Origin: an uncultured Burkholderiales bacterium
GTDB lineage: Bacteria > Pseudomonadota > Gammaproteobacteria > Burkholderiales > SHXO01
Length of the DNA stretch: 64,000 nucleotides
Direction of reading: 5' to 3'
Assembly (NCBI GenBank): GCA_964523885.1
Contig: CAZFYX010000039.1
Location: 169,427 to 233,426, forward strand
The position numbers were made by a program, and so were the translations under genes. The notes under the pieces were generated by a model, which saw only the letters and a list, made by a program, of their open reading frames with translations, was not told the origin of the DNA and did not search any database. This document shows positions 1 through 64,000 of this stretch, piece by piece (within the stretch, counting starts at the first letter, position 1; every line of letters begins with the position of its first letter).

Positions 1-1706
1 ACATCTTCCCGTCCAACATCCAGGGCCTGCCGACCTGGTACGAGGTCCGCGTGTGCGAGGCGGGCTACCTCGGGCGCCGCGGCGGCGTGGACCTGATGGT
101 GGCGATGAATCCGCAGACCTGGGACAAGGACCTGGCCGAGATCGAGCCCGGCGGCTACCTGTTCTACGACAGCACCAAGCCGCTGCCGAAGTCGAAGTTC
201 CGCGACGACGTCCACGTGATCGGCATGCCGCTCACCGAGCTGTGCAACCGCGAGTACACCGATGCGCGCGAGCGGCAGCTGTTCAAGAACATCATCTACG
301 TCGGCGCCCTGTCCGGACTGCTGGGCATCGAGCTGGCCGAGGTCGAGAAGCTGATCGCCGAGCAGTACAAGGGCAAGGAGAAGCTGCTCGAGCCCAACGT
401 GCGCGCCCTGCTCAAGGGTCGCGACTACGCCGCGACCCACCTGCCGCAGATCTCGCTGAAGGTGCAGCGCGCGGACGCCGTGGGCGACCGCATCTTCCTC
501 GAAGGCAACAGCGCAGCGGCGCTGGGCGCGCTGTACGGCGGCGCCACCGTGTGCGCGTGGTACCCGATCACGCCTTCCTCCTCGCTGGCCGAGGCGTTCG
601 CCCGGCACTGCCGCAAGTTCCGCCACGACCCCGACAGCGGCAAGGCGCGCTACGCGATCCTGCAGGCGGAGGACGAGCTCGCCTCGATCGGCATGGTGAT
701 CGGCGCCGGCTGGAACGGCGCGCGCGCCTTCACCTCCACCTCCGGCCCGGGCATCTCGCTCATGCAGGAGTTCATCGGCCTGGCCTACTTCGCCGAGGTG
801 CCCGCGGTCATCTTCAACGTGCAGCGCGGCGGCCCGTCGACCGGCATGCCCACCCGTACCCAGCAGGCCGACGTGCTCTCCTGCGCTTATGCCTCCCACG
901 GCGACACCAAGCACGTGCTGCTGCTGCCCGAGGACCCGAAAGAGTGCTTCGAGATGGGAGCGACGGCTTTCGACCTGGCCGAGCGCCTGCAGACGCCCGT
1001 ATTCGTCATGCTCGACCTCGACATCGGCATGAACGAGCGCCTGTGCGCGCCGCTCGACTGGGACGACGCGCACCGCTACGACCGCGGCAAGGTCATGGGC
1101 TACCAGGACCTCGAGGCGGGCCGCGAGTTCGGCCGCTATCTGGACGTCGACGGCGACGGCATTCCCTACCGCACCTACCCCGGCACCCATCCCTCGCGCG
1201 GCTCGTTCTTCACCCGCGGCACCACCAAGGACCGCTACGCGCGCTACAGCGAGGCGGGGCCGGACTACATGGACAACATGCAGCGCCTGCTGCGCAAGTT
1301 CGAGACCGCGAAGGAGCTGGTGCCCGCGCCGCGCCTGCGCCCGGCGCGGCACGCCACCAGGGTCGGCGTGATCTACTACGGCTCGACCAGCCCGGCCATG
1401 CAGGAGGCGCTCGACCGGCTCGACGAGCAGGGCCTGCACCTGGATGCGCTGCGCGTGCGCGCCTTTCCGTTCAGCGATGAGGTGAGCGAGTTCATCGCCG
1501 AGCACGACCAGGTGTTCGTGGTCGAGCAGAACCGCGACGCGCAACTGCGCATGCTGCTGGTGAACGAGTGCGTGGTCGATCCCGCCCGCCTGATCCCGAT
1601 CCTGCACTACGACGGCACGCCGATCACGGCGCGCTTCATCGTGGGTGAGATCGCGGAGCAGATGAGCGCGATGAATGTCGTTACATTGCGCACGGTGGCG
1701 CAATGA
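1..1706 (+). CDS. 2-oxoacid:acceptor oxidoreductase subunit alpha (5' truncated by window edge)
   Basis: Frame is open from base 3 (IFPSNIQGLPTWYEVR). Motifs WYPITPSS, QAEDELASIG, TSGPG and RGGPSTGMPTRTQQAD are typical of KorA/PorA-type alpha subunits. Confidence 0.93.
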   Translation, partial: IFPSNIQGLPTWYEVRVCEAGYLGRRGGVDLMVAMNPQTWDKDLAEIEPGGYLFYDSTKPLPKSKFRDDVHVIGMPLTELCNREYTDARERQLFKNIIYVGALSGLLGIELAEVEKLIAEQYKGKEKLLEPNVRALLKGRDYAATHLPQISLKVQRADAVGDRIFLEGNSAAALGALYGGATVCAWYPITPSSSLAEAFARHCRKFRHDPDSGKARYAILQAEDELASIGMVIGAGWNGARAFTSTSGPGISLMQEFIGLAYFAEVPAVIFNVQRGGPSTGMPTRTQQADVLSCAYASHGDTKHVLLLPEDPKECFEMGATAFDLAERLQTPVFVMLDLDIGMNERLCAPLDWDDAHRYDRGKVMGYQDLEAGREFGRYLDVDGDGIPYRTYPGTHPSRGSFFTRGTTKDRYARYSEAGPDYMDNMQRLLRKFETAKELVPAPRLRPARHATRVGVIYYGSTSPAMQEALDRLDEQGLHLDALRVRAFPFSDEVSEFIAEHDQVFVVEQNRDAQLRMLLVNECVVDPARLIPILHYDGTPITARFIVGEIAEQMSAMNVVTLRTVAQ

Positions 1707-1712
1707 CACATC

Positions 1713-1805
1713 AGGCTCCAGGCCCTAGGCTCCAGACGCCAGGACCAAGGCGGGCGCGCAGCGTCCACGAAACCCCTGGCGTCTAGGGCCTAGAGCCTAG
1801 AGCCT
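1713..1805. repeat. REP-like palindrome with 7-bp periodic arms (family B, copy 1)
   Basis: Left arm aggctcc-aggccct-aggctcc-agacgcc-agg pairs imperfectly with right arm cctggcgtctagggcctagagcctagagcct. A related copy lies at 42116-42205. Confidence 0.8.
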
Positions 1806-1820
1806 CACAGGAACGAGCGC

Positions 1821-2876
1821 ATGACCTACCTAGCCAAGCCGAAGCTCCACCACCCCAGCCTCGCGAAGAACAAGCTCGGCTACGTCCGCCGCGACTACGA
1901 AGGCGCGATCTCGACGCTGTGCGCCGGCTGCGGGCACGACTCGATCAGCGCCGCGATCATCCAGGCCTGCTTCGAGCTCGATCTGCCGCCGCACCGCATC
2001 GCCAAGCTCTCGGGCATCGGCTGCTCGTCCAAGACGCCCACCTACTTCCTGGGCAGCTCGCACGGCTTCAACAGCGTGCACGGACGCATGCCCTCGGTGC
2101 TCACCGGCGCCAACCTCGCCAACCGCGACCTGATCTACCTGGGCGTCTCAGGCGACGGCGACTCCGCCTCGATCGGGCTGGGCCAGTTCGCACACAGCCT
2201 GCGCCGCGGCGTGAACATGGTCTACGTGGTCGAGAACAACGGCGTGTACGGGCTGACCAAGGGCCAGTTCTCCGCCACCGCCGACAAGGGCTCGAAGAGC
2301 AAGAAGGGCGCGATCAACGCCGACTCACCCATCGACATGGTCAGCATGGCCCTGCAGCTGGGCGCAACCTTCGTGGCGCGCAGCTTCTCCGGCGACAAGT
2401 CCCAGCTCGTGCCGCTGCTCAAGGCGGCCATCCTGCATCGCGGTGCCGCGTTCCTCGACGTCATCAGCCCTTGCGTGGCATTCAACAACCACGCGGGCTC
2501 GACCCGCAGCTACGACTACGTGCGCGAGCACAACGAGGCGGTCAACCGCCTCGACGTCATCACCGGCGCGGACGAGATCACCGCCGACTACGAGGAAGGC
2601 AGCACGACCGAGGTCGTGCAGCACGACGGCAGCGTGCTGCGGCTGCGCAAGCTGTCCCCCGGCTACGACCCCAGCGACCGCATCGCCGCCATGAGCTACC
2701 TGCAGGAGCGCCAGGCGGCCGGCGAGGTGGTGACCGGCCTGCTGTATCTCGATGCGCATGCCGACGAGCTGCACTCTCACCTGAATACGGTCGACACGCC
2801 GCTGAACCAGCTGGGCGAGCGTGAGCTCTGTCCCGGCGCGGCAGCGCTGCAGAAGTTCAACTCGTCGCTGCGCTGA
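1821..2876 (+). CDS. 2-oxoacid:ferredoxin oxidoreductase subunit beta
   Basis: LCAGCGH, SGIGCSSK, HGRMPS and the TPP motif GDGD...VENNGVYGLTKGQFS; directly follows the alpha subunit. Confidence 0.95.
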   Translation: MTYLAKPKLHHPSLAKNKLGYVRRDYEGAISTLCAGCGHDSISAAIIQACFELDLPPHRIAKLSGIGCSSKTPTYFLGSSHGFNSVHGRMPSVLTGANLANRDLIYLGVSGDGDSASIGLGQFAHSLRRGVNMVYVVENNGVYGLTKGQFSATADKGSKSKKGAINADSPIDMVSMALQLGATFVARSFSGDKSQLVPLLKAAILHRGAAFLDVISPCVAFNNHAGSTRSYDYVREHNEAVNRLDVITGADEITADYEEGSTTEVVQHDGSVLRLRKLSPGYDPSDRIAAMSYLQERQAAGEVVTGLLYLDAHADELHSHLNTVDTPLNQLGERELCPGAAALQKFNSSLR

Positions 2877-2885
2877 AGCCTCGAG

Positions 2886-3006
2886 CAACCGCAGAGGCGC
2901 AGAGGCAGGGAGGGCCACAGCGGCAAGGCCCCGCCCGAATTGCCTGTCCCCGCAAGGTGTTCGCCGTTCTCCGTGCTACTCTGCGCCTCCGCGTCTCTGC
3001 GGTTGG
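2886..3006. repeat. REP-like inverted repeat (family C)
   Basis: caaccgcagaggcgcagagg ... ctctgcgcctccgcgtctctgcggttg; intergenic, with 9-bp internal periodicity. Confidence 0.7.
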
Positions 3007-3027
3007 CCTTGGGCTGTAGTCCTCGTC

Positions 3028-3603
3028 ATGAACACCACCCGCCCCGGCATCATCCTGATCGTCCTCGGGCTGCTGTTCGGGCCCGCCTACTACGCCTACT
3101 GGCAGTATCTCGGGGGCGAGGAGGTCGGCCGCTACGAGCTGCGCGAGCGCGGCGACCGCTGGACGCTGCCCGACGGCAGCATTCAGCGCTTCGTCGGTCA
3201 CTTCGCCTACCAGCCGCTGGTGCTCGAACTCACCCCCGAGCACAACGAAGTCCGCCTGCGCCTGAGCTTCCATGCCGCGGACGGTGCGCAGGGCGAGAAC
3301 CGCTACCAGGCCACGGTGTTCGACGATGATTACCCGGTGCTGCAGCGGGACTTCGCGGTGGCGCTCACGTCCGGCGCGGCACGCACGGTGGACCTGTCCT
3401 CCTTCGCCGTGCGCCGGCCCAACCAGCACCTGCTGGTGATCGAGGAGCTCGGCAAGCCCGCCGCACAGGTCACGCACGTGACGATCACCGTGCTGCAAGG
3501 CGTCCAGCACCTGGACCGCCTGCTGCTGTGGTCGGGTGCGGCCATGCTGCTCACCGGAATCGGCCTGGTGGCCTGGCCGGCAGTGGCGCACCGGAGGCGA
3601 TGA
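3028..3603 (+). CDS. hypothetical membrane protein (N- and C-terminal TM helices around a soluble domain)
   Basis: MNTTRPGIILIVLGLLFGP hydrophobic N-terminus and LLLWSGAAMLLTGIGLVAW C-terminus; host-like codon usage. Confidence 0.72.
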   Translation: MNTTRPGIILIVLGLLFGPAYYAYWQYLGGEEVGRYELRERGDRWTLPDGSIQRFVGHFAYQPLVLELTPEHNEVRLRLSFHAADGAQGENRYQATVFDDDYPVLQRDFAVALTSGAARTVDLSSFAVRRPNQHLLVIEELGKPAAQVTHVTITVLQGVQHLDRLLLWSGAAMLLTGIGLVAWPAVAHRRR

Positions 3604-3770
3604 ATCGGGGTACTGGCGGGAGGCCATCGCCCTGACCTGGCGACAGCTTCCGACCCGATGCTGCCGGTCGGGATCGTCCGCCTTGGGGAATCCAAATCTG
3701 CCGTTGATCAGTGCCGCACGTGGCCCACGCACCATTGCATCTGGCTCGGTTCCCTCGGGTCACCCTAAGT

Positions 3771-3787
3771 TGTCGTCGAACTTGACA
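3771..3787. promoter_or_regulatory. candidate enhancer-binding-protein site TGT-N11-ACA
   Basis: tgt-cgtcgaacttg-aca lies about 65 bp upstream of the sigma-54-like motif of the PEP-CTERM gene. Confidence 0.4.
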
Positions 3788-3850
3788 CTCGATATGTACT
3801 TCATATCGTATCCTCCACACAGGCGCTTGTTTTCCTGCGCACTCTGATTG

Positions 3851-3868
3851 GCGGCACGTGTAATGCAG
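3851..3868 (+). promoter_or_regulatory. sigma-54 (-24/-12)-like promoter
   Basis: cGGCACGtgtaatGCa has exact GG-N10-GC spacing, 33 bp before the PEP-CTERM start. Confidence 0.6.
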
Positions 3869-3899
3869 TACACCCGCAGACGTTGGGGAGGAGCCCTAG

Positions 3900-4541
3900 A
3901 TGGTCTCGCTGCTAACGAGGTACCGCCGGTCTGTCATAGGTGCCGCTGCTCTTCAACTACTGACCTTGACCCCGGCAGCGTTCGCTGACCCAGTCCTCGG
4001 CAGCCTCTGGTTTGAGTTTGCTTTTAGTACCGTAGGAAACCCGGCTACTGGATGTCATGACGGTGGGGACCCGAACGGCCCCTATTGCCCGGGCAATCCA
4101 TCGGGCGGAACAGTGGTGTACTTCTCGGATGCGGCGCCATTCACGTTCGACTTGGGGTCAGGGGGATCAATTACGGTTACTGATCTGGCCACTGGCGGTG
4201 ATCAGTTCGAGGTCTTTGACCGCGGTGTCAGCCTTGGCACGACATCAACGCCACTTGGCACACCTCACTTGCCCCGGTGTGGATTTGATCCGGTTGTTTG
4301 CGGCGAAACGCTCGGGATAAGCAGCGGAAAGTTCGGACTGGGACCGGGAGAGCATTCAATCGAGATTGTGCCGGTCCGTGCGAGGGATAGAGTGGATTGG
4401 GGCGACTATATCGTTCGCGGCCTAACTGTACCTGAGCCTGGATCCTTCTCGTTGCTGGTATTGATGTTGGCTCTCCTCGTGTTCTTTGCATTGGGTGCGC
4501 GAGTGCGGGCGCTGATTTCGCGCGTGCCCTCTTCGGGGTGA
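3900..4541 (+). CDS. PEP-CTERM sorting-domain protein
   Basis: Signal peptide ending AAFA; C-terminal VPEPGSFSLLVLMLALLVFF plus a basic tail (RVR); visibly more A/T-rich codons than its neighbours. Confidence 0.88.
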   Translation: MVSLLTRYRRSVIGAAALQLLTLTPAAFADPVLGSLWFEFAFSTVGNPATGCHDGGDPNGPYCPGNPSGGTVVYFSDAAPFTFDLGSGGSITVTDLATGGDQFEVFDRGVSLGTTSTPLGTPHLPRCGFDPVVCGETLGISSGKFGLGPGEHSIEIVPVRARDRVDWGDYIVRGLTVPEPGSFSLLVLMLALLVFFALGARVRALISRVPSSG

Positions 4542-4732
4542 TTGAAGGGTAGCGACCGGGCAGCGGCGGGCTTTGTGCAGACTTCGGCGGCATGCTCCAC
4601 GCCCATGTGCACTACGCTCCACTGCCCTCAGAATGGCAGCTTACAGGCACCGAAATTTGCCGCCCCGAACACCGCACATTGGCCGATAGCCGCCGTCAAC
4701 GACATTTGCCGTGAGAAGTGAGTAGCGGATGA

Positions 4733-4760
4733 CGAGGGCTTACATCTCTGCAAGCCCTCG
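4733..4760. terminator. stem-loop, possible terminator
   Basis: Perfect 9-bp inverted repeat cgagggctt/aagccctcg; no U-tract follows. Confidence 0.35.
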
Positions 4761-4829
4761 GAGAATGCCGAACCGGCCGCTACCGTAAACCTTTCGCTGT
4801 GCCGTTCCGGCTATACTCGGCCCGACACC

Positions 4830-5381
4830 ATGCGCTCGCTCCCCTTCCGGCCGGCCTGCCTGCTCGCCATCGCACTCGCCGCACTGTCGGCCGTGCCGGG
4901 CGAGGCCGCCGTGCGGGCCTGCCCGCCCGGCGCACAGACACCGGAAGCCAGGGCCAGGGCCAGCTGCAACCGCAGGCCCCACCTCCCCGCACCGGGGAAG
5001 ACGCGGGCGTCCGGGCGCCGCCTCGACCTCGCGGCCCTGGACTCGGATGTCCCGGTCACGCCGCACCTCAGTCCCGAGGAAGCCCAGGCCGCACTCGACC
5101 GCGAGCTGTCCTTGAAGGTGGGCAAGCACATGCGCGAGGAAGACTATCCCGACGAGGCCCGCCGCTGGCGCTGGACTGGAACCGCGATGATCGAGGTGAG
5201 CCTGGATGCCGAAGGGCTCGTGCAGACGGTGAACCTGTCGCACAGCAGTGGCTTCCGCGTCCTCGATGCGCAGGCCGTCGAGATCGTGCGTCGTGTCCCC
5301 AGGCTGTACGTGCCGGCGCAACTGCGCGGGCGGCCGCAACGTGCCATCGTTCCCATCGGCTTCCAGATGACCGACCTATGA
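4830..5381 (+). CDS. TonB C-terminal domain protein
   Basis: YPDEARRWRWTGTAMIEVSLDAEG...SSGFRVLDAQAVEIVRR matches the TonB_C pattern YP..A......G...V.......G...SSG...LD.AA. Confidence 0.85.
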   Translation: MRSLPFRPACLLAIALAALSAVPGEAAVRACPPGAQTPEARARASCNRRPHLPAPGKTRASGRRLDLAALDSDVPVTPHLSPEEAQAALDRELSLKVGKHMREEDYPDEARRWRWTGTAMIEVSLDAEGLVQTVNLSHSSGFRVLDAQAVEIVRRVPRLYVPAQLRGRPQRAIVPIGFQMTDL

Positions 5382-5689
5382 AGACTCTTACGACCTTGGC
5401 CCTGACCTTCCTGCTCGCCGTCTCCACGCCCCTCATGGCGCAACAGAAGCCCGAGCACAACGGCGAGTGCGCGCTGAGCGCTTCGCTCGGCAACAAGCTG
5501 CCCACCGACTGCTCGGTGGTGTGGATCTCGCCCAAGTCGCAAAAGCTGTACTGCTTCTCCAGCGAGAATGCGAAGAAGATCTTCCTGCAGCACGCTGCGG
5601 CCAATGAGCGCCTGGCGCAGGCGTTCTGGGAGGACCCGGCGTTCTGGGAGAAGCTCATCGAGGAGCGCGACGCAGGCAAGGAGAACTGA
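5378..5689 (+). CDS. small secreted YHS-like protein
   Basis: Signal peptide MKTLTTLALTFLLAVSTPLMA; GECAL...KLYCFSSENAKKIF resembles YHS-type folds; ATGA overlap with the upstream stop. Confidence 0.6.
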   Translation: MKTLTTLALTFLLAVSTPLMAQQKPEHNGECALSASLGNKLPTDCSVVWISPKSQKLYCFSSENAKKIFLQHAAANERLAQAFWEDPAFWEKLIEERDAGKEN

Positions 5690-6133
5690 GTGGCGCACGT
5701 CGAACCGCCAGCGGTCCTGCTGCGCTACATCGAGGGCTTGAGGACGCATGACGTCGACCTCGTCGCCAGCACGGTGGCTGACGACCTGGTGTTCATCGCT
5801 GCCACGCGCCGGCTCGACAAGCCGACGTTCCTGTCGATGCTGCGGGCCCTGTACACCGGCTTCCCGGACTGGAGCTACGGCTACGACGGGGCCGAACTCG
5901 ACGACGGCGTGTACGCGATCAAGTGGCGCCAGGGCGGCACTCACACCGGCACGTGGAACCTCGCCGGCATGGCGCCGATCCCGCCCACCGGCAAGCCGGT
6001 GCGCATTCCCGAGCACTACTTCTTCTATCGCATCCGCGACGGCAAGCTGGTCGAGATCCGGCCCGATCCGGTGCCTGGCGGCGCACCGCGCGGGATACTG
6101 GAGCAGATCGGCGTCGCCGCCCCACCCCTCTGA
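5690..6133 (+). CDS. SnoaL-like ester cyclase / NTF2-fold protein
   Basis: LYTGFPDW...WRQGGTHTG...PPTGKPV...RIRDGKLVE is the SnoaL-like signature. Confidence 0.88.
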   Translation: MAHVEPPAVLLRYIEGLRTHDVDLVASTVADDLVFIAATRRLDKPTFLSMLRALYTGFPDWSYGYDGAELDDGVYAIKWRQGGTHTGTWNLAGMAPIPPTGKPVRIPEHYFFYRIRDGKLVEIRPDPVPGGAPRGILEQIGVAAPPL

Positions 6134-6201
6134 CCTTCGGGCGGCGGGTTGACCCGCAGCCGGAACAGCCCGCCACATGGCGGCGCAGATACAATCCAGT
6201 C

Positions 6202-6756
6202 ATGGAGTATCGTCGCTTCCGCCCCGCCGACGCATCCGCCGTCCTCTCCCTGCAGGACGCCAACCAGCGCGACACTACCGCCCTGCCGCAGCAGGGCTTC
6301 CTGTCCGCGCGCCTCGACGCGGGTCAGTTCGCGGAGATCGCTCTCGACCTGGCGGTGATGGTCGCAGTCGAAGGCGACGCCATGGCGGGCTACCTGTGCG
6401 CCGCGCATGCCGCGCTCGGCGCAGGCATCCCGGTGGTGGCGGCGATGCTCGAGCAGCTGCCGCACACGAGCTTCCTCGGTCGTCCGCTCGCGAACCAGCG
6501 CACGTTCGTCTACGGGCCAGTGTGCGTGGCGCAGGTGTTCCGTGGCCGGGGCGTGCTGCGCGGCCTGTACGACGCGCTCCGGCGCGAGATCGCGGGCGAC
6601 TACGATGCCGGCGTGCTGTTCGTCGCGAAAGACAACCTGCGCTCCCTGCACGCGCACGCCGATGGCCTGGGCATGTCCCTGGTCGGAGACTTCGAGTGCG
6701 GCGCGCGCCGCTACTGGATCCTCGCCTTTCCGATTCCCCTGCCGCCGCACTGCTGA
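6202..6756 (+). CDS. GNAT family N-acetyltransferase
   Basis: Acetyl-CoA motif YGPVCVAQVFRGRGVLRGLY followed by N..SLHAH. Confidence 0.85.
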   Translation: MEYRRFRPADASAVLSLQDANQRDTTALPQQGFLSARLDAGQFAEIALDLAVMVAVEGDAMAGYLCAAHAALGAGIPVVAAMLEQLPHTSFLGRPLANQRTFVYGPVCVAQVFRGRGVLRGLYDALRREIAGDYDAGVLFVAKDNLRSLHAHADGLGMSLVGDFECGARRYWILAFPIPLPPHC

Positions 6757-6943
6757 TCGCGCATGCGCGACGCGGCGCGATCCGCGCGGCTGCAAAAGGT
6801 GCAGCCTGCCTGTAAGCGCGACAGCACTGCGTTCGCTCCCGCTGGAGCAGCCACGGCGCCGACGGCAGTGCGCCCCAGCAACAGGCAACCCGCCGTGTTG
6901 CCGGTTCCGACAGCAACCGCGCAATTCGCGCAGCCCATGCCGC

Positions 6944-6960
6944 GAGGCACGACGCTTGCG
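6944..6960 (+). promoter_or_regulatory. sigma-54-like promoter
   Basis: aGGCACGacgcTTGCg is a close match to TGGCACG-N4-TTGC, upstream of the glycosylation cluster. Confidence 0.6.
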
Positions 6961-7047
6961 GCACGCCGGCATCGCGCGCTCCGCCCTCAGCGGACCGCGG
7001 CTGCCCGCGCAGACGAGGCAGCACCGAGACGAGACAGGGACCGCGGC

Positions 7048-7287
7048 ATGCGCACAGACTCCTCCGACCTGGTCGACGGCTTCGCCGGTCTGCGAGTCCT
7101 CGTCCTGGGCGATGCCGTCCTCGACCGCTATCTCGAAGGCGAGCAGCTGTACTTGTCGCACGAGGCGCCGGTACCTGGCGTCACGGTCTCGCGCCGGCAG
7201 GACACCCCGGGCGGCGCGGCCAACACTGCCGGCGCGGCGGCTGCCATCGCCAGGAGCTGCCCACCACCGTGCAGGACAGGCGCGTGA
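7048..7287 (+). pseudogene. N-terminal fragment of RfaE/HldE heptose-7-phosphate kinase (PfkB family)
   Basis: LRVLVLGDAVLDRYL...SHEAPVPGV....PGGAANTA matches the HldE kinase N-terminus; similarity ends after about 60 codons. Confidence 0.8.
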
Positions 7288-7325
7288 ACGCGCCCGAGTT
7301 CCTGCCGATGGAGCTGCCCGCATGA
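7245..7325 (+). pseudogene. 3' remnant of a deleted gene (HRQELPTTVQDRRVNAPEFLPMELPA*), probably a glycosyltransferase
   Basis: Lies in a different frame from the RfaE fragment; its TGA overlaps the ATG of the next gene (ATGA). The GT assignment is from recall only. Confidence 0.4.
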
Positions 7326-9289
7326 GCGCATGGCGCGCACCCTGGGTGTCCGTGCTGATGCCGACGCACTCGCAGGCGCAGTTCATCGGCCGTGCCATCG
7401 CCAGCCTGCAAGCGCAGACGCTGGAGCGCTGGGAGCTGCTCGTCGTCGACGACGGATCGCCCGACGACACCCACGCAGCGGTGCGGCCGTTCCTGTCCGA
7501 TCCGCGCATCCGCTACGAGCGGCTCTCGCGCAACGTCGGGCTCGGCGCCGCGCTCAACTGCGCGATGGACCTGGCGCATGCCCCGTTCATCGCGTATCTG
7601 CCCTCCGACGACGTCTACTATGCCGAGCACCTCGAGTCCCTGCGTGAATGCCTGGAGACACACCCGGGCGCGCCGCTGGCGTTCTCCGGCGTGCGGCACC
7701 ACTACAATCGCCATGCGGCGGGCGTGATCGACGGCGAGCCGATGCAGCTGGTGCAGGTGATGCACCGACGCACCACCGAGCGCTGGACCGAGCGCGACGA
7801 GCTGGTGACCGACGACCTGAGCCGGATGCTGTGGGACCGGCTGCGGCCGGCCGGGGCATTCGTGGGCACCGGTGCGGTGACCTGCGAGTGGGCAGACCAT
7901 CCGGGGCAGCTGCACAAGCTGCTGCGCGAGCCCGAGGGCGGCATCAATCCGTATCGGCAGCGCTACGGCCTGCGCCAGCCGCTGCGCTTCCACACCACGG
8001 TGGGCAACCGCATCGATGAAGTGGCGCACTATGCGCGCTACCGCGGCCGCCCCGGCGCGCCGCCCGCACCGGACGGCCTCAGGATCCTGCTCGTCGGCGA
8101 ACTGGCCCACAACGCCGACCGCGTGCTCGCGCTGGAGGAGATGGGCCATCGGCTGCATGGCCTGTGGATGCGCCGGCCGCACTGGTACAACACGGTCGGC
8201 CCGCTGCCGTTCGGACACGTGCACGACATCCCGTTCGAGCGCTGGCGCGAGTCGGTGCGACGGCTGCAGCCCGACGTCATCTACGCGCTGCTCAGCTGGC
8301 AAGCGGTGCCGTTCGCCTGGGAGGTGATGCGCGCGAATCCCGGCGTCCCCTTCGTCTGGCACTTCAAGGAGGGCCCGTTCATCTGCATGGAGCAAGGCAC
8401 GTGGCGCGAGCTGGTGGACCTCTACCGCCACAGCGACGGGCGGATCTACTCCAGCCCGGAGATGCGCGAGTGGTTCGAAGCCGTGGTGCCCGGACTCGAG
8501 GGCCTATCGATGGTGCTCGACGGCGACCTGCCCAAGCGCGACTGGTTCGAGCCGCGCCGCACGCCCCGGCTGTCGCAGCACGATGGTGGCTTGCACACCG
8601 TCGTCACCGGACGCCCCATCGGGCTGCATCCGGACACCGTGGCAGCGCTCGCGCGCGAAGGTGTGCACCTGCACCTCTACGGTGACGTCACGCAGTCGCA
8701 GTGGCGCGAGTGGATCGCGAAGACGCAGGCACTGGCCGGGGACTTCCTGCACGTGCACGCCCAGGTCGACCACGATCGCTGGGTCGAGGAGCTGTCGCGC
8801 TACGATGCCGGCTGGCTGCACTTCTTCCGCAGCAGGAACGGCGGCGAGCTGCGACGTGCGGACTGGGACGACCTGAACTATCCCGCGCACCTGTCCACAC
8901 TGGCCTCGGCCGGGCTGCCGCTGATCCAGTACGACAACACCGGCGCAATCGTCGCGACCCAGTCGCTGGCACGCGGTCTGGACGTAGGCCTGTTCGTGCG
9001 CGACATGGCCGATCTCGGCGCGCAGCTGCGCGACAGCGAACGCGTGGACGCCCTGCGCGGGAACATGTGGCAGCACCGCGACACCTTCAACTTCGACTAC
9101 CACGCGCCGGGGCTCGTCGCCTTCTTCCGCGAGGTGATCGCCCGCCGCGAGGGCCGCGCCGGATCGCGGCGCGGCCGCATCGCCGCCGCGCTGAACGACG
9201 CGGCCGCAGCGTTGCACCGACCGCCCGTGCCGGCCGGCGCGGCGATGCCCAGCGCCTTCCCCGTCCCGTCCGCGCCGGAGAACGGGTGA
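7322..9289 (+). CDS. two-domain glycosyltransferase (GT2 N-terminus plus GT-B-like C-terminus)
   Basis: VSVLMPTH...ELLVVDDGSPD...NVGLGAALN...YLPSDD gives the GT2 domain; a second domain starts at ILLVGELAHN. Confidence 0.85.
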   Translation: MSAWRAPWVSVLMPTHSQAQFIGRAIASLQAQTLERWELLVVDDGSPDDTHAAVRPFLSDPRIRYERLSRNVGLGAALNCAMDLAHAPFIAYLPSDDVYYAEHLESLRECLETHPGAPLAFSGVRHHYNRHAAGVIDGEPMQLVQVMHRRTTERWTERDELVTDDLSRMLWDRLRPAGAFVGTGAVTCEWADHPGQLHKLLREPEGGINPYRQRYGLRQPLRFHTTVGNRIDEVAHYARYRGRPGAPPAPDGLRILLVGELAHNADRVLALEEMGHRLHGLWMRRPHWYNTVGPLPFGHVHDIPFERWRESVRRLQPDVIYALLSWQAVPFAWEVMRANPGVPFVWHFKEGPFICMEQGTWRELVDLYRHSDGRIYSSPEMREWFEAVVPGLEGLSMVLDGDLPKRDWFEPRRTPRLSQHDGGLHTVVTGRPIGLHPDTVAALAREGVHLHLYGDVTQSQWREWIAKTQALAGDFLHVHAQVDHDRWVEELSRYDAGWLHFFRSRNGGELRRADWDDLNYPAHLSTLASAGLPLIQYDNTGAIVATQSLARGLDVGLFVRDMADLGAQLRDSERVDALRGNMWQHRDTFNFDYHAPGLVAFFREVIARREGRAGSRRGRIAAALNDAAAALHRPPVPAGAAMPSAFPVPSAPENG

Positions 9290-9585
9290 GCGGGGCCGCA
9301 CAGCGCGGCCGCATAGCGAACGTCCGCAGGATCGCCATGCTGCACGCCAATGCGATGGGCGACATCGTGTTGATGCTGCCAGTGCTCGGCTCTTCAACCC
9401 GATGAACTCCAGCCAGCTCACCCGTGCGCGGCATCGGCCATTCGCATCGTGGACGACCCGCTGCATGCAGTGCGGGCACGATTGCACCGACGGCCACTGC
9501 CCCGCACGAAGCCAGTTTCGTGGCCGACGTCGACCACGATGCGGCGCGCGATGCCGCGCCGGAGTGGCTGCACGCGGCCGGCTGA
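9286..9585 (+). pseudogene. glycosyltransferase family 9 (heptosyltransferase-like) remnant with internal deletion and frameshift
   Basis: N-terminus RRIAMLHANAMGDIVLMLPVL is joined out of frame to TRARHRP..SW..RCMQCG..C; an extra C in a C-run near 9500 disrupts the CPHEASFVADV reading. Confidence 0.72.
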
Positions 9586-9614
9586 CGTCTCCCGGCGTCG
9601 CCCGGACGCCGCAG

Positions 9615-9631
9615 CCGGCACGGAGCATGCT
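9615..9631 (+). promoter_or_regulatory. sigma-54-like motif
   Basis: cGGCACGgagcatGCt, GG-N10-GC, about 75 bp upstream of the 9707 gene. Confidence 0.45.
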
Positions 9632-9706
9632 GCCGCGCCACCCCATACCGCAGAGCCTCGGAAGAGACCAAGCCGCGCCGCCCGGCGGTGCAAGAGGAGA
9701 TCCGCG

Positions 9707-11320
9707 ATGAGGAAGACCCTGCTCACCCTGCTCGCCTGCGCGGGCGCATTCGCCGCGCACGCGCATGCGGCGGCAGGTCCGGCCCGCAACCCGTACCTGG
9801 CCGCCGACAAGTACGCCACCTCCCACTTCGACCCGGCGCGCACCGACTCCGTGGCCTACCCCGCCCCAGGCGGGTCCTTCCGGGGGGAGCTGCGCCGGAT
9901 GCCGCGCGTGGCGGGCGGCCCGGTCAACTGGATGGAACTCGCCTCGACCTCGCCGCGCTACATGTGGGGCATCTTCACCGGTGGCGTGCGCTACATCGAC
10001 GTCTCCGGCAACGGCTTTCGCACCGTCGCACGCCTGGCCACGCCCGGCGCGCAGTGGCTGGAGCCCGCCACGCTCGACCAGGCGCTGGCGCAGCGCTGGT
10101 CGACAGTGGACGAGGTGACGGCGCTGGTGAGGCAGACGCTGCGGGTGCCCGCGGAGCGGCTCGACACCAATGCACACGCGTTCGTGGACCGGGACAATGT
10201 CCTGTACGCCAGCGCACCGGGAGGGATGATCCACGCCTACGGCCTGGCGGAGCCCGCCGATCCGACGGCCGGCATCAAGGTCCTGCGCAGCCTCGACTTC
10301 GGCAGCGAGCTGCAGCGGCTCGCCGCCGGAGCCGGCGAGGGCAGCAGGCAACAGCCGGTCAGGATCGTCGGCCTCGGCGTCACCTACGACGGCAAGCTGG
10401 TGATCCTCAGCAGCCGCTCGGTCACGGTCATGGACCGCAGCCTGCGCGGCAACCGGGTCGTGGTCGAGCTCGGTCCCGATGAGCGCGTCACCACCGGCAT
10501 GGCGATCGACGAGAAGGGCGGCATCTATCTCGCCACCGACACCACCCTGCGCAAGCTGGTGTGGACCGGCTCGAAGCTCTCCGCCGACGAGCAGGACGGC
10601 GCGTGGGCCGCGCTCTACGACACCGGGCGCACACCGCCCAACGGGAAGGCCGGCCGGGGCACCGGCACGACGCCGGTGCTGATGGGCTTCGACGGCTTCC
10701 CGGACAAGCTGGTCGTCATCGTCGACGGCGCAGACCGCATGAAGGCGGTCGCGTTCTGGCGCGACGGGATTCCCGCCGGTTTCGAGCAGAAGCCCGGCAC
10801 CAAGTCCCGCCGCGTCGCAGGTCAGATCGAGCTCACCTGCGGCCTGGCGCCTGCACCGGATTTCGTCCAGACCGCACAACCGCTGGTCGCGAGCGGCTAC
10901 GGCCTGTTCGTGCTCAACAGCGTGCGCACCCAGGGCACCGACGACAGGCTCGTCGATGCCCTCGCGAGCGGACCGGTGTTCGCGCCGGCCATGGGCGCGG
11001 AGCGCATCGAGTGGGACCCCTCCGCCCACGAATGGCGCTCGGTGTGGACCCGTGCAGATCTGGCCGGCACCAGCATGGCACCGGCGCTCAGCACCGGCGC
11101 GAACGCCGTGTTCGTCAACGGCTACACCAGCACCGACGGCTGGGAACTCACCGGGCTGGACTGGGACACGGGAAAGACGGTGCACCGGACCATCTTCGGC
11201 CACGACAATCTCGGCAACGCGGCCTTCGCGCCGCTCCAGTTCCTGCCCAACGGCGACCTGCTGTTCAACAGCATTGGCGGGCCGGTGCGCGTGCGCTATC
11301 CCGGACCGGCGAAACCCTAG
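9707..11320 (+). CDS. secreted hypothetical protein, possible beta-propeller
   Basis: RBS gaggag; signal peptide MRKTLLTLLACAGAFAAHAHA; alternating beta-strand/Gly-Asp pattern; no family recognised. Confidence 0.75.
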   Translation: MRKTLLTLLACAGAFAAHAHAAAGPARNPYLAADKYATSHFDPARTDSVAYPAPGGSFRGELRRMPRVAGGPVNWMELASTSPRYMWGIFTGGVRYIDVSGNGFRTVARLATPGAQWLEPATLDQALAQRWSTVDEVTALVRQTLRVPAERLDTNAHAFVDRDNVLYASAPGGMIHAYGLAEPADPTAGIKVLRSLDFGSELQRLAAGAGEGSRQQPVRIVGLGVTYDGKLVILSSRSVTVMDRSLRGNRVVVELGPDERVTTGMAIDEKGGIYLATDTTLRKLVWTGSKLSADEQDGAWAALYDTGRTPPNGKAGRGTGTTPVLMGFDGFPDKLVVIVDGADRMKAVAFWRDGIPAGFEQKPGTKSRRVAGQIELTCGLAPAPDFVQTAQPLVASGYGLFVLNSVRTQGTDDRLVDALASGPVFAPAMGAERIEWDPSAHEWRSVWTRADLAGTSMAPALSTGANAVFVNGYTSTDGWELTGLDWDTGKTVHRTIFGHDNLGNAAFAPLQFLPNGDLLFNSIGGPVRVRYPGPAKP

Positions 11321-11357
11321 CAGTGGACGCTGCGGCCCGGGCTCGCGGATCGGGCAG

Positions 11358-13649
11358 CTAGTCGTCCACGAACAGCCCGCAGCAATCCGCCGCGCCGGGG
11401 TCGTCCGGCCTGCGTGCGCCGGTGGCCTCCCCGCTGCCGTTCGCCCGCGACTGCGTGTAGCGGTCCATCGCACCGCCGAGATGGACGAATGCACTGAAGC
11501 TGTATACACCGCTCGCGTCATGGTGATAGCGGTTGTCGCCGCCGAGTCCCTGGCACGCCCTGGCGCAGGCATATTCGTCCTCGCCGCCGAGGTCGACGAG
11601 CACACCGAGGGCCTGCTGCGCGGCAGCGCCCTGCGCCAGCTCAGCGGCGGCGTAGCGGTCGTTGCCGGCACGGTCGAGCAGCATCCCCGCACCCTGGTCC
11701 CATGCCGCGCCCTGCGCGGCCGGTCCCGGGCACAGGTAGGTGTCGTCGCCCACGTCGTCGACCAGGATGCCCGCCGCCTGATGCACGCCAGTGCCCTGCG
11801 CGTAGCGCGAGCCGACGTAGCGGTCGTCGCCGCTCGCGTCGTGCAGGATGCCAAGGCCCTGGAAGTAACCGGTGCCCTGGCCGAACTCGCCCACCGAGTA
11901 GAAGTCGTCCCCGGCGAAGTCGTAGATCGCGCCCAGCCCGCCCGGTGCGAGGTCGCGGATCCCCACCCCGAACCCCTGGCTCAGCCCGGCGTAGACCTCG
12001 GCCGTGCCGTATGCGCTGCCCACGTGCGGTCCGTTGGCCAGATAGGTGTCGTGGCCATCGCCTTCGACGACGAGGCCGATGCCGCCCGGTCCGCCTGCGC
12101 CCTGCGACAGGAGCTGCGCATCATAGAGATCGTCTCCGCCGCGATCGATCAGGATGCCTGCCCCGTACATGGCCGCGCCCTCGGCCCAGCCGGCTTCGGA
12201 CGTGTCGTCGAGATAGCGGTCGTCGCCCGAGTCGTCGATGAGCACGCCGACGCCGAACAACCCGGCGGCCAGCGCCGCGAGGTGATGCGACAGGTAGCGG
12301 TCGTTGCCGCCGCGATCCCACACCACCGACACCGAGAAGACACCGGCAGCCGGCCCGGCGAAATCCCCGGCGGACTGGTAGACGTCGTCGCCGGATGCAT
12401 CGATCACGAGCTGGTACACGCCCTCCGCGGCGTGCGTGAAGGCGTAGACATCGTCCCCGCCGGGGTCGAACACCGCGGCGATCCGGTCCATGTCGTATCG
12501 ATTGGCCTGCGCGCCGCCGACGATCCACAGTTGCCCGTCGACGACGCGGGCGGCCAGCACCGGTCCCCCGACTGCCGCCTGCACGCGCTCCGCAAGCTCG
12601 GGCGGAATCGGTTGTGCTCCCTGCATCGCATCGCGCGCGAATTGCTCGAGCTCCGCCGCGTACCGCGCGACCCTCGGCAGCATCGCAGCAGCCAGCGGCA
12701 TGACCTCCGGGCTTGCGCGCATCACCTGCAGGTGCTCGGGCAACGCGGGGCCCTGCGCCGTGACGTCCGCACGCATTGCACGCATCAACCGCTCGGCACG
12801 CTCCACGTAGGCGCTGCGTGCGGCGGACAGCCGGGTGGCGATGTCTGACTGTGCCTGCAAGTCCGGCAGGGCCAGCGTGCCAAGGATCAGGGCGTGCAAC
12901 GCCAGCAGTGTCGATGGCAGGGATTGCCGTGCAGCCAGCGGCCGGACCTGCGCAGCCAGCGCCGCCTCCACCCGATCGAGCGCGAGCGGGTGCGCGACGG
13001 TTTGCGCGACGACGGTCAGGGTGTCGGGCGCGAGCAGCCGGTCCTGCACGTTGCCGAGATAGGCGATCAGCGCATCGAGGCCGCCGATCGCGGTGCGCAC
13101 CCCGAGCTCGCCGGCCCTCTGCCGGATCAGCGGCTCGAACTCTCCCGGCAGTGCAGGCGCCACGCTGCGTCCCGGTGCGAGTCCGGTGCCCACCAGCGGG
13201 CGCCAGCGCGCCGCATCATCGAGCACGATCTCGACCACCCGCTCCTCGCCCGAGGCGTCTCCGCGCGCAATGGCGGCGTACGGATCGGCGCTGGCGCCGC
13301 GCCGATACACGACCCGCAACCGATCGCCCGGGAAGTGCGCACGGATGAGCTGGGCGAAGCCCGCCGCGTCGAGCTGTTGCCCGTCGATCGACACGATCAC
13401 GTCGCCGCGCCAGATCGACGGTGAGGTGAAACCGTCGCCGCCGAGCGGCCCGGGCTGCACGCCGGCGACCACGACGCCCTCGGCAGCCTGGCGCAATCTC
13501 AGGCCGGCGTAGCCGGGCACTTCGGCGCGCGACGTCGTGTTCGCAACCGGATCGACCAACGCCTCAGCCGCCGCCGCAACACCCGGCCATTGCGCGTACG
13601 CGACCAGCGCAGCAGCGCAGGCAGCGTGCCGCACGACACACCGGATCAT
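11358..13649 (-). CDS. secreted PDZ-domain protein with C-terminal D-x-x-G-x-D-x-Y repeats
   Basis: Signal peptide; PDZ-like GLRLRQAAEGVVVAGV...GDVIVSIDG; about 11-12 repeats such as DPGGDDVY, DASGDDVY, DRGGNDRY. Confidence 0.8.
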   Translation of the reverse strand: MIRCVVRHAACAAALVAYAQWPGVAAAAEALVDPVANTTSRAEVPGYAGLRLRQAAEGVVVAGVQPGPLGGDGFTSPSIWRGDVIVSIDGQQLDAAGFAQLIRAHFPGDRLRVVYRRGASADPYAAIARGDASGEERVVEIVLDDAARWRPLVGTGLAPGRSVAPALPGEFEPLIRQRAGELGVRTAIGGLDALIAYLGNVQDRLLAPDTLTVVAQTVAHPLALDRVEAALAAQVRPLAARQSLPSTLLALHALILGTLALPDLQAQSDIATRLSAARSAYVERAERLMRAMRADVTAQGPALPEHLQVMRASPEVMPLAAAMLPRVARYAAELEQFARDAMQGAQPIPPELAERVQAAVGGPVLAARVVDGQLWIVGGAQANRYDMDRIAAVFDPGGDDVYAFTHAAEGVYQLVIDASGDDVYQSAGDFAGPAAGVFSVSVVWDRGGNDRYLSHHLAALAAGLFGVGVLIDDSGDDRYLDDTSEAGWAEGAAMYGAGILIDRGGDDLYDAQLLSQGAGGPGGIGLVVEGDGHDTYLANGPHVGSAYGTAEVYAGLSQGFGVGIRDLAPGGLGAIYDFAGDDFYSVGEFGQGTGYFQGLGILHDASGDDRYVGSRYAQGTGVHQAAGILVDDVGDDTYLCPGPAAQGAAWDQGAGMLLDRAGNDRYAAAELAQGAAAQQALGVLVDLGGEDEYACARACQGLGGDNRYHHDASGVYSFSAFVHLGGAMDRYTQSRANGSGEATGARRPDDPGAADCCGLFVDD

Positions 13650-13852
13650 GCTGCAACGCTCGCAGCGGCCGGCACCTTCGATCGGGCGAATGGTGCGGCC
13701 CGCAGGCAAGTGTCGCCGCCTGCACTGTCGTCAATCATGCCGTCCTCGATGTGACTGATGCGAGAGGAGAAATCCGACCGGGACGCCGTGCGCGTCGCTG
13801 CAGCCGAACGAAATCAGCCACGCTTATCATACAAGTGTCTGTTTATACAGCA

Positions 13853-13868
13853 TGGTACGCGAATAGCT
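13853..13868 (+). promoter_or_regulatory. sigma-54-like promoter
   Basis: TGGTACGcgaataGCt, GG-N10-GC, within an A/T-rich intergenic patch. Confidence 0.5.
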
Positions 13869-14058
13869 AAGGCGCCCCTGGCTCGACCGTCCGACCTTCG
13901 GCCGGTGCGGCATGCACACGAATCCCTTCGCGTCGCGGAACACCACCGCCTGCGAGCCGGGAGTTCGTGCCCGATCACTCCACACATCGCATTGGTGCGC
14001 CCGTGCAGCGACTCTCACTGCAATTCATCACGCCGTGCCCTGATCGGCCGGCACCGTC

Positions 14059-15456
14059 ATGCTGACCCCGCGCTGCAGGACTGCTCGCTACCCGAGGGCG
14101 CATGTGCTTGGTCAGGCCGCGCTCGCCCTGGTCGGCCTCCTGGCGCTCGCCGCCGACGCTGCCCAGGTGACGCTGCGCTGGGACTACACGGCCTCGGGCG
14201 CGAGCGGCTTCATGCTCCACTGCGGGGCCGCGAGCCGCAGCTACAGCTCACGCGTGGACGCGGGCAACACCGACACCTATACGCTCGCCAACCTCGCCCC
14301 GGGCAGCACCACCTACTGCGCGGTCACGGCCTACGATGCGGCGAAGACGGAGAGCGCCTATTCCAACGAAGTAACCGTGAGCGTTCCCGCCGATGCGCCG
14401 GTCGCCGCCTTCACCGCCACTCCGCTCACCGGCGTCGCACCGCTGTCGGTCACCTTCTCCAACCAAAGCACAGGCCAGGTGACCAGCTGGCTCTGGGACT
14501 TCGGCGACGGCACCACGAGCACCGCGCAATCGCCCACTCACGTCTACTCCAGTGCGGGAAGTTACCTGCCCAGGCTGACCGCCGCGGGCCCGGGCGGCAC
14601 CACCATCAAGACCGCCACCAGTGCGATCACCGTCAGCACCGCGAGCGGCGGCGGCGGTACCACCACCCCGCCTGGCGAGATCATCATCGACAACGGCCAA
14701 TCGCGCACGAGCCGCACCGGCAGCTGGTGCACCTCCACTTCCACCGGCTCGTACGGCGCCAACTCGGTCTACTCGTGCGGGACCGGCCTGGACACCTACC
14801 GCTGGACACCGTCGTTTGCCGCTGCCGGCACGTACGACGTGTACGTCTGGTGGACCGCTCATGCCAATCGCTCGACCACGGTGCCGATCACGGTCGCCTC
14901 GCAAGGGGTCGCGCAGACCTTCCTGAAGAACCAGCGCGTCGGGGGCGGGCAGTGGCAACTCCTCGGACGCTTCACCTTCGCCGCAGGGACCACTGGATAC
15001 GTCGAGGTCTCCGACAAGAACGGCCAGGCCGCGGCCGACGCCGTCCGCTGGGTGCCCGCACCGGCAGGCGAGATCATCCTCGACAACACCCGGACGGGCG
15101 CAACCTTCACCGGCACGTGGTGCATCTCGGACGCAACCGGTGCGTACGGCGCCAACTCGCTCTACTCCTGCGGGACCGACGCCGACACCTATCGCTGGAC
15201 ACCCTCGATTCCGGCTGCCCGCAGCTACGCGGTGTACGTATGGTGGACCGCATATGCCACACGCGCGACCAGCGTCCCGATCACCGTTGTCTCGAGCAGC
15301 GGATCGCGCACCTTCCTCAAGAACCAGCAGAGCGGCGGGAGCCGATGGCAACTGCTCGGCACCTTCCCGTTCGCGGCCGGATCCGGCGGCTACGTGGAGG
15401 TCTCGGACCGCAACGGCCAGGCCGGTGCGGACGCGGTCAAGCTGGTGCCACAGTAG
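14059..15456 (+). CDS. secreted FN3 + PKD + tandem golvesin-like (carbohydrate-binding-like) domain protein
   Basis: VTLRWD...YCAVTAYD..ESAYSNEV (FN3); WLWDFGDGTTSTAQSPTHVY (PKD); two repeats of about 130 aa, GEIIIDN...YRWTP...YVWW...WQLLG...ADAV. Confidence 0.82.
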   Translation: MLTPRCRTARYPRAHVLGQAALALVGLLALAADAAQVTLRWDYTASGASGFMLHCGAASRSYSSRVDAGNTDTYTLANLAPGSTTYCAVTAYDAAKTESAYSNEVTVSVPADAPVAAFTATPLTGVAPLSVTFSNQSTGQVTSWLWDFGDGTTSTAQSPTHVYSSAGSYLPRLTAAGPGGTTIKTATSAITVSTASGGGGTTTPPGEIIIDNGQSRTSRTGSWCTSTSTGSYGANSVYSCGTGLDTYRWTPSFAAAGTYDVYVWWTAHANRSTTVPITVASQGVAQTFLKNQRVGGGQWQLLGRFTFAAGTTGYVEVSDKNGQAAADAVRWVPAPAGEIILDNTRTGATFTGTWCISDATGAYGANSLYSCGTDADTYRWTPSIPAARSYAVYVWWTAYATRATSVPITVVSSSGSRTFLKNQQSGGSRWQLLGTFPFAAGSGGYVEVSDRNGQAGADAVKLVPQ

Positions 15457-15679
15457 GTGTGTGGATGAATCCGTGGGCAAGCTCGAACCGACCCAACCGG
15501 GGCGGACGACGAACCGACCGGCAGGACCCGTTGCATCCGCCACCTGGAGTCGCGCCGCGAAGCCGTTCTTCAATTGCCAGCGGACGCGCAGTGGTCCGAT
15601 ACCCGGCCCCGAACGGCCCGCACCAGGCATCGCGTGGGTCGCGCGAAGCCGCGCGCCGCGGGCCCATGGTCCCGATGGC

Positions 15680-16402
15680 TCAGTGCTTCGAGTCACCCGT
15701 CACATCTGGCTCGGAGCCGGCGTCCAGCAGTGCCCTCGAGACCCACCCCGCCAGCACCGCGCCGACGATGGGTGCGACCCAGAACAGCCACAGCTGTGCC
15801 AGAGCCCAGCCCCCCACGAACAGGGCAGGGCCGGTGCTGCGTGCCGGGTTGACCGAGGTATTGGTGACAGGAATGCTGATCAGGTGGATGAGCGTCAGCG
15901 CCAGGCCGATCGCGATACCGGCGAAGCCGACCGGCGCGCGCTTGTGAATGGCGCCGATGATGACCACCAGGAACCCGAACGTCAGCACAATCTCGCACAC
16001 CAGGGCCGCGCCCAGCGAATACCGACCTGGCGAGTGCTCACCGTAGCCGTTAGAGGCGAAGCCGGCTGAGAGGTCGAAGCCCTCCTTGCCGCTTGCGATC
16101 ACGTACAGGATCGCAGCACCGGCGATCGCGCCAGCGACCTGCGCCACGATGTAGGGCACGAGTTGGCTGGCTGGAAAGCGTCCGGCGGCCCACAGGCCGC
16201 ACGATACCGCTGGATTGAAGTGACCACCGGAAATCGGGCCGATGGCATACGCCATGGTCAGCACCGTCAATCCGAACGCCAGCGAAACACCCAGCAATCC
16301 GATCCCCACCTGCGGGAACGCGGCGGCGAGCACCGCGCTGCCGCATCCCCCCAGAACCAGCCACAGCGTGCCGATGAACTCCGCTGTCAATTTCGCTGTC
16401 AT
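15680..16402 (-). CDS. aqpZ: aquaporin Z
   Basis: [28 protein letters not shown] and [10 protein letters not shown] (two NPA motifs). Confidence 0.96.
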
Positions 16403-16539
16403 GATGAACTCCCCTTCTGGTTGTCGTTGCCCCCCGGCACCACCGACTATACCGAACACCGCGACCGCCAGCGTGTTGTGACATCCCAGGGGATACCGGG
16501 CGAGCGTCCATCCCTTGAGACACGCCACTGCCTTGCCAC

Positions 16540-17076
16540 CTAGCTCCTTGCCCGCCGCGCCCTGGGTTCCCGTCGCCGGGATGGCCGCGGCCTGCCTTGG
16601 GCGGGCTCCGGCAGCGGCAAGGCGGTCTGGTACTTGACCTGCTTGAGCGAGAAGCTCGACTTGATGTTGCCCACCCCGGGCACCCGCGAAAGGAACTGCA
16701 GGATGAACCGCTCCAGCGCCTGCAGGTCGGGCACCACCACGCGCAGCAGGTAATCCGCCTCGCCGGTCATGAGGTAGCACTCCATCACCTCGGGCCGCTC
16801 GCGGATCGCCTTCTCGAACACCTCCAGCGCCGGCTCGATCTGCTTCTCCAGCGTGACCTGGATGAACACGCTCACCTTCAGGCCCACGCGTTGCGGATCG
16901 AGCAGCGTCACGTAGCGGCTGATGTAGCCAGCCTCCTCCAGCGCCCGCACGCGGTTCAGGCACGGGGAGGGCGACAGCCCGACCTGCCCGGCCAGTTCGA
17001 CGTTGGTCATGCGCGCGTCGCGCTGGAGCAGGGCCAGCAGGCGCCAGTCAGTCAGGTCCAGCGTGTCGTTCGGCAT
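16540..17076 (-). CDS. Lrp/AsnC family transcriptional regulator (MdeR-like position)
   Basis: [31 protein letters not shown]; [13 protein letters not shown]; divergent from the E1 gene. Confidence 0.95.
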
Positions 17077-17241
17077 TTTATTCTGCTCACACGGTCATCG
17101 AAGATACGAAGTTGCGCCATCAAGCGTTTCCGCAAGGATAAACGAAACCACGTGCTCTGCGAACGGGAGTAGGATGCTCGCCTCCGCAGGGCTGATTCCA
17201 ACTCCCATACTCACGTCCCCGTACCCGCAGGCGCAGACGCC

Positions 17242-19959
17242 ATGACCGACCTCTCCGACATCCTCTCCAGCGGCCACTGGGCCGTGCTGCCTCCCGACCT
17301 CGACCCGGTCGAGACCCGCGAATGGCTCGACGCCCTCGCGGCCATTGTCGAGACCGAGGGGCCGGAGCGCGCGCAGTTCATCCTGCGCAAGCTGCTCGAT
17401 CAGGCCCGCTCGCTGCGCGTGCCGCTGCCGCCGGTGTTGAATACGCCCTACTGCAACACGATCCCACTGTCGGACCAGCCGCAGTACCCGGGCAACCTCG
17501 AGGTCGAGGCCCGCATCTCCGCGCTGGTGCGCTGGAACGCGCTCGCGATGGTGGTGCGCGCCAACAAGGTCGCCTCGGAGCTGGGCGGCCACATCGCGAC
17601 CTACGCGTCGGTGGCCGACCTGTTCGAGGTCGGCTACAACCACTTCTTCAAGGCCGGGCAGCACGGCGACCTGATCTTCTTCCAGCCGCACGCGGCCCCC
17701 GGCGTGTACGCCCGCGCGTTCATCGAAGGCCGGCTCACCGAGGAGCAGCTCGACCACTACCGCCGCGAGACCGGGGGCAAGGGCCTCTCGTCGTACTGCC
17801 ATCCGTGGCTTATGCCGGACTTCTGGCAGTTCCCCACCGGCTCGATGGGACTGGGCCCGATCACGGCGATCTACCAGGCCCGCTTCATGAAGTACCTGGA
17901 GAACCGCGGCATCCTGCAGGCCGGCTCGCGCAAGGTATGGGACTTCGTCGGCGACGGCGAGATGGACGAGCCGGAATCGATCGCCGGACTGTCACTCGCC
18001 GCCCGCGAGGGCCTGGACAACCTGATCCTGGTGGTGAACTGCAACCTGCAGCGCCTCGACGGACCGGTGCGCGGCAACGGCTCCGTCATCCAGGAGCTCG
18101 AGGGCCTCTACGCGGGTGCGGGCTGGAACGTGATCAAGCTGCTGTGGGGCTCGGACTGGGACCCGCTGTTCGCGCGCGACCACGAGAACATCATCCTGCG
18201 CCGCCTGCACGAGACCGTGGACGGGGAGTTCCAGAAGTATGCCGCCACCGACGGACGCTTCAACCGCGAGAACTTCTTCAACAAGTATCCCGAGCTGCAG
18301 AAGCTGGTCGCGCACCTGTCCGACGAGGACATCGACCGCCTGCGCCGCGGCGGCCACGACGCGGTGAAGATCTACGCGGCCTACCACGCCGCGGTGAACC
18401 ACAGGGGCCAGCCCACCGTCATCCTCGCGCAGACCAAGAAGGGCTATGGCATGGGCACCTGGGGCCAGGGCCGGATGACCGCGCACCAGCAGAAGAAGCT
18501 CGAGGACGACGCGCTGCTCGCGTTCCGCGACCGCTTCTCGATCCCGATCTCGGACGACGACGTCCACAACCTGCGCTTCTTCAAGCCGGCGGAGGACAGC
18601 CCCGAGCTCAAGTACGTGCACCAGCGCCGCCAGGCGCTCGGCGGGTACCTGCCGGTGCGCGCGCCGCGCGCGGAGACCCTGCCGGCACCGAAGGTCGAGA
18701 CGATGGCGAAGTACCTGGAAGGCACGCAGGGCCGCGAGCAGTCGACCACGATGATTTTCGTGCAGCTCCTGGCGCAGTGGCTCAAGGACGCCAGCATCGG
18801 CAAGCGCATCGTGCCGATCGTGGCCGACGAGGCCCGCACCTTCGGCATGCAGGCGCTGTTCCGCCAGGTCGCCATCTACTCGTCCGCCGGTCAGGTCTAC
18901 GAGCCCGAGGACAAGGACGAGCTGCTCTATTACAAGGAAGCACGCGATGGGCAGATCCTCGAGGAAGGCATCACCGAGGCCGGAGCCATCTCGTCGTGGA
19001 TCGCGGCGGCCACCAGCTACAGCGCGCACGGCGTGCCGATGCTGCCGTTCTACATCTTCTACTCCTGCTTCGGCTTCCAGCGCATCGGCGACCTGGTGTG
19101 GGCCGCGGCCGACTCACGCAGCCGCGGCTTCCTGCTCGGTGCCACCGCCGGCCGCACCACGCTGTCGGGCGAAGGCCTGCAGCACGAGGACGGCTCCAGC
19201 CACGTGCTGTTCTCCACCGTGCCCAACTGCGTGGCCTACGACCCCGCCTTCGGCTACGAGTTGACCGTCATCCTGCAGGACGGCATGCGCCGCATGCTGG
19301 AGGACCAGGAGGACGTGTTCTACTACGTCACGGTGATGAACGAGAACTACGTGCACCCGGCCATACCGGAGGGCGCGCGCGAGGGCATCATCCGCGGGAT
19401 GTACCGGCTCCAGCCCGGCAGTTCCCCCTCTCCCCTTGCGGGAGAGGGCCGGGGTGAGGGGTCAGCGCGCGTCCAGCTGCTCGGCTCGGGGACCATCCTG
19501 CGCGAGGTAATCGCGGCCGCGGAGCTGCTGCAGAACGACTGGAACGTCGCCGCTGATGTGTGGAGCGTCACCAGCTTCACGGAACTGCGCCGCGAGGGCA
19601 TCGAGGTGGACCGCTGGAACCGCCTGCACCCCGACATGCCGCCGCGCCAGACCTGGGTCGAGCGCTGCCTCGGCCCGGCACAGGGCCCGGTGGTCGCGGC
19701 GACGGACTACATGCGCATCGTGGGGGACATGATCCGCAACTGGGTCCCGCGCCGCTACATGGTGCTGGGTACCGACGGGTTCGGCCGCAGCGACACCCGC
19801 GCGGCACTGCGCAGCTTCTTCGAAGTCGACCGCCACCATGTCGTCATCGCGGCGCTGAAGGGCCTGGCGGACGACGGCAAGCTGGGACGCGAAGTGGTCA
19901 GGCAGGCGATCGAGCGCTACAGTGTGCAGACCGACACACCCAACCCCTGGGACTGCTGA
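17242..19959 (+). CDS. mdeB: homodimeric 2-oxoacid dehydrogenase E1 (AceE family, MdeB-like)
   Basis: DLDPVETREW, LGGHIATYAS, FPTGSMGLG, GDGEMDE and GRTTLSGEGLQH; divergent Lrp gene; no E2 or E3 nearby. Confidence 0.85.
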   Translation: MTDLSDILSSGHWAVLPPDLDPVETREWLDALAAIVETEGPERAQFILRKLLDQARSLRVPLPPVLNTPYCNTIPLSDQPQYPGNLEVEARISALVRWNALAMVVRANKVASELGGHIATYASVADLFEVGYNHFFKAGQHGDLIFFQPHAAPGVYARAFIEGRLTEEQLDHYRRETGGKGLSSYCHPWLMPDFWQFPTGSMGLGPITAIYQARFMKYLENRGILQAGSRKVWDFVGDGEMDEPESIAGLSLAAREGLDNLILVVNCNLQRLDGPVRGNGSVIQELEGLYAGAGWNVIKLLWGSDWDPLFARDHENIILRRLHETVDGEFQKYAATDGRFNRENFFNKYPELQKLVAHLSDEDIDRLRRGGHDAVKIYAAYHAAVNHRGQPTVILAQTKKGYGMGTWGQGRMTAHQQKKLEDDALLAFRDRFSIPISDDDVHNLRFFKPAEDSPELKYVHQRRQALGGYLPVRAPRAETLPAPKVETMAKYLEGTQGREQSTTMIFVQLLAQWLKDASIGKRIVPIVADEARTFGMQALFRQVAIYSSAGQVYEPEDKDELLYYKEARDGQILEEGITEAGAISSWIAAATSYSAHGVPMLPFYIFYSCFGFQRIGDLVWAAADSRSRGFLLGATAGRTTLSGEGLQHEDGSSHVLFSTVPNCVAYDPAFGYELTVILQDGMRRMLEDQEDVFYYVTVMNENYVHPAIPEGAREGIIRGMYRLQPGSSPSPLAGEGRGEGSARVQLLGSGTILREVIAAAELLQNDWNVAADVWSVTSFTELRREGIEVDRWNRLHPDMPPRQTWVERCLGPAQGPVVAATDYMRIVGDMIRNWVPRRYMVLGTDGFGRSDTRAALRSFFEVDRHHVVIAALKGLADDGKLGREVVRQAIERYSVQTDTPNPWDC
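19424..19461 (+). repeat. palindromic repeat (family A) inserted in frame in the E1 gene
   Basis: ccctctccc-cttgc-gggagagggccggggtgaggg matches intergenic 46771-46805 except for the 5-nt loop; translates as SPSPLAGEGRGEG. Confidence 0.88.
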
Positions 19960-20010
19960 GCGGCGGGCGAACGTCCGGCGGTCCACCGGCCGCCGGGCAT
20001 TCGCGCCGTC

Positions 20011-20538
20011 CTAGTCGCCGATCTCGTAGACAGTGCGCTCGGCGCTTTCATCCTCCACTTCGAGGATCTGGCCGCTGACCGCATCCACGTCCACCTCGAC
20101 CTTGCGCCCATCCGCGGAGGCGATCTCGACCTCGTATACGGGCCGCCCCCGGTAGTCGAGCTTGCGCTCGGACTCGACCACCTTGCCCGGCTGGCGCTCG
20201 GCCGCGATCCGGCGCGCATCACTCTCGATGACTTTCGCGGCCTGGTTGAAGGCCGGATCCTGCCGGCTGACCTCGCGCTGCATCTCGACGATCTCGCCGG
20301 TGTTGGCGTCGCACTCGGCTTCCCAGTCATGGTCGTCGTCGCCCTCGATCCTGAACTCGTAGATCGCTCGGCCGGCCTCGACCTCGAGCTTCATGTACTC
20401 GACCTTGCCGCCGGCCACTTTCAGTACGGCCGCCAGGCACTGCTCCATGGGCACGCTCGTGCGCGGCATCTCGGGAGCGGCGACGGCCAGTCCCGGGAAA
20501 ACCACGCCTGAGAGCAGGATAATGCGGGATAGTTGCAT
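20011..20538 (-). CDS. secreted tandem PepSY domain protein
   Basis: Signal peptide and two repeats of the YE..I...DG...EV.VDA.SG.I pattern. Confidence 0.82.
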   Translation of the reverse strand: MQLSRIILLSGVVFPGLAVAAPEMPRTSVPMEQCLAAVLKVAGGKVEYMKLEVEAGRAIYEFRIEGDDDHDWEAECDANTGEIVEMQREVSRQDPAFNQAAKVIESDARRIAAERQPGKVVESERKLDYRGRPVYEVEIASADGRKVEVDVDAVSGQILEVEDESAERTVYEIGD

Positions 20539-20678
20539 GCTGTACGTCTCCAGGTTAATTCGCTCGGACCGTGCGCTGCGGCCGAAAGTTCGGCGCTGGC
20601 AGTGTCCAACGCAGGCAAGCAGCGATCCTCGTGAACCCGCAGGGATCACGGCGATCCAATGAACAGGAGGAATTCCCG

Positions 20679-20990
20679 ATGCTGGTGCAGTTCGATAGCA
20701 AGGTGGGCGGCTTCACGATGTTCGGCGATGTCGCAGTGCAGCTGCTGAAGATGATGGGGCACAGCGGCACGGTGCCCAGCGCCATCCTCGCCGCGGACAT
20801 CCCCGCGGCAGTCGAGCGCCTGCAGGCGGCACTGCGCAGCGCGCCGCCGCCACTGCCCGAACCCGAAGACGACCAGGACCAGTACGGCGACCGCAAGGAG
20901 CCGCGCGTCTCGATCCAGACCCGCGCGGTGCCGTTCATCGACCTGATGCAGCGCGCCGCGAAGCGCGGCAGCGACGTGACCTGGCGCTGA
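20679..20990 (+). CDS. DUF1840 family protein
   Basis: MLVQFDSKVGGFTMFGDVAVQLLKMMGH...PAAVERL...RAVPFIDLM; RBS aggagg. Confidence 0.78.
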   Translation: MLVQFDSKVGGFTMFGDVAVQLLKMMGHSGTVPSAILAADIPAAVERLQAALRSAPPPLPEPEDDQDQYGDRKEPRVSIQTRAVPFIDLMQRAAKRGSDVTWR

Positions 20991-21009
20991 GGCGGGCCGC
21001 CCGGACACC

Positions 21010-21852
21010 GTGGGTTCCCCGCTCGTCATCTACCACGCCGACTGCGTGGACGGCTTCACGGCCGCGTGGAGCGCCTGGCGCGCGCTGGGCACGGAGGCGG
21101 TCTACCTGCCCACCCACCACGGCACCGCGCCGCCGGACGTGATCGGGCGCAACGTCTACCTGCTCGACTTCGCCTGGCCGCGCGCCACCTGCGTCGAGCT
21201 GGCGCAGCAGGCCGAGTCGTTCCTGGTGCTCGACCATCACAAGACCGCGCTCGAGGAGCTCGGCGACCTGCCCTTCGCCCGGCTGGACATGGAGCAGTCG
21301 GGCGCCGGGCTGGCCTGGCGCCACTTCCATCCGGCGCAACCGCCGCCACGGCTGGTGCTGGCGGTGGAGGACGGCGACCTCTGGCGCCATGCGATCCCGG
21401 AGACGCGCTCGATCTACCTGCGGCTGTCCCTGGAGCCGCGCACCTTCGCCAACTGGAATGCCATCGCTGCGCAGACTGCGGGCGCAGAAGGATTCCACGC
21501 CTTCGCCAAGGAAGGTCGCTTCCTGCTCGAGGAGCGCGAGTTCGAGGTCGAACGCCTGCTGCTGAAACGCTACGAGGTGGTGCTGGAAGGCGAGAAGGGC
21601 CTGGCGGCCGAGGGGCAAGCCTACTACCGCAGCGAGCTGGGCCACCGCCTGGCGGAGCTGTCCGGCACCTTCGGCATGGTGTGGTATGCGCGAGGCAACG
21701 GCTACCACGTCAGCCTGCGCAGCATCGGCGACTATGACGTCGAGCGCCTGGCGCGTCGCTTCGGCGGCGGTGGGCACCGCAATGCGGCGGGCTTCACACT
21801 GTCGGACCGAAACCTGATGCAACAGGTCGCTGTTCAGGACGCCTCGACATAG
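21010..21852 (+). CDS. DHH/DHHA1 family phosphoesterase
   Basis: YHADCVDG, LDHHKTA, DGDLW and SLRS...FGGGGHRNAAGF. Confidence 0.9.
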   Translation: MGSPLVIYHADCVDGFTAAWSAWRALGTEAVYLPTHHGTAPPDVIGRNVYLLDFAWPRATCVELAQQAESFLVLDHHKTALEELGDLPFARLDMEQSGAGLAWRHFHPAQPPPRLVLAVEDGDLWRHAIPETRSIYLRLSLEPRTFANWNAIAAQTAGAEGFHAFAKEGRFLLEEREFEVERLLLKRYEVVLEGEKGLAAEGQAYYRSELGHRLAELSGTFGMVWYARGNGYHVSLRSIGDYDVERLARRFGGGGHRNAAGFTLSDRNLMQQVAVQDAST

Positions 21853-22247
21853 GGCGCGAGGGCCTCGCGCAGCGAGCCCGCGATCGGCACCGGCCTGCCG
21901 GTCTCGAGATCGGTCAGCACGATCACCGAGCGCGCCACCAGCCGCTCGCCATCCTCCCCGCGGATCGTGTAGCGCAGGCCCAGCGACGCGCCGCCCAGCT
22001 TCGACACTGCGATCTCCACCTCGATCGCGTCGCCGTAGCGGCTGGGCCGCTTGAACTCCGTCTCCAGCTTCACGATGGGCCAGCCGCGCCGCTGCGCGTT
22101 GATCATGCGGTGCATCGGATGGCCGATGTGCGCGAGGAACTCCTCCTTCGCCTCGTGCAGGATGTAGAAGTACTGCGGATAGAACACGATGCCGGCGGGA
22201 TCGCACTGGTGGAACTGGATCATCCTGCGGGTGACGAATGTGCTCAT
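21834..22247 (-). CDS. acyl-CoA thioesterase (4-hydroxybenzoyl-CoA thioesterase family)
   Basis: CDPAGIVFYPQYF hotdog-fold motif and EFKRPSRYGD. Confidence 0.9.
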   Translation of the reverse strand: MSTFVTRRMIQFHQCDPAGIVFYPQYFYILHEAKEEFLAHIGHPMHRMINAQRRGWPIVKLETEFKRPSRYGDAIEVEIAVSKLGGASLGLRYTIRGEDGERLVARSVIVLTDLETGRPVPIAGSLREALAPYVEAS

Positions 22248-22254
22248 GCGCCTC

Positions 22255-23418
22255 CTAGCGTCCGGGCCAATGCCAGGCAGGAGACTCCAGCTCGCGCAGC
22301 CCCACGATCCGGGTCTGCCCCAGCTCCTTCTCCAGCGTGATGCGGTGGCACTCCGGCTGCTGCTCGAGCGCAGCGACCAGCCGCGAGGCGTGCGAGACGA
22401 CCAGCACCTGCGAACGCTCCGCAGCGGTCCCGATCAGGCGCGCCAGCGCGGGGAGCAGGTCCGGGTGCAGACTGGTCTCGGGCTCGTTCAGGACCAGCAG
22501 GGCAGGCGGCCGCGGCGTGAGCAGCGCCGCGATCCACAGCAGGTAGCGCAGCGTGCCGTCGGAGAGCTCCGCTGCCGCGAGCGCGCGCAGCAATCCCGGC
22601 TGCCGCATCAGCACTTCGAAACGTCCCTGGTTGCTCTCGATCTCGACGCTCGCGCCCGGGAACGCGTCTTCGACCGCCGCGTCCAGCGCCTCGCCGTCGC
22701 CGATTTCGCGAATCGTCTGCAGGGCCGCCGCGAGGTGCGCACCCTCGTCGTCGAGCACCGGCGTGTGCGTGCCGATCTGCGGCCGGCGCGCGGGCGCATC
22801 GGCGTCCGTGCGCAGGTGATCGTAGAAGCGCCACGAGCGGATCTCCTCGCGCAGCAGGAGCAGTTCCGGAGCGTTGCGTGGATCGGCCAGCTGGGCGAGC
22901 ATGCTGTCGAAGCTCGCCAGGCGCGAAGACACCACCCGCCATTCGCCGTCATCGGCCTTGGCCTGCGCCACCGCGTTGCGGCGGTCGACCAGCAGCGCGG
23001 CCTGGCGCAGGAACGGCCCGTTCCAGATGCATTCGCGCTTGATGACGGGATCCAGCGCGAACGCCGAGCTGCTGGGCTCGGGCAGCCCCAGGTCGATGGC
23101 GTAGCCGAAGGTCTCGCCCGCGAAGCCCAGCCGCAGGTTCACCGGCTCCTTTCGCCGCGTGCCCTGCACCGAGTGGTCCCCGCGCTTCATCCCCCGCGAG
23201 ATCGATTCAGGGCCGGCCCACAGGGTGGACTGCAGGCCGCCCTCGCGGGCCAGAGACGGGATCAGCCGTCCCTGCGCGGTCTCCGCGAGCAGCCGCAGCG
23301 CGCGGTAGACGCTCGACTTGCCGCTGCCATTGGGCCCGGTGATGACCGTGAGCCGTTGCAGCGGCAGCGCGAGCTCGCGCAGCGAGCGGTAGTTCGAGAC
23401 CGCGAGCGTGGCGAGCAT
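22255..23418 (-). CDS. ABC/SMC-like AAA ATPase (COG4637-type)
   Basis: Walker A GPNGSGKS, signature LSDGTLRYL and Walker B LNEPETSLHPD followed by H-loop VVSH. Confidence 0.88.
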   Translation of the reverse strand: MLATLAVSNYRSLRELALPLQRLTVITGPNGSGKSSVYRALRLLAETAQGRLIPSLAREGGLQSTLWAGPESISRGMKRGDHSVQGTRRKEPVNLRLGFAGETFGYAIDLGLPEPSSSAFALDPVIKRECIWNGPFLRQAALLVDRRNAVAQAKADDGEWRVVSSRLASFDSMLAQLADPRNAPELLLLREEIRSWRFYDHLRTDADAPARRPQIGTHTPVLDDEGAHLAAALQTIREIGDGEALDAAVEDAFPGASVEIESNQGRFEVLMRQPGLLRALAAAELSDGTLRYLLWIAALLTPRPPALLVLNEPETSLHPDLLPALARLIGTAAERSQVLVVSHASRLVAALEQQPECHRITLEKELGQTRIVGLRELESPAWHWPGR

Positions 23419-23425
23419 GCGCAGG

Positions 23426-24543
<1,118 letters not shown>

Positions 24544-24544
<1 letters not shown>

Positions 24545-24876
24545 CACATCCCCGACTGCTTCGCGTGCTCGCGCATCTGCATGCCGTGCACCAGGGACGC
24601 ACCGCCCCGAATCGCCACCGCGACGTGCAGCGCCTCGGTCATCTGCTCGAAGTCGGCGCCCTTCTGCTGGCAGTCCTGGGTATAGGCATCGATGCAGTAG
24701 GGGCACTGCACGGCATGCGCGACCGCCAGCGCGATCAGGCTCTTCTCGCGCGCGGTGAGCGCGCCATCGGCGAAGACAGCGCCGTAGTAGTCGAAGAACT
24801 TGCGGCCCAGGTCGGGGCTGCCTTCACTGATCCTGCCGAAATCCGCCAGGTGCTGCGGCTTGTAATACGTGTCCAA
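24544..24876 (-). CDS. AhpD/CMD family protein associated with ArsS-type radical SAM enzymes
   Basis: TTG start; REKSLIALAVAHAVQCPYCIDAY with a CxxC motif. Confidence 0.88.
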
Positions 24877-25104
24877 GGATGCTCTCCGGTGAGTTCTGAG
24901 CGGGCCGCAGTCATATACGCTGCAGCAGTCCGCTTGGATTCTCGCATGCAGCGGACGTTCCGCGCCGGACAACGCCGGGCGTAGAATCGCACCTCCTTCG
25001 CGCACGGCGACAGGCCCGGCAGCTCCGCCGGTCATCCCGCGCGCGCCGGCGCCGCCTGAGCCTGCGGCAGGCCTGGGAGATCACGGGATCCGGACCGACT
25101 GCAC

Positions 25105-26370
25105 ATGCGAGGCCACAAGAGAATCCTGCCCAACTGGGCCATCCCTGCCCTGTACGCCAGCGCAGCGGTGGTCGCCGCTGTGGCCCTGCCCAGGCTGGAA
25201 CACGCATTCCTCCCGCCGCTGACCTCGGGCATCAACCCCGACGCGGCGATCGCCCTCTTCTCGGCGGTCGGCTCGGGGATGATCGCCCTGACCGGCATCG
25301 TGTTCGCGCTCGCCTTCCTGATGGTGCAGTTCAGCGCGACAGCCTATTCGCCCCGGCTGGTGATCTGGCTGGCGCAGGCGCCGGTGATCTGGCATTCGGT
25401 CGGCCTGTTCTCGGCCACCTTCCTCTATTCGCTGGGCATGATCGCCTTCGTGGATCGCTTCAGCGGCAACCCGGTGCCGTTCTTCAGCGGCTGGCTGGTC
25501 ATCGCCCTGCTGCTGGCGAGCGTCGCGATGTTCATCGCACTGATCGAGAAGCTGACCCTGCTCACGATCCGGCGCATGCTCACGTTCACCGCGGACCATG
25601 GCCGCCGGATCATCGCGGAGCACTATCCCGCGTTCGACACGCCACCAAGCACCATCCCCGCGCTGCCGGGCGGCACGCCGACGCTGACGCTAGTGCATGT
25701 CGGTCGGCCCGCATCGCTCCAGGCCATCGACGTGGAGACGCTGCTCGCGCTGGCGACCAGGCTCGATGCCACGATCGTGGTCGAGTCCCTGGTCGGAGAC
25801 ACACTGGTGGAAGGCAGCGTGATGGTGCGGGTGTTCGGCGGGAAGGCGGCGATCCGCGAGCATCCACTGCGCGCGGCGTTCGCCACCGGTGGCGAGCGGA
25901 CCTTCGAGCAGGATCCCAAGTACGCCATCCGCCTGCTGGTCGACATCGCGATCCGCGCGCTGTCACCGGCGGTCAACGATCCGACCAGCGCGGTGCAGGC
26001 GCTGGACCAGATCGAGGACCTGCTGCGGCGCCTGAGCCGCCGCCGGCTGGAGATCGGCGCCTGGCACGACGCCGGCGGCACGCTGCGCGTGGTCATCCCG
26101 CAGCCGGGCTGGGACGATTTCCTCGCCCTGGCCTTCGACGAGATTCGTTATTGCGGCGCCACCAGCATCCAGGTGATGCGGCGCATGCGCGCCCTGATGG
26201 CAGACCTGTCCGCGTACGCGCCGCCGGAGCGGCGCGCGGCGATCGAGCAGCATCGGGCGCGGCTGGATGCGACCATCGCACGTTCCTTCCACGACGAGGT
26301 CGACAAGCGCGAGGCGTCGATCGAGGATCGGCAGGGTCTCGGGGTTCCGCGCGGCGACCACCCACGCTGA
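25105..26370 (+). CDS. DUF2254 family membrane protein
   Basis: Four TM segments, QFSATAYSPR and DIAIRALSPAVNDPTSAVQALD. Confidence 0.87.
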   Translation: MRGHKRILPNWAIPALYASAAVVAAVALPRLEHAFLPPLTSGINPDAAIALFSAVGSGMIALTGIVFALAFLMVQFSATAYSPRLVIWLAQAPVIWHSVGLFSATFLYSLGMIAFVDRFSGNPVPFFSGWLVIALLLASVAMFIALIEKLTLLTIRRMLTFTADHGRRIIAEHYPAFDTPPSTIPALPGGTPTLTLVHVGRPASLQAIDVETLLALATRLDATIVVESLVGDTLVEGSVMVRVFGGKAAIREHPLRAAFATGGERTFEQDPKYAIRLLVDIAIRALSPAVNDPTSAVQALDQIEDLLRRLSRRRLEIGAWHDAGGTLRVVIPQPGWDDFLALAFDEIRYCGATSIQVMRRMRALMADLSAYAPPERRAAIEQHRARLDATIARSFHDEVDKREASIEDRQGLGVPRGDHPR

Positions 26371-26512
26371 GCCGGTTGGAGCGATTCGCGCGGCGCCGCA
26401 GGAACGGAAGCGGGCGTTTCGCCTTCCGCCTGTCCACTGGATGGCCGCTCACGCCCAATTCGAGGTCCGAAAACGGCCAGCGCAGCGGGAAGCGCGCGCC
26501 TAGAATGGCTCC

Positions 26513-27943
26513 ATGCTCCTCGACCCCGAACACTGCTACCAGGCCCTGCGCGCGCACGACGCCCGCTTCGACGGGCGCTTCTTCGTCGGCGTGTCCTCCA
26601 CCGGCATCTACTGCCGGCCGGTGTGCCGCGTACGCACGCCGCGCCGCGCCAACTGCAGCTTCTTCCCGAGCGCGGCCGCGGCCGAATCGGGAGGCTTCCG
26701 GCCGTGCATGCGCTGCCGTCCCGAGCTGGCACCGGGCAACGCCGCGATCGACGCCGGGTCCCGGCTGGTGCAGGCCGCTGCCGGGATGATCGAGGATGGA
26801 CTCCTGGCGGATGCCGGCGTGGACGCACTGGCCGCACGCCTGGGCGTCACCGACCACCACCTGCGCCGCGTCTTCCGTGAGGAGCTCGGCGTCTCGCCCG
26901 TCCAGTTCGTGCAGACGCAGCGGCTGCTGCTCGCCAAGCGGCTGCTCACCGACACCGCGCTGCCGGTCACCGAAGTGGCGCTGGCCAGCGGCTTCGGCAG
27001 CCTGCGCCGCTTCAACGCGCTGTTCCAGGCACGCTACCGGTTGCGGCCGAGCGACCTGCGCAAGACCGCGGCCGACGCCTCGCCCGGTGCGCTGGAGTTC
27101 TCGCTCGGCTACCGCCCGCCGCTCGACTGGGACGCACTGCTCGCGTTTCTCGCCCGGCGAACGATCGCGGGGGTCGAATGCGTGCAGGACGGCATCTACC
27201 TGCGCAGCGCGCGCATCGGCGCCAGCACCGGCTGGTTCGCCGTGATGCACGACGCGGCACGCCATGCGCTCCGGGTCGCCGTGTCCGCATCGCTTTCCGG
27301 CGCAGTGCCGGCCGTGCTCGCGCGCGTCAAGCGCATCTTCGATCTGGGCTGCGACCCGGAACGCGTCGCCGCCGGGCTGGGCCCGCTCGCGCGGCGCCGG
27401 CCGGGCCTGCGCCTGCCCGGCGCCTTCGACGGCTTCGAGGCGGCGGTCCGCGCGATCCTGGGGCAGCAGATCACCGTGCGCGCAGCCCATACCATCGCCG
27501 GGCGCTTCGCCGCGGCCTTCGGGGAGCCGGTCGAATCGCATCACCCCGCACTGAACGTCGTGTTCCCTTCCGTCGCGCGCGTGGCGGCGCTCGCGCCGTC
27601 CGACATCGCGGCGATCGGCATCGTGAGCGCACGCGCCCGGGCCATCATCGGCATCGCCTCTGCGCTGGACGCCGCGCAACTGCGCCTCGATCCCGGCGCG
27701 GAAGTCGAAGCGACGCTCGCCGCGCTGCGCGCGCTGCCCGGCATCGGCGAATGGACTGCGCAATATCTCGCCATGCGTGCGCTCGGCTGGCCGGATGCGT
27801 TCCCGCACACCGATTACGGCGTGCTGAAGGCGCTGGGCGAAACGAATCCGCGCCGTGCCCTCGCGCACGCCGAGCAGTGGCGGCCCTGGCGCGCCTATGC
27901 CGTCATCCATCTCTGGAATTCGCTGGAGGATCCACAGCCATGA
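26513..27943 (+). CDS. alkA: Ada-Zn/AraC/AlkA fusion DNA-3-methyladenine glycosylase
   Basis: STGIYCRPVC..FRPCMRC (Ada Zn site), AraC HTH, ILGQQI and HhH LPGIGEWTA. Confidence 0.93.
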   Translation: MLLDPEHCYQALRAHDARFDGRFFVGVSSTGIYCRPVCRVRTPRRANCSFFPSAAAAESGGFRPCMRCRPELAPGNAAIDAGSRLVQAAAGMIEDGLLADAGVDALAARLGVTDHHLRRVFREELGVSPVQFVQTQRLLLAKRLLTDTALPVTEVALASGFGSLRRFNALFQARYRLRPSDLRKTAADASPGALEFSLGYRPPLDWDALLAFLARRTIAGVECVQDGIYLRSARIGASTGWFAVMHDAARHALRVAVSASLSGAVPAVLARVKRIFDLGCDPERVAAGLGPLARRRPGLRLPGAFDGFEAAVRAILGQQITVRAAHTIAGRFAAAFGEPVESHHPALNVVFPSVARVAALAPSDIAAIGIVSARARAIIGIASALDAAQLRLDPGAEVEATLAALRALPGIGEWTAQYLAMRALGWPDAFPHTDYGVLKALGETNPRRALAHAEQWRPWRAYAVIHLWNSLEDPQP

Positions 27944-28470
27944 CTCGCTATCTGCGCATCCCCACGCCGCTCGGTCCGATGCTGCTGGTCTCGGATGGGC
28001 AGGCGCTCACCGGCGCCTACTTCAGCGGCCAGAAGTACGATGCGACGCCGCAGTCCGACTGGATCGAGGACGCCTCGCATCCGGTGCTGGCCGATACCCG
28101 GTGCCAGCTCGGCGAGTACTTCGCCGGCCAGCGCGCCCGGTTCGACCTTCCCCTGCACCCCCGCGGCACGCCGTTCCAGTCGCGTGTGTGGCAGGCGTTG
28201 CTCGCGATCCCCTCCGGCGAGACCCGGACCTATGGCGCCATCGCACGCGCCGCCGGCGAGCCGGCAGCGGTGCGTGCGGCCGGCGCAGCCATCGGCCGCA
28301 ATCCGATCTCGGTGATCGTCCCCTGCCACCGCGTGGTCGGTGCCGACGGCAGCCTCACCGGCTATGCGGGCGGCCTGAACCGCAAGCGCAGGCTGCTGGC
28401 GCTCGAGGCGAGTGTGTCCACGCCGCTGCTGCGCGCGCAGAACGCGGAGCCGGGCGTCCGAGCGGCGTAG
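27940..28470 (+). CDS. ogt: methylated-DNA--protein-cysteine methyltransferase
   Basis: NPISVIVPCHRVVG active site and GTPFQ..VW. Confidence 0.95.
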   Translation: MTRYLRIPTPLGPMLLVSDGQALTGAYFSGQKYDATPQSDWIEDASHPVLADTRCQLGEYFAGQRARFDLPLHPRGTPFQSRVWQALLAIPSGETRTYGAIARAAGEPAAVRAAGAAIGRNPISVIVPCHRVVGADGSLTGYAGGLNRKRRLLALEASVSTPLLRAQNAEPGVRAA

Positions 28471-28493
28471 CCGCCGCCCGGACAGGGTCCGCG

Positions 28494-28510
28494 TGGCCGG
28501 GATCTTGCAT
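28494..28510 (+). promoter_or_regulatory. sigma-54-like promoter
   Basis: TGGCcgggatcTTGCA matches both consensus halves, 38 bp before an ATG with RBS aggag. Confidence 0.65.
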
Positions 28511-28547
28511 GGATCAAGCGCTTGATTTCACAGTGCAGGAGCAACCC

Positions 28548-28781
28548 ATGGAGCCCCAGGAAGACGTAGTCCCGGAAACCAGCAACGGCCTGGCCGGCAC
28601 GCTGAAGTTCATCGGCATCCTCGGGGTGCTGCTGCTCGCCGCGCTCGCCTCCCTGTTCGTGCTCGACGTCCTGCCGCGCGACATGCTGCGCGAGGCGGCC
28701 GTCAAGTCGGTGCTGGTGCTGGGGATCGTCGGCATCGCCAGCGTGGTCATCGGCCTGCTCGCCACCGGCCGGCGTTCCTAG
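28548..28781 (+). CDS. small two-TM membrane protein
   Basis: 77 aa with two hydrophobic helices; has an RBS and an upstream promoter-like motif. Confidence 0.72.
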   Translation: MEPQEDVVPETSNGLAGTLKFIGILGVLLLAALASLFVLDVLPRDMLREAAVKSVLVLGIVGIASVVIGLLATGRRS

Positions 28782-28966
28782 TCCGCTTGCGGGGCCGCGC
28801 GGCGGTCGCCCAGCCGGGCGCAGCGCGGACAATCCGGAAAAGTGGATGACGGCCGCCGGGCCCTGCCGTACACTGCATGACAACGGCAACCTGGGACGGC
28901 CGGTCTGGCGCAGATGCCCGGGGACAAGGCAGCCGTTTCCTGACATCCGACAGCGAGGAGGCGAGC

Positions 28967-29179
28967 ATGGCGCCAGAGGCCCCGGACAATTTCGTCGCCC
29001 TGATCGAAGACGCGGCCGTGCAGATGAAGCGCCACGGCGTGGCTCGCACACCGTCTCCTCCTGGCGACAGCCTTCCGGGCACCGAAGCCGTGCTGCGCGA
29101 ACTGCTCGACGACTCGCACCAGCGGCTGCGGGAGCTTTCCCGTTCGCTGCAGGGGTTGAAGGACTACCTCACGCTCTGA
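28967..29179 (+). CDS. small hypothetical protein (C-terminal coiled-coil-like)
   Basis: RBS gaggagg upstream; 70 aa; no family recognised. Confidence 0.45.
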   Translation: MAPEAPDNFVALIEDAAVQMKRHGVARTPSPPGDSLPGTEAVLRELLDDSHQRLRELSRSLQGLKDYLTL

Positions 29180-29213
29180 GGGGCAGGCACGGCGCCCACC
29201 CTCGCAGGTTTCG

Positions 29214-31121
29214 TCAACTCGCAGCGCCTTGCGCCTGCGGGCGGTTTGCCAGCAGCGTCGCACTCTCGCCCGGGAGCCGCCATCCGTGCTCCGTGCACGG
29301 CTCGATGACGCCGTGCCCGGCATAGTGCGGGTCATCGCTGCACCAGAGCAGCGTCCAGCATCCGCCACCCGGCGGTGCGAGCAGCGGCTCGGCAGGTGGC
29401 ACCAGATCGAGCTCGTCACCGAGGTTCACGATCAGCAGCCGGTCTCCGTGCCGCCGGCTGAACCAGCGCAGCACGAAGGCGCGATCCGAGAGCACGGCCC
29501 CATCCACGCCGCTGCGATCCTGCCGGCTGATCACCGGATCCTCGCGCCGCAGGCGCAGCAGATCGCGATGCAGGTCGTAGACCTCCGCATGCCGGCTGCG
29601 GTAGGTGAAATCCAGCTTGGAGTCGAGAAACGTCTGCTCGGACCCGGGGTCCGGGACGATCGCCTGCGCCTGGGGTGAGGCGTAGGCGGTGAACTGCTGC
29701 AGGAACTCCCGGCGTCCGGCGTGCACCTTCGCGCTGAGCTCCGGATCGTGCTCGGCGAAGAACGTGAACGGCGTGTCGGAGGCGAATTCCTGCCCCATGA
29801 ACAGCAGCGGCGTCTGCGGTGCGAGCAGCATCAGCGCGGTGAGCGCGCGGTTGCGTCCCGGGCTGGTAATGCGGTGCACGCGCTCGCCGTTCAGCGTGTT
29901 CGCGACCTGGTCGTGGTTCTGCGTGAAGGCGACGAAGGCGCATGCCGGCTGGTCAGTCACCAGCGTGCCGCGCGGCTTCTGCTGCCACGGGTAGTACTGG
30001 CCCTGATAAAGGAAGCCGCGCTTGACCATGGACACGAATTCCTGCGCCCGCCCGCGGTAGTCGTGGAAGTAGCCATCGTGCCGGCCGGTGAGTGCCACGC
30101 GCGCGGCATGGTGGAAGTCGTCGTTCCACATCGCGTCCAGGCCAAAGCCGCCGTCCTGCACCTGCGCCACGCAGCGCAGGTCCTGCGGCTCGTTCTCCGC
30201 GGTGAGAAGAATGCCGCGCCCGGGGGCGGCCGCGCGTGCCCGCTGCGAGAGCTCGGAAAGGATGTGTGGCGAGCTTCCGTCGTGAATGCTCTGCGTCGCA
30301 TCCAGGCGCAGTCCATCCAGGTGGAAATCACCGATCCAGTACACCGCGTTGTCGAGGAAGTACTCGCGCACCGGCCCCGCCCGCTCGCCGTCGAAGTTGA
30401 TGGCGTCGCCCCATTCGTTCTCGTAGCGGTCGGTGAAGTAGTCCGGGCTGAAGCACGCGAGGAAGTTGCCATCGGGGCCGAGGTGGTTGTAGACGACATC
30501 GAGAATGACGGCCAGTCCGTGCGCATGTGCGGCATCCACGAAGCGCTTGAACCCGTCGTAGTCGCCATAGCCGTGGAACGGTGCGTACAGGTTGACCCCG
30601 TCGTAACCCCAGTTCCAGCGGCCCGGGAACTCGCATACCGGCATGACCTCGAGCACGGTCACGCCCAGCGCGGCCAGCTCGGAGAGCTCCGCGATGGCCG
30701 CATCGAAGGTGCCGGCCCTGGTGAACGTCCCGATGTGCAGTTCGTAGAGCACCTGTCCCGCCGCTCCCACGCCGTGCCATCCGGCGTCGGTCCAGGCGTG
30801 GGCAGCGGGATCGACGAGCATCGACGGGCCGTTCGGCCCGTCGGGCTGGAAGCGGGAGCAGGGATCGGGATACGGGCCGCGCTCATCGAGACGGAAGCGG
30901 TAGCGGAAGCCCGGCTTGGCTCCGGGCACTGCCGCGCGGAAGAATCCGTCGCCTTCCGATTCCATCGCCAGTTCGGACGGAGACGGCTCGTCCGGAACCA
31001 GGAAGGCCTCCTGCGCGCTCGGCGCCCAGATCCGGAACGTCGCGCCGGCCGGGGTGAGCCGAGGCCCCGTCGAGCGGGTGGAGCGCGCTTGGGCAGTGGA
31101 GGCTGCAGGGACGTGGATCAT
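29214..31121 (-). CDS. treZ: malto-oligosyltrehalose trehalohydrolase (GH13_10); start uncertain
   Basis: YELHIGTFT, RWNWGYDGV, LDVVYNHLGPDG, GLRLDAT, WNDDFHH and QNHDQVAN. Confidence 0.92.
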   Translation of the reverse strand: MIHVPAASTAQARSTRSTGPRLTPAGATFRIWAPSAQEAFLVPDEPSPSELAMESEGDGFFRAAVPGAKPGFRYRFRLDERGPYPDPCSRFQPDGPNGPSMLVDPAAHAWTDAGWHGVGAAGQVLYELHIGTFTRAGTFDAAIAELSELAALGVTVLEVMPVCEFPGRWNWGYDGVNLYAPFHGYGDYDGFKRFVDAAHAHGLAVILDVVYNHLGPDGNFLACFSPDYFTDRYENEWGDAINFDGERAGPVREYFLDNAVYWIGDFHLDGLRLDATQSIHDGSSPHILSELSQRARAAAPGRGILLTAENEPQDLRCVAQVQDGGFGLDAMWNDDFHHAARVALTGRHDGYFHDYRGRAQEFVSMVKRGFLYQGQYYPWQQKPRGTLVTDQPACAFVAFTQNHDQVANTLNGERVHRITSPGRNRALTALMLLAPQTPLLFMGQEFASDTPFTFFAEHDPELSAKVHAGRREFLQQFTAYASPQAQAIVPDPGSEQTFLDSKLDFTYRSRHAEVYDLHRDLLRLRREDPVISRQDRSGVDGAVLSDRAFVLRWFSRRHGDRLLIVNLGDELDLVPPAEPLLAPPGGGCWTLLWCSDDPHYAGHGVIEPCTEHGWRLPGESATLLANRPQAQGAAS

Positions 31122-31222
31122 GCCGGGACCCGCCGCAACGAGGACAGCGGGACCCGGAGCAACCGCAGTGCCGATCCGGGATGGTCGGAGAACGCGCGCG
31201 TGAGTTGCGGATTCGCGGCCCT

Positions 31223-32719
31223 TCAGGGCCGCCACTCGCGCGTGCCGTCCACGCGCCCCTGCTCGTCGATCGATTCGAGCTTGACCTGGAAGCCCCACAG
31301 CCTCCCCAGGTGGCGCAGGACCTCGTCGGCCTCGCGCTCGTGCAGCGGCCGGCCGCGGTAGATGGGGCTGCGCAGCACCAGGGAGCGGTCGCTGTCGCGG
31401 TTATAGCGTGCGACCTGGATCTCCGGCAGGCGGTTCTCGCGCCGGTACTGCTCGGCCAGCATGCGTCGGACGCGCCGGTAGCCGTGGTCGTCGTGGATGC
31501 TGTCCACCGCGAGCTCCGACTCGCCCTCGTGGTCTGCCACCACGAACAGGCGCAGCTCGCGGATGAGCTTGGGCGAGAGGTACTGGTTGATGAACGACTC
31601 GTCCTTGAAGTTGCGCATGGCGAAGTCGAGCTGCTTCTGCCAGTCCGTGCCGGCGAGATCGGGGAACCACTGGCGGTCCTCGGCGGTGGGCTTCTCGCAC
31701 ATGCGGCGAATGTCGCTCATCATCGCGAAGCCCAGGGCGTAGGGATTGATGCCGTGGTAGCCCTGCTGGTCGAAGCCGCGCTGCGTGACCACGTTGGTGT
31801 GGTGGTGCAGGAACTCGAACATGAACGCGTCGTCGATCAGCCGCTTGTCGTACATCCGGTTGACCAGGGTGTAGTGCCAGAAGGTGGCCCACCCCTCGTT
31901 CATGACCTTGGTGTGGATCTGCGGATAGAAGTACTGCGACAGCTTGCGCACGATGCGCACCAGCTCGCGCTGCCAGGGCGCCAGCCGCGGCGAATGCTTC
32001 TCGACGAAGTAGAGGATGTTCTCCTCGGGCTCCACCGGGAACCCTCCGCTCCCCGCCTCGGCCTCCTGCACCTCCTTCTGCGGCACCGTGGTGTGCCAAA
32101 GGTCGTCGAAGAGCTTGCGCTCGTACTCCGCTCGCTCGCGGTGCCGGGCGTCGCGCTCCCGCGCGGACATCGGCTGCGGGCGGCGATAGCGGTCCACCCC
32201 GTAGTCCATCAACGCATGGCAGGAGTCGAGGATCTCCTCGACCTCGGCCATGCCGTAGCGCTCCTCGCACTGCATCACGTACTTGCGCGAGAACACCAGG
32301 TAGTCGAGGATCGCGTCGGCCTGGGTGAACTGCCGGAACAGGTAGTTGCCCTTGAAGAACGAGTTGTGGCCATAGCAGGCGTGGGCGATCACCAGCGCCT
32401 GCATCACCATCGTGTTCTCCTCCATCAGGTAGGAGATGCACGGGTTCGAGTTGATCACGATCTCGTAGGCCAGGCCCTGGTAGCCCTTGCGGTAGGCCTG
32501 CTCGTTGCGAATGAAGGACTTGCCGTACGACCAGTGCGGATAGCCGATCGGCAGGCCACTGGAGGCGTAGGCGTCGAGCATCTGCTCGGAGCTGATGACC
32601 TCGATCTGGTTGGGGTAGGTGTCCAGATTGAAGTCGGCCGCGGTCTCCGCGATCGCCGCCTGGTAGCGCTCGATCAGTTCGAACTCCCATTCCGGGCCGT
32701 GCGGCAGCGGCGCGTTCAC
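31223..32719 (-). CDS. ycgB: SpoVR family protein
   Basis: YPHWSYGK, YEIVINSNPC, HACYGHNSFFKGN and TKVMNEGWATFWH. Confidence 0.95.
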   Translation of the reverse strand: MNAPLPHGPEWEFELIERYQAAIAETAADFNLDTYPNQIEVISSEQMLDAYASSGLPIGYPHWSYGKSFIRNEQAYRKGYQGLAYEIVINSNPCISYLMEENTMVMQALVIAHACYGHNSFFKGNYLFRQFTQADAILDYLVFSRKYVMQCEERYGMAEVEEILDSCHALMDYGVDRYRRPQPMSARERDARHRERAEYERKLFDDLWHTTVPQKEVQEAEAGSGGFPVEPEENILYFVEKHSPRLAPWQRELVRIVRKLSQYFYPQIHTKVMNEGWATFWHYTLVNRMYDKRLIDDAFMFEFLHHHTNVVTQRGFDQQGYHGINPYALGFAMMSDIRRMCEKPTAEDRQWFPDLAGTDWQKQLDFAMRNFKDESFINQYLSPKLIRELRLFVVADHEGESELAVDSIHDDHGYRRVRRMLAEQYRRENRLPEIQVARYNRDSDRSLVLRSPIYRGRPLHEREADEVLRHLGRLWGFQVKLESIDEQGRVDGTREWRP

Positions 32720-33984
32720 GCGGTTTCCTTGCTGAAGAGGTCGCGGAACACCGGGTAGATGTCCTGCGGCCGGTTCACGCGCTTCATCGCGAAGTTGTCC
32801 TCCTCGCCCTCGAGCTCCTCGTACTCGGCCCACAGCGGGCTCTTGCGCGAGTACTCCTCCTCGGGCGTCTCGATGTAGGCGAAGTAGCGGGTGATCGGCA
32901 GCAGTTCCTCGCGCAGGAAGCGGGCACTCTTGCCCGCATCGGCGCCAAAGGCGTCGCCATCGGAGGCCTGCGCGGCGTAGATGTTCCAGTCTGCCGTCGG
33001 GTAGCGCGCAGCGGCCACGGTCTTCATCAGTTCCAGCGCCGAGAGCACCACCGTCCCGCCGCTGCGCTGGTCGTAGAAGAAGGTGTCCTCGTCGACCTCC
33101 TCGGCCTCGTCGGTGTGGCGGATGAACACCAGCTCGACCCGTTCGTACTTGCGCGTGAGGAACAGGTAGAGCAGCGTGAAGAAGCGCTTCGCGAGGTCCT
33201 TCTTGCGCTCGTCCATGGAGGCCGAGACGTCCATCAGGCAGAACATCACCGCCTGCGCCGTTGGCGCGGGCTGCACCACGCGATGGCGGTAGCGCAGGTC
33301 GACGTCGTCGAGGAACGGCAGGCGCCGCTTGCGCGCCTCGACGTCGACGATCTTCGCTTCGATTTCCGCGATCCGCGCCGCAGGGGCACCGTCACGCAGG
33401 GCGACCGCGAGCAGCGCCTTCAGTTCCTCGAGCTCGTCCCGCAGCGGCCCGCCGAGGGCAATCCGGCGCGCGAGCGCGGTCTTCATGGTCCGCGGCACGC
33501 TCAGGTTGCTCGGCGTGCCGTCCTTGACGTAGCCGGCGCGCACCAGCTTCTTGTGCTGCGCCTCGGCCAGCGTCGTGCGCATCAGGTTGGGCAGCTCGAG
33601 GTCCTCGAAGAAGATGTTCAGGAACTCGTCGCGCGAAAGCGTGAACACGAAGTCGTCGGTGGACTCGCCCGTACCCGGGTCGCGCCCGCCGCCGCCACCG
33701 GCGCCGCCATTGGGCCGCGGGATGCGGTCCCCGCGCACGAACTCCTTGTTGCCCGGGTGCACGCTCTCCCAGTCGCCGCCCTGCCCATAGCTGAAGCCGG
33801 GCTCGGAGATGTCCTTGGCCGGAACCTTGACCTCGCCGCCCTGGATCATGTCCTTGATCGAGCGGTCGGCGACCATGCCCTTGACCGCACGGCGCACGTG
33901 GTCCTTGTAGCGGCGGATGAACCGCTCGCGGTTGACGGCGCTCTTGTTGCGGCCGTTCAGGCGGCGATCGATGAGGTGCATCAT
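32716..33984 (-). CDS. yeaH: YeaH/YhbH family (UPF0229) protein
   Basis: IDRRLNGRNKS.VNRERF, FCLMDVSASM and SGGTVVLSAL. Confidence 0.95.
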   Translation of the reverse strand: MMHLIDRRLNGRNKSAVNRERFIRRYKDHVRRAVKGMVADRSIKDMIQGGEVKVPAKDISEPGFSYGQGGDWESVHPGNKEFVRGDRIPRPNGGAGGGGGRDPGTGESTDDFVFTLSRDEFLNIFFEDLELPNLMRTTLAEAQHKKLVRAGYVKDGTPSNLSVPRTMKTALARRIALGGPLRDELEELKALLAVALRDGAPAARIAEIEAKIVDVEARKRRLPFLDDVDLRYRHRVVQPAPTAQAVMFCLMDVSASMDERKKDLAKRFFTLLYLFLTRKYERVELVFIRHTDEAEEVDEDTFFYDQRSGGTVVLSALELMKTVAAARYPTADWNIYAAQASDGDAFGADAGKSARFLREELLPITRYFAYIETPEEEYSRKSPLWAEYEELEGEEDNFAMKRVNRPQDIYPVFRDLFSKETA

Positions 33985-34125
33985 GATTCAGGCGCCAGGT
34001 GCCAGACGCCGGCACGCAGCGAGGTGCGATGAAAAAACGGAGGAAAAGCGGACGACAGCAGGAGGGAACGGCAGGCACGGCGGCGGACGGGGCGAAGGGG
34101 GGGCGTGCCTCCCTCGCCGGTAAAA

Positions 34126-34188
34126 CCCTCTCCCGCCGGGAGAGGGCGATCGGGCTCTGCTTCCCTCCCCCGCTTGCGGGAGAGGCTG
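34126..34188. repeat. family A palindromes between yeaG and yeaH
   Basis: ccctctcccgccgggagaggg and ccctcccccgcttgcgggagagg. Confidence 0.72.
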
Positions 34189-34313
34189 ACCTGCACTGCC
34201 AGCCGGTTGCCGTTCACCTTCGCGCCCATCTCTGCATTGCCCCTCACGCTATACCTGCCGGCGGCGCCTGTCACGCCCTTCCCGGCGGCTGTTGCGCGCA
34301 CGCCATCGCGCGC

Positions 34314-36239
34314 TCAAGAGGACTTCTGCACCCGCAGGTACCACTCCGACAGCAGGCGCACCTGCTTCTCCGTGTAGCCCTTCGCCACCATGCGGTCGAC
34401 GAAGCTCTGGTGCTTCTTCTGGTCCTCGGCCGAGGCCTTGGCGTTGAACGAGATCACCGGCAGCAGGTCCTCGGTGCTGGAGAACATCTTCTTCTCGATC
34501 ACCTCGCGCAGCTTCTCGTAGCTGTTCCACGCCGGGTTCTTGCCAGCATTGTTGGCGCGCGCCCGCAGCACGAAGTTCACCACCTCGTTGCGGAAGTCCT
34601 TCGGATTGGCGATTCCGGCCGCCTTCTCGATCTTCTCCAGCTCGGCGTTGAGCGCCGCCCGATCGAAGATCTCGCCGGTATCCGGATCGCGGTACTCCTC
34701 GTCCTGCAGCCAGCAATCGGCGTAGGTGACGTAGCGGTCGAAGATGTTCTGGCCGTACTCGGAGTAGGACTCCAGGTAGGCGGTCTGGATCTCCTTGCCG
34801 ATGAACTCGGCGTAGCGCGGCGAGAGCCAGCCCTTGATGAACTCGAGGTACTTGCGCTTCTGCTCGTCGGGGAAGTCCTCGCGGGCGATGCGCTGCTCCA
34901 GCACGTACATCAGGTGCACCGGGTTGGCCGCGACCTCGGTCTGGTCGTAGTTGAAGACCGCGGAGAGGACCTTGAACGCGAAGCGGGTGGAGATGCCGTT
35001 CATCCCCTCGTCCGCCCCGGCGTAGTCGCGGTACTCCTGGTACGACTTGGCCTTGGGATCGGTGTCCTTCAGGCTCTCGCCGTCGTACACCCGCATCTTG
35101 GAGTAGATGCTGGAGTTCTCCGGCTCCTTCATGCGCGAGAGCACGGAGAACTGCGCCATCATGGCCAGCGTGCCAGGTGCGCACGGCGCGGCCGAAAGCG
35201 CGCTGTGGCGCAGCAGCTTCTCGTAGATCTTGACCTCTTCCGACACCTGCAGGCAGTACGGCACCTTGACGATGTAGATGCGGTCGAGGAAGGCCTCGTT
35301 GGTGCGGTTGTTGCGGAAGCTCTGCCACTCCGATTCGTTGGAGTGGGCCAGGATGATGCCGTTGAACGGGATCGCCGAGAACCCTTCGGTGCCCTTGAAG
35401 TTGCCTTCCTGGGTGGCGGTCAGGAGCGGGTGCAGCATCTTGATCGGCGCCTTGAACATCTCGACGAATTCGAGCAGGCCCTGGTTGGCGAGGCACAGCC
35501 CGCCCGAATAGCTGTAGGCGTCCGGGTCGTCCTGCGAATAGCGGTCGAGCTTGCGGATGTCCACCTTGCCGACCAGGGTGGAGATGTCCTGGTTGTTCTC
35601 GTCACCCGGCTCGGTCTTCGCGATCGCCACCTGCTTGAGCACGGAGGGCTGGATGCGCACGACGCGGAACTGCGAGATGTCGCCGCCGAACTCCTTCAGG
35701 CGCTTGATCGCCCATGGGGACATGATGCCCGTGAGATAGCGGCGCGGGATCCGGTATTCGCTCTCCAGCACGTCGCCGTACTGGTCGGGCGCGAACAGTC
35801 CCAGCGGGGACTCGTTCACCGGGGAACCCTTGAGCGCGTATACGGGCTGGTGCTCCATGAGCTGCTTCAGACGCTCGGCGATCGAGGACTTGCCCCCGCC
35901 CACCGGACCGAGGAGATAGAGGATCTGCTTGCGCTCCTCCAGGCCCTGTGCGGCATGCCTGAAGAAGGCGACGATCTGCGCGATCGCGTCCTCCATGCCG
36001 TAGAACTCGGCGAAGGCGGGATAGCGCTTGATGATGCGGTTGGCGAAGATGCGGGACAGGCGCGGGTCGTGGCGGGTGTCCACGAGCTCGGGCTCGCCGA
36101 TGGCGGCCAGCATGCGCTCGGCGGCCGTGGCGTATGCCTGGGGATCCTTGCGGCACAGTTCGAGGTACTCTTCCAGGGACATCTCCTCGTCCTGCGTGGA
36201 CGAGTACCTGGCCTTGTAGCCCTCGATGATCGTTGTCAT
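34314..36239 (-). CDS. yeaG: PrkA family serine protein kinase / AAA+ ATPase
   Basis: LLGPVGGGKSS, TEPGDENNQDISTLVGK and EFVEMFKAPIK. Confidence 0.96.
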   Translation of the reverse strand: MTTIIEGYKARYSSTQDEEMSLEEYLELCRKDPQAYATAAERMLAAIGEPELVDTRHDPRLSRIFANRIIKRYPAFAEFYGMEDAIAQIVAFFRHAAQGLEERKQILYLLGPVGGGKSSIAERLKQLMEHQPVYALKGSPVNESPLGLFAPDQYGDVLESEYRIPRRYLTGIMSPWAIKRLKEFGGDISQFRVVRIQPSVLKQVAIAKTEPGDENNQDISTLVGKVDIRKLDRYSQDDPDAYSYSGGLCLANQGLLEFVEMFKAPIKMLHPLLTATQEGNFKGTEGFSAIPFNGIILAHSNESEWQSFRNNRTNEAFLDRIYIVKVPYCLQVSEEVKIYEKLLRHSALSAAPCAPGTLAMMAQFSVLSRMKEPENSSIYSKMRVYDGESLKDTDPKAKSYQEYRDYAGADEGMNGISTRFAFKVLSAVFNYDQTEVAANPVHLMYVLEQRIAREDFPDEQKRKYLEFIKGWLSPRYAEFIGKEIQTAYLESYSEYGQNIFDRYVTYADCWLQDEEYRDPDTGEIFDRAALNAELEKIEKAAGIANPKDFRNEVVNFVLRARANNAGKNPAWNSYEKLREVIEKKMFSSTEDLLPVISFNAKASAEDQKKHQSFVDRMVAKGYTEKQVRLLSEWYLRVQKSS

Positions 36240-36343
36240 GCGTTGTCTCCTTGGTTCAACTCAGTTCATCGCCCGACCCTTGGTTCTTGTTGTTGTTGGA
36301 TAAACGCCAGTCACGTTCGCTCGTTCGGTTTCGCCCTGTGCGG

Positions 36344-36360
36344 AGCATGCGGCGTGCCGT
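36344..36360 (-). promoter_or_regulatory. sigma-54-like promoter for yeaG
   Basis: Minus strand reads acGGCACGccgcatGCt (GG-N10-GC). A second candidate, ttGGCAAGgaagctGCtt, is at 36593-36610. Confidence 0.55.
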
Positions 36361-36913
36361 AAGCCCCGAGCCTTGAGACAGCGATGCGGTGCATCGGTTG
36401 CATCGAAACGCAGCGGCACTGGCAAGCACTCGCGCGGCCCCTCTGCCAACGATCCGCGCATCGCACCTGCCTGCGCCAACAACGCACCGCGAAGATTTCG
36501 GTTCACCAGCCCGCGCGCGCAGCGCTCGACGCGCTTCGCGATTGTCATGCAGGCCGGCAATCGTTGCCGCGATGTCTGTCCCAGAATTGTTTAAGCAGCT
36601 TCCTTGCCAATGCGCGCGCGCAGACACGATGTGCAGGGAAACTGACCGGCCTCGCGAGGCGCGCTCGCCCCCGCGCTTCCCGCTGCGCATCCCCGGGCGC
36701 TCGCGACGCGCCCGAGCGCAGCCCCGTTCCGCGCACGGAGCGGCCCGGTTCATCAAGGATGCTGAAGTCCTTGTCGCGCGGCGAAAGGGCGATGCGCGCG
36801 CAGCGCGCTCCGCAGCGGTGCATGCTCCAGGCAGTGCAGGCGCCGTGGGTTCAAGTCCACGCAGCGGCGTGCCGATAACCCATGGATCCGGACCCATGGA
36901 AGGACCAGCGATC

Positions 36914-38008
36914 ATGTCCACGCGCATCCTCTTCGCCACCACCTTGCTGCTCGCCGCCCCGGCTCTCCACGCCTACCAGATCGTGGAAGGGCGCTACCGT
37001 GTGGAGACCTCACCCGGCGTGTACGAAGACCAGCTCGTGGTGCGCTGCGACGACGGCCGCACCCTGAAGGTCGCCTGGGAGACCCGTCTCGCGGAAGCCT
37101 GCGGCGAGGGTCTCATGGGCGAGCGCCTGGGCAAGACCGCCAGGCCCGCTCCGGCCTCTGCGGCCGAGGTGGTCGAGTCCGCGCCGGCAGCCGAGGCGGC
37201 CGCGGCGCCTGCTGGCGGCGCACCCGCGGCCGCGGCGGTCCCCACCGGCCCGTTGTTCGACGAAGCATCCCAGCGAGAAGCGATGCTCGCGCAGCTGCGC
37301 GCCCAGTTCGGCAACGTGCCCGAGCGCTATATCGAGTTCAAGCCCGGCGCGGACGGCCTGTCCATGCGCCTGCTCCCGCCGCTCAACGAGATCGTGCGCA
37401 AGTACGAGGCGTGCCGCCGCGCCCGTGAACCGGGTGCCCAATGCGCGGCCGTGCGCGACCAGGCGGTCGCCAAGCTGAACGATGCACCGGCCGCGGCAAC
37501 CGCTGCGCCAGCACACGCCGCCAAGCCGGCCAAGGCCGCGGCGGCCCCCAAGGCACCGGCAAAGCCCGAGGCTGCACCGGTCAAGGCCGATGCCCCGGCT
37601 GCGAAACCCGAGGCGGCGACGGCGCAGCCGGACGCCGCTGCGCCGGCCGAGCCCCAGCCGGCCGCCGCGCAGGCGCCGGCGGCCGAAGCGAGCACAGCAG
37701 TGGAGGGCAACCAGCCGCACCTGGTGGCCGAACCGCAGGCGGCAGCAGCCGCGAGGCCGCTGCCCGAGGCGGCGCCGCGCCCCGCCCCGGCGGCAGCCCA
37801 GGCACCGCTGGATCGCCCGGCCAGGGAGCAGAAGATCGCCGAGGAGCACGCGGTATGCATGCGCCTGAAGCCGAAGTTCGAGTGTGAGCAGGCGCGCGCC
37901 CGCGCGCTGGGCGCGCTCGACCGTCCCGCCAAGGCCGCCAAGCCGAGCAAGCCCGCCAGGGAAGCCAAGGCCGGCGCCGCCAGCCAGGTCGCAGCCGCGG
38001 GGCAGTAA
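36914..38008 (+). CDS. secreted Ala/Pro-rich hypothetical protein
   Basis: Signal peptide ending PALHA; low-complexity linkers separate Cys-paired modules. Confidence 0.75.
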   Translation: MSTRILFATTLLLAAPALHAYQIVEGRYRVETSPGVYEDQLVVRCDDGRTLKVAWETRLAEACGEGLMGERLGKTARPAPASAAEVVESAPAAEAAAAPAGGAPAAAAVPTGPLFDEASQREAMLAQLRAQFGNVPERYIEFKPGADGLSMRLLPPLNEIVRKYEACRRAREPGAQCAAVRDQAVAKLNDAPAAATAAPAHAAKPAKAAAAPKAPAKPEAAPVKADAPAAKPEAATAQPDAAAPAEPQPAAAQAPAAEASTAVEGNQPHLVAEPQAAAAARPLPEAAPRPAPAAAQAPLDRPAREQKIAEEHAVCMRLKPKFECEQARARALGALDRPAKAAKPSKPAREAKAGAASQVAAAGQ

Positions 38009-38214
38009 CCGCCCGCGGTCACTCGTGCGGCACGACTGCGCGGCGGTCGTGACCGGTCGCACCGCACGAGCTTCGCGCGGTCGTCACCCCAGCCGCTCGC
38101 TGGCGCCCGCGTAAAGCCGGGCGACAGCGCTCCCGTGCTCGCAAATGTCAAAGGACGACGCGTTGCGTCAGCGCGTTGGCAGCCGCGCCGCGGTTCCCCG
38201 ATAATCGCGCACGC

Positions 38215-39111
38215 ATGACTGCCATTCCCGCCACCTCGATCGACGCCCTGATCGAGCGCTACGACGTGCTGCTGTTCGACGCGTACGGCGTCCTGGTCCA
38301 CGCCGCCGGGGCGATGCCTGGCGCCCGCGCACTGGTCGAGCAGCTGAACCGCAGCGGGAAGACCTATTTCGTCGTCACCAACGATGCCTCCAAGCTGCCG
38401 GTGACCGCCGCCGCGCGCTACGCGAAGTTCGGCGTCGCCGTCCCGCCGGAGCGTATCGTCAGCTCCGGCCAACTGGTGCAGCAGTACTTCGCCACGCACG
38501 GTCTGGACGGGGCGCGCTGCGCGGTGCTGGGCACCCGCGACAGCGTGCGCTACGTCGAGCTCGCCGGCGGGCAGCCGGTCGCGCCCGACGGCGATTTCGA
38601 GGTGCTGGTGGTGGGCGACGAGACCGGCTATCCATTCCTCGAGAGCGTGGATGCCGCCCTGACCACGCTGTTCCATCGCCTCGACGCGGGCCGCCCGGTG
38701 CACCTGCTGGTGCCCAACCCCGACCTGATCTACCCGCGCGGCACCCACAGCTTCGGCATCACGGCAGGAAGTGTCGCGCTGGTGCTGGAGGCGGCGCTCG
38801 AGCGGCGCTTCGGCGACCGGGCGCCGCGCTTCGTGCGGTTGGGCAAGCCGGCACCGCATCTGTACCACGCTGCGGTGTCCCGTGCGGGCGGCGGGCGTGC
38901 CGTGATGGTCGGCGACCAGATCGAGACCGACATCGCCGGAGCCATCGCCGCGGGCATCGACGCGGCGCTCGTCACCACCGGCGTGAGCACCGTTCCCGAC
39001 GACCTGCCCCGCCATCTGCGTCCGACCTGGCAGCTGGCCTCGGTCGCACCGGCCGGTGCCGTAGAAGCGGACGGCGGCCGCGCCGGCGCCCCGGACGAGA
39101 TCGACAAGTAG
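38215..39111 (+). CDS. HAD-IIA family hydrolase (NagD-like)
   Basis: LFDAYGVL, VVTNDAS, LGKPAP and MVGDQIETDI. Confidence 0.92.
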   Translation: MTAIPATSIDALIERYDVLLFDAYGVLVHAAGAMPGARALVEQLNRSGKTYFVVTNDASKLPVTAAARYAKFGVAVPPERIVSSGQLVQQYFATHGLDGARCAVLGTRDSVRYVELAGGQPVAPDGDFEVLVVGDETGYPFLESVDAALTTLFHRLDAGRPVHLLVPNPDLIYPRGTHSFGITAGSVALVLEAALERRFGDRAPRFVRLGKPAPHLYHAAVSRAGGGRAVMVGDQIETDIAGAIAAGIDAALVTTGVSTVPDDLPRHLRPTWQLASVAPAGAVEADGGRAGAPDEIDK

Positions 39112-39112
39112 C

Positions 39113-40285
39113 TCAGCCGCGCGGGACGAGCACCCTGCCGGAGAGCAGCGCAAGCACGCCGCACACGGCGATCACGGCGGCCATCGGCAGCGCGCTCCCG
39201 TCGTAGAGGGCGCCGACCAGGCTGCTCGCGATCCCCGCCACGCCGAACTGCAGCGTGCCGATCAGCGCGGAGGCGGTACCGGCGCGAACGCCGTGCTCGG
39301 CCAGCGCCAGTGCCTGGGAGTTGGGGAAGATCATGCCCAGGCTGGCGACATAGCCGAACAGCGGCAGAAGGATGCCGGCAAATCCGAGTCCGCCGGTGGC
39401 CACGAGGAGCAGCAGCACGACCCCGAGCGCCGCATTGACCGACGCGGCGCGATCCAGCACGGCCTGCGGTCCCATGCGCCGGAGCAATCGCCGGTTCAAC
39501 TGCGAGGCGGCGATGAGGCCGAATGCGTTGAGGCCGAACAGCCAGCCGTAGTGCTGGGCCGGCACGCCGTAGACGTCGATGAAGACCTGCGGCGAGCCGG
39601 AGATATAGGCGAACATGCCTCCCTGCGCCAGCCCGCCCGCGAGCGTGAAGCCGAGGAACCTGCGGTCGCGCAGCAGCAGCAGATAGCCCGGCAGCGCGCG
39701 CGAAAGCGCAACCGCCGCGTGCGGCGCACGGGTCTCCGGCAGCCATGCCGCCGCTGCCAGCAGGCACAGCGCACCGAACAGCGCCAGTGCCCAGAAGATC
39801 GATTGCCAGCCGAGCAGCACCAGCAGGTAGCCGCCGGCCAGCGGCGCGAGGATCGGCGCCACCCCCATCACCAGCATGATCAGGGAGAACATGCGCGCGG
39901 CCTCGTGCGCCTCGAACAGGTCGCGCACCACGGCGCGCGAGATGACGATCCCGGCACAGCAGCCGGTGGCCTGCAGGAAGCGCAGCGCCACCAGCGCATC
40001 CAGTGTCGGCGCGAGCGCGCACAGGGCGGAGGCGGCGACGAACAGGACGATGCCGGCGTACAGCGGTGGCTTGCGCCCATAGCGGTCGGCCAGGGGTCCG
40101 TAGAGCAGCTGCCCCGCAGCCAGGCCGATGAAGAACGCAGCGAGGGTCAGCTGCACCGCGCCGCCCGTCGCGCCGAACTCGCGCGCAAGCGTGGGCAGGC
40201 TCGGCAGGTACATGTCGGTGGTCATGGGCGCGAACGCGGCAAGCGCGCCAAGGACCAGCGTGAGCTGCGGGAGGCTGGGCTTCAA
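39113..40285 (-). CDS. Bcr/CflA family MFS efflux transporter
   Basis: DMYLPSLP, GPLADRYGRKP and RAVVRDLF. Confidence 0.93.
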   Translation of the reverse strand: MKPSLPQLTLVLGALAAFAPMTTDMYLPSLPTLAREFGATGGAVQLTLAAFFIGLAAGQLLYGPLADRYGRKPPLYAGIVLFVAASALCALAPTLDALVALRFLQATGCCAGIVISRAVVRDLFEAHEAARMFSLIMLVMGVAPILAPLAGGYLLVLLGWQSIFWALALFGALCLLAAAAWLPETRAPHAAVALSRALPGYLLLLRDRRFLGFTLAGGLAQGGMFAYISGSPQVFIDVYGVPAQHYGWLFGLNAFGLIAASQLNRRLLRRMGPQAVLDRAASVNAALGVVLLLLVATGGLGFAGILLPLFGYVASLGMIFPNSQALALAEHGVRAGTASALIGTLQFGVAGIASSLVGALYDGSALPMAAVIAVCGVLALLSGRVLVPRG

Positions 40286-40289
40286 CGGC

Positions 40290-41606
40290 TCAGTTCAGCA
40301 GCGCCGCCGGCAGCCAGGTCGCAATCCCCGGCAGCAGCATGACCAGCACCAGCATCGCCAGGCCCATAAGCACGTAGGGCAACACCGCGTGGAAGATCTG
40401 GCCCATGGTGATCTGCTTCGGCGCCACGCCGCGCATCGTGAACAGCAGCATGCCGAACGGCGGCGTGAGCAGGCCCAGCTGCATGCAGATCAGATACATC
40501 ACCCCGAACCACAGCGGATCGAAGCCGAAGTGCTGCACCAGCGGCATGTAGAACGGCAGCGTGATGAGCATCATGCTGACCTGGTCGATGAAGCAGCCCA
40601 GCACCAGCAGGATGCCCATCATGCCGAGCAGCACACCCCAGGGCGGCAGCGCCGCATCCTGCACCAGTGCAACCAGGCCGTTGGTGGCGCCCGAGAAGGA
40701 CAGCACCTGCGAGAAGGTGGTGGCGCCGACGATGATGAACAGGATCACGCCGGAGATCGCCGCGGTGCCCAGAAGGGACTTCATCAGGCTGTCGAAGGTA
40801 AGCGCCCGGTAGGCCACGGCCACGACCAGCGTGGCGAGCGCGCCGAGCGCGGCCGACTCGGTCGGCGTCGCCCAGCCGGCCGACATCGCCATCACCACGG
40901 CGACGAAGATCAGCACCAGCGGCGTGACGTGCACCAGGAGGGGCCGCCAGCGCGCCCAGCCGCGCGCGCGCTCCTGCTCGAACGCAGGCGCGAGTGCCGG
41001 ATCCAGCCGTGCGCGCGTGACGATGTAGGCGACGAACATCAGCGAGAGCAGGATGCCGGGCACCACCCCCGCGATCAGCAGGCCGGCGATGGAGATGCCG
41101 GCGAGGCTGCCCAGCAGCACCGTCAATGCCGAGGGCGGGATGAGCATGTCCACCCCGCCGATGGCCATGATCGGACCCATCGCCATCGACGGGTGGTAGC
41201 CACGCTTGAGCATCTGCGGCAGCAGCAGGCTGCCCAGCAGTGCGGTGGTCGCGACCGTCGATCCGGAGATGGCCGAGAACACCGTGCCGGCCACGATCGC
41301 GATCACCGCGAGCCTTCCCGGCACCTTCCAGATCACGTTGTCGAAGGCGTCAATCGCCCGCATGGCGATGCCGGTGTGGAACAGCACCTCGCCCATCAGC
41401 ACGAAGAACGGGATCGGGGTGAGCGAGAAGTTGGTGATCGAGGCCACGCCGTTGCGCACCACCTGCATCAGCCCGGCCTCACCGCCGAGGAAGAACACCG
41501 CGCCGACCAGGTTGATGGCGAGGAACGCGAAGGCGGCCGGCACCCCGACCAGCAGCAGCACGGTGAGCAGCCCGAACAGCAGGCCGAGGGTCTCCCACCA
41601 CTCCAT
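40290..41606 (-). CDS. dctM: TRAP transporter large permease
   Basis: PIPFFVLMGE, FSAISGSTVA, LIPPS and GLLTPPFG. Confidence 0.93.
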   Translation of the reverse strand: MEWWETLGLLFGLLTVLLLVGVPAAFAFLAINLVGAVFFLGGEAGLMQVVRNGVASITNFSLTPIPFFVLMGEVLFHTGIAMRAIDAFDNVIWKVPGRLAVIAIVAGTVFSAISGSTVATTALLGSLLLPQMLKRGYHPSMAMGPIMAIGGVDMLIPPSALTVLLGSLAGISIAGLLIAGVVPGILLSLMFVAYIVTRARLDPALAPAFEQERARGWARWRPLLVHVTPLVLIFVAVVMAMSAGWATPTESAALGALATLVVAVAYRALTFDSLMKSLLGTAAISGVILFIIVGATTFSQVLSFSGATNGLVALVQDAALPPWGVLLGMMGILLVLGCFIDQVSMMLITLPFYMPLVQHFGFDPLWFGVMYLICMQLGLLTPPFGMLLFTMRGVAPKQITMGQIFHAVLPYVLMGLAMLVLVMLLPGIATWLPAALLN

Positions 41607-41607
41607 C

Positions 41608-42108
41608 TCAGCGGGTCTCTTCCTCGAGCCCCGCGACCACCGGCGCGGCGTGACCGCCCGGCCGCAGCAGCCGGCGCAGGCACTCGACCGCCAGCAGCCC
41701 GAAGCACAGTGGCACCGGCACGAACAGCCACCACTCGGGGAACACCAGGCTCTTGATGACCAGGGCGCCGGACTCGCGGGCGTCGAGAATGACGGCAACG
41801 GCGTACCAGGCGATCACTGCGCTGACGACCAGTCCGAACCCCGCGGCGATCCGATCGATCACCGCCATGCGTGCCGGCGACAGCGTGGCGCCCAGGATGT
41901 CCAGGCGGATGTGCTCGTTGCGGTACATCAGCCAGGGCGCCGCGAGGAAGGTCGCCAGCGGCAGCATGTACTCGGTGATCTCGACGATCCACGGTAGGCT
42001 GTGAGCACCGAGGTTGCGCAGGATGACGTCGTAGCAGACCAGCAGGACGACCAGCCCGAGCAGGATCGCGGCGGCGGCGCCGCAGGCGTTGATGAGGCGG
42101 GGGTACAT
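41608..42108 (-). CDS. dctQ: TRAP transporter small permease
   Basis: Four TM helices, EHIRLD and position between dctP and dctM. Confidence 0.9.
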   Translation of the reverse strand: MYPRLINACGAAAAILLGLVVLLVCYDVILRNLGAHSLPWIVEITEYMLPLATFLAAPWLMYRNEHIRLDILGATLSPARMAVIDRIAAGFGLVVSAVIAWYAVAVILDARESGALVIKSLVFPEWWLFVPVPLCFGLLAVECLRRLLRPGGHAAPVVAGLEEETR

Positions 42109-42115
42109 TCGTATC

Positions 42116-42205
42116 AGGCTCCAGGCTCTAGGCGCTAGACGCCAGAGGCTTTGCTGCAGCGCTGCGCGCAGCGCCCGACATCTGGCGTCTGGAGCCTGGG
42201 GCCTA
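42116..42205. repeat. REP-like palindrome with 7-bp periodic arms (family B, copy 2)
   Basis: aggctccaggctctaggcgctagacgccag ... ctggcgtctggagcctggggccta; shares the loop motif gcgcgcagcg with 1713-1805. Confidence 0.8.
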
Positions 42206-43186
42206 TTTTTTGGCAAGCATCTGCTTGAGCTTCGCCCCATGCACCGGGCTGGCCTTGATCACGCCGTCCCACGCGGTCTCGTAGGCGATCTGCAGGAACA
42301 GCTTCGCCTGCGCGTCGTCTAGCTTGATGACCTCGATGCCGGCGGCGCGCTGGCGCCTGTCCTCTGCCGCGCCGTCGCCCGGATAGCTCGCGTTCAGGCT
42401 CTCGAGCCAGGCGGCCTCCTTCTCCAGGAACTGGCGCTGCTGGGGCGTGAGCTTCTGCCAGCTCCTGGCGTTGAAGATCACCGACAGCTCGATGTTGTAG
42501 AAGCCGGGATCGATCCGGTACTTGGTCTTCTCCTGCCAGCCGAGGTCGAAGATCCCGATCAGCGGCCAGCCGTAGCCGTCCACCACGCCGCGGTCGAGCG
42601 CGGTATACACCTCACCCGGTGCAACCTGCACCACGCTGGCGCCCAGCTTCTGGAAGAAGTCCCGGTAGATCGGCGCGATGCGCAGCTTGAGCCCGGTCAG
42701 GTCGGCGGAGGTGACCTTCTTGTTCGAGTAGATGTGGTACGGGATGCCTTCGCCGGTGCGGGCGAAGATGTACAGGCCCTTCTCGATGAAAATCTTGTTC
42801 AGGTAGTCGATCGTGCCGTTGCGGCGCAGCTCGGCCATGCCCGCGTCGGTGTAGTTGAGCACCAGCCCTTCGGGCACGATGCCGGCCGTGAACGACATGG
42901 TGGTGTTGGCCAGGTCCACCACGCCGTTGCGCAGCGCGTTGGCCAGCTCGAAGGTGGGGATGCTCTTGGGACCGCCCACGTACTGGATCTTCACCAGCCC
43001 CTTGCCTTCGGCGTTCACCTTGTCGATGAACTTCTCGAAGTTCTTCGCGTAGTAGGACGCCTCGGGGAAGGCGTTCGCGGCCTTGAGCGTGACTTCCTGC
43101 GCGCGCGCCAGGCCGGCCGCGGCGAGCAGGAGTGCGACGCCGAACGCGGCGCGGGCAAAGCGACCCCGGTGGAGGGTTGAGAGCAT
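42203..43186 (-). CDS. dctP: TRAP transporter substrate-binding protein
   Basis: Signal peptide, DLTGLKLRIAP and GEVYTALDRGVVDG. Confidence 0.93.
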   Translation of the reverse strand: MLSTLHRGRFARAAFGVALLLAAAGLARAQEVTLKAANAFPEASYYAKNFEKFIDKVNAEGKGLVKIQYVGGPKSIPTFELANALRNGVVDLANTTMSFTAGIVPEGLVLNYTDAGMAELRRNGTIDYLNKIFIEKGLYIFARTGEGIPYHIYSNKKVTSADLTGLKLRIAPIYRDFFQKLGASVVQVAPGEVYTALDRGVVDGYGWPLIGIFDLGWQEKTKYRIDPGFYNIELSVIFNARSWQKLTPQQRQFLEKEAAWLESLNASYPGDGAAEDRRQRAAGIEVIKLDDAQAKLFLQIAYETAWDGVIKASPVHGAKLKQMLAKK

Positions 43187-43209
43187 CGGTATTCCTCGTT
43201 GTTGTATTG

Positions 43210-43308
43210 ACCCATCCCCACCCTGTCCCGCCCCTTGAAGGGGAGGGAATGCGTCACACGCCGCGCAGCTCCTCCCCCTTCAAGGGGGAGGCTGGGAGGG
43301 GGATGGGT
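43210..43308. repeat. composite family A-like palindrome
   Basis: Outer inverted repeat acccatcccc/ggggatgggt with inner hairpins ccccttgaagggg and cccccttcaaggggg. Confidence 0.8.
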
Positions 43309-43333
43309 TCAGGACGATCGCCAGCCCGCGATT

Positions 43334-44614
43334 CTATTGCATCGCCATGAACGCAGCCCAGGCGCGGAACTTGTTGCGCATCAGGCGCTCGTCGGTGCCG
43401 CCCACGTCGGCCCGCTCACCGTCCTCGCCGGCGCGGCGGCCCCGCTGCAGGCTCACCCACTCGTTGCCCGGCGCCGCGAGCGCCTGCTGCATGGTCTCGA
43501 ACACGTGCACGTCGTCGTGCGCAACCACCGACATCGGGGAGAAGACGAGCCGGTTGTACATCGCGGTGCGCCGCTGCAGCGTCGCCGGCGCGCCCTTCGG
43601 CCGCAGCGCCCAGATCTCGATGAGCGTGCGATCCGCCGCCAGCGGACGGATCACGCGCAGCGTCTGCGGAGAGCTCTTCACCGCGATGCTGGGGAACAGG
43701 ATGCTGTTCTGCGGTGCGAAGGCCAGCACTTCGCGCGCGCGCTCCAGCCCGTGCGCGCGCGCCAGCGACTGCTCGTAGTCGCCGAGCGCACCGTAGGCGC
43801 TGTGGATGCTCGCCTGCGTCCCGAGGATGCTGTGGCCATTTGCGAACACGCGCCCACCCATGCGCTCGAAGAAGTCGTAGCCGGAGCCGAACGGCAGCAT
43901 CTGCTCCATGCTCATCGGCTTGACCGCGCCCGCCGGCTGCCGGTCCCAGACCGCCTGCGCCGCCTCGGCAGCCGACTGGTGCGTGGTCACCGCGTGCATG
44001 GTGTCGTTGATGTTCTCCAGGTACATCTTCCAGTTGCAGCGCATGACGCTGCGCAGGCAGCCACCGGCGATCTCCAGCTCGCCCTCGGGCGAGCGGTCGG
44101 CGAGGTTGTCCAGTGCATGCAGCACGGGCCCGAAGTACGCGTCGAACGCGGGGCCCTCGCCCAGGCGCACGAAGACGAAGCCGCGGTAGACCGTGCTGGT
44201 CACGCGCGCCAGTCCACCGGCCGCTTCGCATTCCTGCAGGCGGGTGCCGTCGTAGCCGCCGCGCAGCGGGATCGCACGGATCGAGCCGTCGAGGTTGTAG
44301 GCCCAGGCATGGTACGGACAGCGGAAGAACCGGCCGACCCGGCTGGTGGGCGCGGTGACCAGCTTCGCCCCCTTGTGCGCGCACCGGTTCATCAGCACGC
44401 CTACGCCGCCGTCGTCCCGGCGGACCATCAGCAACGGCCGGCCCGCCACTTCGGTGGCGTAGCAATCGCCGGGGCTCGGCACCTGGCTGGCGTGACCGAG
44501 GTACTGCCAGGTGCGGGCGAACAGGCGCTGCTGCTCCAGCGCGAAGATGGCAGGGCTCAGGTAGAGATCGCGGTGGACGCGGTCATCCCCGACCAGCGCG
44601 GCAACGTCGCTCAC
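43334..44614 (-). CDS. Rieske ring-hydroxylating oxygenase alpha subunit (IadD-like, by recall)
   Basis: Rieske ligands NRCAHKG...RCPYHAW; mononuclear Fe motif NWK..EN..DTMH....H; C-terminal HDD. Confidence 0.92.
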   Translation of the reverse strand: MSDVAALVGDDRVHRDLYLSPAIFALEQQRLFARTWQYLGHASQVPSPGDCYATEVAGRPLLMVRRDDGGVGVLMNRCAHKGAKLVTAPTSRVGRFFRCPYHAWAYNLDGSIRAIPLRGGYDGTRLQECEAAGGLARVTSTVYRGFVFVRLGEGPAFDAYFGPVLHALDNLADRSPEGELEIAGGCLRSVMRCNWKMYLENINDTMHAVTTHQSAAEAAQAVWDRQPAGAVKPMSMEQMLPFGSGYDFFERMGGRVFANGHSILGTQASIHSAYGALGDYEQSLARAHGLERAREVLAFAPQNSILFPSIAVKSSPQTLRVIRPLAADRTLIEIWALRPKGAPATLQRRTAMYNRLVFSPMSVVAHDDVHVFETMQQALAAPGNEWVSLQRGRRAGEDGERADVGGTDERLMRNKFRAWAAFMAMQ

Positions 44615-45120
44615 CCGCGCCCCGGCTCCCGCAGCGCGGCCTCGAACACGCATGCCGCGGCCCCCTGGCTGGCGCAGGCGAGCTCGCGCACGCTCGTCGC
44701 CGATCCGGCGACGACTTCGGCCAGTGCCTGGAGCATCCCCCGGATCGGACCACACACCGGCTCGCTCGACACACCGAACCCCATGGCGAACGGACTGTTT
44801 TCCACCTGCAGCTGCAAGGCCGTGGTCGACAGCTGCAGCTGCCAGCGGCCCCAGCCCAGGTCCGCGGCGGCATCCTGCATCGCATCGAGCAGGCGCACGC
44901 GATCCCCGCCGAGGTGGGCGAGATACGCCGTCACGCTGTCGCGGCCGTGCTGCGCCACCGAGCTGGCGAAGGCATCCTGCGCATGCCTGCGCAGCAACGG
45001 ATCCATGCGGCGCATGGCGCCCATCAGCACGTCGGCGCGCAACATGAGGTAACGCCGGGCCTCGTCGCGGATCTCTCCGCGCGCGCGGTCGAAGGCGAGG
45101 CGATCGGCGAGCCGCGTCAC
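44611..45120 (-). CDS. stand-alone V4R (vinyl-4-reductase) domain protein
   Basis: LGWG.W...ENSPFA...PVC..RGML..LA.V.......E..C...G...C.F pattern; overlaps both neighbours by 4 nt. Confidence 0.8.
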   Translation of the reverse strand: MTRLADRLAFDRARGEIRDEARRYLMLRADVLMGAMRRMDPLLRRHAQDAFASSVAQHGRDSVTAYLAHLGGDRVRLLDAMQDAAADLGWGRWQLQLSTTALQLQVENSPFAMGFGVSSEPVCGPIRGMLQALAEVVAGSATSVRELACASQGAAACVFEAALREPGRG

Positions 45121-46697
45121 ACCGTGCCCTGCGTACGGGGCAGCGGCAACGCCAGTGCCTGCATTGCCGCCGTCAACGCGCAGCCGTCCTCGTCCTGCAG
45201 CGCCGCCTCGCGCAGTCGGCGCAACGCCGGCGCGGCATCGGACGAGCCGCTCAGGCGATCGGCAGCGGCCATCAAGGCGTCGAAGCTGCGCCGTCCGCGC
45301 TCCCAGGTCTCGCTGTAACCCTTGAGCACGCGCGCCGACTCGGCCACCTCGCACGCGAGCGCATAGTCGATGCTGCCGATCCGCTCGATCCGCGCCAGCC
45401 AGGCGTCGATGTCGCGCATCTCGTCCGCATAGCGCAGCGTGCGGCGGCGGTAGCCGCGCAGCTGGCCCAGCGTCCACAGCAGCACGAACCCGGGAAGCGA
45501 CGTGGTGCGCAGGAAGCGCCCCCTGGCGAACAGGCCTCCGACCAGGTTGCGCGCCCAGGTGGTGGCGAGCAGCCAGCGGCCGAGCCCCGCCGGCAGGGTG
45601 TCGGCGAGCTCCCGCACGCGCGGGTGCAGGAAGTCGGTCACGTTGACGATCTGCCCCGGCTCCGCGCGGACCTCGCTGCGGAAGCGTTCGAAGCGGGTGC
45701 CGCGGGTCTTGAGGTCGGCGACCCGCAGCGTGTCCTCGTAAGCCATGCGCAATGCCAGGTAACGCGCGGTCACGACGGTCAACCGCCACTGCGCCCCGGC
45801 CATGCCCGCGCGCGCATCCATGGTTCGCACCGCATCCATGCGCCGCAGGTAGTCTGCCGCGTACTCGACGTCCATGTGATCGACCAGCCGACGCAGGCCC
45901 TCGATCAGGAGCGCCCGCGCCGGCTCGGGAAAGTCTGCATGGACGCGCTTCAGGAGTGCGGCGATGGCGGGATCGGCGGCCGCGACCGGAAGGGTCGGGG
46001 CCGCAGCGGGAGACTGCAGCGGGTCGCCGTCTTGCTGCGCGCGCTCGAACGCCCCGGCGAACGCCTTCAGGCTCGCCTCGACCCCGACGCCGCCGCGCCG
46101 GATCGCCGCCTCGAAGTCGGCACGCCGGAACGGCAGCACGCCCGCGCCGGCCAGGGCACCGAACAGCGCGGCCGAGATCACGCTGCCCGCGTCCTCTGCG
46201 AGGGCCGCCATGTCGAAGGCGATGTAGCGCTGCGCCACCTCCCGGGCAGCGGCATGCACGCGCTCTGGATCGGCGATGCCGCTGCCCATGGCCGATTTCT
46301 CGAGGATCGCGTACGAGCGATGCGACGATGCGATCAGGGTCGTTCGATCGGGCGTTACCAACCCGCGCTGCATCGCCCGGCCTGCTTCCATCAGTTCGGC
46401 AGCGATCACGACGTCCACATCACCGGAGGTCGGCATGAGCGCCAACACCGGCACGCGACCGTCCGCTGGCGATGGGAACAGCTCGGCGTAGTAGATGGTG
46501 GCGCCGGTGCGCTGGGCCACGCCGGGGACCGAGGTCGTCTGCACCAGCCAGCCGGCGTGCTCGGCGAGGTCGACGAGCCAGTCGGCGAGCACGCCGCCGC
46601 CCTGTCCGCCGAGGGCCAGGATGGCGATGGAGATGCGGCGCCTGGCGTCCTCGGCGTCGACGGGAGAGCGCTGCGGTGAGAGTGACGTGGCAGCCAT
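45117..46697 (-). CDS. iorB: indolepyruvate oxidoreductase beta-family protein (long form with DUF6537-like C-terminus)
   Basis: ILALGGQGGGVL, TSVPGVAQRTGATIYY and MAYED..RVADLK. Confidence 0.9.
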   Translation of the reverse strand: MAATSLSPQRSPVDAEDARRRISIAILALGGQGGGVLADWLVDLAEHAGWLVQTTSVPGVAQRTGATIYYAELFPSPADGRVPVLALMPTSGDVDVVIAAELMEAGRAMQRGLVTPDRTTLIASSHRSYAILEKSAMGSGIADPERVHAAAREVAQRYIAFDMAALAEDAGSVISAALFGALAGAGVLPFRRADFEAAIRRGGVGVEASLKAFAGAFERAQQDGDPLQSPAAAPTLPVAAADPAIAALLKRVHADFPEPARALLIEGLRRLVDHMDVEYAADYLRRMDAVRTMDARAGMAGAQWRLTVVTARYLALRMAYEDTLRVADLKTRGTRFERFRSEVRAEPGQIVNVTDFLHPRVRELADTLPAGLGRWLLATTWARNLVGGLFARGRFLRTTSLPGFVLLWTLGQLRGYRRRTLRYADEMRDIDAWLARIERIGSIDYALACEVAESARVLKGYSETWERGRRSFDALMAAADRLSGSSDAAPALRRLREAALQDEDGCALTAAMQALALPLPRTQGTV

Positions 46698-46705
46698 GCC
46701 GGCTT

Positions 46706-46806
46706 ACCCCTCGCCCTGCCCCTCTCCCGCGAGGGGAGAGTCGAACGATGCCGCGGTGTCGAGCAACTCTCCCTCTCCCTTGACGGGAGAGGGCCGGGGT
46801 GAGGGT
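46706..46806. repeat. composite family A palindrome between iorA and iorB
   Basis: cccctctcccgcgaggggagag and ccctctcccttgacgggagagggccggggtgagggt; outer ends are complementary. Confidence 0.85.
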
Positions 46807-46848
46807 GACGCCAGCGTCATGCGATCCCGCCCGCGCGATGGGTTCGTG

Positions 46849-48987
46849 TCAGAACGCATGCCGGCTCAACCGCCGCGCGGTGCGCGCCTGCAGCGCGCCG
46901 ATGATCCGCCCGCGCACCTTCTGCCAGAACCGCTCCCACGCACCCGGGTTGTAGACGACCTCGGCGCGCATGAACGAAGGGCACAGCGCGGCCGCATGTG
47001 CCGCCTCGCCGCACAGGCCGCAGCCCACGCAGCTGTCCTCGATGTGCGTCACCGGATCGAGCCGCAGCGGATCCGGATTGGGCTTGATGGTGAGCGAGGG
47101 GCAGCCCGACATGCGGATGCAGGCGTGATCGCCGGTGCAGGTATCGGGGTCGACCACGAAGCGCTCGCGCACCACCCGCTCGCCGGCCTTGATCGCCTGC
47201 CGCATCTGCGGCTTCACGCGGCGCTGCTTGTTCAGCATGCACTCCGACTGCGCCACGATCACCTTGTGGCCCGGCGCCTTGCCGCTCACCGCATCCTTCA
47301 GCGCCCGGCGCATCTGCGCGAGATCGTAGGTGCGCGTGATCGTGGCGACGGATTGCACGCCCACGCCGCGGACCGCCTGCTCGATGGGATGGTTGGTCGC
47401 CCGCGTCCGGTTCTCGGCCTTCGACGAGAGGAGGTCCTGCCCGCCCGTTGCCGCGGAGTACCCGTTGTCGACGATCAGCGTGACGCCTTCGCTGCGGTTG
47501 AACACCGAGTTGCCGATGCCGCTGGTCAGGCCGTTGTGCCAGAAGCCGCCGTCGCCCATCACCGCGATGGCCTTGCGCCCTGCGGGCACGTTGAAGGCCG
47601 AAGCGGCCGCGCCGCCCAACCCGTAACCCATCGTGGTGTTGCCGATGTTGAACGGCGGCAGGATGGAGAACAGGTGGCAGCCGATGTCCGCGCTGACGTG
47701 CATCGGCCCGACCTCCTTCTCGACCAGCTTCATCGCAGTGAAGATGGGCCGCTCCGGACAGCCGGTGCAGAACCCGGCCGGGCGCTGCGGCACCACGCCC
47801 GTCAGCGCCTGCACGGCCGGGTGCGAGGTGACCGGCACGCCGGCCTCGCCGGCAAGATGCCGCGCGTGCTCGCGCAGGAACTCGCGCACGCCGCGCACCA
47901 GCACGTCGCCGGTGTACTCGCCCGCCATGGGCAGCACGTCCTTTCCGGACAGCCTCGTCTGCACGTCCGCCTTGCGCAGGATGGTGTGGAGGGCCTGCTC
48001 GATGTAGTCGGGCTGCCCTTCCTCGATCAGCAGCACCGCGCGCTTGCCGGCGCAGAAGCGCACGACTTCGGCGTCCACCAGCGGATAGGTCACGTTGAGC
48101 ACGTACAGCGGAATGCGCGCGTTGCCGAAGGCATCCGCGAGGCCCAGCCGCTCGAGCGCGCGCAGCACGCCGTTGTACATGCCGCCCTGCAGGACGATGC
48201 CCAGCTCCTGCTCGGCACCGTCGAAGAACTCGTTGAGCCGGCGGTCCCGGATGAACTGCACGGCCGCGGGCCAACGCTTCTCGACCTTCTCCTTCTCGTG
48301 CTGGAACGAGGCCGGCGGCAGCACGATGCGTGCGGTGTCGCGGCGCGGGGTCTCCAGCGCCTGCTGCAGCGTGAACGCCGGCCGGCGGTTGTCCTTGGCG
48401 ACGAAGCGCCCGTGCACGTGACAGGCGCGGATGCGCAGCTCCAGCATCACCGGGGTGCTGCTCGCCTCGGACAGCTCGTAGCCCTGCTCCACCATCGCCA
48501 CGATGCTCTCGAGGTTGGGGCGCGGATCGAGCAGCCAGATCTGCGACTTCATCGCGAAGGCGTGGCTGCGCTCCTGCATGATGCTGGAGCCCTCGCCATA
48601 GTCCTCGCCGATGACGATCATCGCGCCGCCGGTCACGCCGCCCGAGGCGAGGTTGGCGAGCGCATCGGAAGCGACGTTGGTACCCACCGTCGACTTCCAG
48701 GTGGCGGCCCCGCGGATCGGATAGTTCACCGACGCGGCCAGCGTCGCGGCCGCCGTCGCCTCGGAGGCGGACGACTCGAAGTGCACGCCGAGCTCGCCCA
48801 GGATGTCCTGCGCGTCGGCGAGCACGTCCATCAGGTGCGAGATCGGCGCGCCCTGGTAGCCCGCGACATAGCCCACTCCGGCCTGCAGCAGCGCCTTGGT
48901 GACCGCGAGGATGCCCTCGCCATGGAACACCTCGCCCTGCTTCAGGCGCAGCTTCTCGACTTCCTTCGCGAAGGAACGTTCAGCCAT
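46849..48987 (-). CDS. iorA: indolepyruvate ferredoxin oxidoreductase alpha-family subunit
   Basis: GYQGAPIS, FCTGCPERP, DIGCH, GDGGFWHNG and C-terminal CTGDHAC..CP...CVGCGLC Fe-S motifs. Confidence 0.93.
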   Translation of the reverse strand: MAERSFAKEVEKLRLKQGEVFHGEGILAVTKALLQAGVGYVAGYQGAPISHLMDVLADAQDILGELGVHFESSASEATAAATLAASVNYPIRGAATWKSTVGTNVASDALANLASGGVTGGAMIVIGEDYGEGSSIMQERSHAFAMKSQIWLLDPRPNLESIVAMVEQGYELSEASSTPVMLELRIRACHVHGRFVAKDNRRPAFTLQQALETPRRDTARIVLPPASFQHEKEKVEKRWPAAVQFIRDRRLNEFFDGAEQELGIVLQGGMYNGVLRALERLGLADAFGNARIPLYVLNVTYPLVDAEVVRFCAGKRAVLLIEEGQPDYIEQALHTILRKADVQTRLSGKDVLPMAGEYTGDVLVRGVREFLREHARHLAGEAGVPVTSHPAVQALTGVVPQRPAGFCTGCPERPIFTAMKLVEKEVGPMHVSADIGCHLFSILPPFNIGNTTMGYGLGGAAASAFNVPAGRKAIAVMGDGGFWHNGLTSGIGNSVFNRSEGVTLIVDNGYSAATGGQDLLSSKAENRTRATNHPIEQAVRGVGVQSVATITRTYDLAQMRRALKDAVSGKAPGHKVIVAQSECMLNKQRRVKPQMRQAIKAGERVVRERFVVDPDTCTGDHACIRMSGCPSLTIKPNPDPLRLDPVTHIEDSCVGCGLCGEAAHAAALCPSFMRAEVVYNPGAWERFWQKVRGRIIGALQARTARRLSRHAF

Positions 48988-49010
48988 GGTCGGTTGTCGT
49001 GGCAGAGCCG

Positions 49011-49096
49011 GACCCATCCCCATCCCGCCCCTCCCCTTGCAGGGGCGGGAGTCCTTCCTTTCCCTTCACGGGGGGAGAAAGGAGGGGGATCGGTTC
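49011..49096. repeat. composite family A-like palindrome between cyclase and iorA
   Basis: gacccatccccatcccgcccctccccttgcaggggcggga...ggagggggatcggttc; shares its start with 43210. Confidence 0.72.
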
Positions 49097-49108
49097 CTCA
49101 CTCACAGG

Positions 49109-49888
<780 letters not shown>

Positions 49889-49942
49889 GGTGTTCTGCTT
49901 CGGGAAAAGCGCAATCGTAGCGCGGGTCCGCTGCCGGCGTGG

Positions 49943-50902
<960 letters not shown>

Positions 50903-51027
50903 CGGACGGCTTCTCCAAGCGAAGGTGTGATGGTAGCGCACGCACGGATCGCGCCCGCTTGCCCTCATCCGCCGCTTCGCGCATCATCGCCCCAGCGCAC
51001 GCCCCGCCCTTCCGCCCCGCCACCCGA

Positions 51028-51633
51028 ATGTTCTTCGAACCCGTCAGCCTGCTGCTGGTGCTGAGCAATGTCGCCGTGTTCTACCTGGAGCAGCAGGCTC
51101 CAGAGGCCTACGCCCTGGCCTGGGGATTGTGGCCGGTGGAGACCCCGAACTTCCACCTGCCGCAGCTCATCACCTACGGCTTCCTGCACGCGAGCGGCAT
51201 CCACCTGACCGTCAACATGTTCGCCATGTTGATGTTCGGCGCCGAAGTGGAGCACCGGGTGGGCTCCCTGCGCTTCCTGCTGTATTGCCTGGCCTGCCTG
51301 CTCTCGGCAGCGCTGCTCCAGCTCGGCGTGGCGATCATCCTGGGCACGCTGACGCGGCCGACGATGGGCGCCTCGGGCATCGTGTTCGGCGTGCTGCTGG
51401 CCTATGCGATGCTGTTCCCGCGCCAGAAGCTCACCCCGATCATCATGCCGGTCCCGATTCCGGCCTGGCTGTTCGTCGGGCTCTACGGGCTGCTCGAGCT
51501 GGTGATGGGGTTGCTGGAGACCCAGGACGGCATCGCGCACTTCGCCCACCTTGGAGGCATGATGGGCGGATGGTTCCTGATGCAGTACTGGCGCGACAAG
51601 CTGCCGCCGACCGTCGCCGAGGGCCGCGGTTGA
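51028..51633 (+). CDS. rhomboid family intramembrane serine protease
   Basis: TYGFLHAS..HL..NM, catalytic GASG and AHFAHLGG. Confidence 0.93.
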   Translation: MFFEPVSLLLVLSNVAVFYLEQQAPEAYALAWGLWPVETPNFHLPQLITYGFLHASGIHLTVNMFAMLMFGAEVEHRVGSLRFLLYCLACLLSAALLQLGVAIILGTLTRPTMGASGIVFGVLLAYAMLFPRQKLTPIIMPVPIPAWLFVGLYGLLELVMGLLETQDGIAHFAHLGGMMGGWFLMQYWRDKLPPTVAEGRG

Positions 51634-51661
51634 GCGCCATGACACCGGGTCTCCTGGCTCC

Positions 51662-53962
51662 ATGCGCCCCTGGCTCGCCGCGCTGCTGATCGCCCTCGTC
51701 CTCGGCGGCGCGGCAGGGGCGTGGCTGCTGCCCCGCGGCACCCCACCGGCTTCGGCGCCGGCCGCGAGTGCGGCCTATGCCGGCTCGCAGGCATGCGCCG
51801 GGTGCCACGCGAAACAGCACGCCGCCTGGCAGGGCTCGCAACACCAGCTCGCCATGCAGCACGCCACGGACGCCACGGTGCTGGGGGACTTCGCCGACGC
51901 CCACTTCACCTACGCGGGCATCACCTCCACCTTCTTCAGGCGCGACGGCCGGTTCTTCGTGCGCACCGATGGGCCCGACGGCAGGCTCGCCGAGTTCGAG
52001 GTCAAGTACGTCTTCGGCCTGGCACCGCTGCAGCAGTACCTCGTCGAGTTCCCCGACGGCCGTATCCAGGCCCTGTCGATCGCCTGGGACGCACGTCCGA
52101 AGGCGCAGGGCGGGCAGCGCTGGTACCACCTCTACCCGAAGGAGCGGATCACGCACACCGACCCGCTGCACTGGACCAGGGGGATGCAGAACTGGAACTA
52201 CATGTGTGCGGAGTGCCATTCGACCGCAGTGCGCAGGAACTACGACCCCGGCAGCGACACGTTCAAGACCGGCTGGTCGGAAATCAGCGTCGGCTGCGAG
52301 GCCTGCCATGGCCCCGGCTCGGCGCACATCGCCTGGGCGAAGGACAAGCGATCCGACCCGGCCCGCGGCCTGGTCGTCCGCTTCGACGAGCGCGCCGGCG
52401 TGCACTGGGCGATCCAGCCCGCGAGCGGGAACGCTGCGCGCAGCACGCCGCGCACCAGCAGCAAGGAGATCGACACCTGCGCGCTGTGCCACGCGCGCCG
52501 CGGGCAGATCTGGGAGCCGCATGTTCCCGGCAAGCCGATCGCCGACACGCACCAGCCGGCCCTGCTCACCGAGGGCCTGTACGAAGCCGACGGACAGATG
52601 CGCGACGAGGTGTACAACTACGGCTCGTTCCTGCAAAGCCGCATGCATGCCGCCGGCGTGACCTGCAGCGACTGCCATGACCCGCACAGCGGCAAGCTGC
52701 GCGTTCCGGGCGACGGGGTGTGCCTGCAATGCCACGCGGCCACGAAGTATCCGCTGCCCGCGCACACCGGCCATCCGGACACGCCGCAGGCGCAGGCCTG
52801 CCCCGCCTGTCACATGCCCACGCGCACCTACATGGGCATCGACCCGCGCCATGATCACAGCTTCCGCGTGCCGCGCCCCGACCTGTCGGTGAAGTACGGC
52901 ACGCCGAACGCCTGCAACGACTGCCATCGCGACAAGTCCGCGGCGTGGGCTGCGGCTGCGGTCGAGAAGTGGTTCGGCCCGCAGCGCAAGGGCCTGCAGG
53001 CGTGGACGCCCGCGTTCCACGCAGCCCGCACCGGCTCGACCGAGTCGAAGAACCTCCTGTTCGGCACCGCGCAGGACGCCGGCCAGCCGGCGATCGGAAG
53101 GGCGACCGCGTACGCCGAGCTGGCGGCCTATCTCACGCCCAGCCTCGTATCCGAAATGCAGAAGGGCCTCCACGACCCGAGTGAGCTGGTGCGCATCGGG
53201 GCGCTGCGCGGGCTCGCCTCCGTGCCGCCCGACCAACGCTGGGGCATCGCGAACCATCTCCTCTCCGACCCGGTGCGCGCGGTGCGCCTGGAGGCGGTGT
53301 CGTTCCTGCTGCCGGTGCCCGCCGACACGCTCTCACCCGAGCAGGGGGCCGCGCTGGACCACGGCATCGAGGAGTACGTGGCGGTGCAGAAGCTCAACGC
53401 CGACCGGCCCGAATCGCACCTCAACCTGGGCCTGCTGCACGCGGCCCGCAACGCGCCCGACCAAGCGGAAGCCGAGTACCGCGCCGCGCTGAAGCTCGAT
53501 CCGGGCTTCGTCCGCGCCTACGTGAACCTTGCCGACCTCTACCGCAGCACTGGCCGCGACGCGGACGGCGAGAAGCTCCTGCGCGATGCGCTGCGGGCCG
53601 CACCCCGCGAGCCCGCGCTGCACCATGCGCTCGGCCTGCTGCTCGCGCGCGAGCGCCGCTATCCAGAGGCCGTCGCGGAACTGGCGATCGCGGCACGGAC
53701 AGACCCTGCCGACCCGCGCTATCCGTATGTCTATGCCGTGGCGCTCGACTCGACCGGACGCGGCAGCGAAGCGCTCAAGGTCCTCGAGGCCAATCACCAG
53801 CGCCACCCTGCCGACCGCGACACGCTCCTGGCGCTGGCCACCATGAACGCACGCGCCGGTGCACGCGAGGTCGCACTGACATATGCCCGCAAGCTGCAGG
53901 CCCTGACGCCGGACGAGCCGGACGTCCAGCAGCTGGTGCAGCAGCTCCAGGCGGGGAACTGA
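51662..53962 (+). CDS. multiheme (8 CXXCH) cytochrome c with HEAT and TPR repeats
   Basis: CAGCH, CAECH, CEACH, CALCH, CSDCH, CLQCH, CPACH, CNDCH; then D..ELVR..AL (HEAT) and TPR repeats. Confidence 0.9.
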   Translation: MRPWLAALLIALVLGGAAGAWLLPRGTPPASAPAASAAYAGSQACAGCHAKQHAAWQGSQHQLAMQHATDATVLGDFADAHFTYAGITSTFFRRDGRFFVRTDGPDGRLAEFEVKYVFGLAPLQQYLVEFPDGRIQALSIAWDARPKAQGGQRWYHLYPKERITHTDPLHWTRGMQNWNYMCAECHSTAVRRNYDPGSDTFKTGWSEISVGCEACHGPGSAHIAWAKDKRSDPARGLVVRFDERAGVHWAIQPASGNAARSTPRTSSKEIDTCALCHARRGQIWEPHVPGKPIADTHQPALLTEGLYEADGQMRDEVYNYGSFLQSRMHAAGVTCSDCHDPHSGKLRVPGDGVCLQCHAATKYPLPAHTGHPDTPQAQACPACHMPTRTYMGIDPRHDHSFRVPRPDLSVKYGTPNACNDCHRDKSAAWAAAAVEKWFGPQRKGLQAWTPAFHAARTGSTESKNLLFGTAQDAGQPAIGRATAYAELAAYLTPSLVSEMQKGLHDPSELVRIGALRGLASVPPDQRWGIANHLLSDPVRAVRLEAVSFLLPVPADTLSPEQGAALDHGIEEYVAVQKLNADRPESHLNLGLLHAARNAPDQAEAEYRAALKLDPGFVRAYVNLADLYRSTGRDADGEKLLRDALRAAPREPALHHALGLLLARERRYPEAVAELAIAARTDPADPRYPYVYAVALDSTGRGSEALKVLEANHQRHPADRDTLLALATMNARAGAREVALTYARKLQALTPDEPDVQQLVQQLQAGN

Positions 53963-54003
53963 CGGCAGGGGCAGGCACGATGGATCTGGAGCACGGATAG
54001 CGC

Positions 54004-55014
54004 ATGCTGGCCCCAGCCCAATGGACCCAGCGGGTGGGCGCACTCACTGCGATCCCGCGGCTGCTGATTGCCCACGGCGCAGCACCGTCCGAGCTGTTGG
54101 CCGGAGCCGGTCTGCTCCCCGACGCGCTCGACCACGCGGAGAATCGGGTTCCCTATCCCGCGATCGTCCAGCTGCTGACAGCCTGCGCAGGGGCGACCGG
54201 GTGCGTGCACTTCGGCATCCTGGCCGGTGCGCAGTGGCACCTCGCCGACCTCGGCCTGGCCGGGCGGCTGGCTCGTCATTCCGAGGATCTCGGATCCGCC
54301 CTCGAGACCCTGACCGTCTACATGCGCCTGAACAACCAGGGCGCTGCCGCCTATCTCACGAAATCCGGCGGGGTGGCCGAGCTGGGGTATGCCGTGTTCC
54401 ACCCGCGGGTGACGGAGATTTCGGTGGCCTACGACGTCGCGATGGCCTCCGCGGTCAACCAGGTCCGCGATCTCCTCGACGACCCTCGATGGCGTCCGGC
54501 CGAGGTGCTGCTGCCCCGGACGGCGCCCGGCGACGAACGGGCGTACAGCCAGCACTTCGGGATTTCCGCGCGGTTCAACTCCGACCGGGCAGCGCTGCGG
54601 TTTCCCGCATCCGAGCTCGGACGCCCGCTTCCGGAGGCTGATGCCGGACGCAAGGAGCGGCTGCTGGAGGAAGCCGATAGCATGCTCGGCGACGAGTTTC
54701 TCCTGCGGCTGCACGAGTCGCTGCGCATGCTCCTCCTGCAGGGGGCCGCGAACAGCGACCGGGTGGCGGCGAGCCTTGCCATGCATCGGCGCACGTTGAT
54801 GCGGCGTCTCGCGCGGCGCGGGACGAGCTTCCAGGAGATCCTGGACCAGGTCCGCTTCGATGTCGCCCGGCAATTGCTGCGCGAAACCGGGTTGAGCATC
54901 ACCGAGATCGGCGCCGCTCTGGGCTTCTCGGAGACCAGCGCTTTCACCCACGCCTTCCGGAGGTGGTCGGGAATGTCTCCCAGCGAGTGGCGCAACCGCC
55001 CGTCCGGCGCCTGA
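54004..55014 (+). CDS. AraC family regulator (OruR/VirS type)
   Basis: RTLMRRL..GTSFQEILDQVR..A and LGFSETSAFTHAFRRWSGMSP. Confidence 0.93.
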   Translation: MLAPAQWTQRVGALTAIPRLLIAHGAAPSELLAGAGLLPDALDHAENRVPYPAIVQLLTACAGATGCVHFGILAGAQWHLADLGLAGRLARHSEDLGSALETLTVYMRLNNQGAAAYLTKSGGVAELGYAVFHPRVTEISVAYDVAMASAVNQVRDLLDDPRWRPAEVLLPRTAPGDERAYSQHFGISARFNSDRAALRFPASELGRPLPEADAGRKERLLEEADSMLGDEFLLRLHESLRMLLLQGAANSDRVAASLAMHRRTLMRRLARRGTSFQEILDQVRFDVARQLLRETGLSITEIGAALGFSETSAFTHAFRRWSGMSPSEWRNRPSGA

Positions 55015-55137
55015 GCGGCCGTCGGAACTTGTCACAATAAATCAAGTCCGAACCACCGCGGCCATTCAAACTTTCGCGGCTGCTCAACCATGCCGATTGG
55101 CACATCCGTTCCAAATACCGTTATCTTGGAGAAGAAC

Positions 55138-56568
55138 ATGGGATTTACCCGTCGTCGCGCCATTCAGGCAGGCTTGGGCGCCGCCCTCTATCCGCTCTGG
55201 CATCCGGCCGTCCAGGCGTTCGAGATGTCGTCGCTCGACCCCATGGAGGGTCTGGAGGAGTTCTGGCTGGCCACCGATGCCTATATCTTCGGCTATCCGC
55301 TGGTGACGATGGAGATGACGCGCCGGGTCTTGACCAACGTCGAGAAGCCCGAAGGAACGCGCGCGCCGATGGGGCAGATCATCAGGATGCGCCAGTATCC
55401 GGATGCTTCGTTCAAGGACGTGACGGCGCCGAACGCGGACACCCTCTACACCACGGCGTTCATCGACGTCGGTGACGAGCCCTGGGTGTTGAGCATTCCG
55501 GACCTCAAGGGCCGGTATGCGCTGTTCCCGATGCTCGACGGCTGGACCACCGTCTTCCAGGTCCCCGGCAAGCGCACGACGGGCACCGCCGCCCAGACCT
55601 ACGCGATCACCGGCCCGGGCTGGAAAGGCACGCTGCCGGCCGGGGTCAAGGAGTACAAGTCGACCACCAGCATCGTGTGGCTGCTCGGCCGCATCTACTG
55701 CACGGGCACGCCGGAGGACTATGCCGCCGTCCACAAGCTGCAGGACGAATGCAAGCTGGTGCCGCTGAGCGCATACGGCAAGGCGTACACCCCGCCCCCC
55801 GGCAAGGTGGACCCGGCCATCGACATGAAGACCGCGGTGCGCGACCAGGTGAACCGCATGGATGCGGTGGAGTACTTCACCCTGCTCGCGCAACTCATGA
55901 AGCGCAATCCCGCCTACGCCGCCGATGCAGCCGAGCTCAAGCGCTATCAGCGCATCGGCCTGGCGGCTGGGCAGGACTTCGACGCGGCCAGGCTGAAGGC
56001 CGATTTCGTCAAGCGCATCCCGCAAGTCGCGTTCGACCGGATCATGCTGCAGTTCAAGGTCGGCAAGCCGATCAAGAACATCAACGGCTGGGTATTCGAC
56101 ACGCAGACGGGAATCTACGGCACCGACTACCTCAACCGGGCCTTCGTCACGGCGATCGGCCTGGGTGCGAACCGCGTGCAGGACGCCGTATACCCGACCT
56201 CGCTCAAGGATGCGGACGGCCACGAGTACAACGGCGCGCACAAGTACGTGATGCACTTCCCCAAGGGCCAGCTGCCCCCGGCAGACGGCTTCTGGTCGGT
56301 GACCATGTACAACGCCCAGTACTTCTTCGTGAACAACCCGATCAACCGCTACTCGATCAGCCCGCGCCAGGACCTGAAGAAGAACCCCGACGGCTCCGTC
56401 GATCTCTATATCCAGCACGAGTCGCCCGGTGAGGACAAGGAATCGAACTGGCTCCCGGCGCCGCCCGACAAGTTCATCCTCATGATGCGGATGTACTGGC
56501 CGAAGGAAAAGACACCATCGATCATCAACGGGACGTGGGCGCCTCCGCCGGCGAAGCGTGTGAGCTGA
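55138..56568 (+). CDS. DUF1254/DUF1214 protein with putative Tat signal (alternative start 55090)
   Basis: TRRRAIQ leader; AYIFGYPLV, APNADTLY, FWSVTMY and NWLPAP...MRMYWP. Confidence 0.9.
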   Translation: MGFTRRRAIQAGLGAALYPLWHPAVQAFEMSSLDPMEGLEEFWLATDAYIFGYPLVTMEMTRRVLTNVEKPEGTRAPMGQIIRMRQYPDASFKDVTAPNADTLYTTAFIDVGDEPWVLSIPDLKGRYALFPMLDGWTTVFQVPGKRTTGTAAQTYAITGPGWKGTLPAGVKEYKSTTSIVWLLGRIYCTGTPEDYAAVHKLQDECKLVPLSAYGKAYTPPPGKVDPAIDMKTAVRDQVNRMDAVEYFTLLAQLMKRNPAYAADAAELKRYQRIGLAAGQDFDAARLKADFVKRIPQVAFDRIMLQFKVGKPIKNINGWVFDTQTGIYGTDYLNRAFVTAIGLGANRVQDAVYPTSLKDADGHEYNGAHKYVMHFPKGQLPPADGFWSVTMYNAQYFFVNNPINRYSISPRQDLKKNPDGSVDLYIQHESPGEDKESNWLPAPPDKFILMMRMYWPKEKTPSIINGTWAPPPAKRVS

Positions 56569-56821
56569 GGTCCGGAGGGACCGCAGCGGGTTCGGAGGAA
56601 GGCCGCGAACCCGTCGTCCCGGCCCTTCCCGCCAGGAACCCTGCGCCGGCGTGCTGGACGCCGGCGCGGCGCGTGCGCACAATCCGCAGGTGCTACTGCC
56701 TGCAGGGCACCAGTGCCCACGCGTCCCGTCCGGGACGCTGATACGGCAGGAGGGTAGCGCGACAACCCGGCCGGCATCCAGGCCAGGGCAACCCGGCGCG
56801 CGGCGCGAAAGCGAGTCCTTG

Positions 56822-59035
56822 ATGATCGGTTGGGTGGAAGTCGTCTGGCCTGTCGTTGCCGGGACCTGCCTCGCGCTTGCGCTGATCTGCCTGCTGATCT
56901 GGACGCTCCAGCCATCCCGCCTCGGCTACCTGCTGTTCTTCGTCAGTGCGGCATCGGTGACGGTGTTCGCGGGGTTCGAGCTGTTCATGATGAAGACGGC
57001 CAGCCCCGAGCATTACGCCGCCGCGCTGCGCTGGGCGGTGCTGCCGATCGTTGCGCTGGTCTTCTCGCTCCTCGGCTTCGTGCTGTTCTACCTGCGCTCG
57101 GGCCGCTGGTGGCTGGCCGCAGCAGCCTGCGTGGTCCGCGTGGCCGGCCTCTTTCCCAACTTCACCACCGGGGTCAACCTCTACTTCCAGCACGTGAGCG
57201 CAATGCTGCCGTTGTCGATCTGGGGCGGTGATACCGTCTACGCCCCGATCGGCACCGTCAACCCGTGGGTCTACACCGAGCGGTTCGGGAACCTGCTCCT
57301 GATCGTGTTCATGGCCGATGCATCACTGACGCTGTGGCGCCGGCGTGACCCGGACAGCCGACGCCGGGCACTGGGACTGGGCACCAGCATGGTCGTCTTT
57401 CTCGGCGTCGCCAGCATTTTCGGCATCCTGGTCAATTCGAACATCATCCATTCGCCGTACTTCTTCTCCCCCATGTTCCTGGTGGTGCTGGTGGCCATGG
57501 CATACGAGCTCGGATGGGACGTGTTCACCGCGGCGCGGTTGAGCGACCGGCTGCAGGTCAGCGAGGAGAATCTGCGCGAGAGCGAGCGCCGGCTGCAGCT
57601 GGCGGCCACGGCGGCGGAGTTGGGCCTGTGGGAGTGGGATGTACCCCGCGATCGGATCTGGATGACGGGCGGAACCCGCGCGATGTTCGGGTATGCACCC
57701 GACGAGGAGGTCGGCCTCGCGCGATTCCTCGCAGCGCTTCACCGCGAAGACCGCGACGCCGTCCAGCGGGAGGTGCGGGGCCGCATGCTCCACGGGGGCA
57801 GCGAGTTCGAGCAGGACTTCCGCGTCGCGCTGCCGAACCAGCAGATCCGCTGGGTCCGCGTACGCGGGCGCATCGAGCGCGACGCCGCCGGCCGCGCCGT
57901 GCGCATTCGCGGGGTCAGCCACGACGTGAGTGCCCGGCGACACGCCGACGAGCGCTTCCGTGCGCTGGTGGAGGCCGCACCCACCGCCATGCTGGTCGTC
58001 GACAGCAGTGGACGCATCGCCCGCGCCAACGGGCGTGCCGCGCTCATGTTCGGCTACGAGCGCGGCGCATTGCCCGGCATGTCGATCGACGCCCTGATCC
58101 CTCCAGGGCTCCAGCCGGCCCAGGAAGCGCTGCTGGATGCTCCGGCAAGCGATGCCAAGCGCGATGCCGAGACCGCCCGCGAGTTCATCGCCTTGCGCAA
58201 GGACGGCACCGCCATCGCCGTCGAGGCGAACTTCAGCGCCCTGCCGGGAGAAGAAGGGCCGTTGACCCTGGCGTCGGTGCTCGACATCAGCCAGCGCAAG
58301 GCGAGCGAGCTCGAGGCATCGCGCCAACGCGACCAGCTCGCGCGCGTGGCGCGCGTGGCAATGCTCGGGGAGCTCTCCGGCGCGCTCGCGCACGAGTTGA
58401 ACCAGCCGCTCTCGGCGATCCTGGGCAACGCCCAGGCGGCGCAGCGCTTTCTCATGCGCGAGCCGCCGCAGGTGGATACGGTGCGGGAGATCCTCGCCGA
58501 CATCGTCGGCAGCGGCCGGCGCGCGGCCGAAGTCATCGCCCGGGTGCGCTCGCTGATCCGGAACGACGAGCCGCCACAGCATGCGCTGGATCCGGACCAG
58601 CTCGTGGCCGAGGTCCTCGCATTGATGCGAAACGATCTCGCGGCGCGCGAAGTGGTCGTACGGACCGAGCTCGCCGCCGACCTGCCGCGCTTGCGCGGCG
58701 ACCGGGTACAACTCCAGCAGCTGCTGCTCAACCTGCTGTTCAACGCCTGCGATGCGATGGCCGATGCGCCTGCGCCCCATGTGATCCTGATCGACACCGT
58801 GCAGAGCGGACCGGGACGCATCCTCATCCGCATCAAGGATGCCGGCCCTGGCATCCTCGACGGAGAGCTGGAGCGGATCTTCGAGCCGTTCGTGACCACG
58901 AAGCGGGACGGCCTGGGGCTCGGGCTCGCCCTGTGCCGCACCATCGTGCGCGCGCATGACGGGCGCATCTGGGCCGGCAACCACCCCGATGGCGGTGCTA
59001 TCCTCCACGTCGAGCTCCCTGCCCCTCGCGCCTGA
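56822..59035 (+). CDS. membrane PAS-PAS sensor histidine kinase (FixL/NodV-like)
   Basis: About seven TM segments, two PAS domains, H-box AHELNQPL, DRVQLQQLLLNL, and G-boxes D.GPG and GLGLGL. Confidence 0.92.
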   Translation: MIGWVEVVWPVVAGTCLALALICLLIWTLQPSRLGYLLFFVSAASVTVFAGFELFMMKTASPEHYAAALRWAVLPIVALVFSLLGFVLFYLRSGRWWLAAAACVVRVAGLFPNFTTGVNLYFQHVSAMLPLSIWGGDTVYAPIGTVNPWVYTERFGNLLLIVFMADASLTLWRRRDPDSRRRALGLGTSMVVFLGVASIFGILVNSNIIHSPYFFSPMFLVVLVAMAYELGWDVFTAARLSDRLQVSEENLRESERRLQLAATAAELGLWEWDVPRDRIWMTGGTRAMFGYAPDEEVGLARFLAALHREDRDAVQREVRGRMLHGGSEFEQDFRVALPNQQIRWVRVRGRIERDAAGRAVRIRGVSHDVSARRHADERFRALVEAAPTAMLVVDSSGRIARANGRAALMFGYERGALPGMSIDALIPPGLQPAQEALLDAPASDAKRDAETAREFIALRKDGTAIAVEANFSALPGEEGPLTLASVLDISQRKASELEASRQRDQLARVARVAMLGELSGALAHELNQPLSAILGNAQAAQRFLMREPPQVDTVREILADIVGSGRRAAEVIARVRSLIRNDEPPQHALDPDQLVAEVLALMRNDLAAREVVVRTELAADLPRLRGDRVQLQQLLLNLLFNACDAMADAPAPHVILIDTVQSGPGRILIRIKDAGPGILDGELERIFEPFVTTKRDGLGLGLALCRTIVRAHDGRIWAGNHPDGGAILHVELPAPRA

Positions 59036-59043
59036 GCATCCGC

Positions 59044-59655
59044 ATGCCCGTGCCCACCGTTTACGTGCTCGACGACGATGTCGACGTCCTGAAGGCGACC
59101 GAGCGCCTGCTCGTCTCCGCGGGGATACAGGTCGCCGCGTTCCAGTCGGCGCACGCTTTCCTCGCGGCCTGCGACGAGATGCCGCAGGGTTGCCTGGTCG
59201 TGGACCTGGCCATGCCGGGGATGAGCGGGATCGACGTGCAGCGCGCCCTGGCCGAGCGGGCCAACGCGCTCCCGGTGATCTTCCTCACCGGCCGTGGGGA
59301 TATCCGCACGTGCGCGGAGGTCATGAAGAACGGTGCGGTGGACTTCCTCACCAAGCCCGTGGACGAGGCGGAGCTGCTCGCGGCTGTCAGCAGCGCGCTG
59401 GCCCGTGACGAAGTGCAGTACCGCGAGCGTGCTGCGCGGGCGCGCAACGCGCGCGCCCTCGAGACGCTGACCGAGCGCGAACGGGAAGTGCTCCATCACG
59501 TGGTCTCCGGCCGGCTGAACAAGCAGATCGCCGCGGATCTGGGCACGACCGAGCGGACCATCAAGTTTCACCGCGGGAACCTGATGCGCAAGCTCGGCAT
59601 CCGCACCGTGGCCGAGCTGGTGCGGATCGCGGGGCACGGGGGCGCCGGCCGCTGA
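59044..59655 (+). CDS. FixJ/LuxR family response regulator
   Basis: VLDDD, VDLAMPG, FLTG.GD and LTEREREV..GRLNKQIA. Confidence 0.95.
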   Translation: MPVPTVYVLDDDVDVLKATERLLVSAGIQVAAFQSAHAFLAACDEMPQGCLVVDLAMPGMSGIDVQRALAERANALPVIFLTGRGDIRTCAEVMKNGAVDFLTKPVDEAELLAAVSSALARDEVQYRERAARARNARALETLTEREREVLHHVVSGRLNKQIAADLGTTERTIKFHRGNLMRKLGIRTVAELVRIAGHGGAGR

Positions 59656-59965
59656 GCGGAGCCACTCCGGCGGCCAAGCGCACGCGATCAGGCTGCATCC
59701 CGGTTCCAGGGCACGGGGCCTGGTTGACCTCCGCAGGCACCGGCCACCCGCTTGTCATGTCCCGCCCTCCCCGGCTCGGCATCCAGCCACGCTCGATTGC
59801 GGCAGTGCCGGCGGGTGTGCATGCTGCACTTCCCCAAGGAACAGGTGCGGCCGGCCGACGCTTTCTGGTACTACTTGCCGGATAACCGGACCACCGTATT
59901 GCATGCCTGCACATGTGCGGCGGCAGCCTCCTCGGCGGGCACCGCATCACCCAAGAATGATTTCC

Positions 59966-60817
59966 ATGCATCGCACCCGATTCGCGCTCCCCTTCCTGGC
60001 CCTGCTCGCCCTGAATTCCTCAACGGTATGGAGCGCCGACGAACCCGCCGCGCCCCCACCCCGACAGGGCGGCGGCGAGAGCGCGACCGCGCTGGCCAAG
60101 GCCGCGCAGAACCCGGTCGCGAACATGATCAGCATCCCGTTCCAGTACAACGCCAACCTCAACTACGGGCCCGAGGAGAAGACGCAGTCGATCCTCAACA
60201 TCCAGCCGGTCTATCCCATCCACCTCACGCCGGACTGGAACATCATCACCCGTACCATCGTCCCGCTGATCTCGCAGCCCCCCCTCACGCCCCAGCAGGA
60301 TCGCGAGAACGGCATCGGCGACATCCAGCTCTCGCTGTTCCTGTCGCCGAACAGATCGGATGGCTTCATCTGGGGGGCGGGCGTCATCGGTCAGTTCGAC
60401 ACGGCGAGCGACGACCGGCTCGGCCAGGGCAAGTACTGCCTCGGCCCCACGGCGGTCGGGCTGAAGATCGAGGGCCCCTGGGTAGCCGGGGCGCTGATCA
60501 ACAACCTGTGGTCCGTGTCCGGCGACAGCGACCGGCCCGACGTCAACCAGATGCTGCTGCAGCCCTTCATCAACTACAACTTCCCGGACCACCCTGGCCG
60601 CTACCTGACGTTCTCGCCCATCGTCACGGCGAACTGGGAGGCGAGCGGCGACAACGTCTGGACGGTGCCCGTCGGCCTGGGCATCGGGCAGATCATCAAG
60701 CTCGACGGCAAGCTCCCGCTGAACCTGCAGGCCTCGGCGTACTACAACGTCGTGACGCCGGACTACGGCCCGGACTGGCAGATCCGGCTTCAGGTTTCCA
60801 TCCTGCTTCCGAAGTAG
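59966..60817 (+). CDS. putative outer-membrane beta-barrel / transporter (so-called neuromedin U-like family)
   Basis: Signal peptide, LAKAAQNPVA.MIS.PFQ.N, GIGDI and terminal W..RLQVSILLPK. Confidence 0.75.
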   Translation: MHRTRFALPFLALLALNSSTVWSADEPAAPPPRQGGGESATALAKAAQNPVANMISIPFQYNANLNYGPEEKTQSILNIQPVYPIHLTPDWNIITRTIVPLISQPPLTPQQDRENGIGDIQLSLFLSPNRSDGFIWGAGVIGQFDTASDDRLGQGKYCLGPTAVGLKIEGPWVAGALINNLWSVSGDSDRPDVNQMLLQPFINYNFPDHPGRYLTFSPIVTANWEASGDNVWTVPVGLGIGQIIKLDGKLPLNLQASAYYNVVTPDYGPDWQIRLQVSILLPK

Positions 60818-60931
60818 GCGTCCTGCACGACGATCGCCTATTGAATTGTGGCAAGCGGTAGAATCCACCGGGCAGCATGGTGGCGTGGCTGCAGCGATTT
60901 GGCCGCTTTTTCCCCTTTGGAGACAGAAACA

Positions 60932-61639
60932 ATGACGATTAAACCGATTGCCGTTCGACTGGGCACCGTCCTGGTCGCGCTGTCCCTCGCCGCGTGCGCC
61001 GGCACATCCGAACAGCAACAGAAGATGGAGGACCAGAACTCCGGCTTCCTGAAGGATTATTCGAAGCTGACCGTGGGCAAGGACGCGCAGGGCAACACGG
61101 TCCGCACCTGGGTCAGCCCCAAGTTGACGCCGGCCAACTACAACGCCATCCTGCTGGAGCCGCTGATCTTCTATCCGGAGCCCCGTCCGACCGAGAAGGT
61201 CAGCGCCGACGCCCTCAACCAGATGGTCGCCTACGCGAACGAGACGCTCAGGACGGCGCTGGGCAAGCGCTTTGTGCTCGTGGACAAGCCCCAGCCCGGT
61301 GCGGTGCGCCTCAAGGCGGCGATCAGCGCGGTGGCCTCCGAGAATGAGGGCCTGGCCCCCTATCAGTATGTCCCGATCGCCCTGATCGCGACCACCGTGA
61401 GCCGCGCCGCGACCGGCTCCCCGCAGCGCGCCTTCATCGTCGGGGAGAGCCAGATGACCGACAGCGTGAGCGGCGAGTTGCTCGGACAGCGAGTCAAGGT
61501 GTTCACCGGGGAAGGTGGCAAGCTGAAGGAGGTCGGCGGGAAGGACCAGATCACGCTGGATACGGTGAAGCCGGTGCTGGACGGCGTCGCCGCGAGCGTG
61601 CTGCCCAACCTGGAGAAGTTCGTCAAGCCGAAGCAGTAA
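60932..61639 (+). CDS. DUF3313 family lipoprotein
   Basis: Lipobox LAAC, SGFLKDYSKL and E....DSVSGELLG. Confidence 0.85.
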   Translation: MTIKPIAVRLGTVLVALSLAACAGTSEQQQKMEDQNSGFLKDYSKLTVGKDAQGNTVRTWVSPKLTPANYNAILLEPLIFYPEPRPTEKVSADALNQMVAYANETLRTALGKRFVLVDKPQPGAVRLKAAISAVASENEGLAPYQYVPIALIATTVSRAATGSPQRAFIVGESQMTDSVSGELLGQRVKVFTGEGGKLKEVGGKDQITLDTVKPVLDGVAASVLPNLEKFVKPKQ

Positions 61640-61672
61640 CGCGACTCGAAGCCATGCCATAGATCGTCCGCG

Positions 61673-61702
61673 GAGGGAGGCGGCAAGACCGGCGCCTCCC
61701 TC
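61673..61702 (+). terminator. stem-loop after DUF3313
   Basis: Inverted repeat gagggaggcg/cgcctccctc with a weak T-rich tail. Confidence 0.4.
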
Positions 61703-61770
61703 TCGTGTTTCTCGCAGCACCGTACCGCCGAGCGGAATCAGAACAACCAATGCAGTCCGGAGCCCACCTC

Positions 61771-63240
61771 ATGCAACCCTTCATCCGAACCCTGCTTGCC
61801 TGCGGCTTGCTCTCCGCCGCGTCACTGACCGGATGCGGCACCTCAAGCGACGCCATCAAGCAGGCCGAGAAGCAGGACGCCGCCAAGGGCGTCCCTGCGC
61901 CCGGCTTCGAGGAAACCCGCAAGATCGCAGAGGAAGGCTTCATCTACGGCCTTCCCATCGTGATGAACTACGATGTGCTGTACCAGTTCGTGATCGACAA
62001 GAACTCGGGCCAGTACAAGGCGCCGTTCAATGCAATGTACAACGATCACAAGGTGTTCACCTGGCAGGACACCGCGATTCCCACGCCCAACAGCGACACT
62101 CCGTACTCGATGGCGTGGCTGGATCTGCGCGCCGAGCCCTTGGTCATCTCGGTACCGCCAGTCGAGAAGAAGCGCTACTACTCGGTCATGCTGAACGACG
62201 GCAACACGTTCAACTACGGCTACATCGGCAGCCGTGCCACCGGCAACGACGCCGGTGACTACCTCGTGGCCGGACCGAACTGGCAGGGCAGCACGCCAGC
62301 GGGCATCAAGAAGGTGTTCCGCGCCACCACCGATTTCTCGCTCTGCGTCTTCCGCACCCAGTTGTTCGACACCAAGGACATGGACAACGTGATCAAGGTC
62401 CAGGACGGCTACAAGGTGCGGCCGCTGTCGGCGTACCTGAACCAGCCCGCGCCGGCCGCAGCCCCCGCGATCACGTTCCCGAAGATCGACAAGGACCTGG
62501 TCAAGACCGAGTTCTTCGAGTATCTCGACTTCGCGCTGCAATTCGCGCCTGCGGGTCCGGAAGAGAAGGACATCCGCGACAAGCTCGCCCGCATCGGCAT
62601 CGGCCCGGGCAAGAAGTTCAGCTTCAAGGACCTTTCGCTCGAGCACAAGGCCGAGATCGTGCTGGGCATGAAGGCCGGCAACGATGCCGTCGAGAAGAAG
62701 GTCAAGGAGCTGGGCAAGAACATCAACGGCTGGCAGGTCGGATCAGCCTTCGGTGACCGTCAGTTCTACAAGGGCGACTGGCTGCTGCGCGCGGCTGCCG
62801 CGCGTGCCGGCATCTACGGCAACAATGCGGACGAGGCGATGTACCCCATCACCAAGTGGCTGGGGAACGGCGAGGTGCTCGACGGATCGAAGCACAAGTA
62901 CACTCTCACGTTCGCCCGCGACCAGGAGCCGCCGGTCAACGCGTTCTGGTCAGTGACGATGTACGACGCGAAGAACCAGCTGCTGGTCAAGAACCCGATC
63001 GACCGCTACCTGCTCAACTCGCCCATGGTGCCCACCATGAAGCGCAATGCGGACGGCTCGCTGACGCTGTACATCCAGAAGGACTCGCCCGGGGCGGACA
63101 GGGAGTCCAACTGGCTGCCGGCCCCGGATGGCCCCATCTATCTCGTTATGCGGCTGTACTGGCCGAGGACCGAGGCACCGTCGATCCTGCCGCCGGGCAA
63201 GGGCACCTGGAATCCACCGGCGATCGTCAAGATCAACTGA
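61771..63240 (+). CDS. DUF1254/DUF1214 lipoprotein
   Basis: Lipobox LTGC; FIYGLPIV, PNSDTPYS, FWSVTMYD and NWLPAPDGP..MRLYWP. Confidence 0.9.
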   Translation: MQPFIRTLLACGLLSAASLTGCGTSSDAIKQAEKQDAAKGVPAPGFEETRKIAEEGFIYGLPIVMNYDVLYQFVIDKNSGQYKAPFNAMYNDHKVFTWQDTAIPTPNSDTPYSMAWLDLRAEPLVISVPPVEKKRYYSVMLNDGNTFNYGYIGSRATGNDAGDYLVAGPNWQGSTPAGIKKVFRATTDFSLCVFRTQLFDTKDMDNVIKVQDGYKVRPLSAYLNQPAPAAAPAITFPKIDKDLVKTEFFEYLDFALQFAPAGPEEKDIRDKLARIGIGPGKKFSFKDLSLEHKAEIVLGMKAGNDAVEKKVKELGKNINGWQVGSAFGDRQFYKGDWLLRAAAARAGIYGNNADEAMYPITKWLGNGEVLDGSKHKYTLTFARDQEPPVNAFWSVTMYDAKNQLLVKNPIDRYLLNSPMVPTMKRNADGSLTLYIQKDSPGADRESNWLPAPDGPIYLVMRLYWPRTEAPSILPPGKGTWNPPAIVKIN

Positions 63241-63263
63241 GCCCATAGGGACATCGCAACGAC

Positions 63264-63291
63264 AAGGCGGCGCGATGCGCCGCCTTTTTTT
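63264..63291 (+). terminator. rho-independent terminator
   Basis: aaggcggcgc-gat-gcgccgcc followed by a T-run. Confidence 0.85.
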
Positions 63292-63451
63292 CGCCTGTGC
63301 ATCGAAGGGCTGGATGATCCAGCCATGCCCTCGGCGCCACGCAAGCCGCGGTCAACCCCGCAGACTTCCGCCGCGTTAATGTCCTCGCAGTCCTGCGCGC
63401 TGCAGGCCCTTCGTTCTGCGCGCCGCACTTTCAATCCCAGGAGAACCTTGC

Positions 63452-64000
63452 ATGAAGAAGCTGTTGACCTGCACCATCCTCGCCCTGTCGCTCGCCGGCG
63501 CCACCGCGTACGCGAACGACAAGAAGCACCATGACGGCCCGCCAGCCGGCGGCATGTCGGCCACGGTCGAGGCACAGGCCACCGTCACCGCAATCGACCA
63601 GGCCACCCGGATGGTCACCGTGAAGGGACCGGAGGGCAAGGAGGTCACCCTGCACGTCGACGAGCGCGCCCAAAACCTGGACCAGGTCAAGGTCGGCGAC
63701 GTGATCAAGGTGGTCTATACCGAAGCCTTGGCGTGGAAGATGAGCAAGTCCAAGAAGCAGGAGCCGACCGCCGACGTCGAAGCAGCGGCGGCGCGTGCAT
63801 CGAAGGGCGAGAAGCCCGCGGGTGCTGCCGGGCGCAGAATCACCATCACCGCCAAGATCGAGGCCATCGACCTCGACAAGGGCACCGTAACCCTGTCCGG
63901 GCCGCAAGGCAACACCCGCACGATCAAGGCGCGCCATCCCGAGAACCTGAAGAAGGTGAAGGTGGGCGACCTGATCGACATCACCTACACCGAAGCGGTG
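63452..64000 (+). CDS. secreted protein with two OB-fold-like repeats (3' truncated; absent from the ORF track)
   Basis: RBS caggag; MKKLLTCTILALSLAGATAYA; repeats ATVTAID..TRMVTVKGPEG...NLDQVKVGD and AKIEAID..KGTVTLSGPQG...NLKKVKVGD. Confidence 0.85.
   Translation, partial: MKKLLTCTILALSLAGATAYANDKKHHDGPPAGGMSATVEAQATVTAIDQATRMVTVKGPEGKEVTLHVDERAQNLDQVKVGDVIKVVYTEALAWKMSKSKKQEPTADVEAAAARASKGEKPAGAAGRRITITAKIEAIDLDKGTVTLSGPQGNTRTIKARHPENLKKVKVGDLIDITYTEAV

What the first reader, a model, noticed from the sequence alone, without database searches (positions are those of the whole stretch)
19424..19461. Intergenic-type palindromic element translated in frame inside the E1 enzyme
Seen: the segment equals the intergenic copy at 46771-46805 apart from a 5-nt loop and adds SPSPLAGEGRGEG just before VQLLGSG. 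Known: E. coli AceE has only a short linker there, and coding palindromic insertions are best known from Rickettsia RPEs. Inference: a repeat element created new peptide sequence in a tolerant surface loop of a central metabolic enzyme.
Basis: partly seen in the sequence, partly recalled or inferred. Interest (0 to 1): 0.65.

Follow-up and report, generated by a model that had tools for sequence, protein, structure and literature searches.

The report
Triplex-motif repeat translated inside E1 enzyme
A 42-base copy of a common, normally intergenic GC-rich hairpin repeat (the BoxC/"TMECO" triplex motif known from E. coli) has recently landed in frame in a flexible loop of a pyruvate-dehydrogenase-like E1 enzyme, adding 14 amino acids, and the same repeat is also read as protein in at least five other genes of this bacterium.

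Summary
Window 19420-19461 is an in-frame 42-nt element encoding SSPSPLAGEGRGEG (residues 727-740) in the 905-aa E1 gene at 17242-19959.

- **Identity of the element:** it fits the published BoxC/PIT/TMECO intrastrand-triplex pattern exactly, as type B (Holder 2015, PMC4666352).
- **Copy number:** the genome has 89 strict and about 219 profile matches. A shuffled genome has none.
- **Age:** the in-gene 38-mer recurs exactly 15 times. The three closest orthologues compared (86-88% identical) lack it, so the insertion is recent.
- **Not an artefact:** contigs from an independent study carry both junctions.
- **Location in the protein:** it sits between the Pfam middle and C-terminal domains, in a loop that varies from 8 to over 40 residues among orthologues. 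AlphaFold2 models it as low-confidence coil.

- The gene is the AceE paralogue (TIGR03186), not the main AceE.
- The case is not unique. IcmF, MetG, PatB, DnaE2 and the RibD tail also translate copies, giving at least 13 in all.
- Relatives carry other copies at the same E1, IcmF and MetG linkers.

In-frame palindromic repeats are already known (Rickettsia RPEs, intragenic REPs). TMECO, however, was reported as always intergenic in E. coli K-12. This scan noted a similar case before in a Patescibacteria peptidase (e1-1566024).

The parts
17242..19959 (+). Gene for a homodimeric-type 2-oxoacid dehydrogenase E1 component, the AceE paralogue (905 aa, P0001)
   Evidence: NCBIfam TIGR03186 scores 1459 bits (cut-off 1408.3) and TIGR00759 aceE 1427 bits. 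Pfam finds PDH_E1_M at 486-706 and Transketolase_C_1 at 739-863. GC3 is 0.94. dN/dS against the nearest orthologue is 0.14.
19420..19461 (+). In-frame 42-nt insert, 14 codons, SSPSPLAGEGRGEG, residues 727-740
   Evidence: Translation. The same 42 nt are shared with the IcmF copy. The insert is absent from orthologues L002, L003 and L004.
19418..19466 (+). Full extent of the repeat-family match (nhmmer profile of the genomic copies, 52.1 bits)
   Evidence: The family consensus includes the gcAGTT leader and the GGGGT(a) tail.
19426..19434 (+). C-rich arm CCCTCTCCC (stem 1)
   Evidence: Sequence. It pairs with 19440-19448, as a 9-bp hairpin in the RNA fold.
19435..19439 (+). Loop 1, CTTGC
   Evidence: This is the only internal difference from the intergenic copy, which has TTGAC.
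19440..19448 (+). G-rich arm GGGAGAGGG (stem 2)
19449..19451 (+). Loop 2, CCG, which defines TMECO type B
   Evidence: Type definition from PMC4666352.
19452..19460 (+). Third, Hoogsteen-type arm GGGTGAGGG (stem 3)
   Evidence: Read antiparallel to stem 2 it gives only G.G, A.A and T.A combinations, as in the published class II motif. This reading is made by eye.
46771..46805 (+).
   Evidence: It lies between genes 46849-49023 and 45117-46697, both on the minus strand.
46708..46728 (-). Diverged inverted partner copy (core with 3 mismatches). Together with 46771-46805 it forms an inverted pair.
16540..17076 (-). Divergent Lrp/AsnC-family regulator upstream of the E1 gene
   Evidence: Pfam AsnC_trans_reg and HTH_24.

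Best explanation
A copy of the genome's dominant BoxC/PIT/TMECO-type repeat was recently copied into the E1-paralogue gene. The repeat is a C-rich arm, a complementary G-rich arm and a second G-rich arm able to fold back as a purine-motif triplex in single-stranded DNA. It landed in the loop joining the middle domain to the first strand of the C-terminal domain. The inserted unit is 42 nt, so the frame is kept. The frame used has no stop and reads Ser/Pro/Gly/Glu/Arg. The gene therefore stays open and the protein gains a 14-residue flexible extension of a loop that already tolerates any length, so the effect is near neutral. Only such insertions escape purifying selection: length a multiple of three, stop-free hydrophilic frame, disordered linker. 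That filter explains why the coding copies sit in interdomain linkers and why two frames dominate. Shown here: element identity, copy number, absence from the closest orthologues compared, open frame, loop variability, the junctions in independent data, and parallel cases. Inferred: that the peptide is translated, that the enzyme stays active, and that the insertion is neutral. The copying mechanism is unknown.
For: - Exact fit to the published TMECO pattern, type B.
- 89 strict-pattern matches in the genome against 0 in a shuffled genome. 156 copies of the core with up to 3 mismatches. 219 profile hits. The in-gene 38-mer occurs exactly 15 times.
- The nearest orthologues have short unrelated linkers. 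L002 (88% identical) has RASAASAR against 20 residues here. On the tree, none of the seven other members of the 8-row clade carries a recognisable copy.
- dS to L002 is 0.55 while the copy is still identical to the commonest genomic sequence, so the insertion is much younger than the species split.
- The gene is intact: a full-length family match above cut-off and dN/dS of 0.14.
- The insert lies between Pfam domains (706 | 739).
- AlphaFold2 gives coil between strands 720-724 and 743-748, with pLDDT below 50 at 731-739 and above 90 in the neighbouring blocks 711-720 and 741-750.
- The loop is 11 residues shorter in E. coli E1p and ranges from 8 to over 40 residues among 69 relatives.
- Contigs from an independent study (X3-X5, about 97% identical flanks) run from the gene into the element (to 19447/19449) and from the element (from 19434/19435) on into the gene.
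- Parallel in-frame copies: IcmF residues 478-493 between the MeaB and mutase domains; MetG 578-594 between the anticodon and tRNA_bind domains; PatB, three copies; DnaE2, six; the RibD C-terminal tail.
- 5 of 6 frames of the element are open, and the coding copies use mainly two of them.
Against: - There is no direct evidence of translation or of enzyme activity with the insert.
- No single contig or read bridges the whole element with long flanks in independent data; only the two junctions are seen.
- No target-site duplication and no transposase were seen, and PF01797 (RAYT) was not found in this 98.7%-complete genome. The way the copy arrived is therefore unexplained.
- L004 shares GGTGAGGGG at the same position. 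This could be a remnant of an older insertion, which would weaken the 'recent' reading.
- Recurrence at the same loops could reflect targeting rather than selection alone.
Confidence: 0.85

Rival explanations
1. The coding copies are selected for a function rather than merely tolerated. At the protein level they could lengthen interdomain linkers. At the nucleic-acid level a stable hairpin or transient triplex at a domain boundary could pause transcription, translation or replication.
For: The repeats recur at the same linkers of E1, IcmF and MetG in several species of the genus. Two reading frames are used in nearly all coding copies. The copies lie at domain boundaries. PIT elements block DNA polymerase in vitro, according to PMC4666352.
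Against: The three closest E1 orthologues compared do without the insert. The inserted peptides decay quickly in relatives, for example L009 against L014. The same loop also accepts unrelated tandem repeats, as in L033 and L013. The hairpin is no more stable than shuffled sequence of the same composition (z = -0.13). Published tests found no promoter or terminator activity and no in vivo effect.
Confidence: 0.1
2. The insert is an assembly artefact of the metagenome-assembled genome, with a repeat wrongly threaded through the gene.
For: The genome is a 116-contig draft that appears to come from a bioreactor metagenome. Short-read graphs break at this repeat, and no contig spans it fully in other runs.
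Against: Both junctions occur in contigs from another study and from other samples. The insert is exactly 14 codons with no stop. Equivalent inserts occur at equivalent linkers in independently assembled genomes of the genus.
Confidence: 0.02
3. The E1 paralogue is dispensable or decaying, and the insertion marks relaxed constraint or inactivation rather than a tolerated change in a working enzyme.
For: It is a second E1 copy with no E2/E3 or mdeA next to it. dN/dS averages over a long history and cannot see very recent loss of function.
Against: The ORF is intact and the family match is full length and above cut-off. dN/dS is 0.14-0.23. Columns invariant across 31 homologues are kept. The paralogue is retained in most genomes of the genus. 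The same element sits in genes expected to be indispensable, such as MetG.
Confidence: 0.03

Closest known systems
BoxC / PIT element / TMECO G/C-rich intrastrand triplex motif of E. coli and other Proteobacteria (Holder et al. 2015, PMC4666352, which cites the earlier BoxC and Hoyne/Maher PIT papers)
   Same: The sequence pattern is the same: CCCTCNCCC, N3-6, GGGNGAGGG, N3, GGGNGAGGG. Loop 2 is CCG, as in type B, nearly identical to E. coli copy no. 1. Both are multi-copy, form inverted pairs of two subtypes, have no associated transposase, and are associated with locally variable DNA.
   Different: In E. coli K-12 all 23 copies are intergenic. Here at least 13 copies are read in frame inside genes. 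The copy number is also far higher: 89 strict matches against 23.
Rickettsia palindromic elements, RPE (Ogata et al. 2000 and 2002, as cited in PMC10969869 and PMC3733652)
   Same: Both are palindromic repeats inserted in frame in conserved, apparently functional genes. Both are absent from orthologues and also present between genes.
   Different: RPEs are about 100-150 bp and AT-rich. They are unrelated in sequence and found in an obligate intracellular parasite. This element is 42-48 nt and G/C-rich, has a third triplex arm, and occurs in a free-living Burkholderiales bacterium.
Intragenic GTAG- and CGTC-tagged REPs (Di Nocera et al. 2013, PMC3733652)
   Same: Short REPs lie inside ORFs of known proteins in several species, often as dimers or clusters encoding 20-80 residues, and often in DNA synthesis and repair genes. 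The DnaE2 case here fits that pattern.
   Different: The consensus here has no consistent GTAG or CGTC tag. No RAYT was found. The three-arm architecture differs.
Enterobacterial small mobile sequences and ERIC or MITE ORF fusions (Delihas 2007 and 2011, PMC3184786)
   Same: Repeat-encoded reading frames are fused to chromosomal ORFs, internally or at the 3' end. The RibD tail here is of the 3' type.
   Different: Those elements are longer (100-170 bp), with terminal inverted repeats and target duplications. Neither feature was seen here.

Membership tests
BoxC/PIT/TMECO intrastrand triplex motif | Sequence pattern CCCTCNCCC N3-6 GGGNGAGGG N3 GGGNGAGGG | tested here: met
   19426-19460 reads CCCTCTCCC-CTTGC-GGGAGAGGG-CCG-GGGTGAGGG. 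The pattern is taken from PMC4666352.
BoxC/PIT/TMECO intrastrand triplex motif | Type defined by loop 2 (TTA = type A, CCG = type B) | tested here: met
   Loop 2 is CCG, so type B. CCG is also the commonest loop 2 in this genome, 36 of 89.
BoxC/PIT/TMECO intrastrand triplex motif | Many copies, far above chance | tested here: met
   89 strict matches against 0 in a shuffled genome. In the window, 3 against 0.01 expected.
BoxC/PIT/TMECO intrastrand triplex motif | Inverted pairs made of two different subtypes | tested here: met
   Oppositely oriented pairs of a TTGC-loop and a TCGAC/TTGAC-loop subtype occur, for example at C39:105667/105733 and C39:120890/120938, and in the window at 46708/46785.
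BoxC/PIT/TMECO intrastrand triplex motif | Intergenic location (all 23 copies in E. coli K-12) | tested here: not met
   This copy and at least 12 others lie in frame inside genes. This is a property reported for one strain, not part of the sequence definition.
BoxC/PIT/TMECO intrastrand triplex motif | The single strand folds into a stable purine-motif triplex in vitro | not testable with these tools
   Only the 9-bp hairpin can be folded in silico. Triplet compatibility was read by eye.
Rickettsia palindromic elements (RPE) | Element of about 100-150 bp belonging to the RPE sequence families | tested here: not met
   The element is 42-48 nt. RPE size is from PMC3184786 and PMC10969869. Sequence likeness to RPEs was not compared.
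Rickettsia palindromic elements (RPE) | In-frame insertion in conserved genes, absent from orthologues | tested here: met
REP/REPIN mobilised by a RAYT transposase | A RAYT (IS200/IS605-type Y1 transposase, PF01797) gene in the genome | tested here: not met
   No PF01797 match in the 98.7%-complete genome. The control genomes gave matches.
REP/REPIN mobilised by a RAYT transposase | GTAG (or CGTC) tetranucleotide tag at one end | tested here: inconclusive
   The consensus tail is GGGGTa followed by variable bases. Only some copies read GTAG, and the in-gene copy does not.
Homodimeric 2-oxoacid dehydrogenase E1, AceE paralogue (TIGR03186) | Full-length HMM match above the curated cut-off | tested here: met
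   1459 bits against a cut-off of 1408.3, residues 18-904 on profile positions 4-888 of 889.
Homodimeric 2-oxoacid dehydrogenase E1, AceE paralogue (TIGR03186) | Substrate other than pyruvate, and genomic link to mdeA | tested here: not met
   No mdeA or E2/E3 gene was found among the neighbours scanned; only a divergent Lrp-type regulator. Substrate cannot be tested here.

The most novel reading that the evidence does not exclude
In this Burkholderiales genus the BoxC/TMECO triplex repeats behave as Rickettsia RPEs do. They repeatedly colonise the same permissive linkers of conserved enzymes (E1 paralogue, IcmF, MetG, PatB, DnaE2). They do so in two preferred reading frames that give Ser/Pro/Gly/Glu peptides, and so are a systematic source of new linker sequence. 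The recurrence at the same sites would then reflect targeting to particular DNA structures or replication-stall sites, not only selection after random insertion. The heavy load in the error-prone polymerase gene dnaE2 would be linked to how the repeats spread.
Probability: 0.2. Interest if true: 0.7.

Novelty: new member of a known kind. Interest (0 to 1): 0.5.

Why it matters
BoxC/PIT/TMECO motifs have been described as strictly intergenic, functionless-looking repeats linked to local genome instability. This genome shows they can be read as protein in a 2-oxoacid dehydrogenase, a tRNA synthetase, a B12 mutase, a PLP lyase and an error-prone DNA polymerase. That extends the Rickettsia-type "coding palindrome" phenomenon to a free-living, GC-rich betaproteobacterial genus and to a different repeat family. 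It also gives a natural map of loops in these enzymes that accept insertions. For annotation, odd SPSPLAGEGRGEG-like segments in proteins of such genomes are repeat-derived, not homology signals. The finding also offers a tractable system for two questions: whether triplex-forming DNA inside genes affects replication or transcription, and how these repeats move.

Tried and rejected
- **RAYT mobilisation:** PF01797 was not found in the genome, so a REPIN/RAYT explanation is unsupported.
- **Hairpin stability:** the fold (-27.5 kcal/mol) is no better than shuffles of the same composition (z = -0.13), so it is not used as evidence.
- **First coding screen:** the GC3/ORF screen found 3 of 156 copies and undercounted. 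Copies lying next to other copies (DnaE2, PatB) failed the flank test. They were recovered after masking and by domain continuity. The census is still a lower bound.
- **First alignment:** picking the longest ORF chose wrong frames in this high-GC DNA. It was replaced by motif-anchored extraction.
- **Read laying:** one search gave no contig spanning the whole element. It also gave no joint that precisely skips 19420-19461, so neither full bridging nor an empty-site allele is shown. The other 'skips' listed come from low-identity records and were ignored.
- **L004 remnant:** the shared GGTGAGGGG at the same position is left undecided.
- **Target-site duplications:** none were seen by eye at the E1 and IcmF copies.
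- **Own-genome notes:** the notes on this genome found with 'palindromic repeat' did not bear on this element.
- **Literature:** a search for TMECO, BoxC and PIT terms found no report of coding copies in the library held.
Full report
**1. The observation**

The sequence is as described. Window 19424-19461 reads CCCCCTCTCCCC-TTGC-GGGAGAGGG-CCG-GGGTGAGGGG. The copy at 46771-46805 has the same arms and differs only in the 5-nt first loop, TTGAC against CTTGC. The 21-nt core GGGAGAGGGCCGGGGTGAGGG occurs three times in the window with up to 3 mismatches, against 0.01 expected from shuffles.

The element lies inside ORF 17242-19959 (+) and is read as ...GMYRLQPG-SSPSPLAGEGRGEG-SAR-VQLLGSG.... Counted by codons, the repeat-derived part is 19420-19461, 14 codons, residues 727-740. 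The 46771 copy is intergenic. It lies between two minus-strand genes, a ThDP enzyme at 46849-49023 and a POR/DUF6537 protein at 45117-46697, beside a diverged inverted partner at about 46708-46728.

**2. The gene**

P0001 (905 aa) matches two NCBIfam models over its full length: TIGR03186 at 1459 bits (cut-off 1408.3) and TIGR00759 aceE at 1427 bits. TIGR03186 is an 'exception' model for a paralogue of homodimeric PDH E1, named alpha-ketoglutarate dehydrogenase in the library. From memory, its founding member is P. putida MdeB, which acts on 2-oxobutyrate.

The genomes of this genus usually hold two E1 genes. One is this type, 72-88% identical. The other is the canonical AceE, about 60-64% identical. 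In this genome the canonical copy is split over contig ends C88 and C32, and its loop (RGAKPEAKGAR) has no repeat.

So "central metabolic enzyme AceE" should read "AceE paralogue". Its only linked neighbour is a divergent Lrp/AsnC regulator; no E2/E3 or mdeA is adjacent. The gene looks functional. The frame is open, GC3 is 0.94, dN/dS is 0.14-0.23 against four orthologues, and it keeps the columns that are invariant in 31 homologues.

**3. The element**

The window's genome is 5.06 Mb in 116 contigs with 68.6% G+C, and appears to be a bioreactor metagenome bin of a Burkholderiales bacterium.

| Count in the genome | Number |
|---|---|
| Exact copies of the 21-nt core | 44 |
| Core with up to 3 mismatches | 156 |
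| Profile (nhmmer) hits built from those copies | 219 |
| Strict TMECO pattern matches | 89 |
| Strict pattern matches in a shuffled genome | 0 |
| Exact copies of the in-gene 38-mer | 15 |

A lead from earlier notes of this scan pointed to the BoxC/PIT/"TMECO" intrastrand triplex motif. I checked it in Holder et al. 2015 (PMC4666352).

- The published pattern is CCCTCNCCC, N3-6, GGGNGAGGG, N3, GGGNGAGGG.
- Type B is defined by CCG in the second loop.
- E. coli copy no. 1 reads CCCTCTCCC-TGT-GGGAGAGGG-CCG-GGGTGAGGG.

The in-gene copy fits this exactly and is type B. CCG is the commonest second loop in this genome, 36 of 89. As in E. coli, two subtypes occur as inverted pairs. No RAYT transposase (PF01797) was found, which agrees with the paper's statement that the motif is not tied to known mobile elements. 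The paper also states that in E. coli K-12 the motif "is always located intergenically" and is associated with locally unstable DNA.

**4. Is it an insertion, and when?**

Among orthologues the stretch between GMYRL and VQLLGSG differs as follows.

| Orthologue | Identity to this E1 | Linker | Length |
|---|---|---|---|
| L002 | 88% | RASAASAR | 8 aa |
| L003 | 87% | GESAPARVAGAGKAPAR | 17 aa |
| L004 | 86% | RSATRDGEGGLR | 12 aa |
| this genome | - | QPG + 14-aa insert + SAR | 20 aa |

On a tree built without the loop columns, this gene sits in a well-supported 8-member clade. None of the other seven members carries a recognisable copy.

Synonymous divergence from L002 is 0.55. Yet the in-gene copy is still identical to the commonest genomic version. 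The insertion is therefore far younger than the species split.

One caveat: L004 shares GGTGAGGGG at the equivalent position. This could be chance or a remnant of an older insertion.

**5. Is it real DNA?**

Public runs from another study (X3-X5) hold a strain with about 97% identical flanks. Its contigs run from the gene into the element (19100 to 19447/19449) and from the element on into the gene (19434/19435 to 19752). A second sample of the source study gives 19213-19447 without any difference.

Contigs break inside the repeat, as expected for short-read graphs, so no record bridges it fully. No joint that precisely removes the 42 nt was seen.

**6. Where in the protein?**

- Pfam places the insert between PDH_E1_M (486-706) and Transketolase_C_1 (739-863).
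- Against E. coli E1p (1L8A and related entries) the loop is 11 residues longer. The E. coli sequence there is KLETIEGSKGKVQLLGSG.
- An AlphaFold2 model from 31 homologues (mean pLDDT 76.8) gives coil between strands 720-724 and 743-748. pLDDT is below 50 at 731-739 and above 90 in the neighbouring blocks 711-720 and 741-750.
- Across 69 relatives the loop ranges from 8 to over 40 residues. It also contains unrelated tandem repeats in some, such as (DAKRS)n in L033 and a GGGAGG-type run in L013.

It is a permissive, probably disordered loop.

**7. The case is not unique**

A screen of all copies found the following in-frame coding copies. It looked for read-through frames with coding-type GC3 on both sides, and was later repeated with the repeats masked and checked by domain continuity.

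| Gene | Position of the copy or copies | Peptide or note |
|---|---|---|
| IcmF-type fused mutase (P0002) | residues 478-493, between MeaB and the mutase domain | GSSPSPLAGEGRGEGG; same 42 nt, same frame as E1 |
| MetG (P0003) | residues 578-594, between the anticodon domain and tRNA_bind | opposite strand, PSPQASPARGEGE |
| PatB-family C-S lyase | three tandem copies splitting the family match | - |
| Error-prone polymerase DnaE2 | six copies; 1365 aa against a 1047-position profile | includes three 56-residue tandem units, each with GSPSPLAGEGRGEGEK |
| RibD | last 13 residues | SFPSPLAGEGQGEG followed directly by the stop codon |

That makes at least 13 of about 219 copies. This is a lower bound.

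Five of the six frames of the element are open. The coding copies use almost only two of them, both giving Ser/Pro then Gly/Glu/Arg.

**8. Recurrence in relatives**

- **E1.** A separate clade (L014, L009) carries a different subfamily of the motif at the same loop: CCCTCCCCC-TGCA-GGGGGAGGG-CAA-GGGTGGGGG. This subfamily has 16 copies in that genome. The copy is decayed in L009. That makes at least two independent insertions at one loop.
- **IcmF.** The baseline linker is about 10 residues. G002, G014, G017 and G021 have long repeat-like inserts there, such as SSPLPQGEGKGEGG. The profile confirms the G002 one at the DNA level.
- **MetG.** Recognisable copies lie in the same linker in at least eight species.

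The family is genus-wide with very uneven copy number, from 1 to about 130 per genome at up to 2 mismatches.

**9. How it most likely works**

Shown:
- A multi-copy triplex-motif repeat was copied into a linker of the gene, in frame and without a stop.
- The gene remains intact.
- The loop tolerates any length.

Inferred:
- The 14 residues are translated as a flexible extension.
- The change is near neutral.
- The pattern of coding copies (length a multiple of three, two hydrophilic frames, interdomain linkers) is what purifying selection leaves from many insertions.

According to PMC4666352, purine-motif triplexes do not form in RNA. At the mRNA level only a 9-bp hairpin is therefore expected, and it is no more stable than composition predicts. 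The copying mechanism remains unknown.

Rivals are a selected function, an assembly artefact, and a decaying gene. I rate them at about 0.10, 0.02 and 0.03, for the reasons given under each.

**10. Comparison and novelty**

In-frame palindromic repeats are known:
- Rickettsia RPEs.
- Intragenic GTAG/CGTC REPs in several phyla, often in replication and repair genes.
- Enterobacterial ORF fusions.

The element family is also known. What I did not find in the library held is this family inside coding sequence; the one detailed study reports it as always intergenic in E. coli K-12. I therefore class the finding as a new member of a known kind.

This scan noted a similar case before on other DNA: note e1-1566024, GC-rich hairpin repeats in frame in an M24 peptidase of a Patescibacteria bacterium. 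I did not re-test that case.

**Verdict**

Interest is moderate (0.5). The case is clean and well documented, and broader than reported, but the principle is established.

Noticed in passing
G000:C109:97017-101123 (= L172:5018-9112, minus strand): The error-prone DNA polymerase DnaE2 (NF004225, 1446 bits) is 1365 aa against a 1047-position profile. It carries six in-frame copies of the triplex-motif repeat, including three tandem 56-residue units each with GSPSPLAGEGRGEGEK between the HHH and OB domains. ImuA lies upstream.
   Followed up: partly
G000:C109:95650-97008 (= L172:3651-5003, minus strand): A PatB-family C-S lyase (TIGR04350, 405.6 bits) has three tandem in-frame repeat copies at residues of about 143-215. 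They split the family match into two stretches in the middle of a PLP-enzyme fold.
   Followed up: partly
G000:C4:28780-32142 (L111, P0002) and G000:C8:11196-13346 (L112, P0003): IcmF-type fused mutase and MetG each carry one in-frame copy in an interdomain linker. Relatives in the genus carry other or decayed copies at the same linkers. The IcmF gene is also flanked by three intergenic copies.
   Followed up: yes
G000:C25:62994-64376 (L171): The last 13 residues of RibD (SFPSPLAGEGQGEG) are encoded by a repeat copy in the same frame as in E1, and the stop codon follows directly.
   Followed up: partly
L033 and L013, E1 loop: The same E1 loop holds unrelated simple repeats in other genomes. 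One Burkholderiales MAG has a (DAKRS)-type pentapeptide tandem repeat giving a loop of over 40 residues. Another has a GGGAGG-type run.
   Followed up: no
L017 and L019 against L014 and L009: On the E1 tree the two genomes with the second repeat subfamily are not sisters; L017 and L019 lie between them and lack it. This implies loss twice, or transfer or recombination of the loop.
   Followed up: no
window 43209-43255 and 49011-49057: Two copies of another G/C-rich hairpin family (a CCC(G/T)CCCCTTG(A/C)AGGGG(A/C)GGG-type core) are 81% alike. It is related in style to the family studied but distinct from it.
   Followed up: no
window 1710-1763, 33980-34033, 42113-42166: A third repeat family with heptamer-periodic arms (repeat finder family D6).
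   Followed up: no
G000:C88:2-2092 and G000:C32:69289-69897: The canonical AceE of this genome is split across two contig ends, so the main PDH E1 gene is incompletely assembled.
   Followed up: no
whole genome G000: No IS200/IS605-type Y1 transposase (PF01797, RAYT) was detected despite more than 200 REP-like copies. Copy number of the family in congeners ranges from 1 to about 130 per genome.
   Followed up: partly

Follow-up and report, generated by a model that had tools for sequence, protein, structure and literature searches.

The gene at positions 43334..44614, minus strand, of the window (the whole analysed stretch of DNA, 64,000 nucleotides) is best explained as encoding a functional catalytic (alpha) subunit of a Rieske oxygenase, hereafter alphaW. 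Judging from Pfam and PDB matches, ligand alignment and tree, it is an intact member of the IadD family and an extra paralogue rather than an unclassified orphan. Regarding its partners, we favour with about even confidence a reading in which alphaW would use an IadE-like beta subunit encoded at a distance and a non-dedicated reductase, both in trans.

The enclosing reading frame of alphaW extends over 43334-44755 on the minus strand. The span 43334-44614 begins with GTG and gives 426 aa, and an alternative in-frame ATG at 44653 gives 439 aa, as in the database copy P0078. Pfam reports a Rieske domain (PF00355, E 1.9e-16) and Ring_hydroxyl_A (PF00848, E 3.8e-12). The top PDB matches are both IadD (9o71_A and 7yls_B, with E-values of 2.5e-153 and 2.1e-152, respectively), followed by the next enzyme at 1.5e-39, i.e. 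IadD is ahead by more than 100 orders of magnitude. The metal ligands, described as intact in the earlier note, are indeed complete and identical to those of IadD at 7/7 positions: C78, H80, C99, and H102 of the [2Fe-2S] cluster align with IadD C85, H87, C106, and H109, and H207, H212, and D368 of the mononuclear iron site with H216, H221, and D377. Ligand and pocket positions of IadD for this alignment were taken from Ma 2023. Among the non-ligand residues of the indole-3-acetate (IAA) pocket (N210, L211, F251, H311, K322, R329, and Y362), 5/7 are identical in alphaW. It has I where IadD has L211 and Q where IadD has H311, this Q being common to 14/14 aligned rows of the paralogue group. The protein is 57% identical to the IadD orthologue of the same genome.

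In the window the gene order is isatin hydrolase, IorA/IadA, IorB/IadB, V4R, alphaW, and TRAP transporter, all on the minus strand. The IadI-like isatin hydrolase of the cyclase family (49109..49888) matches PF04199 (E 3.9e-40) and PDB entries 5nna (E 2.7e-113) and 5nmp (E 1.5e-108). IorA/IadA (46849..49023), the alpha subunit of a TPP-dependent 2-oxoacid:ferredoxin oxidoreductase, matches PF02775, as well as TIGR03336 with an E-value of 2.2e-82 that lies below the model cut-off, and carries C-terminal ferredoxin-like Cys clusters for Fe-S at 629/635/641 and 665/668/671/681. IorB/IadB (45117..46697), of the indolepyruvate-oxidoreductase beta family with DUF6537, is assigned by PF01558, PF20169, and NF006179 (E 8.7e-205). 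The directly upstream neighbour of alphaW, however, is not IorB but a gene for a stand-alone V4R protein of 169 aa (44611..45120; start analysis, PF02830 E 1.2e-12). It overlaps by 4 nt at both ends, with the IorB stop and with the GTG start of alphaW, and both junctions are bridged by Logan unitigs from two studies.

Downstream of alphaW, the solute-binding protein DctP of the TRAP transporter (42203..43186) is assigned by PF03480 and PDB 4mnc_A (E 4.4e-99). It is closest to Polaromonas Bpro_4736 (51% identity, Foldseek TMq 0.83), which was presumably solved with benzoylformate and serves as a lead only. The small membrane subunit DctQ (41608..42240) matches PF04290 (E 1.6e-24), and since the listed frame overlaps dctP by 38 nt, its true start may be further downstream. 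For the large subunit DctM (40290..41798; PF06808 E 5.1e-78, match from residue 75) the overlap with dctQ is 191 nt, so the true start is probably further downstream as well. A Bcr/CflA-type MFS transporter (39113..40285, minus strand; PF07690, TIGR00710 E 4.9e-103) starts 4 nt past dctM on the same strand, and its membership in the operon is uncertain. A scan of 39000-51700 for sigma-70 promoters and terminators gave nothing exceeding shuffled controls.

The arrangement given in the earlier note, an alpha gene followed by a palindrome and dctP with neither a beta nor a reductase gene beside it, is confirmed. The intergenic spacer (43187..43333, 147 bp) holds an inverted pair of a REP-like element of ~40 nt, 43210-43248 versus 43270-43308; its 39-nt arms show 77% complementarity, and the RNA hairpin is predicted at -79.9 kcal/mol. 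According to blastn, the element has 20 further matches over 14 contigs, often paired at equal spacing. A decayed beta gene is ruled out as the origin of the palindrome, given the length of 147 bp and the dispersed nature of the repeat. Positions 43267-43279 inside the repeat are bridged by none of the Logan unitig pieces listed. A 2670 bp collection contig appears to carry alphaW and DctP together, to judge by equal contig sizes alone. Small reading frames of 39-51 kb hide no beta gene, the extra ones that pass a codon-composition filter all being antisense to known genes, and Pfam finds no reductase domain in the 26 window frames scanned. The earlier note is right in expecting a beta subunit and a reductase for an alpha of this kind: the closest solved relative, IadDE of V. 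paradoxus CL014 (9O71), is an alpha3beta3 enzyme that works with the reductase IadC.

In the entire 5.06-Mb genome the beta profile PF00866 has two matches, C109 and C39:241936-242337, both outside the window. The latter lies next to an IadD orthologue at C39:241.9-243.7 kb, 28 kb from alphaW; the E-values are 3.5e-215 of this orthologue to IadD and 8.1e-60 of the adjacent beta to IadE. This second half-locus also contains a CoA ligase, a thiolase, and an OB/SDR fusion. In a genome of the same genus (G272), by comparison, IorA, IorB, alpha, beta, CoA ligase, thiolase, OB/SDR, and cyclase stand in one piece. The iad locus is thus split in the present genome, one part lying in the window and the other in the second locus. 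The genes for side-chain removal (iadF, iadG, iadH/J) and the amidase gene iadI are present but divided: iadI is in the window, whereas CoA ligase, thiolase, and OB/SDR fusion belong to the second locus. The window half also has the marker genes iadA/iadB (IorA/IorB); according to Conway 2022, iorB is iadB, and iadA/iadB are exclusive markers of iad-like operons.

As for regulation and electron supply, the iadC reductase and the MarR regulator iadR are found beside neither half-locus, and a dedicated reductase adjoins none of the three alpha genes of the genome. The best MarR matches, 32-36% identical, are on other contigs, and no shared regulator was found. A PDR-type reductase on contig C82 was considered as an IadC equivalent and rejected, as it is PaaE, within a same-strand run of reading frames sized like a paa operon (by frame sizes). 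The genome also has a BenC-like reductase gene on C76. Among 87 additional reading frames in 21 related loci there is no IadC-type reductase either. Many iad clusters of Burkholderiales are without iadC, and iadDE was active without iadC in E. coli and Variovorax according to PMC9613470, so reductases from outside can serve. The suggestion of the earlier note that the partners are encoded in trans is possible for the beta subunit, which exists 28 kb away beside a paralogous alpha, but gains no dedicated reductase; of the cognate, co-regulated beta/reductase pair elsewhere that the note would count as refuting, the genome provides an IadE-like beta gene.

The alternative suggestion, that partners were lost, is upheld by the phylogeny. 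The tree places alphaW within a group with 100/100 support, sister to the groups of IadD orthologues, and its clade of 14 rows has UFBoot 99 / SH-aLRT 95. No beta gene occurs within 600 nt downstream in 7/7 clade rows with known context (context being unavailable for the other 7 of the 14), whereas the sister lineages retain beta directly downstream of alpha. These data support a beta-less state that defines the clade and a loss of the own beta gene that is old and not recent; related loci with a beta gene, which the earlier note named as a refuting sign of recent loss, do exist among the sisters but not in the nearest clade.

An IadE-like beta is present elsewhere in all 7 of the 7 genomes with a beta-less alpha, with 60-69% identity to that of the present genome where measured. 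An alpha that simply serves the same pathway as IadDE would be expected to show this co-occurrence just as much. The betas attached to alphas of the same group as alphaW are only about 50% identical to the IadE-like beta of this genome, and so the compatibility of alphaW with the distant beta is not guaranteed.

According to the favoured reading, alphaW would assemble on the IadE-like beta encoded 28 kb away beside the IadD orthologue, sharing that subunit, and would bind an IAA-like aromatic carboxylate as the probable substrate. Two electrons would reach it via its own Rieske cluster from a trans-encoded, non-dedicated reductase. The constraint on close orthologues and the dependence of canonical IadD on IadE, both described below, also count in favour of this reading. 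The TRAP transporter would import the aromatic acid, and isatin hydrolase and IorAB (IadI and IadA/B) would act later, converting isatin to isatinate and perhaps, in a putative role of IorAB, to an anthraniloyl product. The position of isatin hydrolase beside IorAB likewise hints at a role of iadA/B in isatinate handling.

Instead of sharing a beta, alphaW may be a homotrimer independent of it, the whole clade having been freed from beta like several other Rieske oxygenases; we regard this as unlikely. The old, clade-wide beta-less state agrees with it, as do the seven orthologue clusters of alphaW at 78-83% identity, in which every ligand is invariant, and the V4R-alpha-DctP order, which matching contig sizes suggest to be conserved in orthologues. 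In genome G295, an alpha of the sister subclade lies in a catabolic cluster and PF00866 has no match anywhere in the assembly, which makes an alpha-only function in the group conceivable, although this assembly (98% complete) is fragmented into 400 contigs. On the other hand, canonical IadD does not work alone: according to PMC12852158, neither IadD nor IadE by itself gave IAA degradation in E. coli, and both together did. The IadE-like beta is still kept in every clade genome, and between the beta-less alphas and 31 beta-linked ones only 8 positions separate the two sets, mostly conservatively, and nothing points to a remodelled surface. The structures 6y8j, 3vca, and 1ww9 (CarAa, the terminal oxygenase of carbazole dioxygenase) are trimers that act without beta. 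Compared with 1e-153 for IadD, they match alphaW weakly (3e-18, 2.7e-15, and 1.7e-05, respectively), and by this measure alphaW is not a member of the alpha-only lineages of the phthalate, carnitine, and stachydrine type.

Distinctly unlikely is a role of the translationally coupled V4R protein as a functional partner that stabilises alphaW, or delivers or gates its substrate, replacing or supplementing beta. The 4-nt overlaps fit such a role, several contigs of equal size occur in the V4R, alpha, and DctP clusters alike, and the adjacency to alpha recurs in a Caldimonas MAG locus (L013) and in the metagenome contig L141 (IorB-V4R-alpha). With V4R as the query, a scan of metagenomes gave 2 loci only. 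With respect to fold, the AlphaFold2 model (pLDDT 94.3) has Foldseek TMq values of 0.77-0.79 to the ten best chains of PoxR/MopR and to DmpR, which corresponds to the phenol-sensing domains of these activators. The family profile likewise matches the sensor domains of MopR, PoxR, and CapR with the C-E-C-C columns aligned. C123, E146, C149, and C157 of the window protein align to MopR and are invariant in 47 sequences; we take this C-E-C-C site to be zinc-binding. Against a partner role, the beta-less alpha in locus L019 directly follows IorB and the locus contains no V4R match, and the homologues that 5 further genomes from the same order encode adjoin other genes (e.g. CoA ligases) or stand 5.6 kb from an alpha-beta pair. 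A 460-aa frame upstream of the IadD orthologue was considered as a sigma-54 partner that binds V4R and rejected, having no Pfam match.

Two clade members (G376 and a Lautropia MAG) have the Rieske cluster loops deleted and show long branches. This deletion may mean that part of the clade is under weaker constraint. A speculative extension, to which we attach a low probability, would treat the beta-less paralogues as alternative catalytic subunits in mixed heterohexamers with the resident IadD/IadE: V4R would bind the aromatic ligand and hand it over or gate it, and the loop-less copies, having an intact iron site and no cluster of their own, could be fed only by the Rieske cluster of the neighbouring IadD. 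If true, this would be a modular way of widening the substrate range of the auxin oxygenase.

The same two relatives, together with the full IadDE pair in the genome, could also suggest that alphaW is a redundant duplicate heading for loss and without function of its own. This is very unlikely in view of the intact frame, a GC3 of 0.90 similar to that of the neighbouring genes, the complete ligands and the pocket, counted as kept at 5/7 identical residues, normal branch lengths in 8 rows of close orthologues, and the tight coupling of alphaW into the operon.

Finally, the proposal of the earlier note that IorAB takes the place of a reductase, feeding the oxygenase with low-potential electrons gained by oxidising a 2-oxoacid, lacks support and is very unlikely: the ferredoxin-like Cys motifs of IorA, the lack of IadC-type reductases in the related loci and beside the three alphas, 12 loci in which IorB or IorAB precedes an alpha of equal orientation, and the occurrence of a 2-oxoacid, isatinate, in the pathway would suit it, but iadA/B and iadC coexist in Variovorax (PMC12852158), the iadC-K2 region restored anthranilate formation without iadA/B (Jiang 2025), and iadDE alone suffices in E. 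coli (PMC9613470). Since IorA and IorB are hallmark iad genes that co-occur with IadC in Variovorax, their adjacency lends no special support to electron coupling, and as IorAB adjoins beta-containing pairs just as often as the beta-less alpha, it says nothing particular about alphaW. To our knowledge there is no precedent for an enzyme of this class passing electrons directly to a Rieske oxygenase.

As part of its oxygenase, IadD initiates the bacterial breakdown of the plant hormone auxin. According to Jiang 2025, the iad locus enables Variovorax and its relatives to clear the root zone of auxin and to restore the growth of roots, and the locus is being engineered into other bacteria. The present analysis reveals a conserved IadD-like catalytic lineage without its own beta gene, in whose neighbourhood TRAP transporter genes and a V4R gene for a sensor-like protein are often found. 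It raises the questions of whether one structural beta serves two catalytic subunits, whether this type of alpha can work alone, and which substrate the second oxygenase has.

In comparison with IadD/IadE-IadC of Variovorax paradoxus CL014 (9O71; 7YLS, 8H2T), alphaW has the same two domains and the full set of metal ligands, and K322, R329, and Y362 are among the five pocket residues retained. Its context likewise has homologues of iadA/B and iadI. The differences are the lack of an adjacent IadE or IadC, Q in place of H311 and I in place of L211, and the flanking genes, with V4R preceding alphaW and the TRAP transporter following it. With regard to the beta-linked paralogues (L009, L014, L027, and the second pair of G197), alphaW is 61-63% identical, belongs to the same 100/100 group, and has the same Q302 signature, but each of them keeps a beta directly downstream and alphaW has none; in L009 this alpha-beta pair is the sole oxygenase of an iad-like cluster within the 16 kb covered. 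The V4R protein, in turn, has the fold and the Cys-Glu-Cys-Cys spacing of the phenol-responsive activators MopR, PoxR, and DmpR, but is a single domain of only 169 aa inside a catabolic operon, with no AAA+ or DNA-binding output domains fused to it. With the oxygenase subunit of carnitine oxygenase (6y8j), 3vca, and CarAa (1ww9), alphaW has in common the general type of a Rieske cluster combined with mononuclear iron.

The Rieske oxygenase alpha-subunit gene (43334-44614) lies in a tight minus-strand gene row at 39-50 kb of the window. On one side it is joined by a cyclase-family gene related to isatin hydrolases (49109-49888), IorA (46849-49023), IorB (45117-46697), and a 169-aa V4R-domain gene (44611-45120), with 4-nt overlaps at both the IorB/V4R and V4R/alpha junctions. 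On the other side, beyond a 147-bp spacer (43187-43333), follow DctP (42203-43186), DctQ (41608-42240), DctM (40290-41798), and a Bcr/CflA-type MFS transporter (39113-40285), all on the same strand. The intact alpha ligands described in the earlier note are confirmed, since both the Rieske and Ring_hydroxyl_A domains were found and all 7 metal ligands are in place. Its gene order, a palindrome and then dctP, also stands, except that the V4R gene between IorB and alpha was overlooked. Upstream of the isatin hydrolase gene, on the same strand and separated from it by 54 nt, lies a DUF808 membrane protein gene (49943-50968) that may open the operon. Further on, the window encodes a protein of 766 aa that combines multihaem cytochrome c signatures with TPR repeats (51662-53962), and 2 DUF1254/DUF1214 proteins flanking a histidine kinase with a PAS domain, a LuxR-type response regulator, and a DUF3313 protein (55090-63240).

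The alpha gene is real and intact, and it encodes an additional catalytic subunit of the IadD family within a split auxin-degradation locus. Among solved structures it best matches 9o71_A (E 2.5e-153) and 7yls_B (E 2.1e-152), with a phenylpropionate dioxygenase as the next enzyme (E 1.5e-39). Entry 9O71 is IadDE, the IAA oxygenase of Variovorax paradoxus CL014 (Jiang et al. 2025, PMC12633357). IadD and IadE form an alpha3beta3 enzyme, which requires the FMN reductase IadC in vitro, and the ligand and IAA-pocket residues are listed in the same work (Ma et al. 2023, PMC10374108). According to alignment mapping, the window alpha keeps N210, F251, K322, R329, and Y362 of this pocket, with L211 and H311 replaced by I and Q, respectively; its likely substrate is thus an IAA-like aromatic carboxylate, as predicted from these residues.

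A genome search with alpha revealed a copy with 57% identity on the same contig (C39:242412-243683), separated from the window gene by 28 kb, and another with 40% identity on contig C109. Matches to the beta-subunit profile PF00866 occur only beside these 2 copies. The 57% copy matches IadD with E 3.5e-215 and its adjoining beta matches IadE with E 8.1e-60; behind this pair come a CoA ligase, a thiolase-like gene, and an OB-fold/SDR fusion, matching iadF, iadG, and iadH/J as named by Jiang 2025 (PMC12633357) and in work on V. boronicumulans (PMC12852158). The window cyclase gene corresponds to iadI, as solved isatin hydrolases are closely related to it (5nna, E 2.7e-113), and iorB/iadB, along with iotA/iadA, have been described as markers exclusive to iad-like operons (Conway et al. 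2022, PMC9613470). The iad locus is therefore halved, with iadI and IorAB in the window and the IadDE-like pair with iadF, iadG, and iadH/J 28 kb off. Genome G272 of the same genus has a single row of IorA-IorB-alpha-beta-ligase-thiolase-OB/SDR-cyclase, so the split is particular to the source genome. The oddity of alpha is mostly explained by these features, namely an extra IadD-type subunit, a split locus, and a candidate beta in the same genome. Divergent from the IadD orthologue runs a 460-aa ORF of coding-like composition (C39:243844-245226; L007:10418-11800) with no Pfam match at E 1e-5. As for the third alpha/beta pair (C109:15324-17286; L008:7325-9287), whose alpha is the 40% copy, it sits after branched-chain-type ABC transporter genes and before a 134-aa ORF (without a match in NCBIfam) and a Lon protease, with no adjoining reductase.

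Regarding relatives, 600 candidate stretches were scanned in species-representative genomes and 592 were confirmed; the best 80 loci were retained, and the top 21 of these (L009-L029) were examined; the remaining 59 have ≤40% identity and are mostly partial. The family alpha is present in 14 of 401 sampled genomes of the order, and wider regions were taken from 6 of these 14. With beta status defined as a same-strand tblastn match in the 600 nt that follow alpha downstream, 34 of 45 alpha matches have a beta, 1 lies at a contig end, and 10 have none, the latter representing 8 distinct genes (L129 repeats L128, and L125 has 2 identical copies). Three trees were computed: a quick IQ-TREE run on 44 rows without the duplicate L129_6805, a quick one on 58 rows, and a careful one on the same 58 rows, with 16 context-less database proteins added and L129_6805, L125_4210, and truncated L017 omitted. 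All 3 concordantly place a paralogue group (100/100, 30 rows) as sister to the IadD-orthologue groups. Within it, the window alpha falls into a 14-row clade (UFBoot 99 / SH-aLRT 95) together with 7 database orthologue clusters (78-83% identity) and 6 loci of other genera.

None of the 7 clade rows with known context has a beta, and the nearest outgroups (L014, L026, L095, L009, L027, and the second pair of genome G197) do. The beta loss proposed earlier thus holds for the clade as an old, inherited event rather than a recent loss in the source genome. One more loss is seen in genome G295, in the sister subclade; its region L125:1-8000 contains a perfect 3520-bp tandem repeat with 2 identical alpha genes, which may be real or an assembly effect. 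In 2 ORFs of the beta-less clade, from genome G376 (L129:6790-8070, 426 aa) and a Lautropia MAG (L016:15001-16269, 422 aa), the Rieske Cys/His loops are deleted. Both are intact, give no match to the Rieske profile PF00355, and retain every residue of the iron site and pocket; a DctP orthologue (69-70% identity) is close to each of them, and a complete IadDE pair is found within 5-10 kb.

The favoured reading is that alpha uses the resident beta in trans, because an IadE-like beta is encoded in all 7 genomes with a clade member, the pair is required in E. coli, where Variovorax iadD or iadE alone gave no IAA degradation (PMC12852158), and clade-specific changes are few. The source genome has its own such beta, the Caldimonas and Lautropia MAGs have it inside the same locus as the clade alpha, G376 encodes one, and those of G401, G402, and G403 are 60-69% identical to that of the source genome. 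At 8 alignment positions only, 31 beta-linked alphas show ≥85% conservation and 12 Rieske-bearing beta-less rows differ (2 Rieske-less rows, 3 outgroups, and L017 left out), and these changes are mostly conservative. Less favoured, though conceivable, is an alpha-only function without beta; G295 (98% complete, 400 contigs) has zero PF00866 matches genome-wide.

As for electron supply, no reductase gene was found beside any of the genome's 3 alpha genes. Fer2 and NAD_binding_1 coincide at 4 places, which are a BenC-like gene standing alone on C76, PaaE on C82 (among same-strand ORFs resembling a paa operon by size), and longer frames on C39 (19.7-20.7 kb) and C111. Across the 21 related loci, reductase domains occur in 0 of 87 ORFs beyond recognised iad genes, these ORFs having been picked by a codon-composition filter that may miss genes. 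Since neither E. coli nor a Variovorax deletion strain needs more than iadDE, with iadC merely accelerating the reaction (Conway 2022, PMC9613470), and no reductase adjoins the alpha genes, a non-dedicated donor is the simplest reading. The suggestion that IorAB supplies the electrons gains nothing specific from this locus, because IorAB also precedes alpha-beta pairs in 11 loci (7 and 4 from 2 surveys), coexists with iadC in Variovorax (PMC12852158), and was not needed for anthranilate formation (Jiang 2025, PMC12633357). IorAB also precedes the beta-less alpha of locus L019, and IorA carries Fe-S Cys motifs. By analogy, with phenylglyoxylate oxidoreductase as the model, iadA/B may oxidise the 2-oxoacid isatinate.

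The spacer palindrome is an inverted pair of a ~40-nt element, which is a dispersed REP-like repeat with 20 further matches on 14 contigs, often paired at the same spacing; a beta-gene remnant was rejected, as the spacer is too short and holds this repeat instead. Throughout the genome the element is scattered, usually as inverted pairs ~20 nt apart. Beyond the spacer, the solved protein nearest to DctP is Polaromonas Bpro_4736 (4mnc, E 4.4e-99, 51% identity), an entry whose ligand is presumably benzoylformate, which like isatinate is an arylglyoxylate.

The new elements are a conserved clade lacking beta and the association of that clade with a sensor-like V4R protein and a TRAP transporter; no description of such an IadD-type clade was found in the consulted portions of the iad papers or in literature searches, none aimed at orphan alphas. 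The V4R protein makes up one complete small domain, the protein collection contains 75 clusters of its homologues, and C123, E146, C149, and C157 are invariant across 47 aligned sequences. V4R-alpha adjacency recurs in L013, where DctM directly precedes it, and in a 1.1-kb metagenome contig (IorB, 80%; V4R, 65%; alpha N-terminus, 75%). Contigs of equal length hint that V4R, alpha, and DctP may sit together on one contig in several orthologues. The pairing, however, is not fixed: the V4R protein occurs in 6 of the order's 401 sampled genomes, the 5 others have different gene contexts, and L019 has no V4R match in the locus.

In comparison with known systems, the V4R family profile matches the sensor domains of MopR (E 7.1e-06), PoxR, and CapR with the 4 invariant columns aligned, and the AlphaFold2 model (pLDDT 94.3) gives TMq 0.77-0.79 against PoxR/MopR (10 best chains) and DmpR. 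As for locus architecture, IorB stands upstream of alpha, mostly abutting, in 11 Burkholderiales iad clusters (L130 of G272, L126, L128, L132, L010, L012, L013, L015, L018, L022, and L028). None of these has iadC between the two genes, whereas in the Variovorax iad locus iadC occupies this position.
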